A DNA stretch of 64,000 bases from Azolla caroliniana (taxonomy: Eukaryota; Plantae; Polypodiophyta): the NCBI GenBank assembly GCA_043228905.1, contig JBHGNT010000010.1, positions 20,708,001-20,772,000 on the forward strand. The letters are read 5' to 3'. Below, in pieces: positions 1 through 64,000 of this stretch. Below the pieces are notes generated by a model. It worked only from the letters and a program-made list of their open reading frames with translations, made no database searches and was not told where the DNA came from. The number at the start of each line of letters is the position of its first letter. The stretch's first letter is position 1. Made by a program: the position numbers and the translations under genes.

Positions 1-2944
1 GTAGGATTGGTAAATTTCTCTTTAAAAAATGATAATGTAATGACGTGATTTTGATAATAACATAACATGAAAGCATATTTTGGGTTTTCTTGGCATTCAG
101 GGTCCTGAATTTGCAACTATTTGCAACTCTGTCACCTTTAAAAAGGCAGAGGCGTGAGAGATTTTGCCATAGACTTCTGTTAAGTATAATATGAGAGAAC
201 TCAGAATAACGGGATTGCTTGGAAGTAAAAGAACTCACTCATTATTAGCATGGATACTTTTGCTAAGTTTTTGTAATAATAAAAGCCAATGAGTTAGATT
301 TTGCAGTGCTTTTTGTCAACTTCTCAAAATTACTCATGTATTTTGTGTGAGAGATTGTTCCCATTTGGGTGTGACTTCAATAGTGGAGCCGAGAAAACTC
401 TTAACATTTACTGGTTTCTAAAAACCACTAAATATGTTACTATTTACTCTTGAGATTTAAAAATAAATAAATTCATGATAGTGCGAACTGATTCTTTGGT
501 TCTTGTATAGTAGTATCTACAGTACCTTTTTTCTTTCAAGTAGGGGAAAAGGGTGTTTATGTAAATGTCTAGTATTATGCGAGTTATGCATATCAATAAC
601 TACTTAAATAACATGTTCAAAACTTTTCAGCTCTTGTATCAAGAAATTTCCTTTCGGTGAACTTTTCTGGCCTTGGTTTCTTGATGACATTGCATTGGTG
701 CCTTTCTTAATATCATGGATGAAAGCTTCCTTTTAACCAAATTTGTCATTTTTCTAAGTGATGTAAAATTTGATGTTACAGTTTGTCTAATGAGACTCTG
801 AGATTTAGAAGGTGGATCCATTTTTTTTCACTATTTTTTATAGTGGAGTCACACACGATGTAATTGCTAGATGACATACTTTTTGTGGGCATCCTCATGA
901 TCATATCATGTACCCACCCTATAAATAAAGTTGTTAATGTCTGCTTTTTTAATGACTTACAGAATAATATATGCTTCATGTTTCTTGTGTGCTGTTTTAA
1001 GTTAAATCTGCATGATTTACATCCCTTTATTGGATTATTTTTTTAGTATGAGGAGAGACAATGTATCAAACATGGTGTAGCCCTTAATATTCTTAAAGTT
1101 TTGCTTTAAATTGGTCCTTGGACAGTGAATGCACAATTAAGCAAAAGAGTACAAATATTGTCTTCCAATCCAAGTCATACTTTAGACTTGCTGTATTGCA
1201 GACCTCTTATCCAAATGGGAGACTAGGACCCTTCCTCACCCCACATGGTTGTAAGATTGATGGCCAATCATAGAGAAGTTGGAAAAGCCAAACTCCTATA
1301 ATCTCCCAAGAAAAGTGTTCTCGATGATGTGCAAGGTTGCAAACCCACTAAATGAAGAGTTTTTGGTGTTTTATGTAGATGTGGCATTACTTAGCACCAA
1401 AATTGTTGCTCCCAGGGAAGACAATTTTAATATCTTTGCATGTTGCAATAAGGAGTTACGAAATGAACATTCACAACACTATCTTTCTCTCATGGACGAG
1501 TTATTTTAAATTTCATAGAGAACCCTTGGATTTCACTTACTATCATAAAGAAAACAGTTTATTGACAAATGTGATAAAGTGCACAACAAGTAAATCCTAA
1601 GACATGTGCAATTTAAAACATTGTGACACCGCCTATTTGTCTTTTCCGGAGCTTGTGCATTGAGGGGATGAGAGACAACTTTTAAGGAGAAATATAAAAC
1701 CAACAAATTGGTCATATTACCAAAAAGTCTTATTTTTGTATCATGAGCATCATATTGGTATAGTAATGCATGACTTAAACAAAACAAATAAAATAAAATG
1801 GAAGAATCACACATCTACTTTAGTAGCTGGCTTTGATATCATGTCAATGTCATGTATAATATTAACAACAATATGAATAACCAAGAGTTTTAGTATTGGA
1901 GTAAAAAAATCCATTGTTTAATGTAAAGAAACATTGCTCGATGAATTCTCCGCATCAAACAAATTTGCTAAATGGCTTAAGACATTGGTTTCCTAAATGA
2001 ACATACCATCTTCTCGTAATATCATGGGTTTAAATTTCATTTCCTTTCGAGTGTGCACGAAACACAAGGGATACGACAATGAAATCATGGATGTAGCAAG
2101 CACTGCTTTTTGGGAATCTAGTAGTGAGCTACATGCTTTGAGAGACTCAGTCAGCAATGGAGTCCAAGTTTTAGGACTACACGTGCGCCTCAATATTTTC
2201 CATATGCATAGCTTAGCTCTTCACTGTTGTGGAGCTTTTATGTGCTACATATCACCAAGGTTATCCAAAAAGATTTCTTGAAGAAGGCTTTGTCGGCATC
2301 AATCAATCTAGGGCTTATTTATTGGAGGCTATTTTTGCAATTTCTAGTTTCCCTTGGATGTGTGGACTTGAAAAGCTATGAAAACATGTAGATCTACACA
2401 CCTCCCTTTTATGTTACAAATCAACAAAAAAAATGATGGCTTCATTTATTTGTACCTACATTATGATATGTTGCAAATAACTTAGTCTCTCTTTTTTTTT
2501 TCCTATTTTGCCTAGCACGCAACATACTTTTGTTCTAAGCAAAAAGTATCTCAATGCATCATTGACGGCATATTCGTTAAATTGTGTGCAAGATCGATTG
2601 CCCCAAATTTATTCACGTTGATGATCACGACCTTCAAAGGATGATCGAGCCAATGCATGTAAATCTAGGCTTAACTTAGCTATGTTGGTTTCTAATGTGT
2701 TGCAAAGCCCTCACACCTAGATGAGATGCAAGGGGCGAACGATATAAGTCACAAATACACACACAATGCCTCCACCATTTGTGAAAACTATGACTAACTA
2801 CTACCCTTGACATGACGAGAGAGAATCGGTCCCTCTTGTCTTAACAAACTATTCGATCGATCGGGGCATTCAAATCCAAGCTTTAATTGAGCTACGAAGA
2901 GGGGATCCATGGCAGCTGTGTCTGTATTTGTCTCTATCTCTCTA

Positions 2945-2951
<7 letters not shown>

Positions 2952-2977
<26 letters not shown>

Positions 2978-3471
2978 TCTCGACACGAATAAACGCAAGG
3001 CTCATTAGCATTTGATGAACGTGGGGGAAGCTATGGAAGGAGGGGGCAATGGCTTGATTGGCACATGGAGCTAGAGGCAATGGCAATGGCAATGGCTTAC
3101 CTCCACGAGGTGATCGACCACAAGCACACATAAAGAAAAACCCTAATATGTGTATGTTGAGGTTGAAAGAGAAAAGAGAGAGCCAAGTATGTATGTATGT
3201 ATGAATGTATGTATGTATGTATGTATGTATGTATGTATGTATGTATGTATGTATGTACTCCCACCCCACCACCATTCCCACCAAAATCTCAATCATTTCT
3301 TTACTTACTTCCTTCATACAAAAAACAGAGCAGCATTAAAGCATTAATGGAGAACTCCTCTCTCTCTCTCTCTCTCTCTCTCTCAGAACTCCTTCTCTCT
3401 CTCCTTTCTTCTTAAATGTGTGTGACCTCTTCTTAATTTCTCTTCTTTATTCTCCATCTCCATCTCCACTG

Positions 3472-3526
<55 letters not shown>

Positions 3527-3637
3527 GTGTCTCTCTCTTCCACCCACGTTTCCCATCGCCAGACCCACCCTTCTCCCTTTTTCTCTCTCTCACCAGTACC
3601 CCCACACCCTAAAACCTTCTCTCTCTCTCTCTCTCTC
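2952..3637. repeat. Microsatellite cluster upstream of and in the 5' leader of the GT47 gene: (CA)n, (TATG)n and several (CT)n tracts
   Basis: (CA)n ~2952-2977, (TATG)n ~3187-3256, (CT)n ~3359-3384, ~3475-3537 and ~3619-3637. Confidence 0.95.
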
Positions 3638-3640
3638 TTC

Positions 3641-5356
3641 ATGCCCCCTCCATTCCTGCACCGAAGAAGCCTGAGAATGGAGCAGCAAAAGAAGGTTCTG
3701 TGCCGGCCTTACACACGCTACTTCCTCCTCCTCCTCGCGTGCATTAGCCTGTGGTGGCTCCTCTTTGTCTTCCAATTCTCCATCTTCTCCAATCAAGCCC
3801 CCCCCATTCTCCAGAAAGCCCCAGGGAATGCTGGTCGATCGAAGCTGAAGAAGCCCCCCTATCGATACAAGCTGTCAGATCTTCTTCAGCCCGATCAATC
3901 CGAGGCATCTGATCTTCCACCCGATCCACCCAAGCCATCATCGGATCTTCGCCCCAATCAATCGCAGCAGACGGATCTTCAGCCCTTCTGGCGTGCGCTT
4001 GCCTCCATCGATAATAAGAGCGATCCTTGTGCTGGAAGGTATGTCTATATGCATCACATCCCTTCAGAGTTCAACCAGGATCTCCTTGATAACTGCAGAC
4101 AGCTCAGTCCATGGACTAATATGTGCAAATATACTGAGAACTCCGGTCTCGGCCCTACATTAGAGGACCCTGAGAAGGCTTTCCCCTCTCGGGGCTGGTT
4201 CGCAACGAATCAGTTCTCTGTCGATGTGATCTTTCACAGCAGAATGATGCAATATGAATGCTTAACCAACGATTCTGGAAAAGCAGCAGCATTGTACGTG
4301 CCTTTCTATGCTGGGTTAGACATCGCCAGACACCTATGGGGAGCCAACGTGTCTGTCAGAGATTCGGGTCCATTGAGATTGGCCAAATGGCTAAGGAGCA
4401 GGCAAGAATGGAGTGTAATGGGCGGCCGAGATCATTTCGTGGTGGGTGGAAGGATTACATGGGATTTCCGAAGATTGACAGATTCTAACCAAGATTGGGG
4501 TAACAAGCTTCTATATATAGCAGAAGTGATGAATATGTCTATGTTGATGGTTGAGAAAAGCCCTTACCATACAAATGACCTGGCTATACCTTATCCTACA
4601 TATTTCCATCCTACCCATGATTCCGATATCATCGAATGGCAAACCCGAGTCCGAAACACAAAGAGAAATGCTCTCTTCTCCTTCGCCGGAGCTCCTCGGC
4701 CCGAGCTCGCTACCTCTATAAGAGGCCAAATCATGGACCAATGCAAGGCTTCCACGTTCTGTAACCTTTTGGAGTGTGATAGAGGTGAGAGCAAATGCCA
4801 TGTCCCTAGTGTAGTCATGAGGTTGTTTCAAGAGTCTATCTTCTGCTTGCAACCTCAAGGTGACTCTTACACTCGTCGATCTATCTTCGACTCTATGGTA
4901 GCCGGATGCATACCCGTGTTCTTTCACCAGCATTCAGCTTATACCCAATATGTATGGCATCTTCCTCATAATACAAGTAAATACTCAGTGTTCATCCCAG
5001 AAGATGACATCCGAAGTGGTAATGTGAGCATAGAAAGAGTTTTACGCAAGTTTTCCGATGCTCAAGTAAAGGAAATGAGAGAGGAAGTGATTCGGTTACT
5101 ACCCGGATTGGTGTATAACGATCCTCGACATAAGCTGTCTAGATTCAAAGATGCTTTCGATTTGACAGTTGAGGGTCTTGTAAATAGAGTAACTGATTTG
5201 AGGATGAGAGTGATGGAAGGTCGAGATGATTTTGTGGCAGTTGCAACGAAAGATGCCGAGGATATTCGAACCTCGGACCTCATTTTGAGTCAAAGAGAAG
5301 TGAGGCAATGGGAAGGCGAAAGACGCAATCGAGAACATGACACTAGAGTTGCATAA
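3641..5356 (+). CDS. MUR3: Xyloglucan galactosyltransferase, MUR3/KATAMARI1-like (exostosin family, GT47); intronless type II membrane protein
   Basis: First in-frame ATG is at 3641; the ORF-track start at 3527 is a non-ATG codon in CT-rich leader. N-terminal TM helix (YFLLLLACISLWWLLFVFQFSIF) and Pro-rich stem. GT47-A motifs ATNQFSVDVIFH, YVPFYAGLD, GRDHFVVGGRITWDFRR, DWGNKLL, IPYPTYFHP, FCLQPQGDSYTRRSIFDSMVAGCIPVFFH. Confidence 0.93.
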   Translation: MPPPFLHRRSLRMEQQKKVLCRPYTRYFLLLLACISLWWLLFVFQFSIFSNQAPPILQKAPGNAGRSKLKKPPYRYKLSDLLQPDQSEASDLPPDPPKPSSDLRPNQSQQTDLQPFWRALASIDNKSDPCAGRYVYMHHIPSEFNQDLLDNCRQLSPWTNMCKYTENSGLGPTLEDPEKAFPSRGWFATNQFSVDVIFHSRMMQYECLTNDSGKAAALYVPFYAGLDIARHLWGANVSVRDSGPLRLAKWLRSRQEWSVMGGRDHFVVGGRITWDFRRLTDSNQDWGNKLLYIAEVMNMSMLMVEKSPYHTNDLAIPYPTYFHPTHDSDIIEWQTRVRNTKRNALFSFAGAPRPELATSIRGQIMDQCKASTFCNLLECDRGESKCHVPSVVMRLFQESIFCLQPQGDSYTRRSIFDSMVAGCIPVFFHQHSAYTQYVWHLPHNTSKYSVFIPEDDIRSGNVSIERVLRKFSDAQVKEMREEVIRLLPGLVYNDPRHKLSRFKDAFDLTVEGLVNRVTDLRMRVMEGRDDFVAVATKDAEDIRTSDLILSQREVRQWEGERRNREHDTRVA

Positions 5357-5779
5357 GAATCTTTTTGAACATTGTCTACATACTGATTTTACAAGCCAAA
5401 CATTGGCAAATATGTCGAAACATTGGCAGAAGAGTTTGAAGAAAGGGGATGCAAATCCAATGATGCTTTCTTTCGCCAATGCTGTTTCTCTTATCGAATC
5501 CAGTAAAGATTGAAACAAGTCTTGTGGATCCCTATGGGCATCGAGTTTTTCCCCCTTGATGCCCATCTGTATTTACCTCCATATTATTGCATTGATTTTT
5601 ATCCTATAATGGAATATTTTTCCCTTGTTGGTTCCAAGATCTGTAGTAAATTTAATGATGGGAAAGAATTATCTATCACTTGGAGAGGCATCGGCTGGCG
5701 TTGCCAATCATGAATGAATAAGTTTTTCTGAATCTTCTTTTTTCATTTTTGTAGTACCAACCTACTTATGTAACTACCA

Positions 5780-6020
5780 GAGTATGAGGTGAAGATCCAC
5801 AAAATGAATGGATTGCATAGTATAGTAGTAATTGTAATGATATGGTAGTAGTAACGGGAAATCACAGTATGAGGGGAAAATCCACAAATGAATGTTAATA
5901 TACACATGTGTGCATGAATGGATTGCACATGCCAGTAGTAGTTGTAATGACATGTTTGTCGTAATGGGAAATTTCAGAATGAGGTCAAAATCTACAAATG
6001 AATGTTTTAATATAATGTCC
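5780..6020. repeat. Degenerate tandem repeat, 3 units of ~85-110 bp
   Basis: Recurring core (GT/GA)ATGAGG..AA(A/G)ATC(C/T)ACAAATGAATG at ~5781, ~5867 and ~5977. Confidence 0.6.
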
Positions 6021-6448
6021 ATGATGTGGATGAAGGGATTATAAATGCTAATGGTAATGGTAACTAAATGTTTTTCTTGACATCGGAGTGTACATATGGT
6101 CCACATTGATGATTTCTGTATGCAACAAGACTCTCATGTGGGAAACATTTGAAATCCAACCATGAACAATCTATGCTGCTATAGTAATGTAGCACACAAA
6201 TAGTGTCTTATAGTATATAAACATCGTGATACAATGAATTGCAATTCTTTGTTATTGAGATTAATTATCTATGGTGCATAGCCTTAATCTACATGGAATG
6301 GGATTGAGACGATGTTCAAAGTGTTTGTGAGATGAGTGGAAATCCATGACACCATATCATAGCTACAACGCCATGTTTTGTGAGATGAGTGGAAATCTAT
6401 GACACCATATAATAGGTACAAGTTACAACACATATTCAACTATTCAAC

Positions 6449-7400
6449 GTAGACAATAAGCCGACCCACTAAGGTGCATCAAATGGGGGAGAGTTCTTCA
6501 GTAGATTACATTATTAAAAGAAAGAATAGATGACCTTTATATACTCTAAATCGGAGATATGAAATTATTTAACATCATGGGGAATCTAGGAATATTTTGA
6601 TACATCTCGAGATCAACTAGACGTTGGACGTGCATGCATTACAAAGAGAGTATATTATATTTTTTGTTGTGGTGACAAATACCTCATAATCCCCATTCCA
6701 ATTTATCCGAAGCGCATCTATTGGTTGTTTGCCTACAAAATCATGACCGAATGCTCTCTCATTCCTCTGGTGACATGATATGTGGAACTAACCACCACTT
6801 GCATGTTTGATGAGACTCCTTGCTCATTTTCTCTCTTCTCTCCTCTTTAGGGTTGATTTAAGAAGGTTTCTCGCTTTCTTCACCATGAAAACTTTGTGTA
6901 TCGTTGTACTACAAACAAAATTTCATATTTACATGTTCCAATATTACTTTCAACAATTGTAACAAATATAATTTTCGTGGTGGCATAAACTAGGAGAAGC
7001 ATGTTTGTTGAGTGTTTGCTTGAAGATCATGAAATGAACTTTTTACAATTTGCATAATGTTTAGAGTCTAGACGAGTTAACTTTATCAAGGTCGGTTAGT
7101 ATAAGCTTTATCTCATTTACAAGTTACACTTCAAAAGGTAACAAAGTTGGGACGTATAAAGTTTGCGGTTCCATATTGTGTTTATTAGATCCATGTAACT
7201 TGATTATTCTTATGCTATTGTTGTAATGATTTTGATAATTCCACAGTTTGTAGTCTTTGTTGTTCGTTCACAAACGCAACTTTTGTGGTTTCAATGGATA
7301 TCATTAATTTCATTCTACTTCCTAAAGTGTGGCACAAGGGGTACATCGAGAACCATATGTGGGCAACCACGAAACACTCCCGGCATTTGTATTCCATAAC
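6449..7400 (-). pseudogene. Probable decayed spliced gene of unknown family with a RadA/Sms-type zinc-ribbon-like segment
   Basis: Phase-compatible AG..GT segments 6908-6793, 6732-6683, 6585-6535 and 6495-~6449 read TTIHKVFMVKKARNLLKSTLKRREERK*ARSLIKHASG|GKQPIDALRINWNGDYE|IPHDVK*FHISDLEYIK|NSPPFDAP*WVGLLS. The upstream segment YKCRECFVVAHIWFSMYPLCHTLGSRMK has CxxC-x10-(Y)xxC spacing. One inferred intron is only 39 nt. Confidence 0.35.
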
Positions 7401-7793
7401 ATGCGAGTTCGGATTGAGATCCATCCTCATCGTGTTGTCGAGTAAAGGAAAACGAAAGGATGCCCATGCCAATTGAAACTAGGGGAATCCGCTCACATTG
7501 TTTCTCGTCGATGTCATGTCACCAATGGGAGATGCTACATTGGCCCTGCCATCAAATATGTAACCATCACCTGTAAAGAGGTTTTCCTAAATTACCACGC
7601 ACGCCCATACGATGAATTCCTTCCTTGTTCCTTGAATGCCCCATTAATCTTTCTAGTCTACTAGGAGCATTTTCTTGATTGATATTAAATCGTTTTGTGC
7701 ACCGGGTTTAATATCGAGCACTTTTTGGAGAGTCCATTTCATGCTGGCCCTAATGTCTAACAATAGGCCGTTTTGTTGAGCCCATAAGGCCCC

Positions 7794-8219
7794 CCCTAGC
7801 CCTAGCCCTAGCCCTAGTCATGGACAACACACATGGACACAAGGAATTGTTTCAACCAAGTTTTTAAGCTGTATAATATTCCCCCACCTTTCATTTTCAT
7901 AGTCTTCATTGATACTTCCTACACCACTAGATGTGATGATCATTGATCCCCATCCCCATGCAATGAAGGAAGACATGGACTTGTGCACGCGGGGGTGGGC
8001 GAAACGATGAAATGTCCGTCCATCGTGTGGGCAAGCCGCCCATGTCTGCTGGGTTTGTGCAAGTCCAAGTCCACTAGATGTGATGATCCCCATCGCCATG
8101 CAATGAAGGAAGACAAGGACTTGTGCACGCGCGGGTTTCGGGCGAAACGATGAAATGTCCGTCCGTCCATCGCGTGTGTGCGCAAGTCCATCTCTGCTGG
8201 GTTTAGGGTTTTAGGGTTT
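7794..8219. repeat. Two ~147-bp GC-rich tandem units, each folding into a hairpin, bracketed by (CCCTAG)4 and TTTAGGG-like repeats
   Basis: Units start with CCACTAGATGTGATGATC at 7924 and 8071. Arms GGACTTGTGCAC...GTG(C/G)GCAAG. (CCCTAG)4 at 7794-7817; GGGTTTAGGGTTTTAGGGTTT at 8199-8219. Confidence 0.8.
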
Positions 8220-8321
8220 GAGAAGAATGAAGGATTTAATGGCAACTGGCTGCTCTTTGACTGACTGATTGATTGACTGGCTCCTAACTGCACTACAAGT
8301 AGTTGAGGGTTAGTATGTGTG

Positions 8322-8352
<31 letters not shown>

Positions 8353-9145
8353 TGTATGAGGAAGGTAGTGGTGGCTAAATTAGGAAGGAAAGAAAGCATG
8401 AAGACAGACAGCTCACCCCCCAAAGAGGAAAGAGGAGGTGAAACTCTCTGCTTGGCTTGGCTTGGCTGGAAGAGGGAGAGAACTCGCAGATTGGATTGGA
8501 AAATTCTCTTCTCTTCTTTACTTGTCATTGATAGATATAGATAGATAGATATAGATTAGACACAGATTATGACTACTACTATAATTATAATTACTTACTT
8601 TTAGCTAAAATTTCTATTTTTTGCTTCATTTTCTTAATCTTCTTCTTCTTCTTAATTCTTTTTTCTTTGCATGCATCTATCTCATAATTGCTCCCCCAAA
8701 AATGGATCCTCATTCTCTCTCTCTTTCATTCTTTCATTTATATATATACATATGTATATATGTATATATATATCTGCTGTGTTCCTTGCTATTTTTATAT
8801 AAACCCCTGTTTCTCTCTGTCTCTTCTGTAATCTTTGATCATTGAAGCTCTCAATCATCTACCATACCATACCATACCATACACCCATATACATATCCAT
8901 ACATACCTACATACACACATCTTTAGCATATATATCTATCATCTATACATGCATTACATAATGTTGGATTGATTGCTTTTGCTAAGAACAGATTACATAC
9001 ATACTTCTATAATAGCAAATTATATCTATTTATACATACATGCATTGCATCATGTTGGATTGATTGGTTTGGCTAAGAACCGAATTATTTTGCTATTCCT
9101 GTGTGATTAATTGTTCAATAATCTTTGAAGCGTTAATATAGCCTG

Positions 9146-12100
9146 ATGGCACCCCCTCCTAATTCTGTTGTTATCGCCCACACTGCCACAGGCATCCTAG
9201 GTCGGTATAAAATACATATAACATGTCATACAATACAATACAATACAATGCAATTCATAGTTTTATCTATTTTTATTATTATGGCATTATAGCTATTTAA
9301 ATCATAATAATAATTGTCGTGGATCGATTTGTGTTAATTACAATAATAATAATAATAATACTGAATATGGTTGTTATTGCTGTTATTGTCGTTAACTAAT
9401 TTGAGTTAATTGGATTGAAACTTTCGCGTAAGTAATCCGTTATGTCATGACATCTTGATTGCGTTAATACGGCGATTATATTTAACAAGATGAATCTATA
9501 ATCGCGGCCTCTAATTTATTTGTTTCTGTTTTTTTTGGGCAGGGAATATCATCTCATTTCTCCTCTTCCTTGCTCCCATGTATGTACGCATGCTTTTTTT
9601 CTCATTAATCTCGCGTTCTCACACACACATAACATCAATATATATAATACATATAATGCTCTCTTTTTTTCATTTTCATCGTGTTTTTTGGGCCCGTTCA
9701 ATCGCATATCAATCAATTAATCTGTTGATGCTGTGCTTATTAGTATTACACTGATTTTCTGCATTTTTATGCACTTGCTTTTGATGACTTGTTAAAATAC
9801 ATATAATTAATCAGTCAGTCACTAATCACTAATTGGATAGCTAACTAATTACGAATTGATCAGTCAAGACACTAATTGATCAGTCAAATCAATTACTATT
9901 TAGTTAAAAAATCAATTATCACTACTTCAGCAGTAATAGCTTATTTAAAATTCAGTTACTGAGATTATTAGTTCATGAATTGGGAGTGTTTATCCTTGTC
10001 TGATTTGAGTGTAATGGGTTATGTGTCCATGAGAGTCCCATAGTACATAAAATTCGTGTTCGTCTAGTATAACATTCGTTTTCCTACGTTGGAAAACGAA
10101 TGAGAATGTTATCCAAACATTCTTGTTTTTTTCCCATTTTTTTATTGCTTTTTATTGTTTTTTTTTCCATTTTTAGGCTTATCTAACTCATAATAAATAG
10201 TTAATCCAAAAGTATGGTATTTATCATTCTTTGAGGGTGTTTTTCTTTTCTTTCACGAATGATTGAACCATACTATGCATGAGACTATAATTGTCTAATA
10301 TCAATAATATGTGTCCCATCATATGTGTGTTTTATGAGCATTGATCATATGTGGTCATATGCAATCCATATGTGTATGTATGTATGTATGTATGTATATA
10401 ATGTATGTATGTTACACACATGTCTTATATGTCTATATGTATATGTGTGTTTTATGAGCATTGATCATATGTGGTCATATGCAATCCATATATATATATG
10501 TATAGTATATGTATATCTTTATATGTATACACACATGTCTTATAAGACTATATGTATACACACACATGTTTAACATGTCTATATATATCTATACACACAA
10601 CCGCATATGTTATTTACCATATTGATTTGGCCTTGGTTGTGAATTAATATGCATTGTGTGCTTCTTCTGGTGGATGTGTCTGGGGGGGGGGGGGCTCTTG
10701 TTCCATAATTCATGTTCGTGTAGCCCCACATTCGTCAAAGTGTTGAAATGGAGATCGACCAAGGGCTACTCTGGGGTGCCTTACGTCGCAACCCTGCTCA
10801 ATTGCATGCTCTGGGTCTTCTATGGCCTACCCATTGTCCATCCCCATAGCCTCCTCGTCGTCACCATCAACTCTGCTGGCGCCCTCATGGAAATCATCTA
10901 CATCTCCATCTTCGTCACCTATGCCAACAAACGACAAAAGGTGGAAACTACCTCCCCCAAACATGTTTCTCTATTAATCTATGATCATGGCTTCGTGCCC
11001 TACTTTTTAACCTTCAAATCGAACTCACTTTTTTTACCCATTTCCACCTTACTCCACACATTGGTTTTAACCCTAAAATATTTTATACTCGAGTCTATGA
11101 GCATCAAGTTTCGTCCATTTTTTACACTTTGTGATTCTCCGTTTCATTTTTGCCAGATCAAGGAGATTCTCATGTTCACAGTTGTGATCTTCGCGGTTGC
11201 GGTCGTCGTGTTGCTCACCTTACTCTTGGCGCACACACACGAGGATAGAACAAAAGTGGTCGGAAGCATGTGTGTGGTGATTGGCATATGCATGTATGGG
11301 TCACCCCTCACAATCATGGTACATAACTTCTTGCTCTCCTCTTGTCATATGTGCATACATAACCTAAAATGAGATAACATTTTGAATTATGTTGAGAGTA
11401 TATAATGTAGGGGGGGTTTCCGTATTTTCGGTCAATCCTTTTTTGAGGACTTCTCCAATTTTCATAAAATTATTTACAATGTTAAGTTTTTCAAATTTGA
11501 AACTATGGCATGTTCTCTAGCAATGTCTGACATCTTTCCCTAACTTTCACATGAATCATGGCTTTAACTTTGCTAGCTCATGTGGTGGTGTTGTTGATAG
11601 GTAAGCGTGATTAGGGAGAAAAGTGTGAAGTACATGCCGTTTCACTTGTCCTTCATCTTATTCCTCAATGGTGTGGTGTGGACTACCTACGCAATCATAC
11701 GCTTCGACATCTTCATCGCAGTATGTACATCATGATCTCTTTATGAATCATAATGTCAAAAGAATTATTGTTGATCTGACACAACACAATTGTTTCATGT
11801 TTATCTCCCAACTTTGATTATTCATGTTTAGCTCATGACTTTATTTAGTACTATCGACAACTCACCTAGACCCCAACGAGCATAATTTATGTACATATGT
11901 ACTAAACAAAGTTGGCAACTAGTTGTTGAATGTCTCCAAATACTAACCAACAAATGTTTGTGCACATATTTCATGATTGATTTGCAAAACAAGCTTGGAA
12001 ATAACTAGTTTGATTCATCTATCAGCAAAGCTTCACATGATATTGGAGTTATGTTTTGAATGCAGCTCACAAATGGAGTGGGAGCTTTGTTGGGTGCTTG

Positions 12101-12416
12101 TCAACTAATTTTGTACACAATTTATAGTAGAAAGAAAGGGGTCCTTGAAGAAGTGTTAGGTGTCAAAGCGGATCAACCCACAATTACCGAGCCACCAATA
12201 GTTGAGATAGCTGAACTAAGCCCCAGTGCAAACTCTCTCAAAGACGACGATGATGATGAAGGTTTGATTCATCAACATGAGGGACATCATTCTACTAGTA
12301 ATAACCAAACTAATATCCCTGCGTTAACATCTCCAAGTTTAGTTATAAGGGTCACATCACCTACTACAAATCATCATGGGGAAGAGCCAACACTACCCAA
12401 TATAATTAGACCATAA
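9146..12416 (+). CDS. SWEET: SWEET (MtN3/saliva) bidirectional sugar transporter, clade II-like, with extended C-terminal tail
   Basis: Exons 9146-9200, 9543-9579, 10724-10940, 11157-11318, 11601-11720 and 12066-12416, all GT-AG and in phase. Internal exon sizes 37/217/162/120 match the usual SWEET pattern. Motifs [81 protein letters not shown]. Confidence 0.95.
10069..10112. repeat. Short palindrome in SWEET intron 2 (possible MITE remnant)
   Basis: CATTCGTTTTCC-TACGTT-GGAAAACGAATG forms a perfect 12-bp stem, with overlapping ATAACATTC/GAATGTTAT arms, followed by CCAAACA. Confidence 0.6.
10321..10500. repeat. ~120-bp-period tandem duplication with (TATG)n in SWEET intron 2
   Basis: ATATGTGTGTTTTATGAGCATTGATCATATGTGGTCATATGCAATCCATAT at 10321 and 10441. 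Confidence 0.9.
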
Positions 12417-12819
12417 GAATCATCAATATTATATACATTAGCAACAAGGTTTAACTTTTTTGGTAGTTATAAGCCAATATTGCTCATCATCAAGTGTCCC
12501 AAAGAAGTGTTGGGTTGGCCCAACCCCCATTGGATGTATGTAACAATAGTATGGTATACCATACATCCCTATTATCTCTCTTAATAAATCACATGAAAAT
12601 TGATTTTATCTACTCCTCTCGAGATCATCCATTAAGGGAGTGCTATTACAATATATTACACAAATTGAAAGAGAGAAACACGATGATGAATGTGAAACTC
12701 AAGGATGGTAAATAGCATTCATAAATGACCATTATGAGAATCTAATGAAGAAGGAAAGTGAAGAGGGATTAGTAAATATGCTCCCAAAGTGACCTTTTCT
12801 ATGATGAGTAAAAAAGTGC

Positions 12820-13065
12820 TTCTTGGTCCATTTCTCTCTTACATTAGAGTTTTGAACAAATTGAATGTCACACCATGAAAAATATTTTGGGCTAATTATG
12901 CTTGGATCGTTTCTCTCTTATGTTTCCTACTTTTACATAGAGTTTTTAACAAATCGAATGTCACACTATGAAAAATATTTTGGGCTAATTATGTTTGGAC
13001 CATTTCTCTCTTATGCTTCCTACTTTTACATTAGAGTTTTGAACAAATCGAATGTCACACCATGA
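12820..13065. repeat. Tandem repeat, ~93-bp unit, ~2.5 copies
   Basis: ACATTAGAGTTTTGAACAAAT(T/C)GAATGTCACAC(C/T)ATGAAAAATATTTTGGGCTAATTATG recurs at ~12841 and ~12936, partially at ~13028. Confidence 0.85.
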
Positions 13066-13230
13066 ATTGAATTTCATCCACCGACACGTATCACGGTGTA
13101 ACGAAAAAGTGCACATAAAAAATTTGATTGGTTCTTTTGCTTCAATGGAGGTTTTTGACCTTAGAGACTAGAGAGTACGCGCACGTGAAGATCTACAATG
13201 CTCTTTATAAACCACTAGAGTAGTGTTTGT

Positions 13231-13387
<157 letters not shown>

Positions 13388-15930
13388 TATATATATAAGT
13401 AAATATGTTGAAAAAACACTACATTAGTGTCATCGTGACATGGGTAGAGAGAGATGTTAATGTCACCGCGACATGGGTAGTGGGACATGTTGAATTGTAG
13501 ACTGCCCCAATAAACAAAACCTCTCAAAAAAAACCCAAAAATGCATGAAAGATAAATCTTGTGTTTTGTTTGGATGCAAGATATGAAAAAATGGTTTCAA
13601 AGATGGGATGCAACACATTGACTCAATACACATCCTCTTTGAATAAATGCAGCCTTTTTGCATTGCCAATGTATCAAAACATTGCTTCCATACGACTTGA
13701 TTTATACTCAATCAGATGTGAGATGGGATGAGGCAAATGTGGCACATTTTTCCCTATACAAGGTTTGTTCGATCACATTCCACCACGCTTTCCATACATC
13801 TTCAGCCAAAGCCACAAATTTGTCGCAATGTGCACTCTCAATCACCACATTCAATACCAAAACTAGTGAACATTGAGAGACACTACTTACTTTCACATGT
13901 ATTATGTGAAAACGTTATATTTTTGCCTCATATAGGTTATAATTTAACCTTTGAAGAAGATAATAAATTTTATCTCTCTCAAGAAACAACTAGATAAATT
14001 TACATGCAATCCCTATCTAAATGACCAAATAAATTTGTCTCTTGCAAAGTTGGCCCCAATTTCTATTTTGTACTGAAGTGGCTTGTAAAGTTTGCACTTG
14101 TTACTATTTAAGCGGTCACTCAAGGCGTGGATATTGTATATATGATAAATGAGGTCAACATTTACTAGGTCTTGGTGGGGACGATGTCAAGTTATTCTTA
14201 GGGAAATTGGGCATAGTATGAAAACAACTTGCAATAGCAAACAATGTTTAGGTATTCCTAACATCCTATTGTTGCATGCCTAGCACTACTATTCCTCATA
14301 CATAACGTTAATTGTCCAATTCTTAATATGGGAGTTGATTATATGTCCTTGCATGTTTTACATTATTATGCCAAGTTCGTAAGAACCCGAAAGCCTTTCT
14401 CTAATCCATTTTAACATCACCATTTTAGGTCTTTTTCTCTTATATATGATCATACATTTTATTTTTAAGGTTTTATTTCAATGTCGTAAGGCAAAAGATA
14501 AAATAGATGTGAACAATCCAAATGTCAAGGAAAAAGGTATGACTTTTTTGTATGTAAAAAGGGTTTCAATGATGAAAAATAAGGGCTATCAAGAAGCAAG
14601 TTGTTCTAAAGTGAAGATGCTTTATGATGGCCTCGGAATCTAGATATTTCTTTCAAAGAAAACGCTAATGGATTAAACAGATCATATTGAATATGTGTCA
14701 CTTGGAAATGAGTTCAAGATTAAATGCCCCTATTTTCAATTGCAAAAATTAAAACCCTTTAAAGTGTGGACATTTAACCTTACCTCAATGAACGAGACAT
14801 GTAAGCGATAAATAAGCCCATAGATTGTTGTTTGGTTCATGGGCCACAATATGTGTCATTGTGCACATTATTTCTTCGCTTCTTCTTGTCATTTGGATCA
14901 ATCAGTACCACTACCCATCCTATTGTAACCATGTTATTGACGGGATTGACTTGTCATGGGAGGTGTGTTATGCTCATTTAGAACTTGAGAAGAGGCAACA
15001 TGAGTTTATATACAATGGTTTACTTTGATCAGGGGTGTATATTCATTCAGTTAAGTTAAATTAGATGCTTTGGTCCACATGATGTAGTTTTTCAACCCCA
15101 ACTTAAAAGCACCAATCTTTGGATAGATGAGAATCTTTTGATCCAACAATTTAAGAATAAAGGGTTGAAGTTAATTACAATTTGAACATCGGACTAAATA
15201 GAAATCTATCAGAAAGCAATAAAAATAAGACTATTGCAAAGCTAATCATGGCCGAATGTGATGAGTGGAGCGTATATTTGTATTGACATCCTAGAGTTTT
15301 TGTTTATCTAGGCATCAAACTATAATGGAAAATACCCATATGAAAATTATAACGAACCAATCAAAAATAAAGAAGACATACATTAGCATGCATGGCTGTG
15401 TGTTTGTGTGCGTGTGTGAAACCTAACATAGATGACATACATATGAAAACATGAAAATACTTCGTACACTACAATTTTAATCATGTTTCGTATGCCACAT
15501 TGACCATACCTAGAAGCTTTTTAACCACGAAAAGCATATCATCTCAATGAGCTAGGAATTGATTTCACCTTGCATCAAAAATTAGCAATCGTTAATGTGT
15601 TGATGTAGATGGTGGCTTCTTTATCAACAACAAACGTCATAAACAAAGTATCCTTAGTTTGGTCACTAGTCCCGCCATGATTGTGCATTATCTCCTCAAG
15701 CTATATGCTCTCTTCTTGCCTTTGAGACATTCTTCTTCTTTTGTTTGGAGACATCATGCAATTCTTTTGCTTTTGTTTACATTTTTGAAATCTAATTATT
15801 TTTGTTGACATGCCTATGTTGCCCACAAATAGTGCAGTCAAAGTATTAGCCCCAAGTATGGGGAAGGATATCATTAGCTTCTTGTCACATGATTTTTCTT
15901 GCCAACAAACTCAAATGCATATAATTGTCA

Positions 15931-16021
15931 CGTGCAATTAGTTAGGATCAAATAGGTTTCTTATGGTTCCCACCCCGTGCAATTAGTTAGGATCAAATAG
16001 GTTTCTTATGGTTCCCACCCC
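15931..16021. repeat. Perfect ~45-bp tandem duplication
   Basis: CGTGCAATTAGTTAGGATCAAATAGGTTTCTTATGGTTCCCACCC occurs twice head-to-tail. Confidence 0.9.
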
Positions 16022-17664
16022 AAGGACACTGGCAATAGGCAATGAATTTATCTTTATTAATGGGAAACCAAGGAATCTCGATGAAGAATGACATCCTTGA
16101 ATTTGTAATAATTCTATCATTGAATTTGTAGTGTGTACCTCTCTCTCTCTCTTCTTCCACCTTTTCATTTGATTGATTGTTTTTCTATGGGAATCTAGAC
16201 ACCTATACCATGAAATCTACCCTTCCATCAATCTCTCTAGCTCTATGTTTCCTAATCCCTCCGTCATGTTTTTTTTCGCTCTTATTGTTTGAATATCCAT
16301 TTGAGTCCATACTCTTTCCAGACCTTCAAATGATTTTGTCTTATATTCCATTGGTTTAATGGCTTTGTCATCTTCAATCGTCCATCACGAAGTAATGTCT
16401 TCCATCTTTTACTAATTTGTCTCATCTCACACTAATCCTTAGGGGAGGCACGCAAAGCTTTATTTTTCACCTTCTAAATGAATGAATGGTGGAGCTTGAT
16501 ACACCATTTTCTATCACACCTCAACTCCAAAGAACTTGCTTGAATGTCATCATAAATTATCATGTGACTTGATCCAACCATACAAGATGGATATACCAAA
16601 CTCACTATGACTCAAAGGGTTATTGTTTTTTGTGATAGTGTAAAGTTACAAAATCCAAGAACATCCTGCTTTCATCACATGGTATGTTAGCAATGTGTGC
16701 AATTCATCTACCTTTTTAATTGAATCTCATGAATGCAAAACAAAACAAAAAGTGTTGTACACATGAAGAACAATTACTTTAGGCGAACCCACATTTTAGC
16801 TAGATTCAGAAGAGTTTCATAACGATCCATTCTCAGTTCAAGGACCTCAATGTGGGGTGGGGGGAATCCATTTGATATGTAATAATAATTGGGATGCCCT
16901 TCCATCATCAACAAAAGATATAAGAGCAGTTTAAAGGAAAGAGAATAATCGACATTACACATTTTACATAGCATGAGATCGTGTAATATAAGAAGCTTTT
17001 AATGACAACTTCAAGTATTCCTACCAACTATACCTTTTTTTTGGCAATCATGCATAGAAGACAAATTGGCATTGCTTTCCCCCACCCCTTTAAAGGCTGG
17101 CTATCAATTCATAACAACAAATGGGCATCAGAACTCTTACAATGGCATGAAAGCGAGGCAACACAATTCGATACAAAAAGCATCATGATGTCTCACCTCC
17201 TAGTCTCTTCCGAGAAACGGCTAAAAGGCAAACTTTACCGCTCTGAACACTCGGGATTTGTTCATTTTCTGTTAGGTTTGGTCGGGTTCACACAAACATG
17301 AGCACGAAAAGCTCTTAGACCGGATGGGAGGGGGGACACGCGAGAGTGTGACGAGAGACACGGGGTTCGTTTAGAGTGGTCAAGTTTTAAAGTAATAAGC
17401 AAAACCATCAGAGTTTTGAGAGTCTCTTACTTGGGGTGCCCATAGATATATGGAGATATTATGAAAAACCTCTGTCCCTCATCCTAGCAAGAGAACCTTA
17501 ATTACATCAGTCAAGCTTTCAGTAAAAATGCATACTAAATGCCCACAAATGTTCTCCTTGGCAAAAGACAATATGCAAAGGCCATGATGAGTTTTTTTTT
17601 CTTCAAAAAACAAACAGGGAGATTTTGAATCTTTATCTCCCACCAGAACTGATGATCTTCTTCT

Positions 17665-20568
17665 TCATATTTCACTCGCTCCGCTGCTTCCACTGTCGAT
17701 TGATGATGACTTCAATGTGACCATCCTGTGATGGAAGTTGGGAGTGCTAACAATCTTCGACCCCTTCTTATGCTTCACAAGTGGAATGAGAGACTGTACC
17801 ACATCAGTCATTAGCGGGCGGTAATCGGCCTCCGGTTGGACACACATTGCAGCTATGGCTGCAACCTGTAAACATAATAGAACCATGGAAAAACATCATG
17901 TATATATAACTCACATTCAAAGATGTCAAAGTATGGCATAAAATGTAAAACCTGTATTAAGTCTTTTACGGCAAATTGTCCAGCCATCACAGGATCTACC
18001 ATCTCCACAAGTTTATCTCGATCTGTAAGTCGAGGAAGCGCCTATGAAAAACAAGGTTTTAAATGAATGTCAGAAGAATAGATTATATATGTGGGCTAAC
18101 ACATTTAGATGGTTATCTCAACTATCTTCCCCAAACTACTTACCCAAGAGACAAGTACACCTTGCCCTGGGGGTCGCTTCATATCTACAGGAACACGACC
18201 TGTTAGGAGCTCCAGCAATACTACCCCATAGCTATAAACATCGGATTTAGTAGTCAAATGCCCCGTTAAGGCATACCTGCACAGCATTTATGAAAGTACA
18301 ATTTAGAACAAGAGAAAATTAGAAAACCCAATAAGAAGAAGGATATTCATAGTTTTTTTTTGTTAACTCTGGAAGATTTATGGCTAAAGTGGCCGAAATG
18401 TAACTAAAACCCTGACAAGTAAGAGTAGATGTTAAAAAAAACAAGATGTCATACTCAGGTGCAACATATCCATGTGTCCCTAGAACTCGAGTAGAAACTA
18501 ATCCTCCTACTTTATCCGATCCAAGCTTGGCTAGGCCAAAATCTGCTACTTTAGCATTGAAGTTTGAATCCAGCAAGATGTTGCTACTCTTGAAATCCCT
18601 GTGTATAACTGGAGGTGTTACACACTCATGTAGATATTCAAGGCCTCGAGCCGAATCCAAAGCTATTCGCATCCGTGTGTCCCAATCAAGAACCGGAGGA
18701 TTGCCCGATGCTCCTGAAACATATGCGTGTAAAGTGTAAGATCAAATCCGTCTTTTATAAGATGGATATGATAGATATCATGAATCTTACCGTCTGAATA
18801 AAGGTGCTCTTGGAGATTGCCATTGGGCATGTATTCATACACCAGTAATCGATGATCTTGATCAGCACAATATCCAATCAAACCAACAAGGAATGATGAA
18901 TGGAGGCGGCTAAGCATATCGACCTGACCAAAAAACATGTGAATTTCAGAGATAAGGCTCAATGATTACAAGAGGATGGAAACCCAGAATAATTCATCAC
19001 GTGTAGGGTTTCATAATCGCAGAGAAAACAAGAAGCCATTTTCAAAACTTTTGACGAATGGAAATGAGCTCGCCTAAACTTCTGACTCATATTTTTCTAG
19101 CAATGTAATGAGATTCTATAGCTAGCTTTGAGGATGAGGTATCTGTTACATATGGAAGTTAGATATGCTTAACCTCGTCCACAGAAGCTGATAATGCTAA
19201 GATACACACAATATAAGCTATCAGAAGAGGATAACGATCAGACTCATAACGATATCACATATATACAGTTGCTATCTGGATTCTAGTGAGAATGCCGTCA
19301 AATATATCCACACCAACATAATGTGGTGGTCTAAAGCTACTGGTTTGACAGCAGACTTAAGGCTTGATATAAAATCGTCAGTTACATTGCCAAAATATTC
19401 ATGAAACTATACCTCAATGCGGAATTCATGGTCTCCTTGTTTACTTCCTCGATCAAGTTGCTTGATAGCTGCTAATCTTCCATCAGAGAGCATCCCTCTG
19501 TAGACTGATCCAAACCCTCCGTGTCCAACCACATTCCCTTGGCTGAAATTACATGTCGCAGATTGGAGTTGTTTGAATGTGAAGACTTGAGAGTCTGTGA
19601 GTTCTAAGGTTACAGCCCGAGGGTGAGATGATAATGATGGAGCATTAGGACTCTCGGGGACTTGAGAGTTCTTAATCCCTGTCAAAAAGAAAAAGGAAAG
19701 CAGGAACAGTTAGAAGAAATCTCCATGTCTTGTGTCTCTCTTTCTCGGTAATGAAATTGCATCTTAGCGGCAGCGTAGATGCATCCTCCAGGTTCAAATC
19801 TCGCTAATTTAAACAGTTTATTAGATGATACTGAGTTTAAAACTCGCTAATTGCACTTAGAATGCACTGAATTCAATAAGCTAGATGGCACTGACTACAA
19901 ATTCTGGACGACTGCAGTAATTTATAAGACGACACCAAGTTGAAAATCTCTGCATTTGAACTCATTGAGATTAGTCCGACACTGAGTTATCTCGAAAGAC
20001 AACAATTTGATTACATTAGATTGGCATCGAGTTCGAATGTTTACCTAGTTGTACTGAGTTCGTGTAACCACAGCAACTCTAAATATCTTTAATTGCACGG
20101 GTTAAAACCTCTCTGGTTGCACTAATTTACTTGAATTACATGAAACTGAGTTTAAGTTTTCTCCAAACGCGCTAACTTACTGAATAAAACCGTTCACGTC
20201 TCACTCTACTTGCAACAATTAGCTTTAACTAGATAGACATTGAGTTCGAATCTCTCCATTTGCCCTAAAATTAGCAGATGAGACTACAGAGAACCTATGA
20301 TTTTGAGAGAGGAACAGACGAAAAACACAGCTACGCAGACGTGTTCGTGAGATTTCTTCTACTTACTTTGGCTACGAGACTTTTTCTTGACCTTGTATCG
20401 GATGTGGCAATAGTAGAGGAAGACGAGAACGAGTGCAGAGACAGCAATGGTGGCGATGACGGCCAGGACGACCAAAGCAATGCTCGTCTTTCGCCCGTCG
20501 CCATCGTCATCTTCTGCTTCACTCTGTTGACGCAGAGTAGAAGAATACTCTAGCAGACTACGAATCAT
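17665..20568 (-). CDS. Ser/Thr receptor-like kinase (RLK/Pelle) with short N-terminus and single TM helix; resembles Arabidopsis At3g58690-type kinases
   Basis: Exons 20568-20367, 19678-19413, 18923-18791, 18713-18455, 18276-18144, 18041-17952 and 17865-17665, all GT-AG and in phase. [27 protein letters not shown]. Kinase motifs [75 protein letters not shown]. Confidence 0.95.
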
Positions 20569-20579
20569 ATATAAATCCG

Positions 20580-20712
20580 CAGAAGAAGAAAATGACGATG
20601 AGGATGACGACGATGAGGATGAGGATGAGGATGAAGATGAAGATGAAGATGAAGATGAAGATGAAGATGAAGATAAAGATGGTTTCACATAAGAAGAAGA
20701 AGAAAGATGAAG
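20580..20712. repeat. (GAA)/(GATGAA)n repeat in the kinase 5' leader (poly-Ser on the minus strand, in frame with the CDS)
   Basis: GATGAGGATGAAGATGAAGATGAA... immediately upstream of the kinase ATG. Confidence 0.9.
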
Positions 20713-21136
20713 AGGTCGGCGATTAAGGAGGATCAAGGAAGGAGCAGATGAACGCAGTTAAAGATGAACAGAAGAGAAAAGAAAAAAAAAAGTAGACTGA
20801 TGATGAAGAATATGAAGACGAAGACGAGGATTATATTGATGAAGGGGTTATCGCTGATGGAAGAAAGGAATAGAAACGCAGAGGAAGCTGAACAACGGGA
20901 GAAGGATGCAGAGAAACGCAGAGGAATCTGAAGAAGAAGAAGAACAGGAAGAAGAAGAAGAATTGGAGCAAGGATTGGAGATGGAGATGGGAATGTAGTA
21001 GAAACAGAGAAGAAGGATGGCTTCTCTTGGACTCTACAGAGGGAGTGGGGGAGGTCTATTGTTTTTGTTGTCTGTATGGCTGGCTATGGCGAAGCTCCAA
21101 GGTCTCTGTGTGCTGGCTATGGCGAAGCTCCAAGGT

Positions 21137-21175
<39 letters not shown>

Positions 21176-21313
21176 GGAGAGCACTGTAGAGAGTAGAGAG
21201 AGAGAGTAGAGAGAGAGTAGAGAGAGAGGAATAGGGATCTGGTGGATGAGAGAGAGAGAGAGTAACATAATTTTGGGCGGGAAAACAAAAGAGCAGCAGC
21301 AGGAGCAATTGGG

Positions 21314-21420
21314 TAGGTTGTTTTGCTTTCTGCTTTTTTCCTATATAGCTTGTTTTGCTTTCTGCTTTTTTCCTATATAGGTTGTTTTGCTTTCTGCTTT
21401 TCTCTGTTGGTAGGTTGTTC
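21314..21420. repeat. 32-bp tandem repeat (3+ copies) in the kinase promoter region; two unit junctions form CTATATAG
   Basis: TAG(G/C)TTGTTTTGCTTTCTGCTTTTTTCCTATA at 21314 and 21346; third copy at 21378 diverges at its 3' end. Confidence 0.85.
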
Positions 21421-21490
21421 ATATACATACATACATTACGTTTGGGGGCCGATATCTCATATTTAGGGCCAAACGGTGTGTTTTTTTTTA

Positions 21491-21810
21491 GGGAAAAGTA
21501 CAGGGAGGGAGGATACCCCTGGAAGTTCGTCTATTTACCAGAATGCCCCTGGAAGTTCCAAATTTACCAAACTACCCCTATGTCCAAAAAAATACACTTT
21601 ATAAAGTAACTACAAAGGACCCAAAGAATCTCTTAAGTAAAGAAATGTGTGTTTTAAGGGTATTTTGGTAAATAGGGCTTGTAGATTTGAGTGTATAATT
21701 ACTTTATAAAATGTATTTTTTTGGACATAGGGGTAGTTTGGTAATTTTCGAACTTCCAGGGGCATTCTGGTAAATAGACGAACTTCCAAGGGTATCCTGG
21801 TACTTTTCCC
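21491..21810. mobile_element. Mutator-like (MULE) MITE, ~320 bp, with ~120-bp TIRs and 9-bp TSD
   Basis: Starts GGGAAAAGTAC and ends GTACTTTTCCC. Near-perfect inverted arms (GGAAGTTCGTCTATTTACCAGAATGCCCCTGGAAGTTC and its reverse complement). TSD TTTTTTTTA at 21482-21490 and 21811-21819. Confidence 0.9.
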
Positions 21811-22670
21811 TTTTTTTTATCCCATTGTGCTGGTCTAAGGAGACATTTAACCTTCACATATTGTATCTACCATTTATCTTCTATACATACATGTACATAT
21901 GTGTGTGTGTGTATGTACATATATGGAAGAGGTTTCTTCTTACTTAATATGCACTATGAGCTTAGTGTTATCGAGAATCGAGAAGCTACATTCACCTAAC
22001 AAAGATAATTGCGAATGGCGAATGCCCATTATTTACAACGCCTAACAAAGATTGTCTCGAGCTTGGGCAACACATGTAAATCCTTGAAGAGTGTACGAGA
22101 TTGATCTACTGCTAAAGTTCTAACTTTGTAAGTGACAATTCACCAAAGACAGACGCAGAGAGAGGAGGAGAGAGAGAGAAACTTAATATCCTTCGTAGAG
22201 CTCATCGTTTGTGGGGTAACAAGAACGCAAAGGATGCAACACCCTAAGACCATGTACTTTTCCCCCTTCTTACATTAGACTCAAAAGTAACCCACCTATT
22301 CAAATCCGTAGTTATATATTATATATATGTATATATGTACATGCTTTATTAAAATCCACGAGAGACATAATTTGATCAAAGTCTCGAAATTAAGACATAG
22401 TTCACTCAAGGGGTCTTTACAATCATCTATCAACTTAGATCTACACTCAAAGTTTGCGGAAAATTATCACCATTAGGTGTTCATGATCCACATCTTTCTT
22501 CATGAGTATGTACACCCTCGTTCGCTCTATTCTAGATTTATTAGTATTGAGTTGTCTTAAAAGTAGATCATAACATGAGCGGCGGCGGCGATGAGCCTTA
22601 CACATTCATGCGAGTCTTATGCGCAAGGTGATCCATAATCCATGGAGAGAAGTTGATTGTTCTTGGGAAG

Positions 22671-22701
<31 letters not shown>

Positions 22702-25700
22702 ATAAAGATGCACACAATGTTCATTGAATCTCGTGGTTGTATAATTGATACTAGATAAGTAAGCATTAACCTATGGAATTGTAGAAAAATAAACAAATGG
22801 GTGTTGGAGATCAATTTTGGGTGTTGGCAATTTAATTGCATCGGTTTGTACTTCTTGCAAATACGAGAGGAATCAACCAATTGGAAAGGTACAATCGCAA
22901 CACCGCCACTCGCAAGCATCCCAATAACAATAAGGTCTCTTGATAGGGCAAAGTATGGCACCAAGGAACTACAATGCATGGGTTAATGCCACCATAACCC
23001 ATTTTTTAGGATAATTCACGTGGGCATTTCCCAACATACTAAGTAATAAATAACAGTTGATCAAAATGTCAAAGTGCCCACATGAATTATCGTGTAGACT
23101 AGAGAGAGACTAATGTGAAGGGTTCTCGTATAGATAGGTTGATCTTCAAAGACTACATGTACCTTGAATCTATAGACAGTAAGAGAGGGATCAAATAAAG
23201 CTTGATAAAATGTGGGATTGTAACCTAGACACATGGTGCATTCATGTAACACACCCTGGAGTGGAACTCTAATTCTCTCGATTCCGAAGCTCATTTGTGA
23301 ATCTCTTGAATATCGAGAGTCACTAATAAACTCTAAACATTATGCGCTTCTCCATTGCTCCTTTTGTAGACACAAGAAAAATATAATCATAGACAAATAT
23401 GGTTGTATTAATGTTGTGCTTCGAGGGTATATATAATTAAATGTTAGAAAACTAATCTCACTAACCATGAAAAAACTTAATTTAAACATGTCATTGGGTT
23501 TCATGTCCCTTTCTCTCTCAATTGTTAGTAAGTTCTAGGTTTATATGTCTACGCCTTATTTTCTTATCAATGGGCATTGAGAGATTGTTGTTGTTTTATA
23601 CTATGTTTCTCCATGTCATTCTCAAAGAAGAACTTTAGTTGCATATTCTAGGAATAGGGAAGTATAGAAACTTTATATATACTTTGTTTCTAAAATAATC
23701 CATAAAACATTTCATTGGTAGCTTCTAAACTTCATCGTTTTCTTGCCTTTCTGTCGTCTTCTTAAAGATTATGTACATGTGGACACCTATATCATGTATA
23801 TATTACATACTTTATCTACACTCTCCATCAATTTAATGCCCTCTAGTTTCCCCATTATCAACTTCTATGTTTTGTGTATGTACATATATACATGTGGACA
23901 AATGTATGGTAAGTATGACTTACTAATAGAAATTTACACAATTTTCTCATCTTTCTTTATGCGTGCACATGTTACCATGTATTTATATGTTCCTTTTCAT
24001 GTTCACGCGCGTGCATGAGACTGTATAAGTATTTACAATTCATCCTTCTCTATGTGCCCCTTTTCCATGTTTATAATATTTTATCTCTAGATGTTGGTTT
24101 CTATGCATAATGAAGTTAGGTAGGCATGAAATCTTGTCAACGTTTAAATGTGATCGATTGACGTGAGATACTTACCATATTTGAGCTCTACCATGTTGGT
24201 CCAAACTTTGATACACGAAAATTTCCAAACCATCACTTCGCTCATGCAAGCTTAGTAGACTACAATCTTAAAAGAAATCGTCTTAAGACAAATGGAGCCG
24301 GGTTTTTTTTTCAAAACATGTACATAGAAAACTATAATTAGTTAGACAACCATGTGATTAACTAAGAATGTAAAGCTTTGTTGATCGAATGATATATTGG
24401 ATATGAGATAACGGTGGAGGAATTACTGGGCCTAGAGTTTGACAATCATGCAAATCATGAGTATTCAGAATGATAACACGTTTACATAGAAGTAAACGAG
24501 ACTTCATTTGAAACTTCAAAACTTTGGCCAATTAGTCATGTTAATGTTGCACCCACACCCCTTGATTTTACTTGAACATTTGTTCACATACATATATTTT
24601 GCCCAACCCACATTGGTGTATATCTCTATTGTTGTTTATGTTGTATTACAATTTCAATCTTTTGCATTTATCATTGAATCCTCCTAGTTGTATTTGTTAT
24701 CCTACCGATGAGCTTTGGAGCGATAAAACATAAAGTGAAAAATAGACACATTCAACGAGCATGTAAAAAATATGCAGAAATACTACTTCATTAGTATGTG
24801 TCCTTTTATATTTTGGAATATCGTATCTCATTCAATCGCCTTTACTAAAGCCGACGATAATCTATAAACTATCAACAACATGTTCAAAAAAATACTAATG
24901 TCACTTTGATAAAAGGTTGTGTTTTCACACAAAAAATCAAAAGTGGGGGTTGTTAAATTATGGATAAATATTTCCATACTATGCTCGTCAGTTTAAAGAA
25001 AGTACGCTCATTCGTTTCAAAAATGGTTGAAACACAATCGTCGAAGTTGAGTTCCTAATAATATAAAAAGTGGGAATCTTAACCACACAATTAAGTTTTG
25101 AATCCTCTATGTTAGATGTTCTCACCTTTTCAGTTTGAAGCACAATTCAATCCTCATTTTCCTCATACGGAAATCCTCGATTTCTAATTAGAGTATAATT
25201 CATATGTTCTAATTACTACGAGCAATTTATTCGCATAGGGACACACAAATACATATGTACTAAAGTCATAATTATATGCTTAACCATAATTTTCAAGTGA
25301 ATAAACGCCTCGATATTGACCCTACATATAATTCAATAATGTTGAAAACAAACATGCACAACTTTGTAATGGCCGTAATGCAGAAGCATAGTTTGGGAAT
25401 TTCCCCAAAAATATATTCCATTATCAACGATTTGTTGTTATTCCGCACAGTTTTAGGAATCAACGACAACTCTAATCCATTATAATGATGCACATACTAT
25501 GTGGATATGTTTAATCAAGAATGAATAAATGCATAATGGTTTATAATCACATGTAACAAAATCGAGCGTGAATATTAGTGAACAGGCTTTGGAATCTTTA
25601 ACCTTATATCCACAAATTCAACATTAGTTCCTTTTCAAACAATCATTGGTAGGGTGCTAGCTATATTTGATAGCTCATATTCACGAGTGTCAATTAAGCG

Positions 25701-26987
25701 GTTGATGAATCATGATTCTCGGTTATTTGAATGAGAATGGCACGGAAAAACTCGCCAACTCATATTTCAACGATGAGAACCAATCGAGTTACCTACACTA
25801 GAGTACACTAGCGGCTAGCCTATTGGTGGCTATGCCCAATGAATGAAATATATCTCTAAGGGGAACCTTGCAAGCTACTAATGAACAAAGCGGAAATTAC
25901 AGTTACCAATACACCAATATTTACTTGTTGAGATCATCATAGAGGAAACGTACATCAACTTGTTTCGACTTTGCTTGGGTTATAAGGTCTAACTTAGCAT
26001 TGGTATAATTAGTGATTTGGTAATGGTAGAAAAGTGGTGTAGTGTGTACTCAGTGTACTCATGGGCCAATCCATAATGAAACAATGTATACTACAAAACT
26101 AGCAATGATGGATACTTGAAAACATATTTTATGTAATGCCACAACACGTGACTCAAATGTTCACATATTACATGTTGACCTTTGTGCAAGAACGGTTTGT
26201 CAAAATTATGCACTTTGTATCCATGTATATTTATGGGTCTCTCGTTGGAAGTAAATTTAACCATAATGCTTTTCGTGTAGATTTTTCTCATCATATTTCA
26301 CATCGTACATTGTGTTGATATAGTTGGAAAACTTCAAACACATAACGACATGAGCAAAGGGTCAAGTTAGGTAGTGCATGACCTCCCAACCTATGGCATG
26401 CCTTGCCTCATCTAGTGAGAAGTATTAGACACATTTGGACATTGCAAACTCAACAACCCATAACACACTATAAAAGCGTAGACAATTTGGATGGAGAAAG
26501 TGATTTCTCATTATTGGCTTGACCAAAGGAAACCACCATCATTTTTCGTTTTTCATTTTTCTATATTCTTGGTAAAAGCTATGGGATTTTTAACTTTCTT
26601 TTTCGTTTGGAATATATGTGTAATGATTTAACGATGTTCTTCTATTGTGAGTTTCTCTCTCCAAACACCAAAGGTGGGTGGAAAACATTTTTGTAACGAG
26701 AAGTATTACACAACTTCATATACTTCCAATGCACAAGATTTCATTTAGTACGAATCATCGAGACAAAATGGGCAGAAAGTCAAACATGTGATTAGATTGA
26801 TGACTTGATTACTAATAAAAATATGGGGCTTGCACTCCTTTATAGAAGTATGTACATGTTATTGGCATTCATATTGCTCAAGGTTGTTTTGCCAAATGAA
26901 ACACACCCACTTTCTAATGTTTTCTTATTTACTCGTATGTAGTAACATTATCAAGCACATGAAAACATTGGAGAATGAAGATATGAA

Positions 26988-27491
26988 CAACTTTTTAGGT
27001 TGTATTCTATAACAGGTTCAATAGAAGACTTGTATGGTTCTTCATTGTAACATTGTAGCTTTCTTTATCAATCACATTTGTAACTACAATATATTGAAGT
27101 GTTCATGTCCACGATTGGGAGGGGAAATGTATGTCTCCTTCTAACCCCTTGTCACCAATGAATATACAAGAGAGGCCACATTGATTTATCCATGTGATTT
27201 GCTCCTTACTCACACCATTTGTTTTAGGACCACCACGAATCAACTTTTTAGGTTGTATTCTATAACAGGTTCAATAGAAGACTTGTATGGTTCTTCATTG
27301 TAACATTGTAGCTTTCTTTATCAATCACATTTGTAACTACAATATATTGAAGTGTTCATGTCCACGATCGGGAGGGGAAATGTATGTCTCCTTCTAACCC
27401 CTTGTCACCAATGAATATACAAGAGAGGCCGCATTGATTTATCCATGTGATTTGCTCCTTACACCATTTGTTTTAGGACCACCACGAATCA
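26988..27491. repeat. Near-perfect ~253-bp tandem duplication
   Basis: CAACTTTTTAGGTTGTATTCTATAACAGG... starts at 26988 and 27241; the copies differ by a few substitutions and a 4-bp indel. Confidence 0.95.
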
Positions 27492-28334
27492 CCATAGGCC
27501 ATCTAAAGTTAATGTCCATAAATGAAGTATATGTGATGCAATACAATAACTTGACAAATCTCTATATGATATTTGACATGCATTAGGTACATGAATTGTT
27601 TTGCACTTCACGATGTTAATGCAAATATAACTGAAGAAAGATTCTTTACTACTTCCAATCTAAACCTCAATAAGTTTACTATTTTTGTTAGATATTTCCC
27701 TTTTTGGTTTTAGGTGCAATGAACCCAAACTTCATCTTGCCCCCCAATATGAATATACACCTTAACTTTCATCCTTAGCCATGATTCTCTTTTTTCTTAC
27801 CATCATGAATCGTGAATGTTTAACTCTATCCACTTTTTGGATAGATCATAGAACAATGTCCATACTTCTAAGTTGTAGCCTTTCGACGTCTTAAATACAA
27901 AAATCTCATCCACACATTTTGACCTTATAAAAAGTAGCTAAGTAGCAAATGAAGCAAATGAAGCAAATTTCACTTAATTTGTTGCATGCTAGAATTAGGG
28001 CACATACATTGCATGTTTTACACTTTCACATCTCAAAAGTAGTTTCTATGTTCGTTTTTATCCCTCAAACTACAAGACACATGCTAGTCGTGGCCCCCAT
28101 GCAAGTGGGGCCCGCTTTAACACTGAACATTGTTGATGTATTATCAATGTCTTTAAGGGGCAAAGCGAGCAAAGAAAGGTGATATAAACATTACTAATGT
28201 TTGTACTAGGCTTTTGTTGATGAATTTCGTGTCATGTACAGTCCAATGCACCACATGTATGGATTGGTCACACATAAAGCTCTCAATATCACTCTAACTA
28301 GATGACATGATTGGCCGTAATGCCATAACAAAAT

Positions 28335-28337
<3 letters not shown>

Positions 28338-28365
<28 letters not shown>

Positions 28366-28440
28366 CTCGATGGATAAATGATAGATAGTTTTTTAACATC
28401 CATTGGAGACCAATTACAATCTATAAGATGGGGCCTAACT

Positions 28441-28490
<50 letters not shown>

Positions 28491-28654
28491 ATATTCAGGT
28501 TTTTTAGTAGCATTACAGTCTACAGAACGTCCCTCTCCCTACATAGTCATATTATAGGTAGAGGAGACTAAGAAGTATTGTAACTAAGTGGATTTTACAT
28601 ACAATTAATATAATTGTGTGCTTTTACATACAATTAATATAATTGTGTGCTTTT

Positions 28655-28719
<65 letters not shown>

Positions 28720-28891
28720 GTTATCATAACGAAGAGATTAGTAGTTATCTTAATGAAGAGATTAGCAGTTATCGTAAATGGTTATCTTAATGAAGAGATT
28801 AGTAGTGTTGTCAGTAGTGTGAATAATACAAAGGTGCGGTTGTTTGTTGTTTCCAGTACATTTTAACAAATTATGAGAATTGCCCCTCCCC

Positions 28892-28923
<32 letters not shown>
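28338..28923. repeat. Microsatellite and short-duplication cluster upstream of the microprotein gene
   Basis: (CA)n ~28338-28364, (AG)n ~28442-28484 and ~28658-28716, TTTTACATACAATTAATATAATTGTGTGC x2, GAAGAGATTAG(T/C)AGT x3, poly-A 28893-28923. Confidence 0.9.
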
Positions 28924-28929
<6 letters not shown>

Positions 28930-29100
28930 CCATGTCTTTTAAGAAAAGCAGTACTAACAGTTTTCTATAATGTCAGAACATGCCCCTCCCCTCTTACCCT
29001 CATTTCTATCTATTATACATTCAATACCCCTGAGATTTTGGCTGCAGGATTCCGAAGAAGAAGAAGAAGAAGAAGAAGAAGAAGCCGCTGAAGCCGAGGT

Positions 29101-31038
29101 ATGTCGGAATTTCGAACCATCGCGCTCTTGTGGTTCTGTGCTATCGGTACTGCCACAGGTTTGTTTTCTTACATCTTCAGAGAGAGAAAGAAAAGAGGGC
29201 TCAGATCATGCATGTTTGGAAGAGAGAGAGAGAGAGAGAGCAGATAATTTATATTTAAAGAAGAGAGAACGTTCAGATAATTTATTTTTGGGAAGGTAAG
29301 GAAACACGGGGGAAAAGTGGATAATTAGGTTTTGGTCTCAGGAAACACGAAGGAAAGTGGGTAGTAGGGTTTAGGGATTAGGAAAGACGAGGTAAAAATG
29401 TGCAGGAAAACCATGGTGGAAAATGGCATTAAGTTTTAGGATTTTGGTGAACTAGTGGGAAAATGGAAATTACTGAGAGTTCAGGGAAAGCATTATTAGT
29501 TGTTTACGGGTTTGAAAAAAGAGGGCATTAGGGCTTACGGATAATAGTAACACGAGGGGAATTGGCCTTTAGGGTTTAAGGTTTACAGGAAAGGAAAATG
29601 GGCACCAGAGTTCAGGGACACATGAGGGCAAATGTGTATTAGGGCCTAGAGAGAGATCATTTATTTTTGTTTTGAAATACTGTTGCACAGGCATTTTGAA
29701 TATTGGAAAGCTATGGAAAGCAGGAAACAATCAAAGTTAATCAATTCAAATCTGGCAATCTTTGAAGTTTTGTGGTTAGATCCAGAGGTTAACTGCAATC
29801 ACCAGAAAATGTGTCTTCTTAGTTTTCAAAATGTGTCGCTTGCATAATCCTTGGTAACTTGTAGCGACCCTCAACAGTATAACTTGTAAGATAATGATAT
29901 TTGAAGAGAACATATCTATTTGAATTTTAGGGCTTCTTCATCAAGGAATGTATGAACGTTTTCCTTATAAAGCCCCAATAGATCCATCCAGATGAGTTGT
30001 TTGTTTGAGACGGAGATAAGCTAACTCTATTGATTTGACTTCAAGATCAAGGGACATTTGGCAAGCTTTTGTAGTGTGGTGGTTTTCTCCTATAGTTCAT
30101 GTATCCCCATTCAACCTGTTTGTAAGATAATGATATTTGAAGAAAACATATCTATTTGAATTTTAGGGCTTCTTCATCAAGGAATGTATGACGTTTTCCT
30201 TATAAAGCCCCAATAGATCCATCCAGATGAGTTGTTTGTTTGAGACGGAGATAAGCTAACTCTATTGATTTGACTTCAAGATCAAGGAACATTTGGCAAG
30301 CTTTTGTAGTGTGGTGGTTTTCTCCTATAGTTCATGTATCCCCATTCAACCTGTTTGTGATTCCACACATCACAATAAGAAACATGATGCAAGTAACTCC
30401 CATTTTGAAGATAACATTCCCTTTGAGCTAGCTAGCGTTCTTATATCATGCATGATCTTATTGAAAATGAATGCTGTGTTTGAAATTATGTGTTTGTGTA
30501 TGTGAGAGAGGCTTGTTTGTGTTTTTTGGGTTTGTTCTGTGTGGTGCTGAAGAGGTGAGATATCTTCCAAATTTTAAGAACAGAAATCAAGGATTTGTCT
30601 CATAAGCTCCACCATTAGATAGTTTTTTTCTTGGTTGAACATCGAAGTCTCTTGATCTCGAGAATAGAGATCTTTTACAGTCTGTCTAATAGCAATCTGT
30701 CATCGATGGAAAAGTATATTCTTGAGGAGGAAACGAAGTAGATAGAGATTTGTTCTAGTTGGAGGTTTTCTCATGGAAGAGGGAGTCGGCGAAGTGTTTC
30801 CTCAGAGATTTGAACCCATAACCTGAAAAAGATCTTGACATATCAAAATGTGATGCTTACACATTATGCTTTGAGCATGTAATGTGTTGTTTAAAATTGA
30901 ACGTCAAGGTTGTTGATGTTGTTTTCAGGTTTTTATTTATTGTCCCAAGAAAGAAGAGCTCAAAGATCAGGGGCATCATTGGAAGAAAGATTAGAACACG
31001 CCGAACGCCAGCAATTATCGGAATCAAGGGAAGAATGA
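29101..31038 (+). CDS. 55-aa single-pass membrane microprotein of unknown function (two coding exons)
   Basis: Exon 29101-29158 (G|GTTTGT donor) plus exon 30929-31038 (TTTTCAG acceptor) join in phase: MSEFRTIALLWFCAIGTATGFYLLSQERRAQRSGASLEERLEHAERQQLSESREE*. The hydrophobic helix spans the junction and is followed by a charged helical tail. Preceded by a (GAA)n leader. Confidence 0.7.
29884..30358. repeat. Near-perfect ~236-bp tandem duplication in the microprotein intron
   Basis: TTGTAAGATAATGATATTTGAAGA... starts at 29884 and 30120. Confidence 0.95.
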
Positions 31039-33833
31039 AGTTACAAAGACCACAATTTTTTCTCAGTGTTAAACTCAAATGACAGAACTGTGGCTTTGTG
31101 AACATTGCTAAGTGTTAACTTAATGTTCCTAGTGACACAATTTCCTCATGGAAATATCTTGTTTTCTTTTTACAATATTATAGACATTGTATGATTAGAG
31201 CACACACAGACATTCAATAAATTATTGGTTTTCTCCTAAAGATTTTATTCATTCTTTCATTGTGAATAATACAAAATTTATTTTTCGACTCTTCCGCATT
31301 TCCCTCTCATGTTTTTCCACATAATGTACACAGATATATAACAGTAATGCAGGATTTTCTCCGATATCCTGATCATAGTTAAAGTAGACAAATGTCTTAT
31401 TTCTCTGAAACTGCAAGGGATAGAGTTGAAAGAGTGTAGATTTCGATGTTGCACTTTCCTTTTGTTTGAAAGTGAAAGGGTATGAAAAACCTTTAATATT
31501 TTCGGTTTTTGGAATAGCTATACTTTTCAGATTTAAGTTTTTTTGAAGTAATATCCTTTTGCCTTTCCAGATAGTTTCTAAATGAATGAGAGAGGCTATC
31601 GAGAACTGAACCTCATGGATCTTGTATACAAGGTGAGTGTGGTAAACAGTTGATCTATTATGGTGTAAGACTGCATTTGTTAAGAAGTTTTTCACCTGGC
31701 AATTAGGTTGGCCACTCAATAATGGCATGGTAAGCGGTGAAGAAGCAACAAACAACCACGTTATTGGTTGATTAGACTCAGTATGTTTATTTTTGTGAAA
31801 ATTGACACATTTGGTGGACTTACTCTTGTGTACCATACACAAATTCTTGTTCATGGTTGATTTTAACACCTTCACGACTTGTTATGTTTCTTGCTGACCA
31901 ATACTTCTGGGCACAATTTCTATCAAATAGGATTGGCCCATGTGAATTGAGAAACTACCATGTTGTGAAAGAAGATAAATACATCGAGAAACGACACAAA
32001 AATTAAATGCATTTTGCGGTTATTGATTCAAATATGAAAATGATCCCACCATGTCCAAACTTTTAAGCTGAATTTCACATCCATGTTGCTCTCGTTTATG
32101 CTTATTGCATGTTCAATTGTCGCATATATTCAATGCGAACATAATTGCCCAACTTGAACTCATGAGTCAGCATTTGGATAGTCTCATATACTAGAGGACA
32201 AGTTCTCAGGCATAATCTAGATGGTTTTATACAATACATTTTACTCCTTTATAATATTTGTTCGGTAAGGATACATACAATCTTGATACCCTTAGAATTG
32301 CTTGTTTTTTAGTATTTGGTATGTTAATATGAATTTTTGAGAGATGCACTAGTTTGGAAATATGTTGAATTAGTGGATATGGTTTAAAATCACACTAATA
32401 ACGTCAACCTTGATTTTATATGAATATTGTGTGAGTAGATGCACTGTGATGTGCAAAATGGTGTCGGTTGGATTTTACATGAAGCTTAGTTCAATACTAC
32501 CTTTTGAACATAGTGAGTTTAAAATTGTAGGCATTTTATGAAGCGGTAGAAGGTGGGAATGTTTGACACAAGAAACTTGTCTCTCAACTGGTATTAATAT
32601 GCTCATCCAGTGTAGATCCCAAAATATCAACATTAGATTGTAGACAATCATTATTGGTTGTATGACTTTATTGTTGTCAAAACTCTTCTTTCATTCTTAG
32701 GACACTCATTGGAGGATCTCACACTTCCAAGCTCACATGGGGGAGTTGAGTCCTTGCCATCCAAAACATTCATAAGACAATGGCAGTCAAGCCTTGAAGA
32801 TTATAGTATTGTAAATTGTTATGTCTTTGGTTTAGGCATCTATGTTAAATCATTATCATGTGAACATTTAAGCTCTAATGCATTATGGTGTTGCATTGTG
32901 CACACATGAAAAGGTATTGTGCGATTGTTATTTTTGCATAGGGAAAATATATAAAACATGTCTCGCATATTAAAGAGTAAGTTATTCAAAACAATTGTCC
33001 TACTATTGAAAATATAATGTAAGCATGATAAGTCTTTAATTCTAATTGTGATTAATTTTTAAATTTTTGTCTCCTTCTGCTTCACCCCTCTACTCACTCC
33101 TTTTGACATTACAAGTTTCTTATTCTATCAATTACACTCAAGTCGTGACTCATATGTTATAAGTTATAACCCAACTTGGTTCTACCGACGCTAGCTAGAA
33201 CAAGTCCTCGTTCAAATGTCATTGCAATTCAAGGCCTATGGTTTAGCTGTCACCATACCCAATGACTCAATTTAAAGGACATGGTCTAGATCCCATATTT
33301 TGACACTCTTCCTGTGTTTGTACCGATCTTCATTTGGTCACTCTCTCTTAACACGTGCATACATGTAGATTCCCTCTTGAAATGGTTTGAACTTTGGTTT
33401 AATAAAAAAACAATTCTTTTTTTTCCCCCCAAAAAAAACTTTTTCCATTAATTATAAAATTTTAGATGAGAGTGTTATATACAAATCCCTGTAGGTACGC
33501 GATACTTCAATCATATGTGGATGCCCACTAACTCAAGAAAGGGAGAGGATGACCATGGTTTGATAAAAAAACAATTCTTGAGGCTATAGCTTAACTATTC
33601 CATTCAATTTAAGTTCCAAAGTCTCGAACCATTTCGATTTGGCTTGGAATGGCCACAATTCAATCTATTTCAATTTCAAATAAAATGGTTTGCTGCTTAA
33701 TTAGCTTGAAAATGTGGTTTTCAACAACTTCATAGTTTATCAAACTTAGAACCGTGGTTTCAACAAGTTAACAATTTATTGACATTTTACTAATATTGAA
33801 TTATTATATGAAGTACAAGCTATAACTTATAAC

Positions 33834-34016
33834 TAGCAATTGGCAAATGGTTTGGTTTGAGCCAAAACCAAACCACAAACGCAACTTAATAACACATTGT
33901 TTTGGCTTGAAATGGTTTAGGATTGACGATCACATAACAAGTTGGTTCCTGTTTGTGTTAGGATTTTTTTTAGCAATTTAGTTTGAGACTTGCAAATAAA
34001 CCATTGTCAATGGCCA
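33834..34016. mobile_element. Highly degenerate relic, probably related to the hAT element at 49925
   Basis: TAGCAATTGGCAAATGGTTTGGTTTGAGCC resembles that element's left end TAGGAATTGGCAATGGTTCGGTTTAGGC. AAACCATTGTCAAT near 34000 resembles the right end. No TSD found. Confidence 0.35.
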
Positions 34017-34663
34017 ATGATCCCCACAATTCCTCTCATATAATAAGCATAGAACGGACCACACAAGATAAAGTTTATTACTGATACATCATAATACATT
34101 GGCAATGTCCTCACACCTTGGGCTCACTTAACTAGAGGAGGTCCATTGGCCTATATCTTGTGGCCCTTTGGCTCTACTTTGATACGATGTTTGCCCTTAA
34201 TCCTCCCATGATGAATTGATAGTGATGAGACCCCTATCACTTCTTAGTTCACATGCCCGTGCTTTTATGTGAGGACACTTCAAAGTTGCTTAAACAATTA
34301 CTAATCTTCTTCCATATGTTCTCTTAATAAGTTTATGCACTAACTTCCATGCACCTTATATATTCCTCATTTTCCTTAAACAATATTGACATGTCATGTC
34401 CCTCTTCATAAATCCCTTAGACTTTGATCCCCTTGTTGCCAGTGGCCACACATTGCGACATGCACAAGTTACAACTCCGAAATCACAATTTCCTCTCTCT
34501 CACTCTCAAAGCATATGTGTCCATGTACCCACATCCACACACTCTTGAGCCCTTAAAATTTGTTACTCCAATTTTCTAGAGGTTTTAAGAGAGAGAATGT
34601 GTGTTTTGTGGTTTCAAATATATTGGGTAGATTTACGATAATAGGGAGAGGGGTGAAGCATGG

Positions 34664-34716
<53 letters not shown>

Positions 34717-36438
34717 CATTAACTATGGTGCAATCATCGTTAAACAACATTACTTGGAGCAATATTAACCACGCTTCTAGATGTGAGAGGATCAATTATT
34801 ATCTTATCTAGCTATTTCCATTTCAATGTTTGGTATGATGATCCTATTTCCCATTGTGTCACATCTACATTATGTGCATTTGATATGACAAGTTTATTGT
34901 TTCTAGGAAGGTTGTCTCTCAACATCATGTATTTAACACATAAATCATTTACGTGCTTTTTCATGAGTGTTTTCTTGTAGTAGGTGCACATTGCACACTC
35001 CATGAACATGTCTCAAATAGGTCACAAATTATATTGTGGGGGCCGGGGGTCTTGCACTTCAAAGTTCACACACATGTTGTGAGACTTAAGGTGATGAATT
35101 CTTAATGCTCCTTCCTTACCTTAATCTCTTCATAATGATCGATTCTCGGTCAATATGGGGTTCTTTCTATATATTGATAATTTGTGATCAATTTGCGTTA
35201 CCTTATTAGTTTATGATCAATATGTATTAGTACTAATGTTAGATTGAGGTTACAGATTCTATTCACATGCAAAATTTGAGACCAATAAGATAAAAAGTAG
35301 CTATATATAGAGTGTAATGGTCTATCCTTAATGCTCATATAGAGGAACAAACCTCTATTTGGGAGAAAGTCTTGAGTTTTTTTTGACGTATTATTTTGAT
35401 TACTAGTAGCGTAATGATAATTTGGATGGGTTAAGATGGTGCCTAAAGATACCACTAGTTACCTCCAAACAACATTAATAAAAAAACCTTGTGTTGATGT
35501 TTTTTTTGAGGTGTGTTTTTGGAGCATATAAGATATAAGCATAGATAGCAGTGTGAAATGTAACAATTTCAAAATATCTAATTTGAGAAAAATACCAATG
35601 TATGTATATAAGTCACCCTAATAAATGTCTTGTCGATGTTCCAAGGGCACCTTTTTGCATAATTGGTTATTGATGAGACTAGTACAACTATGTTTTTCCA
35701 AAAATATGACGGTGATTTAATGTAAAACAAGTTTATCGTAAGTTTGAATCTCGACCAAGGACACGTGTATATATGATCAAAATGATTACATTCACACTCA
35801 TAAAAGGGAAAGAGAAATGTAAGAAAAATAAGTAGACCGCCAACCAAAGTGATTATGGTTCAATCAACGAATAGAACATTAGAGACTGGGACCCCCAAAG
35901 GGTATCAATTTACTTCTTATGAGCTTTGTATATAGAGGGATGGTTTCTATTTGGAACTTGCTTTGGCTTGGAAGTTGGGAGACAACAAACGAGATCATTC
36001 TCAAAGGATTTTATTTCTTATCGCAACTAGTGACTACCATACGAAAAGAGGTAGTCTATGAGGAAGGTGCAAGTGATATCGAATCCAAAGATGGCATAGT
36101 ATATAGTTTTTGATATGGCCAACAAACTTATCACATTTGAACTTGTCATAGATGATGGATAGATGAGTGCCTAAACACAACAAAATCAAGCTTCAGAAAA
36201 TGGAAGCGATTCACAGGAATGTTTGCGAATTCCTTGACCTTCTCTTTTTATTTTCTTTTGTGAGTAGTAGCCCCCATTGTGAACGTAATTGGATAGGATC
36301 CAAGCATATGCTTGGCGCAGATACGCTCTGCGGAGCCCATATTTAGAGAAGCTTTTCATGTGAACCCCAAACCTTGGGACAACAAGAGCCACCATGGTAG
36401 GACCCTTGGGTTAGAAATATCACAAAACGTTGAAGATT

Positions 36439-36473
<35 letters not shown>

Positions 36474-36874
36474 ATGAATGAATGAATGAATGAATGAATG
36501 AATAAGACTAGACAATTTTTTGTGTGTAGAAGCTCCATTTCGGTTTAGAAGCTCCATTTCGAGCTCTTTATTGATGCATATCAGAGATTTTGGTTGTTAC
36601 AAAGTCCTGTTCCTTTAACTTCAAGAGCCCAACCTAACATAAATAAAACAGCACAGAGCAGGGCAGAGGATATATTAAACGAATCAGAGCATCTTTATTT
36701 CTGTCTAACTCGGTATGAAATAGACAGCAAAAACCCACATCGTTTTTCATCCCCAAGGATCGAAATGGCCTTGCTGTTTCTTGATTTCTAGCACAGAAAG
36801 GAAGGAAGGAAGGAAGGAAGGAAAGGCAGGGTGTTGTTGAAATGGGCGATTCCTTGCTGATTTCTTCGCCATTG

Positions 36875-38003
36875 ATGATGGTGAGGAATGTTTTAGGTGT
36901 GAGAGCAAATCCTCCCCCTGACCTTAACAAGAACACAGAGTGGTTTCACTACCCTGGTGTCTGGACATCTTATATTCTTCTTGTTTTCATTGGATGGCTC
37001 ATTGTTTTGTCTCTCTTTGGATGCTCCGCGGGTACTGCTTGGTCAATCGTAAATCTCCTCCACTTTGCGGTGAGTGCTCTAAACAATTATTGTGTTTGTG
37101 TTAATGAAAGGATGCTCATTTGTATCATGAATTTAAGCAGTGAAATTCTTATTGCATCTAGACAAACACTCTGTCGCTTATATCATTGCACAGATCGTGA
37201 AAAATCAAGAAAGAAATTAACGATGAAGCCCATTTGCGTGTTGATAATTGAAAACTTTGTGGGGTAGATCTTTTAAGAAACCTACATAGTTAAAGAATCG
37301 AAATCTGCAACCTCCTGTGCTCATTTCATGGCTTAATTAATGTTGATCGGCCAATTATTCCTTCCAAACATCATGTGCATGATATCATGAATAAAGTTAA
37401 AAACCAATCACAATGTTGATCACCTTAGGATAGCTCATTGTAGAAGATATTAACTTGCCATTCTCTGTCTTTCTTGTTTTATGGCACAATCAGATAACAT
37501 ATTGGTCATTCCATTGGAGAAAGGGAACCCCGTTTGCAGAAGACCAGGGCATATACAACAAACTGACGTGGTGGGAGCAAATGGATAATGGGAGGCAACT
37601 CACACGCAATCGCAAGTTTTTGATGGTTGTTCCAGTAGTCCTGTATGCAGCTAGCTCTCAACTCAAAAACTTCCTTAACTTATTTGTTAATGTTAATTCT
37701 ATTACTTTTCATCTCTCCCGCAAATTTATAATTCCCTGTTATTTTATATGTCTTGAACAGAGAAACTCTTGGCCAAAATTTCCTTACACTGATTTTTTTT
37801 TTCTCAATCCTGCACCATTACATGAAGTTTGATGTGGAATATTGTTTCCTTTGTGCAGGTATTTGATTGCATGCCACACGACAAACTATAACAACCCATG
37901 GCTTGTCCTTAATACACTTGCTGTACTAGTCTTGGTAATTGCCAAATTCCCAAATATGCACAGAGTAAGGATTTTCGGCATTAATGCTGATTATGAAACG
38001 TAA
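36875..38003 (+). CDS. ORM: ORM/ORMDL family protein (negative regulator of serine palmitoyltransferase)
   Basis: Exons 36875-37069 (upstream in-frame ATG at 36842 also possible), 37494-37642 and 37859-38003. Motifs PPPDLNKNTEWFHYPGVW, FHWRKGTPFAEDQGIYNKLTWWEQMDNGRQLTRNRKFL, AKFPNMHRVRIFGIN. Confidence 0.96.
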
Positions 38004-38730
38004 AGCCTTCTTTATTTTATGTATAACTGTTCCAGGGCTTCTAAAATGTATGTGTAGAATGTATCTAGCTTATTTAATGTTTTTGTCCAATTTAGCCAGT
38101 GGTCGTTCTTATTTTAGATTGGATTTCAGAAATTCAATTCATAGGTAGCGAGTGTATATGTTATGTCTACTTATATTACCAGTATGTTGACATGATTCAA
38201 AATACAATGTCAATGTGTGTATACAAAGACAATCACATGATGTGATTTGTAGTGTTTCCATGGTGAAGGAAATACATGAATATAAATATTTGTTTACAAC
38301 AGGATTTGACTTATGTTCACATTCATAAGTTGTGTTATGATCATGTGTTCATTTGATGTATATATATATTGTTACTATGATTCCAACAGTATTATGTTAA
38401 GAGTGCCATGGCAACTGACACTGTAGTCTTCTTCAGCAAATGGTATATGACGGTGGTCATACGTAGCTCCACACATCATCTATCCCTGCCATAGTACACA
38501 TGATATCCATTTTCATCATCAAACTTATCAATAAAAGAATTTGAGCACATAAGTCTTGCAATGGATATCTCTGTAGACTGTTCTATTTGAATAATGATTT
38601 TTTTCATATCAATTAGGTCTGATATCTAAGTCTTGTCTTGTTAAATTGCTTTGCACTGATCGATTAAACCAATTGATAACTCATGATACCTACAGATTGT
38701 TAGAGTTTGCAAGCATTTCATGTTTTTAAC

Positions 38731-40422
38731 TCAATCAAATATTTGATCTTCTGGAGGAGATTCTTCTTCTTTTGTTTCAACGACATCTTTCAAACCTTGG
38801 ACAACTATAAGTGCAAATTCAGTCTCATTGACTATAATTATTTCGTGTGTTGCACTCCTGATTCTAAGCATGTGCAAATCATTTTGATTATCAAGTTCAC
38901 GAAGAGAGCTCCTTGCCATGGTAGTCAAACCCGAAACAAGTGTTGTATATTTTGTGGTAAGATTCTCCTTGAAAAATAAAAGAGAGAAAAAAATGTTACT
39001 ATAGGATTCCCTTGTAAATGCATCTAATTTAAACATGCAACAAAACTGGGAATAATAAAATCTTGTACATTTAATTTTCTTTACTTCATCGTTCCTAATT
39101 CTCCATATTACTGTTGGCTGAATCATGCTACTTATGACTTAAGGAAAGCATAAAATCACTCATGCTATTTATAATGATCTAATATTATAAACTCTTTTGT
39201 ATCATAGATAGGATTATTAAATCTTTTTATTCATGAGACATTCCATGCACGGGAATAAAAAGTATCCACAGATGAGGTTATTCAGTGTTTCGACCAAATT
39301 TAGCTTAGAATTGTAACCTTTTACTAAGGGACAGAAGGGGGTCTCATAAATCCAATACATAAAGTGAAGATCCTTATGAGATTCTCTTGAAGGAAGGAAT
39401 ACATACATCAGGAATTGTTGAATGTAGAACAACACCACTGCTGTCCACAATAATCGTGCCCACTACATTCTGCAAGATTTAAAGTATTCTGTACAAATGA
39501 CTCATAATAATGATATTATTCCTTATCAAGGATTTCATGGCAATGGGGAAGAAGAAAGTAAAGGATATTATTTGGCTGCTTATTAAAGATCGTGTAGCAA
39601 TGGTATCATTATTACCCTTTCAATAAATAAAAAGAAAACTGGTTGGTCACAAAGAGCATACCTTAAGACCATTAATCCTCTGCAATGTTTTTTCTATTTC
39701 GTTCTTTCCTTACATGCAACATAAAGATACACCGTTAGTATTTCTTGTTCCATCTAAGAAGACTTGAATTTATAATTTTTATGATGCTTTTCAACACACT
39801 ATCCATGATGATTTAACATGGTCCAACAAAACTAATTTGTGACAGGAAAGAACAAAATAAAAAACGATTAGAAGAATCTCCTCATGCTCTCTCCTTGAAT
39901 TAGCCTATATAACATAATAGGTTCACATAGAGTTATTGATGTATGTATGTACATAAGATCAAAACAGATTTTGGCATACAAATTTAGGTGGTGAGTGAAC
40001 AAGAGAGATTCAAAGGCTGAAAGATCAGATAATACGATCTTCCAAAAGAAAAACGTTTTTGCATTAATATCCACTTATTTTTTTGTGTTCCATTTCACTG
40101 AGAAACATTCGATAAAAAGTAGCCGATGTCAGATTTGATTTGAGATTACGCACATGAGGAAGGTTTGTAATATAAAACATATCGTAATGGAAAAATAAAC
40201 ATATGACAATACATGTTTAAGTCTTATGCTTTTCTTTAATCGCTACAAAGACTATACATCTGTAAAAAGGGTATGCTTTAAATAAATTACTACAATACAT
40301 ATCTTAAGGACGAAGCATATGAAATGTTGTGATTTGAACATTAATTAGGAGTCAGGACCATACAGCTTTACGTGTTATGCTCTACATTAATCACGACAAA
40401 CTCACTATATCTAATTCACTCA

Positions 40423-40472
<50 letters not shown>

Positions 40473-40667
40473 CTCTCTCTCTCTCTCACCGCCTCACTGT
40501 CTGTCTGTCTGTGTGTTTCAAAAGCAAAGAGATCGACTTACTTTTGGCGGCATTGCAGCCGGTGAGTTGGTTGGAGTAGTGGAAGGATCTGCCGCTGCTC
40601 CCGAAGATGAATCGGCAGGAGCAGCAACGGCGGCAGAAGAACCTTCTTCAGCTTTCGAAGCTGCCAT
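38731..40667 (-). CDS. Dynein light chain Roadblock/LC7 family protein with Ala/Ser/Pro-rich N-terminal and acidic C-terminal extensions
   Basis: Exons 39703-39662 (NEIEKTLQRINGLK), 39469-39407 (NVVGTIIVDSSGVVLHSTIPD) and 38967-38731 (ENLTTKYTTLVSGLTTMARSSLRELDNQNDLHMLRIRSATHEIIIVNETEFALIVVQ...) match the LC7 pattern EETLKRI..KGV.GT.VVN..G....T....T..YA.L...L...A.S.VRD.DPQNDL.FLRIRSKKHEI. Putative first exon 40667-40542 (MAASKAEE...MPPK); its junction is less certain. Confidence 0.85.
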
Positions 40668-40933
40668 GGCTTCCTTCGTCGTCGTCGTCGTCGTCGTAGT
40701 CTCGCTGATCGGCTCTTCCTTCTCTGTGTCTCTGTTGCTGTGGTGCGGGACGAGGGTCAGAGCGGTTAGGCCGGATTTGTTGCTCTGTCTGTGTCTGTGT
40801 CTGTGTATTGTGTTTAGGCGAAGAAAGAAAGAAGAAGAAAACGCTGGCCAAAATATTGAAAGGTACCCCCCAGTTTTCATTAATTCCAATGGAATGCCCC
40901 TGTGTTTTTAGCAACATAGAGCCTATGTACAAA

Positions 40934-40972
<39 letters not shown>

Positions 40973-42069
40973 TTTCATAAGGCCATTTTATTGTGTTCTG
41001 ATGATCATTGTTGACCGACACTCGTTGGACGACCAACCAGTGACGATGTTGTTTGCAGCAAAAACCAAGCTTCTTTCTCACTGCTGATTATTTATTCTAG
41101 ACACCAAGAGAAACTAACGTAGATAATTGTAAAAGGTGATATGTGTTATTGTTTCTTTCATTTATATTGACATGGTCCTTTTTAATTTGCCATTCATCTA
41201 TATGCCTCTTAATGAGCATGCACATGTATGGAGGCAATGTTCATGCACACAATGCTTCTTCGGGTAAGGCTTTTTAGGGCATGGTTGTAAAAAGAAGAAG
41301 AAGAAGTCATTTCTGTAAAAAAATTAAATAAACCTAGACATGTGTGTATCATGTTCCATGCCGTGCGTAGTTAGTGAGATTTGAACCCTAGGTTAGAGGT
41401 ATATTATGCCCCAAATACCAAACCGAGATGAGAAGCCTTTGAAAAAGGAAAACAATGTCGAAAGAGGGTATATATATGTATGCTACTACTACATTGCCCG
41501 ACATTGTTTGGAATGCATGGCTCAAGGTTGAGATGTAGTGGGAATACACGTACACTCAAACATATAGTCCTAGGGGATCGCCCAATTCCGGAACGTTTCT
41601 GTGGGAACCACTCAGACTACTCTCTTTTCGCCCATTTTGTGTGTGTAGCTAGAGTAGAGTTATAAGACCTCAAGGCTCAGAAGCGGAACCATAAAAACAT
41701 GACGATGGAAATCAATTGGCCTCATAAATAAATAAACAAACAAATATAAAATAAATAAATAAATCAGATAATGTCGTGGCCAAAAGTGTAATAATTAGCC
41801 CGGGAAAACGCACGCCCGCTCTTTTTGCGTTTTGCGTTTGTCTGCCTTTTCTTCTGGACTCGACGAAAAAAACAGAGAGCGAAAGCGAGAGGGGGGGGGG
41901 GGGGCAGTTCCGTAAATTCGCAGAAAGAGCTTCGGTGGGAACAGAACCCTAGGTCATCATCGTCATCACCACCACCACCATCTCTCTTGACAAGCTTCGC
42001 CATCGCCAGATCTCTGCAAACCCTAATTCCTCTCTCCGCACGTTGCAGGGAAACACAGGTCTACTCGCG

Positions 42070-45000
42070 ATGCTTTCAGGTGGCGGACGACGATCTCGCA
42101 ACCCTGTTCGCGTCCTCATCGCTTGGTTCAAGAGGCAGCCTCCGAAGGTCAAGTCTTTCCTCGCCGTTTTCGCTGCTATTTTTAGCCTTGTCTTCATCAG
42201 ATTTGTCGTCAGAGATCATGACAACCTATTCGTTGCTGCTGAAGCTATCCATTCCCTCGGTATCGTTGTTCTCATCTACAAGCTCATGAAGGAGAAGACT
42301 TGTGCAGGCATGTGGTTTTCTTTCATACATATTTCATAAATTTTCATACGTAACAAGCTTTTTCTTCATTGCTGAGCATGCCATATCAGATATTTTTACG
42401 CCTCATCCCTGATGCTTCTACAGAATTAGGGCTTACTATTACGATCCTCCATGGAAACACAGAATTATGTAGGGAAAATGATATCTCTTTTGGTTGAAAT
42501 ATATAATTAGGCTTTTACATCATGTCTCCCCGTGGAATACATGGGATTTAAGCATCAATCCTGATAGGAAGTAAACAATATTCAGCTCGGAATACAGGAG
42601 CAGGGGTTTATATCATGTCTGATGATGGAATATGAAGCCTTGATCTGGTGCAAAAGGAACAGTATCTATTTGCAAAACGATCCATTTTTCAATCGAAAAT
42701 GCATAAGTCATGATTCATATTTTGTCGAGCTATGAAGTATGATGATATTTAAGCCTCGCCGTGATGTAAAACAATCTATTTCCGAGTTGAGACACAGAAT
42801 TAGGTTTCCACATGATGTATCCACATGGAATATCTGGCTTTTCTCGCATAGAAATTTGCAAAATTTTCTACTTGAATTACCTTATTTCGATATTATTCTA
42901 TTTTGGCTATGGAGTATGTGGTTTTTCACTCTGAACTTACAGATTTAGGGTTTCATACTGTGTGTAGCTATCTGGTTTTCGAGGATCACTCGTTTTACAA
43001 ATATATCTATTTCTATTGGAGCTACAGAATTGAATTTTCATGTTATGTATCCAAATTCTTCCTAGAATTTTGGAAATGTTTTAGTTTAGATGTTATCCTG
43101 ATTGTAGAATTTTTTGGTTTTTCCACTTTGATAGACAGTTTTAGTGTTTCATAATATGTTCTTGAATATCTGGAATTTAAGCCTCAATTTTGATACAGAC
43201 GGACACGTTATCCAATTGTAATGTTTTCATATCATATCTTCTACAGAATAGCTTGTATTCTAAGCCTCGATTGTGGGTCCTGACAAAGGATCAGAATTCT
43301 GGCTGAAATATAATTTCTGACATGGAAAATTTAGTATTAAGCCTCAATTCAAATGCAAAAGCTTGGCATATGGAATATGCTGATGCAAAAGGATCCACAC
43401 ACTTAGCATTTCCTATTACATCTTGTTGATAAGAGTGTTTCCAAAAGTGCAAAACTGCTAAATATCAGTGTTAAGTTTTCATATCATGTTTGTGATGCAT
43501 TAATAGTTATTTAAGCACTTCTTTGGGATTTCAGAATCCTCAATTAACCCTGACGCAAAAAGATCTATGACAATCCCTCTTTGGAAAACTTTGGAAACAT
43601 CAAGTTATTCAGCGTACGTGGTCTCACATCAGTTATGCATCCACAGTAACTGTATTCATATCTATAATGTCTAATTCCATCATAGAAAATCATAATTGAA
43701 ATACAGTGTTAGGGTCTCATATATCTCATATAAGTCCTGAATGGCGCATCTACTATTTATGGATTCTGAACTCTTGATTCTCACTTAAAAGAAGCATTTG
43801 CAAATCAGTAAAAAGCATCAAGTTTTTCAGCAAATTGGATCTTGATTCAGCCATGTAAAAACGACGAAGTGCAAAAGTATGAATTGAAATACTGTATTAG
43901 TGTGTCAAATAAGTCTGCTATATGACATCTATTTTCCAAATTGTCTATCTGATGCAATTTTTTTTAAAATCAATTTCTTTCAAAACTTATCAAAACATCA
44001 AGATATTCATCCAATATATCTTGCATCATTCACACAGCCATAATAACGTTGAAATTCCATATCTTTAATGACTTTCTGGAGGTGTAAAGTTCAGTTGAAA
44101 TATAAATTGCATCATAAACACATTCAGAATAAATTTTAAATGCTAGGCCATGTCCAGTGGCACTGCTGATACCTGTGCGTGATCTCAGTATTTTTATTAT
44201 ATGATGTGGTGCTTTTTTAGGATCAAAATGGTGGCTTCTATTTTTGCAGGCTTGTCGTTGAAGTCCCAGGAATTGACTGCACTTTTCTTAGCAGTTCGGC
44301 TTTATTGCAGTTTTGTAATGGAATATGATATTCACACCCTATTAGACACAGCAACACTAGTGACAACATGCTGGGTCATTTATATGATACGCTTCAAGCT
44401 GAAGACAACTTATTTGTCTGACTTGGACAATTTCAACATCCTTTTTGTGGTATGTTAAATTCCATTAGCTAGAATGAATATCCTAGTGTATCATGATGGC
44501 ATTGTTTCATGATGGATCTGTTCTGGTGAAGATCGGCCCCTGCGTTCTGGCTGCTGTCCTCATTCATCCTACCACAAGCCATCATATCGTGAATAGGCTT
44601 CTTTGGGCGTTCTGTGTCTATCTGGAAGCTGTATCAGTTTTACCTCAGCTTCGAGTAATGCAGAACACTAGGGTACATTCTACCATGCCACCTTTAATCT
44701 TGTTGTCATATCAGGAAGATATCTATACACAATTCAACTTTATTTAGTGATTCTTGGCAGGTTGTTGAACCATTCACGTCACATTATGTGTTTGCATTAG
44801 GAGTTGCAAGATTCTTAAGTTGTGCACACTGGATTCTTCAGGTAATCTCAGCATATTTGCCATTTCTATGCAGTTATTCTGTTCTATAGATAGGAAAGGA
44901 TTTTTCCTTCCACAATTTACATGTCAGTAATCTGATCCTGAGTTGCAGTCTGTGGCTGGGAATCACAATAAAGCTCCACAATGGTTTTACGTGGTTCCTA

Positions 45001-46269
45001 GTGAGATTAGAAGCAATAATTATTGCCCATAGTAATGCATGCACAAATCTTATAAGCCTCAATAGCTTTGGCTGACCAAAGTACATGTCATTGCTACTAA
45101 TTTTCTCTGGGAAAAAGAGGTCCTCAAAAGGATTATGAGAATCTTAGACTGTAATTTCGCAGCCTGATCTCCAAGTTGCAATGTGGAACTACACACATGG
45201 AGACAGTGTTCAGTGGAGGACATGTGTTAAACATGCTTTAGAATGGAAAGATAAGTTCTATAATTTAGCAGCAGCCTCATGCTTAATTTCTTGGGAATGA
45301 TAATCACAGGTCAGGAATGGAACCACCAAGCCCAGTCACTTACAATCATATGGTAGTGAAAAACAATAGCTCTCATTTATAATCACAAACTGATACAACA
45401 ACAAATCCGCACATGTATGCACACAAAACATTGATATCTCTACAATGGAACCACCAAGATCAATAACATGTGTAGTGGAATAAATAGCTCCTACTCTGAA
45501 ACTCAAAACCAATACAACAATGCACAAACACATGGACGAACATAAAACTTTGATCACCATAGGTGTTCACGTTTCCACAGTTTGTTATTTATTGAAAATA
45601 TAAATTACAGTGGATGATAAAAAACAAGCCAACCATTACATACATTAAGTTGATACCTGAAGGGCATAGTCCTCATGATTAATAGAATAAGAGCCATTTC
45701 TTGCATTGCGTCCTTTCTTGCTCTCGTTACTTATAATGGAGTTTCATCTGTAATCCTTTCCATTCAGCCTTGCGGCATGGATGATGTTTGCTTCTCAGTG
45801 ACTCGCATTGAGACATCTAATCTAGCTGTTTGTGTCTTCTCATCATCAGGAGTATCTTTTTGTACAATTTCTGAATTTCGTGCCGAGATTTGTTAAGTGA
45901 GACCGCTACATTCAGTTTCTAGGTTCTTGATTTTGGGCAAGAGAAGGCTGTTCACCATCTTGAGAGAAAGGAAGAGTGAGAGAGGTTCTGTTTTTGCAGG
46001 TATTGGATAGCCGAGGTTATTTATTAACGGCCTTGGGGCATGGCCTTTGGCCGTCAATGGTACTTTTGTCTGAGGTGGTACAGACATTTATTCTAGCAGA
46101 TTTCTGCTATTACTATGTGAAGAGGTTCTTGTTCCCCTCTCATCGATTGTTTCGAAGAATTTGAATTTCTGTGCATAAGTAAGTTTTGCTCATCTTATTT
46201 TCATTTTTTCTTCTTTTCAGTGTGGTTGAAGGACAGTCAGTTATGAGATTGCCATCAGGTGTGGTCTAA
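42070..46269 (+). CDS. ER lumen protein-retaining receptor family (ERD2-related, long form with extra N-terminal TM segment)
   Basis: Exons 42070-42307 (GC donor), 44250-44449, 44532-44672, 44761-44841, 46000-46124 and 46221-46269. Motifs DHDNLFVAAEAIH, KEKTCAGLSLKSQELTALFLAVRLYCSFVMEYDIHTLLD, WAFCVYLEAVSVLPQL, FTSHYVFALGVARFLSCAHW, SEVVQTFILADFCYYY, C-terminal LPSGVV. Confidence 0.95.
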
Positions 46270-48221
46270 GCCTACAAAATTACCTTGGATGATTATGTGA
46301 GGTGATGAGTAAGAGAATTAATAGGTTTCACTCTTGTATACGTGTAACTTACTGCATCATTATTATCCTGCAATCTAATGTTTTCGGCTGGATTTCTCTA
46401 AGCTATGAATTCCAGCTTTTAATGAAGGACAGTCTTTTTCTATAACCTTTGTCCAAAATTCGTAACTAGTAAGCATAATATCTTTATTGTCTTTCATTGG
46501 ACAGTATGTGGTGCTAGCATTGAGGTTATCATATATGCAAATTTGTATTGTTGTATGAGATGGTTTTAGGTGAATGGTGTGCTACTTGATATATTATGGA
46601 TATTTGGCGAGATGTTAGTGCCGAGAGAGGAGTTACAATTACAAAACTTGAAAGGCGGGTATATATTTTGAAATTATGCAATTTTGTCAAAGTTAATGTT
46701 AAACACATTTAACATGGAATATTTCGTAAGTAATTGTGTTTCTTTCTGTTGCACTATACTTGTGAGGAAAATCTTCAGCAGCAGTTATCCAATTTGTAAT
46801 TGTTTCGTATACTCTGGCATATACCCAAAAATGACTTACACATCTTAGTTGTTTGTAGTTTTTACTTTGATTTGCGAATCATAAACAATTCATATTTACA
46901 GGTCTTTTCTTGTGAACTATAAAGCTTGAAACATTTGGAATGATCGAATTATGCTACAAGTATGATGTAGAAGATGAATGAAAACTTTCCTTGGAATGCA
47001 GGTTCATAGTCTTTGAGGAAATAATTGCATCATTTTGTTGTGAGCTCTGAATCTATCTTTAAGCATTTAGAGCAATCAAATTATGCTATAGAAGCACAAT
47101 GTAGAGGAATGGAAATTGTTTCTCAATGAAAAATAAAAGATGCTTTTTAATGTATACATATTTGTGCTTGGAGAGTGGTAGAACACATTCCATGTCAACA
47201 TAGATGCTCCACATCGAATGTCATTCATAGCGCTTAACCTTGAATGCCCCAAGAAATATGCGCTAAAAATTTCATAGCATGGACCTACGTTTTTGTATAA
47301 AAGCTACCTATTAATGGTAACAGGCACATTACTACTTATATTAATTAACCAGTATTGTAGCATCATGTTTTTTTAATGCAAATATCAAAATCTATACGAA
47401 TGTGAAACCTCCTTCCCACAAATAATTTGACTTCTTTTACTACTTCAATGGTGTTATATTTGATTGTTCCTATGACAAATAGTAAGGTTGGTTTACCTTG
47501 GATTTGTGGTGAATAAATGTACAAAATATTTTTGGGAGAAAACTACAATTTTGCACAAATAAGGATTGCAAATTTGGAAGAGCGTTGGAGAAAACTTCAT
47601 CGCTCACAAAATCTAAACATCAAAGTGCTTGGTTGGAAGAACCTATGGATATATGTTAGGACTTGCTTGGATTTGAGCCGACTTGTCACACAGTCCTAAC
47701 CTCTCTTCTTTAAAGCATTTTGTCATTTCTCAATAATCTAGAAAAGAAGGTGCATGCCCCATGTTCAATTAGATCATGTCATTCTATATATTTTTGAGGC
47801 ATTGCATCAAAATGTGTACGAAGCTTCATCTCGTGAGGGTCATATGGGTTGATGATGGCTAGACCTATATGTTAGACTAGAACATGTCACCAATTTTCTT
47901 CCACCCAATGAGACAAGTCATGTCATCTTTATACGTCTTCTCAGATGGATTGAAGCCTCAAAGTGATGCTAATGCTTTCTACAGTGGCTAGGTGGGTTTA
48001 GAAATCGTAAAACTTGTAAGTTTCACCCCCATTCCTTGATGAGCTCAAGGTGTTGGGACAACAATAACTCATACTTGGATACATGATGGTTACCACGCAA
48101 CTCAAACCTCAACAAGTGATTGAACCATGAATTGGTCGATTGAGAGACCATCGAAAGAAAGGTCGACTACCAGAAGTGGTTCGACAACCTCATTCTATGG
48201 AGTTTCAATCATGGTCGATGG

Positions 48222-48380
48222 TGGCTACCAAGTTATGTTATTTGATTTGATTAATCGATGGCCTGACTCTATGGAGTGTCTCGACCATGGTGGGGGGTGG
48301 TTACCAAATTATGTTAATTGATCTGATCAATCATGGTTGGTGATCATTACCAAGTTATGTTAATTGATTGGATTAATCTA
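48222..48380. repeat. Degenerate ~45-75-bp repeat (3 copies) upstream of the COX7-like gene
   Basis: TACCAA(G/A)TTATGTTA(A/T)TTGAT..GAT(T/C)AATC at ~48225, ~48302 and ~48348. Confidence 0.7.
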
Positions 48381-49272
48381 GGAACCACTAGAAGGAAGAT
48401 TCATGCCCCTTACTTCCTTTCTTTATACATAATACATATATATGTTCATGCCCCTCCATACATACTGTATTTGCCCTAATCTAAGATCGTACAGAGCCCT
48501 TCTTTTGACCTAACGTTCGCAGGATTGCCTGCTCGGTTTGCTTCTCCTCGGATCTCGTCCTCAAGATCTCTTCTTATTCGCTGGTATGGCTTCTTCTTTC
48601 TCTGCGCTATCGTGATCATCGTGTTCTTCTCTATCTTGCTGCAGGAATTTAACCAGGAATTTAACCAGGGCTATTTGATTCCTTGAACGATCTTCTTCCG
48701 TATGTAGTGCAGTTTTCTTTCTTTTCGATGTGGCGTTAAGTGCAGCATTTTATCTGTCGCTATCTCGTTTTTCTATTTTTCTTATGCACATAACGATCGT
48801 CTTCTCGTGAAGTTTTGTCTGCTTGTTTGACCGCGCACATTTTCTCTCTACTGGTGTGGCCAGATGATTACGGCAGGAATATGAAAAAGAAAGAAAGATC
48901 GACCTTTAGCTTTCCGCATGTTCGTCTGCTGTTGAAAACTGTCTTTGTTTTCTTCATCATTGTTTTCTGTTTCTTATTTCTGTGCTTCACCATCATTCAT
49001 ATCTGCATCGTCTTCTTCGTCGTCATCCTTATTGTTATTGGTATTTAGACCCATTTTTTTCTTCTAATGCGTCACGTACATCATCTTTTACATCATCGTC
49101 ACTATTGTCATCGATTTATTCTTCATCATGGATATATTCGTTGGTTTTCTTTTGCGTTTTACTGCTAATATTTCATTTGTATTATCCTCTGGAGGGATAA
49201 AGCATCATGCCCAATAAAGCTTCTGCTATTTGATTCTGATGAATATGATTGCTATGTATATTCAGACTAGAA

Positions 49273-51326
49273 ATGGCCGAACAAACCACGCCAGAATTTT
49301 TTCAAAGGATCCCAAAGAATGTGTGGGAGAAGCAACAATACTATCAGAGTGCTGCAAAGTTTACACACATGAAAGGGCCCCATGACAAGTATGTTAGCTT
49401 CATCATTCCATCTGTTCTTGTTGCAACCGCTGGTGTTCTCATGGTAAGGACTGATTTTTTTAACTGTTTTATGTAAATATTCCATGAATTTATGATAACT
49501 TTCTACCTATAATTTTTTGTTTGATTAGGCACTTTAGATATTGTGGTAGTAGTTTGCAAATCCTATGCGAGAATGCATATTTTGTATGTAGCACCAAATG
49601 ACCAAAAATATTTTGCCTGAAACATTTAATGGATCAGATATTTTGTAGATACGAAGCTTGTAGTTTTAATGGAAAGAATTGGTGTAAGCACTTATATGTA
49701 ATCCGGAAGTGATCGGATAATATATAACCTGATGCAACCATGTTTCTATGGATCAATCAAACTTGATGATGTCTTCATTGATCAGACATGGTAGACACAC
49801 AACTTTTACAGAAAACATTGATCTATGTTCTCTGTGTTGGTCCTTTTGGGATAATATTATATGATAAAAATTTATGGATCAAAGCTTCACTGATTGCAGT
49901 ATTATAGGAAAACATCTCCATAGTTAGGAATTGGCAATGGTTCGGTTTAGGCTTAACCGGTTTGGCCTTATCCAAGCCAAACCGGTTAAGCCTAAACCGT
50001 TTCGGGGTTCTCAAACCTGAACCAAACCAAACCAAACCAAACCGATCCCTTAACCGGTTTAGAAACCTGTTTGGGACAAAAAAGCTGAAGATACCCAAAA
50101 AAACACCACTACCACTTCCTCCTACTCTTCTTCTCCTCATAACTCCCACCCCCTTGGCCTTACCACGGATGAGTCAAACTCAACTCCAAGTCCCACCTCC
50201 ACGACTCCCTCTTTGTAGACTACTATGGTTGGTTGGCTGACGTCCATGAATCCCCTGCTTCCCACCACCCGAACCACGAGGCCTGAGGCTATGGCGACCT
50301 ATCACTCTCTGTGATCCAATCCTTCTCCAAAGAATGTATATAACACTGAACAGCACGGAGGTCCCCTGATCGTCCACTATGCAAGCTCTCTCTCCCTTTC
50401 TGTCCCTCCCTCTCTTGTCACTCAACAGTATGTTGCCTCTGGCTTCCTGTCACTCTCTGTCAACTTTCAAGTTCTAACTTATAGTCTGATTTCTAATTTT
50501 CTAAACCCTAATTCTTAAATCACATAAACGGCTTAAACGGTTTAGCCGGTTTGGCAAGGCTCAAGCCAAGCCGAGCTCAAATCGTTTAGGTAGGCTCAAA
50601 CCTAAACCGAGCTGAGCCGCTAAGCCGTTTAAAACCATTTGAGCTAAACGGTTTAGGCTTGAGCCGAGCCTTTGCCGATCCTTATCCATAGTTATATCTC
50701 CATCAAATTTTACAGATGTAGAACTTGCCCTTTTTCAAAGAAATACGGATGCTGTTAGACGTGCAAATTTTGCATCATTAAACCAATATATTGATGCCCT
50801 CACATTAGTCTAAGCCTTAATCATGGGGATAAATATGATTAGAGACACCTACTATGGGTAAAAATTCAGCTATACTAAACAGTAAACTAATATGTTTTAT
50901 GAAGTCACTACTGTTTCATTTTTTAATCCACAGGACAGTTAGGGTCAGTTTCCTGTAATCGCTCTAGTTTCGATTGAAATGTTGGGGTATTTCTTGAAGA
51001 TGTTCCATAACCTGATACTAGTCAGCCAATGCTGCTCCCTTATAGTCTGTATATATCTTTAGAGGATGTTAAATTAAAATTTGTTACTAAATGTGAAATA
51101 TTAATAGGCAAAACATTTGATGTATGGATATTCTTCTAATCAATTGGTGGTGAACATGAGTTCTTTATTAAGCGTGTTGAGGAAAAAGTGTGTTTCTGTG
51201 TGGTACCATGATATTAGGTTTATTTTTTCTAGAAAGTTCTCATTCAAGTGATTGACATCTACACTTTTACTTCTGTAGGTACGTGGATTATGGAATTTGT
51301 CACATGGAACAGGCAAAAGGGAATAA
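49273..51326 (+). CDS. Cytochrome c oxidase subunit VIIa-type (plant COX7-like) small mitochondrial protein, 72 aa
   Basis: Exons 49273-49443 and 51279-51326 give MAEQTTPEFFQRIPKNVWEKQQYYQSAAKFTHMKGPHDKYVSFIIPSVLVATAGVLM|VRGLWNLSHGTGKRE*. This matches the plant pattern EKQ.YFQ....TYLKGP.DK....IP..L......GIYNMS.G.GKKE. Likely 5'UTR exon ends at 48583 (G|GTATGG). Confidence 0.88.
49925..50684. mobile_element. Non-autonomous hAT DNA transposon (760 bp) in the COX7-like intron
   Basis: 8-bp TSD TCCATAGT at 49917-49924 and 50685-50692. Imperfect TIRs TAGGAATTGGCAATGG and CCTTTGCCGATCCTTA. Dense subterminal AACCG/CGGTT/AGCCG motifs at both ends. Confidence 0.9.
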
Positions 51327-54300
51327 ATATACAAACTCTTGCCATTAGATTTGTCTTGTTTTTGGCTGAAAGGCTTTGTATTACTGATTGATGGTCAATA
51401 ATTTGTTATGGTGATATACATACATGCTTTCATGGATCCTGTTTTCACAGCTAGAGTGGTTTTTCAATGAAGAAATCCCGAATCTCGGCGTAGGAGTAAC
51501 ATTATAAGTGGCTTGCCACAAACAATTTAGAAATTCAATAGCTCCTTTTTATTGAATGGTTCTACACTCCTGACACTCCTGTTATCTGACATTGTTGATC
51601 TTTGTCTTGTGCCTGTTGTGCAAATGTCCAAAAGTATTGCTGCTTACAGGTGAAGTCTATAACTAGGTTATCGGATTTGTTTCCAGGATATTATAAATAC
51701 GTTGATTTTGCGCGCTATGATTCGTTTTTTTCTGTTATTGATTCAATTCTTTAAAATCCATTGGATCCCAATTTTTGCTCTGTTATGGACGCTTTGTTTG
51801 GGAATTGCAACAGTATGTTTTCGCTTAATTGTAAAGGACCTTCTATATATGCTTGGGTTAAGTATAATCGAAAATTAAGCATATATGCTCAATTGAAAAT
51901 GACCAAGCATAATTAAAGGGATTATGTTGTAATATCTCTTAAATTAGCCGTCCCTTTAGCTACTGTTTAGCATAGGTAACTTCTAATTAAGAACTTGGTC
52001 GGCAAGTCATTCTTCTAATATGATCAATCAGACCTTGCTCATTTTTCGATTGGATGAAAATTGATTGTTATTAAATTGTGTACTAATGCGGTGAAGGATT
52101 CTTCATTGCCTTGTGCATTTGTTGTTTCTAAACTGTCACATTAATGTGCAATAATGTGTGCTTTGGAGCTCAGACATTGATCATTTATATAAGTAGTCTT
52201 GAATTGCTAGAACATTAGAAGCATATTTGAGGTCATTTTGCCTATCTATTTTGTTTCTTGATATGTAATATGTAATTTGTGATATTTTTTAAAAATTGGC
52301 TTTGTAAAAATGAGAATGCAATCAGCTTTAGTTAATCCTTTTATTTTTAAATCTGAAACCTATGAATGTGTGTAATAATCATACATTGGATGCATTAAGT
52401 GATTATTGGAAATCATAGTATTACTTACTTTACATGAAGTTGATCCATTGTATATTTGTCAGTTTAACTGATCAGAATAGACCTTTGAAATAGTTGAATT
52501 GAGGTTAATTAATACTGTGAGAAATTGTTAAGTAAATTGAAGGAATTCATATCTCTATGAAGAAGGATTCATATTGGTAGAGATCTATGGGTTCCATTTC
52601 TCATAACTTGTGACCTCTTTCAATAAGACTTGTTATGGGTTGTGCTCTACCATTAGGGTATGACAATGTTAGATATATGGTATAGAGTTGTCAATAATTT
52701 GGTGGATTAGCATTGTTAAGTCTTGAATTTTTTGTCAATAACTCTTGGTCCCTATTCTTCAAAGGCATTTTAGTCCCCATCCTTACTCTATTGAGGTATC
52801 TTCCTTCCTTAATGTGCATTTCTCACTCTTGGTGCATTAAATCGAAATCATTGCAGTTTACTATGGATGATAATGATGTAATTCTTGGTAGATCCATGTG
52901 GGACTCGAGCTGCATTTGAGCTCGAACTCTTGTACATTTTGATATCCTATCCTCCCATACCAACCTGCATAATTGTTAGGCTCTTCTTTCTTCTCAAAAC
53001 TTGCATAAGAAACATCAAAATAGTTGTAAAATCACATTGATGTATTGCATATCCATATAAATGATCAAGATTTGTAATGATGGTTTGCATATCCATATTG
53101 ACTTTCTCGAAACCATGCACTCCCAACTTTAAAAACAGTTTATGACGTAGAGGAACTTTCACAATATGGATCAAATTTAATTTGCATATTGATTTTATAA
53201 GAAAAACAAAGAACTTGAAATTACATTGTGAGATTTAGCAATTTCCAAGCCACTTCACCATATGTTCAATATAGTTGTGATGAATACCTCCACATTCTCT
53301 CCATTTGTCAATTTATCTAAAGCCCCTAATTTAGAAGTTTACGAAATGCGAACATCTTACGTCTTATGTGCCGATTACATATGACTAGGAACTCTATAAT
53401 GCCTTGTTGTTCTCCAGAGGGTTAGCATGATGCCTCATTGTTTACAAAGTGACAATAAAGGTAGACATATCATGAATGCCTAACCACCTACAAGTTTGGG
53501 TGGTATAAAGAATGTTTGAATGGAGGTGTCATTACACTTTCATATTGTACGAGCACACGTTTGAAACAAGCTGTAGGGGCACATTTTGTATAATCGATGC
53601 CAAAGTGATGAGGCGAAATGTCAGGTATGCCACGATGACAGAACATGAGTTGAAGCAAAAGCTAGGTAGGTGGTGGTGACCGATAAGATGATGCTAATCC
53701 ATACGCGTGTTAAGAAAAGTTTGTTCGAGAAATGTAGAGGGAGGAGTAAGTAACAAGATGAAGGATGGGTGGGCACTCTTTTATTGTGAAGCCTCTAGTG
53801 CATGTACATATTTTATTTACTTCACTACTAGCTGTGTTTTGTTTTGTTACCTAGGGATGGGACCAAATTTGAAGTGACACAAACTCCTCCTTCCTTCTCC
53901 TTGTGTCTGTGTTTGTGGCGATTTCTTTCATCCAGCGCGTCAGAGAACGAGGTAAGCTCTTTCTGTTTTAATTTTTATCTTTATTTTGTTTGATTTCTCC
54001 CCCCGGCCCCTTGCTTTTCTAGTGGATTTCTCTCTATCTCTGGTCTTTTTCTGTCTTTTTCTAGTGGAACCTAACCTAATAGAAACAAAAATCCTTCTTT
54101 TACAGAAGAGTATATGCCATTTCCCACTTTCTTTTCTAGAAGAGTATAAATGCGCACACTTTGCTGTTCCAGCTACGATATGCTCCAATGTTTTTCAAGT
54201 GATCCAAGAAAGGCTATGTTAATAACGTCATGTCTGCAACCCAACACAAGGGTCCATATGAATCTATGCATCAATCATAAAGTTTCAAAATTAGAAGTAT

Positions 54301-55164
54301 AGAGACTCAAGTTTTTCTTATTACCCTAAATTATGCTTTGACAATTAATCTATTGTTATTTCAACATTGTGTGTTTGTTTGTTTCTGCAATCTTTAAAAA
54401 CTTTTGGGCTTCATTCATAGCCTAAAATAATACCTGGAGCCCAAAATAAGCATCAAATCGGTCCACTGACTATTTTCTAATAGGGCTATTTGCTTACATG
54501 TTGTTGGAAATCAATTGATGTTTTTTGGGTCCATCGTTGGAGTTTTTGGGAAGCTATTCTTTACTATTGCCAAATTTCTATTTGATGCAATCATGATGAA
54601 ACATCACAACTTTACAAAAATTTAGCAGAAACATTGTGAATTTTCTCTAGGATTTTTTTTGCTTCTCGTGATTCCCACTACCAATCTAGCCTGATGTATG
54701 TGGAAAGCATGACCACAATTGCAATTGCGAGCTAGGAGTTTGGTAAAAAATTTGTAAAATCTTTAGGTTTTTTTCCTCCTATACTGATACTTCATGGCAG
54801 AGACTGTTTCCCAATCATCAATTTATTCTGGTTGATATGGGCTGCAATAATGAGCATTATTTCCTGTATGAGAGCTGAGCTTGTCAGGTATTTTCTTTAA
54901 TTCCAAGTAAATAATTTGACCATATCAACAGCAATTAGATTCTTCACTCGATGAATTGCTTCGAAAGGCACTCATTCCCAAATTTGGCAATAATTTGCAA
55001 AGAATGGCATTCAACAAGGAGAACATGAATTTTATTGTGGGTAAATTAACCAACTGCCATGAATGCATCCATCTTGCTTGTTGATATAAAGACACTCCAC
55101 TAGACATTGGTTTATATTGTATGTTCTACCATAATGTCGACCATGATCGATTGGTGAGATATTG

Positions 55165-55650
55165 AATTGGAAGCCAAATATCGGGAGAAGAATTTTCTAG
55201 AAGCTGGAGAGAAGCATCTCACTGTCAATGTATCGAGGAAGTTTTTGATAACTATAAATATGGTGCTAATGACCTTATTTGCAATATAAAATATCCCATC
55301 TTATTGATGTGATCAACTGCGATAAGGGTAGAATCTATTCCAAATGCAATATATGCTCCCATTTGGCTTGATGATAATTAATACTGCACTAAAGATACGG
55401 TACTAGAACTTGGTGAATCTCTTATGCATTACCATAACTCTTATGTTGATTCATTGATATGGAAGCCGAGGTATGGGAAAAGGAATTTGCAGAAGTTAGG
55501 GAGAATGATCTCACTGACAACTTCATCAGGAAGTTTTTGCTTACTATTAATATGTTACAAGAAGAGTTTAGGACGGTAATGACCTTAGTTGCAAGATGAA
55601 ATGTGCCATCTTAATGATGTGATCAACCATCATAAGAGCAGAATCCAAGA
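55165..55650 (+). repeat. Old ~293-bp-period duplication with decayed coding-like sequence (possible Copia gag relic)
   Basis: TGGAAGCC..GGGA.AAG.A.TTT..AGAAG...GAGAA..ATCTCACTG.CAA...AGGAAGTTTTTG..ACTAT.AATATG...TAATGACCTTA.TTGCAA...ATCTTA.TGATGTGATCAAC at ~55168 and ~55460. Both translate with stops to related peptides. Confidence 0.5.
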
Positions 55651-56299
55651 CATGAGATAGTGGCAGGTCAATGATCAAAACTTTTGAGATTAATTATTAA
55701 GATCTGTCAAGGAGCAGAATACCCGGTGAGGATGATATTGTTTAATCTTTGTCCTAGGTGCATACATAATGCTTAAGTAGTTTTCACAATTTTTCCCCAC
55801 TCACAAGTCTCTCTGATGAGGTCTATTTTCTTAATGATCCAAAATTCTCCTTTGCAGCAAGAAAAATGTTAAACCATTAAGATCTTTAAAATATGCACTG
55901 TTCTTTTACTGTCGTGGTGTCATTAGTAATTTCTATCAACCTCTTCCTTGACATGTTGGAGGCATATCTCACAGAGCTTGAGTTGAGATTAGTTTTTATT
56001 GAGATCATATTTTAATAAAAGTGAGCATATGTCAGCTAGTATGATGGTTAACGAATCTCTATTACTAGTGCAGATCAAAGTTATATATGAATATTTATCT
56101 GCTCGTCAAATATCATAAATAATGATACCATTGCAGGTTATGTTATAAATATTGAGAATCAACTAGATAGGCATATAAAGTTACACTCACATAGATGTAT
56201 ATGTGTCAATAAAAGCTTTCTATTATATATGAGACTAGCTCACAATATAAGTCCTTCCATGCGCACACACCTTAGCTTTGTAGTCTTTTTAGAAGCTGC

Positions 56300-56375
56300 A
56301 GCAAATTATGAGGTGAAGAAGATTCAGAAGAAGAAGATTCAGGAGGAGGTCGGGACATGAGCCCAAGGAACATAC

Positions 56376-56408
<33 letters not shown>

Positions 56409-56796
56409 ACACAAACACTACTTACTCTAGTGGTGTACATTTCCACAATCTTATTCATTCGAGGACATTTATAGATCGAAGAAACACTTTAGGTGCACTT
56501 ACCCAAGTACTCTCTCGATGTAATCTGAACTAGTTGACTACGGAGTTAGTTGACATAGATAATAGTCACAGAAGTGGTGTAAGAGAAAGACAGTGGATTT
56601 TTATATTCTCTGTTTGGTCTTATTGTCAACTTAAATGTGGAAGTGACTTGATAGAAGCGGGGATATTCCTTTTTTGGCAACTGGCTCATCATTTAATATT
56701 GACCTAGATCCCTAGATACAAGCTAAAGCCAGATAGTACTTATCTTAAAGCCAATCACAAATACTTCAAGAATAACTACATCTTAACTTTCCAACA
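56300..56796 (-). mobile_element. Possible solo-LTR-like insertion in the 5'UTR intron of the FLX-like gene
   Basis: On the minus strand it begins TGTTGGAAAG and contains CTATAAAT followed by a CT-rich tract. It shares the motif ACCACTAGAGT..AGTG..TTTGTGTTCTCT with 13211-13236. No TSD or clear 3' CA end found. Confidence 0.35.
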
Positions 56797-57331
56797 GAGA
56801 ATATTCTTCTAATCGACCTAAGTAGTCAATCCCATACACTACTTCCCTTTTTCCTAAATACATTCTGGCTTACTCATCTACGCTATCACACATTGAGACC
56901 TTATCACCCCATATGGTCAGGTTGCACAATAGCTACTCCTCGTATGGGTCTTCTATCACAAAATGTGCACTCTAAGAATACATGTGGGGATAAAACTGAC
57001 GATTTGGGGTGATCATTGGCTATATCTAACAGATTAGACGCTAAGTAACTTCTAAAATTTGTGATATTTTATATTGAGATGGACTTGGCTCTCTAACATA
57101 TACATACATACATACATATATATATAGCTATTTAGTTCTTAGTTCTACATTTGTATTTAATATGGTATTTCGTGATGTTTCAAACTGATTTCTTGCTTCT
57201 TTCTATTTCTCTGTAGTTAATGTATTACTCACTTTATTTCTTCTTTAATTTTCTTTCACACACAAATAGGCGGTGAGTTTTTCTTTGCTGATATTGATTC
57301 ATGCTTTGCTTGTCTATTTCTTCAGTTTTAT

Positions 57332-60300
57332 ATGGCAGGTAAGGGACCAAGGCATGAAGCTAAAGATGGTCATCGTCCAAAAGAGAGCCATTATTCAAAG
57401 GATGGTCCTCGTCGCCCAACCTCTCCTGGTCCTCCACATATGTCAGGCTTTGGACGTCCTTCGTCAAGTAGATTAGATCTTGATGGACCATTATCTAATA
57501 TAGGTCACCCTTTCAGTGGTCAGACTCCACCTATGATGATTGAGCAGAAGCTTGCTATACAACATGCTGAGATACAAAGACTTCTGGGTGAAAATCAACG
57601 CCTTGCAGTTACTCATGTAGCCCTAAGACAAGAACTTACAGCAGCACAACAGGAAATTATGCGATCACATCAAAGTCGGTCATTTGGTGATACAGAGAAG
57701 GAGCAGCGCTTCACTATCACACAAGTTGCCCTAAGGCAAGAGCTTGCTGATGCTAAACAAGAAATTAATAGGCTACAGGAATCATTAGGTGCGATTCAAG
57801 TGGAGAAAGATCAACATATCCGAATGGCTGCTGAAAGGGGAGCACAAATGGAAGCTGAATTAAAGGCAACTGAGTCTCTTAAAGCTAATTTTGAGAAGCT
57901 GAGATATGAGAGGGATGAGCTTATGGCACGAGCTGATCATTTAACAGCAGAGATGAAAAGGCTTCCAATAAAAGACCAAGAGATAGCTTCATTAAAAAGT
58001 GAGGTTGATGACTTGCGGCAGAGGCATCAGCAAGCTAGGTATGCCTCATGCCTCATGCTGTGGAAATGTGTATTTTGTAGCAAACAAATAAGTTATAGCT
58101 AATGCTGGTGCTGTGCTATGTGAGACAGAGTTGATTATGAGCACCAAAAAAAGATAAATTTAGAAAACCTAGAACAAAAGCAGGCAATGGAAAAGAATAT
58201 TTTTACAATGGCTAGAGAAGTGGATAGACTACGTGGAGAGCTGGTTACCATGGAGAGAAAGCTTCATGGAGCTTATACAGGTTGGCTTGTTTATGGGGCT
58301 TCAGTTTTCAACATGTTAAAAATATGCTCATCCGTCCTTTGACACTCTTCTAATATTCTTATTTTTCTAGCACAAAATGGTGGCACTGTTCCACCTCGAA
58401 CGCAAAGCTCCACTCCAGAGGCAGGCAAATATGAGACAAATAGTTATGGAGGACAGCAGGTTTGTAATTCCTCAGTTTTACACCATTTTATAAAATGTAA
58501 CTTGTCCTGATATCGAACAATTACAATGCTAATTATTGTATTTAGAGATAATTGGGAAACTCTTAGAAACAAGAAAATGGAGGTGTCATTGAGTGAAAGA
58601 CATAAAGTCGTTTGGATGTTATGATAGTAGGCATGTTTTATACATCAGTACATGTTTAGCCAGAAATTCAGGTGGATGATAGTATTTTGCTATTTATGTG
58701 TGACTTGATTACACAGGAAAAAGTTACGAAAGTGAGTTTCAGACCTTTCTTTGAATTTAGAAAATGGTCTACTCACAAGACGTTTTCACTAATTTCAGGA
58801 ATGTAACTAACTGAAACTTGAAAAAAATGCTGTTTAATATTTAAACAAGAAGCATTCTCATGCATAATTACAATTCTAAATATTTAAAATATTTTGTTGG
58901 AAAATGTTGATTGCTCCAATCTTTTGCTGCAAAGGATTGATAGTTATTTATTAAAATAAATCAATCCCTATTGTAGAAGGAAGGAAACCTGGTTTTGTAC
59001 CACAATTTACCAAACATGAATTTTGTTTCATATTATAATAACAATGACTGAAATAACTATTTTGAACATTCAAGCCAACTCTTAGTATCATGCACTTGAA
59101 TTCCTGGATATATCAATCTCTTAAAAATTCCATTCAGAAACCAATCAACTGCCTTTTAGGATTGTGCTTTCATATTCTGAAATATGTCAAGCATCCAGAA
59201 CAACCCAATCAAAATGCTCTCAGAATTGGGCATTAATGCTCTTAAATATGTCAAGCAATCGGTTCCTCTCCAGAAGTGTCATATTTCTGCTATTTTGTAG
59301 AGGCTTGCGTGATACAATTCTAAAACAAATTTCAGTGATTTGTGGCTTAATTTACTTGGGAAGTTCTACAGCATTCATTCAAGCAGTTATCTGCATAGCC
59401 CAATCAAAATATTCACGCAAGGTAGACTGGAGCCGCTAAGCAAATTAATCCTATAGCTTACGAGAAAATCACTTGACAAATTTGAAAATGCTTGATCGTC
59501 GGCCAGCCATACACCTAAGGAAAATGGTTCAACTTTATTTCCATGTTGAAGGACTGAAGGCTATTTTTAAATTTTCCCTTTGATATGCTGCTGTGTATGT
59601 GAAGGCCTACATGGTTCTCCCACTTATTGGAAACTCCTTGTAAGTTTCTAAGATCTTGAATTGGAAAGAGGATTAGCATATTAAATGCTGGATCACTCTT
59701 GTGATGTTGTTCTGTATACTTGATCCATATTGCTAATTAAAAGAAGTTGTTTATGATTCTATGCTTCTTCCTTAGGTTTGTGTGATAAGCTGAAGTGTAA
59801 ACTCAGTTTTTGGTCAATGCATATTAGGATGTTTCCAAGAACATAAAACAGAGCATGGAACCTTCTGAAGGTAAATCCAATGCTGAAGCTGCCAAATATA
59901 GGAGTGGGGTGGACTCATTTCAACCTGGCATGCAAGCTACAGCACAAGATCATCTCCCTCCTAATCCTGAATTTACAGGGGAATGGGTTCAACATGCAGC
60001 ACCTAATGGAAAGTCATTCTACTATAACGCTGCCACGGGTGCAACACAGTGGAATAAACCATCTGTAACTTCTACAGTGGATCCTCGTGGATCTCTTCAG
60101 AGGCAGATGCCACAGGCACAAGGACAGACAGGGCAGAATTCAACTTCTCAGCCTGGTTTAACACAATCATCACAACAGCAACCGACACAGACTATGCATC
60201 AGCAACTGCCACCTGCCCAGCAACCCATCTCTCCAGCTACAATGCACCAAGGTGGACAGCATTCTCTCGCCAGTTATGGTGAGAAACCCCTTCTATTACT

Positions 60301-62317
60301 TGTTATTCAAGCAGGCTGCCATTGATTAGTCACCTCTTATTTATGAGGAAATTACACACACATCAATATATGATGGTGTAATCAATGGATCACCATCTTG
60401 TAGGTTGAGGATGCTGACTTTTGTATCAGACAAACCATCAAAATGCCATTCTAGTTTTTACCATAATTCTCAAGTTTATAAAATTCCCAGAATGCCACTC
60501 GAATTTTTGCCTGATATTTGAACCCTAGTTGCTAAATTCTGGAATATCACCACACATGAAGTGTGATTAAAGCCTAAATACAATGATATTAATTACAAAT
60601 CAATAATCAACATTATTAGCAAAGATAATGATGATTAGGTTTTCATTAACAAATAATTATCTTAATTGTGGAAGGTTAAGATTTAAGTTTTGAAGCCCTA
60701 AGTAACTTAATTAGTGACGAGTAATTAAGGATAGAATAATATGATCTGTAGTTTTGTAGCAGTTTAGGAATTTTATAATCTGGATTATGATTTAGGGAAT
60801 TATGGAACCTAGATTGGCTTTTTGAAAACAAAATAAGAAGAAAATCCTTGAAGGTTTGGTTTTAGGTCTGATTAGCCTCTCACCTCCCTTAAGAAGGCAT
60901 CTCCAACTATGCGCTTTTGTTATTGTTTGTCTTTGGTTTTCTAGTTGCTACCTTTCTCTTCTTTGAAATTGGAAACTCAGATGTCCTCTGGTGTAGAAAC
61001 ATTAAGATGACACTGAACGAACGCTGTACCTTTACTTTTCACATATGAGCTAGATTGACTGATTTGAGTGATTGGTAAATGCATTTCATCCTTGGATTTG
61101 CCCAATTATGATTTCGGTTCAATGGTTGGTAAATTTCCACCCATTTATTTACTTCTTAGGAGTGTTTCAGTCTGCTTAATTTGACCAAATTAGGATCCAA
61201 TTTAATTAATTTGCCATATGGATCAATTGCGACCCCAAATTAGGTTTGATTCAAGTCTTATCATGAATATTTAGTTGGAGATGGAGAGAGGAGAAGATTA
61301 TTTGATGTGTTAACATCATATGTGAGCCAAAATCTGATTAAGTCTTACTCATATTTTATGGGTGTACAAGGTTGGAAAGACAGCTGGGAGAGGAGATATT
61401 TCATGTATGGTTCATGACTTCAAACTGAAACATACGCTATACTAATTTCTTTATTAATTTGCCCACTATATAGTATGTAATTATAAACTCGTTTTGTGCA
61501 ATTCCAGTCATCATCATATTTGTTTTGCATCATGAGTAAATACACAGATTGAAAAGATGGTAAGTACATATGAGTGCTGGCAAAGAATTGCAAATGTACA
61601 TGCAATGTTTGCATATATGATGCAAATAAGGACTTGTGTATGCTTGGCAAATAATTAACCAACTCATGGCTATTAGAAATGTATATGAGAAGGTTGCCCA
61701 CTGAGTACAACTATGTTTCTTTACAATATTCACATTATGTTTGTAAACATGAAAGCAGAAATGAACGTCACAGAAAATGACTCATATGTTCTGTATTTAT
61801 TAACACGTCATGCATTCATTGCAGAGCATTAACAATCTCATGGTGATTAGAGATTTACATGGGAAGGTTGCAGAGAATTAACAATCTCATGCACTTTTAT
61901 ATGCCGTGGACTTTACTGCTGTATATGAGCTGGATCTTGCTAACGTTTTTCTTAAATAGAAGAAAAAGTTGGATTTTGACCTCATGAATGGAGATTATAT
62001 CTGCTAAGCCTTTACAGAGAACTACAATTCATCATGATAAATAACAATCTTGGATCAGAATATAACTTTAAAGGAAAAATAATGAACTGAATGAGTTTTC
62101 TTGTTGTAACTTGTAATGATATCCAAGCAATCAATTTAGTATGGATTGTGTTTTTAATATTTCTTAGCCTGCTGTTTTCTAGGTGTCAATCTGTTGGTAC
62201 TTGGATTATCAGAAGGGATCACTGATCGTGACCTAGCAAGCTTGTTCCACCCATATGGAACTATTTTACATGCCAAAGTCATGATGGACACAAAATCTGG
62301 AGCACCTGAATATTATG
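57332..62317 (+). CDS. FLX-like (FLC EXPRESSOR family) coiled-coil protein fused to a WW domain, Q/P-rich linker and RRM; 3' end not found in the window
   Basis: In-phase GT-AG exons 57332-58038, 58129-58280, 58371-58459, 59828-60278 and 62183-62317; 5'UTR donor at 53952 and acceptor at 57325. FLX motifs EQKLAIQHAEIQRLLGENQRLAVTHVALRQEL and QAMEKNIFTMAREVDRLRGEL. WW: WVQHAAPNGKSFYYNAATGATQWNKP. RRM first half: GVNLLVLGLSEGITDRDLASLFHPYGTILHAKVMMDTKSGAPEYYG. Confidence 0.85.
60425..60872. mobile_element. Degenerate foldback/MITE-like element in an intron of the FLX-like gene
   Basis: Left arm ATCAGAC..CAAACC.TCAA..GCCATTCTAG..CCATAATTC..TTATAAAATTCC is mirrored by right arm GGAATTTTATAA..GAATTATGG..CTAGATTGGC..TTGAAGGTTTG..GTCTGAT. 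No TSD resolved. Confidence 0.5.
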
Positions 62318-62939
62318 GTAACCCTTTCCTATTCAATTATTTCCTGTATAATAATTAGTTTCTATTTATTTGAAAAATATTTGAGCAACTATAACCTAGG
62401 GATTACATTCTTGATAGGTAGATGGCTGATAAACAGTGAATGGGAGCAAGTGTTATTTTGAAACCTCATCACCTTGAGTCCACTGTCTAAGTTAGCGTAG
62501 AAAGAAAGAAAGAAAGAAAGAAAGAAAGGAATATTAATGTCTTTTAAGAGGCCAAAATGGCTTTTAAGACCAAGCATGTTGTTTCATCTTTGAGAAACAA
62601 CAAACCAAAATAAATAAATGTAACTAAGCAAACAAATAAATTGAAATAAATTAAGATGCGACTAAAGAATCTCGTCATCGTTACATATAAAATTCTCAAA
62701 TCAGATAGTGTGCTTTTTGTCTTCGAAAGATATCTACTATGCATACTAAAGAATCCATATGTGTAACATTCTCAAATCAGATAGTGTAATTTTTTACTTC
62801 AAAAAGTATCTACCGTAAGTCAATCCAAAATGGAGAGGTCTCTGAAGTGAGGGAAACACCTGCAATAGTGGGAGATAATGGTGGGCGATGAGGTCGTGGT
62901 TCAAGAAGCTGAGGCCGATGCCAACGTGCCTGACAAATT

Positions 62940-64000
62940 GCTAAGGCCTGATCTATTCTAAGCCCTTTGCAATGTGTAGTCATAAGGCCATGTGTGTAGC
63001 CCTTGATTGACTTGTAGCATGCATAGTAGTAATAAGGCTAAAGAAAGTTGTGATTGTTCTTTGTTGATCAGCTTGTGTGGCCATATTGTTGTCCTGCAAC
63101 AATCTCCCCTTGTGTCTCTTGAGTTCTTGCAAGAAAAGCCCCCAGCACAGTTGGTCCTCATAATCTATTACCTTGCATATTGCGCCAAAGTTTGACTGAA
63201 AGAGGCAATGGTATCTCCCTCTTATCTCATAAAGAACAATACAATGATAAACATCGTATTCTTCAGATTCCACTCCTTGATGACACAATTGGCAAATTCT
63301 TTTTTTAAGAGGCATTCATGCATATCTGCTTACCTCAATCTCTAACTGATGTCAATTTGCAGCTGCTCTATCACACCGCACAGTGCATGGGATAGAGGTA
63401 TGTCCATATCTAAGGACCTGATGATGAATCCATCCTCCAATATGTATAAAAATGTCTCTTATAGTGGGCCATCTTCTAAGTTGATGATATTAGTTCGAAT
63501 CACTCTATTTTTTTCCACTTTGGTCATGTTTAGATTGGGGACAATTGAAGGTATATTGGAATGGGGGTAGTACATTTCTGCTTATGCCATGTGACTCAAA
63601 CCATTGTTGCATTTCAGTATACCAGCAATGAATGTTTCCATGTTCAGCAAGTTGTTTTGATAACATTAGAGCCAACCTTGAGTTCCCAAAGCCATTGTAT
63701 ATTGGTCGCTGTATGAAATAATGCCTCGGTGAGTATTGAGGCTGCTCAATTCTCTGCACGGATTACATCATGGGGCACTGATTCTTTGCTGCTCATCATG
63801 CGGGCAATCATTGAGACTAAAGGTCTCTCGAAACCTTTCCAGTTATTTGCCTTGTTAAGACTTGGTCCCTAGGTTTCTACTCCATAGAGAAGAGTTGGTG
63901 TGATGAAGTGTATCAAATAGCCACAATTTCAGTTCATGGCTCTTGGAAGTGCAAACTTCCACATTGTCTTTCAAGAGGACCAAGGGCTGCATATCCACAA
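62940..64000 (-). mobile_element. Decayed non-LTR retrotransposon (LINE) ORF2 C-terminal region, antisense within the presumed next intron of the FLX-like gene
   Basis: Minus strand reads HQLEIEVSRYA*MPLKKRICQLCHQGVESEEYDVYHC...YEIRGRYHCLF, the typical LINE ORF2 L.IE.GRY...ERIC..C...E.E.H...C zinc-knuckle region. Stops and frameshifts are present; it runs off the window end. Confidence 0.8.

Follow-up and report, generated by a model that had tools for sequence, protein, structure and literature searches.

The window analysed here is a stretch of 64,000 nucleotides of the Azolla caroliniana genome (contig JBHGNT010000010.1, positions 20,708,001 to 20,772,000). Its forward strand carries a gene in which five coding exons with AG/GT boundaries, ending in phases 2, 1, 0, 1 and 1, join into 511 open codons without a stop. 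The features of the gene are given below in window coordinates.

53929..53951, + strand: 3'-terminal part of an untranslated first exon, exactly matched by a loose contig end at 53929-53949
53952..57325, + strand: 5'UTR intron of 3,374 nt (joint 53949/57324, GT..AG, in runs X4 and X5)
57326..58038, + strand: coding exon 1 (ATG 57332, coding 57332-58038), encoding an N-terminus rich in Pro and Gly and the larger part of the FLX/FLL coiled coil, phase 2 end
57608..57790, + strand: internal duplication within the coiled coil; 57608-57682 is repeated at 57716-57790, an offset of 36 residues, with identity at 14 of 25 residues
58129..58280, + strand: coding exon 2, which completes the coiled coil and carries Gln where nearly all other members of the family have Glu
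58371..58459, + strand: coding exon 3, linker, phase 0 end
58460..59827, + strand: intron of 1,368 nt separating the FLX-like part from the WW-RRM part
59828..60278, + strand: coding exon 4, linker, WW domain and Q/P-rich tract
59978..60061, + strand: WW domain (residues 367-394) of the PRP40/FBP21/FCA-like type
60062..60278, + strand: Q/P-rich tract of low charge (in the homologue P0001, 41% Q+P and 5% charged residues, model pLDDT under 50)
62183..62317, + strand: coding exon 5 of 135 nt, phase 1/1, encoding the first half of an RRM of the CELF-RRM3 type with degenerate RNP2 and RNP1
62318..64000, + strand: start of the last intron, filled by a high-copy repeat (read depth); the final exon, with the rest of the RRM and the tail, lies beyond the window

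Splicing was followed in Logan contigs, which are short assemblies of sequencing runs; none of the runs is recorded as RNA, their RNA status is a guess, and they are taken to be spliced transcripts because the introns are skipped exactly. All four introns are exactly skipped in 4 of 4 runs, which come from four studies and four organism codes. The junctions 58459/59828 and 60278/62183, on which the fusion depends, were followed in 7 of the 15 runs listed; in 6 of these 7, X4 and X5 among them, both GT..AG introns are skipped. The seventh run, X10, covers the introns without skipping the junctions and is marked as probably DNA. A single contig of X5 (record 19, 1,895 nt) links exon 1 to exon 5, spanning 57324 to 62318, and one of X3 (record 20, 1,137 nt) covers the stretch from the coiled coil up to and including the WW exon. 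The initial annotation had joined a coiled coil, a WW domain, a Q/P-rich tract and half an RRM in five in-phase exons, and this model stands. Transcripts ending after exon 58371..58459, or a separate gene for the WW and RRM exons, are at odds with the single contigs that span that exon and enter the WW/RRM exons.

Reading through into the intron 58460-59827 would stop the protein at 332 residues. Contigs cannot show the absence of a short isoform of this kind, consisting of the coiled coil only; the intron is without cover in 4 of 4 runs and has low cover in X4. At the other end, 4 of 4 runs have loose contig ends past 62318 that carry the RRM on in frame, and none of the candidate acceptors at 62330-64000 in the window sequence continues the domain. 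The in-frame continuation places the last exon beyond 64000, where the remaining RRM exon had been expected.

Domains of the fused protein

Profile searches with the coiled coil retrieved proteins named FLX-like 1, 2 and 3 at E values of 1e-55 to 1e-77, and blastp gave 39% identity over 242 residues with Macleaya FLX-like 2 (E 3e-45). These are the nearest named relatives, so that the proposed membership of the FLX family is upheld: the long coiled coil is homologous and has the conserved N-terminal and C-terminal blocks of the family, and it folds as long helices in the structure model of the homologue P0001. The homology extends to Arabidopsis FLL2 (AT1G67170), with which a Pro-rich N-terminus and a predicted dimer are also in common. 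In contrast to the listed seed-plant members, which are without WW or RRM, the coiled coil is here not the sole folded domain, as WW and RRM are encoded in the same transcript. In quick trees whose deep nodes are open, FLL2 forms its own clade (support 99) and the window protein falls in a fern clade; the coiled coil does not group specifically with FLL2.

Two features set the coiled coil of the fern subclade apart from that of FLL2 and other FLX-like proteins. The 36-residue duplication marks the subclade, and a nearly invariant Glu, present in 86 of 89 unfused and 12 of 13 other fused proteins, is Gln in 14 of 14 proteins of the subclade. By position, we take this column to be possibly E201 of FLL2, mutation of which impairs FCA condensation.

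A homodimer model of residues 64-285 scored 0.50 against 0.00 for the best control, with at least 64% of contacts common to runs and pLDDT of at least 75; it was built on the 70%-identical homologue P0001 rather than on the window protein. On eukaryotic proteins the mark for a dimer is reached by 17 of 29 solved dimers and by 0 of 30 monomers. The coiled coil is predicted from this model to be a parallel homodimer that would display two WW-RRM arms, and a generic coiled coil may account for the pass.

The WW domain is recognized by Pfam on the single exon (E 4.1e-9, 36.7 bits, cut-off 26.9), and that exon is spliced into the same message. Its best matches among solved structures are WBP4, PRPF40A and TCERG1, with TCERG1- and SETD2-type WW domains also among the matches. 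Identity is 12 of 26 residues to the WW of Arabidopsis FCA, by a count made by eye (PMC7673134, supplement 8), and 11 of 26 to PRPF40A. The FCA WW is reported to bind the PPLPP of FY (PMC3346229); judging from the sequence, a splicing factor or the Pol II CTD may also be the ligand here, PRPF40A being as close as FCA. In the ESM Atlas, a WW query gave generic WW clusters only, under 0.9, and a query with P0023 gave no usable match. The WW proteins PRP40, FBP21 and TCERG1 have the strand-2 aromatic triplet in common with the window protein, which differs from them in having a single WW and no FF domains or zinc finger.

The RRM half in exon 5 covers profile positions 2-36 of 70 of Pfam RRM_1 (E 1e-5, 25.7 bits, cut-off 20.7). 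The best single-domain PDB matches of the RRM are the RRM3 domains of CELF1, CELF2 and Bruno, reaching 87 bits for the homologue P0322. Trees further place 17 of 17 fused RRMs in one clade (SH-aLRT 98) among CELF RRM3-like domains, which shows a single origin of the fused-family RRM and agrees with the resemblance to the C-terminal RRM of CELF/Bruno proteins seen at first. These trees are without FCA and plant BRN; a search with the Spirogloea WW-RRM region returned neither, giving two Spirogloea copies and generic RRM proteins.

In CELF1 the aromatic residues that stack on RNA are reported as F404, Y406, F433 and F446 (PMC2731918). The window protein has L, L, M and I at these positions, and 0 of 17 fern-subclade proteins keep F404 or F446. 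Outside the subclade, 7 of 9 fused proteins retain positions 404, 406 and 446. Ferns, Psilotum and Selaginella have degenerate RNP motifs. Because all four stacking aromatics are replaced, RNA binding by the window protein is doubtful. The idea that the protein couples an FLX scaffold to RNA binding thus holds as far as the coupling of the domains in one gene is concerned, and is in doubt for RNA binding itself.

The tail of the window protein lies beyond the window. Among homologues, 23 of 26 end in a C-terminal R/K/H-X-PY under a loosened pattern of 0-5 spacer residues, the consensus published for the PY-NLS having a spacer of 2-5 (PMC5288373). Over 15 fern proteins, mean identity is 0.72 in the coiled coil, 0.73 in the WW and 0.75 in the RRM, and 0.44-0.53 in the disordered N-terminus, the linker and the Q/P tract. 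None of 40 listed variants falls in the WW or RRM exon.

Distribution and origin of the architecture

The order coiled coil, WW, Q/P tract and RRM is found in Adiantum, Ceratopteris (three fused genes, the orthologue being KP509_37G045200), Pteridium, Psilotum, Selaginella, Chara and Spirogloea. WW and RRM are present in 18 of 19 longer homologues of exon 1, and dozens of full-length homologues were found. Gene models without WW or RRM occur in Diphasiastrum and in Ceratopteris (KP509_36G058000), and no seed-plant FLX-like protein among the matches listed has either domain. There is no named bryophyte protein among the matches. PMC7673134 names only two FCA-type RRM+WW genes in Physcomitrella, which may be without the fusion. 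The chimera suspected at this locus is not an isolated one: the fusion is an old, conserved family that reaches the streptophyte algae. No description of an FLX+WW+RRM fusion was found in the titles and abstract openings searched, in agreement with the proposal of an undescribed protein of non-flowering plants; Fang et al. 2019, on FLL2, lies outside that scope and might mention non-flowering homologues.

FCA and SSF, with the order RRM-RRM-WW, have a similar type of WW beside Q-rich low-complexity sequence, and FLL2 and FY are partners of FCA. In contrast to FCA, which has two N-terminal RRMs, the window protein has a coiled coil in place of the RRM pair, and one C-terminal RRM is present in all full-length homologues scanned. 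The FCA sequences seen, moss C-termini excluded, have no RRM after the WW. The comparison with FCA made in the initial annotation therefore survives for the WW, and FCA is not the direct source of the fusion. By sequence, the order of a WW followed by an RRM3 is that of WW-bearing CELF/Bruno-like proteins, such as the Plasmodium CELFs and the protein of locus L001, which was found by the WW pattern of the fused family, so that its WW likeness is partly by construction. The fused family has a PY-type end. It differs from the CELFs in lacking RRM1 and RRM2, in whose place the coiled coil stands, and in the loss of the stacking aromatics in the fern subclade.

LG+G4 with the long branches retained rejects monophyly of the fused coiled coils (p-AU 0.0017 for 22 rows and 0.039 for 19 non-algal rows), and a mixture model applied to 14 fused rows, with long branches dropped, does not reject it (p-AU 0.123). 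These opposite outcomes favour neither an ancestral nor a derived fusion. A possible but tentative history, which we hold to be rather improbable, is that the fused protein represents the original state of FLX/FLL, having arisen once in streptophyte algae when a WW-bearing CELF, of the kind that also gave rise to FCA, exchanged its RRM pair for the coiled coil. The FLX/FLL proteins of seed plants would then be truncations and the FLL2-FCA pair a split remnant. If true, the partnership of FLL2 and FCA in polyadenylation condensates would be what remains of a one-gene scaffold still present in ferns.

Possible function

With a rough probability of 0.45, the fused protein acts in the nucleus as a dimeric scaffold on which proline-rich factors of RNA 3' processing are brought together into condensates; this single gene would be the counterpart of FLL2 plus FCA in Arabidopsis. 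FLL2 is reported to be required for FCA condensates (PMC11962161), and its known partners are 3'-processing factors (PMC12167784). The FLX of the FRIGIDA complex, to which the initial annotation had pointed, is less pertinent than FLL2, the partner of FCA in 3'-processing condensates. Localisation, partners and condensates of the fused protein we infer as follows. The C-terminal R/K/H-X-PY motif would direct nuclear import, the WW would bind PPLP-type motifs such as those of FY, and weak multivalency would come from the Q/P tract. Where the RRM is intact, as in Chara, Spirogloea and several others, the protein would bind U/G-rich RNA as well. In the fern subclade, the loss of the stacking aromatics from a domain that is nevertheless conserved suggests that the RRM is mainly a surface for protein contact or self-association. 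One chain would thereby do jointly what FLL2 and FCA do in Arabidopsis. We also note the points that run against the scaffold: a WW equally near PRPF40A, a coiled coil that is not FLL2-specific, lost stacking residues, the change from Glu to Gln, and some models without WW or RRM.

The fusion bears on how FLL2, a plain coiled coil, promotes FCA condensates and the choice of poly(A) sites. Its retention from Chara and Spirogloea to ferns is independent evolutionary support for a link between FLX/FLL and RNA processing that predates flowering. A second question is raised by the fern-subclade RRM, which is without the residues that stack on RNA and yet as conserved as the other domains.

The splicing-linked WBP4, PRPF40A and TCERG1 at the top of the WW matches suggest a splicing adaptor, in which a PRP40/FBP21-like WW would bind proline-rich spliceosome proteins, the CELF-type RRM would select, or once have selected, UG-rich sites in introns, and dimerisation of the unit would be provided by the coiled coil. 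CELF proteins regulate splicing, and RRMs are reported to flank a WW in Plasmodium CELF (PMC4630921). We consider this adaptor unlikely, given the single WW without FF domains, the degenerate RRM of the fern subclade and the 3'-processing nature of the known FLL2 partners. The joint action of FLX and FLX4 with CPL3 in the FRI complex (PMC9176254), together with the TCERG1- and SETD2-type WW matches, could instead point to a transcription co-regulator of the FLX/FLL4 type, scaffolding a FRIGIDA-like activator complex with its WW on the Pol II CTD or a CTD phosphatase. This leaves unexplained the retention, from algae to ferns, of a CELF RRM3 together with a PY tail, and trees in which FLX/FLL4 are not identified by name show no special affinity to that clade; the co-regulator is thus an improbable reading as well.

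The degenerate RNP motifs, the models without WW or RRM in several lineages and the absence of both domains from the listed seed-plant matches would suit a protein whose function resides in the coiled coil, as in any FLL protein, with WW and RRM dispensable and being lost. This is quite unlikely, as both domains, at 0.73 and 0.75, match the coiled coil (0.72) in conservation and contain no listed variant. Finally, the contigs are short and their RNA status guessed, but an artefact of two adjacent genes or mis-assembly is refuted by the 6 of 7 runs in which the GT..AG introns are skipped exactly, the single contigs that span the fusion, the dozens of full-length homologues, and locus L002 of a distant plant, which has all five coding intron positions in common with the fern gene.

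Structure and splicing of the fusion gene

The fusion gene, which joins an FLX/FLL coiled coil, a WW domain, a Q/P-rich tract and a CELF-type RRM in one protein, has the following exons in the window, the coding exons being bounded by AG/GT and the 5'UTR exon resting on contig evidence:

ends at 53951, plus strand, 5'UTR exon
57332-58038, plus strand, coding exon 1, end phase 2
58129-58280, plus strand, coding exon 2, end phase 1
58371-58459, plus strand, coding exon 3, end phase 0
59828-60278, plus strand, coding exon 4, end phase 1, WW domain over the Pfam cut-off
62183-62317, plus strand, coding exon 5, end phase 1, first half of an RRM over the Pfam cut-off

Evidence for splicing was obtained by aligning contigs of seven sequencing runs, out of 15 on the list, to the window. 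In the first alignment each of four runs, from four studies, lacks all four introns with exact joints; the X1 contigs show zero differences from the window, and a single contig of X3 includes both the coiled coil and the WW exon. In the second (runs X4, X5 and X10), both fusion junctions are skipped in X4 and X5, and one 1,895-nt contig (X5 record 19) extends from exon 1 to exon 5, while the fusion joints are absent from X10, which is probably DNA. The proposal of the initial annotation that the five exons form one gene is thereby upheld: the joined exons give 511 open codons, and neither an early stop nor a separate WW/RRM gene was found. Loose ends of the contigs past 62318 extend the RRM in frame. 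Since the window beyond 62318 is an intron full of repeats, the last exon is placed beyond 64000; judging by the homologous protein P0001 (70% identical, 588 aa), it would add ~78 residues. A second spliced paralogue, roughly 80% identical, is present in X1, X4 and X5 (contigs over 57687-58280 and 62182-62318); this agrees with Adiantum, Ceratopteris and Pteridium, which have two or three copies each.

Distribution and origin of the fused family

The exon-1 homologues of more than 413 aa number 19, of which 18 have both WW and RRM and the other has WW alone; those named are from Adiantum, Ceratopteris, Selaginella and Pteridium. When 1.84 billion representatives were searched by profile and the matches scanned with domain HMMs, Psilotum, Chara braunii CBR_g26401, Spirogloea muscicola and further proteins joined the family, together with partial architectures, namely coiled coil plus WW in Diphasiastrum models and coiled coil plus RRM in Ceratopteris and Closterium models. 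The models lacking WW or RRM include P0022 (Ceratopteris KP509_36G058000) and P0035, P0037 and P0184 (Diphasiastrum), which suggests separate module losses or incomplete models. In the tree the window protein sits among ferns, in a clade with support of 100 whose hallmark is a 36-residue duplication within the coiled coil; its source would accordingly be a fern. The same gene, in two near-identical types, occurs at six metagenome loci of one distant plant (L002-L007); the introns of L002 match those of the window in all five coding positions and phases, and its RRM exon is likewise exactly 135 nt, with extra introns in the Q/P tract.

With a broader profile, WW or RRM appears only in the top 8 of the best 120 of 295 matches. 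Neither domain was found in the other 112, which include named angiosperm FLX-like 1/2/3 proteins, two Ginkgo-type models and one Taxus protein. Judged on these best 120 of 295 matches, the fusion is likely absent from seed plants. FCA and SSF are the only Arabidopsis proteins with both RRM and WW (PMC7673134).

Profile and sequence searches identify the coiled coil as FLX/FLL-type, yet in the trees it shows no specific grouping with FLL2 or FLL3. The RRM is of CELF RRM3 type, its top single-domain PDB matches being CELF1, CELF2 and Bruno RRM3. In a tree of 144 RRMs over 84 columns (few for that number of rows), all 17 fused RRMs come together in a single clade (98) nested in a group of CELF-RRM3-like domains. 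The WW resembles WBP4, PRPF40A, TCERG1 and, about equally, FCA. The FCA sequences examined end without a third RRM. The order WW then RRM3 is known in CELFs, as seen in Plasmodium CELFs, whose WW is flanked by RRMs (PMC4630921), and in locus L001 (132-953), a transcript-like contig coding part of an RRM, WW and an RRM3-like domain of a WW-bearing CELF-like protein. We infer that the fusion happened once, prior to the origin of land plants, and joined an FLL coiled coil to the C-terminal half of a WW-bearing CELF. As to whether unfused FLLs descend from the fused form, the models disagree: LG+G4 rejects a monophyletic grouping of the fused coiled coils, and a mixture model does not. In two of the three trees the coiled-coil-only proteins P0112 and P0156 cluster with the fused proteins of algae, and in the third only P0112 does so, with Chara; their placement bears on whether the fusion is ancestral.

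Every domain of the fusion is already known, and its homologues stand in public databases under hypothetical or single-domain names. No description of the coiled coil, WW and RRM architecture was found in the literature searched, largely open-access papers. The fusion gene is real, old, testable and apparently undescribed, and a function may be proposed for it by analogy only.

Possible function of the fusion protein

FCA condensates in Arabidopsis depend on FLL2 (PMC11962161), which also influences the use of poly(A) sites (PMC12167784), and PPLPP motifs of FY are ligands of the FCA WW (PMC3346229). By analogy, the simplest reading is that the fusion protein may be a one-chain version of the FLL2 plus FCA/FY arrangement, which we hold tentatively (probability about 0.45). 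In the predicted structure of P0001, low-confidence linkers separate long helices, a WW of three strands and a full RRM fold, and the linker between WW and RRM is Q/P-rich and of low charge. In modelling, the coiled coil of this 70%-identical homologue passes as a parallel homodimer (0.50 vs 0.00 for the best control), a result that a generic coiled coil may also give. The C-terminal end carries R/K/H-X-PY in 23 of 26 proteins, close to the PY-NLS consensus (PMC5288373).

The base-stacking residues of CELF1 RRM3, F404, Y406, F433 and F446 (PMC2731918), correspond to L, L, M and I in the window protein. Neither F404 nor F446 is present in any of 17 proteins of the fern subclade, whereas three of the four residues persist in seven of nine fused proteins from elsewhere in the family; a near-invariant coiled-coil Glu is Gln in all 14 subclade members. 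To judge from these substitutions, a straightforward RNA-binding role would seem less probable for the window protein. Roles as a splicing adaptor or as a transcription scaffold are both unlikely, and to the same degree. That WW and RRM form a dispensable appendage is more doubtful still: the RRM is conserved to the same degree as the other domains, which, despite the lost residues, suggests that its function has changed, not disappeared.

Remainder of the window

Within the last intron, 62500-64000 is a high-copy repeat with a depth of hundreds to thousands. A minus-strand 111-codon frame inside it (62983-63315) has no Pfam match and looks like a remnant of a retroelement. The gene density of the window is high for a fern; the neighbouring genes, the first four assigned by Pfam, are:

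3437-5353, GT47 exostosin
10626-11369, SWEET/MtN3 transporter
18322-18741, minus strand, protein kinase
36785-37264, ORMDL
41953-42336, frame with no Pfam match, resembling an ER-retention receptor

Short, partly palindromic repeat clusters of aaaccg/cggttt type lie at 49950-50070 and 50520-50670, on either side of a GC-rich stretch, and may mark the two termini of a small transposable element.
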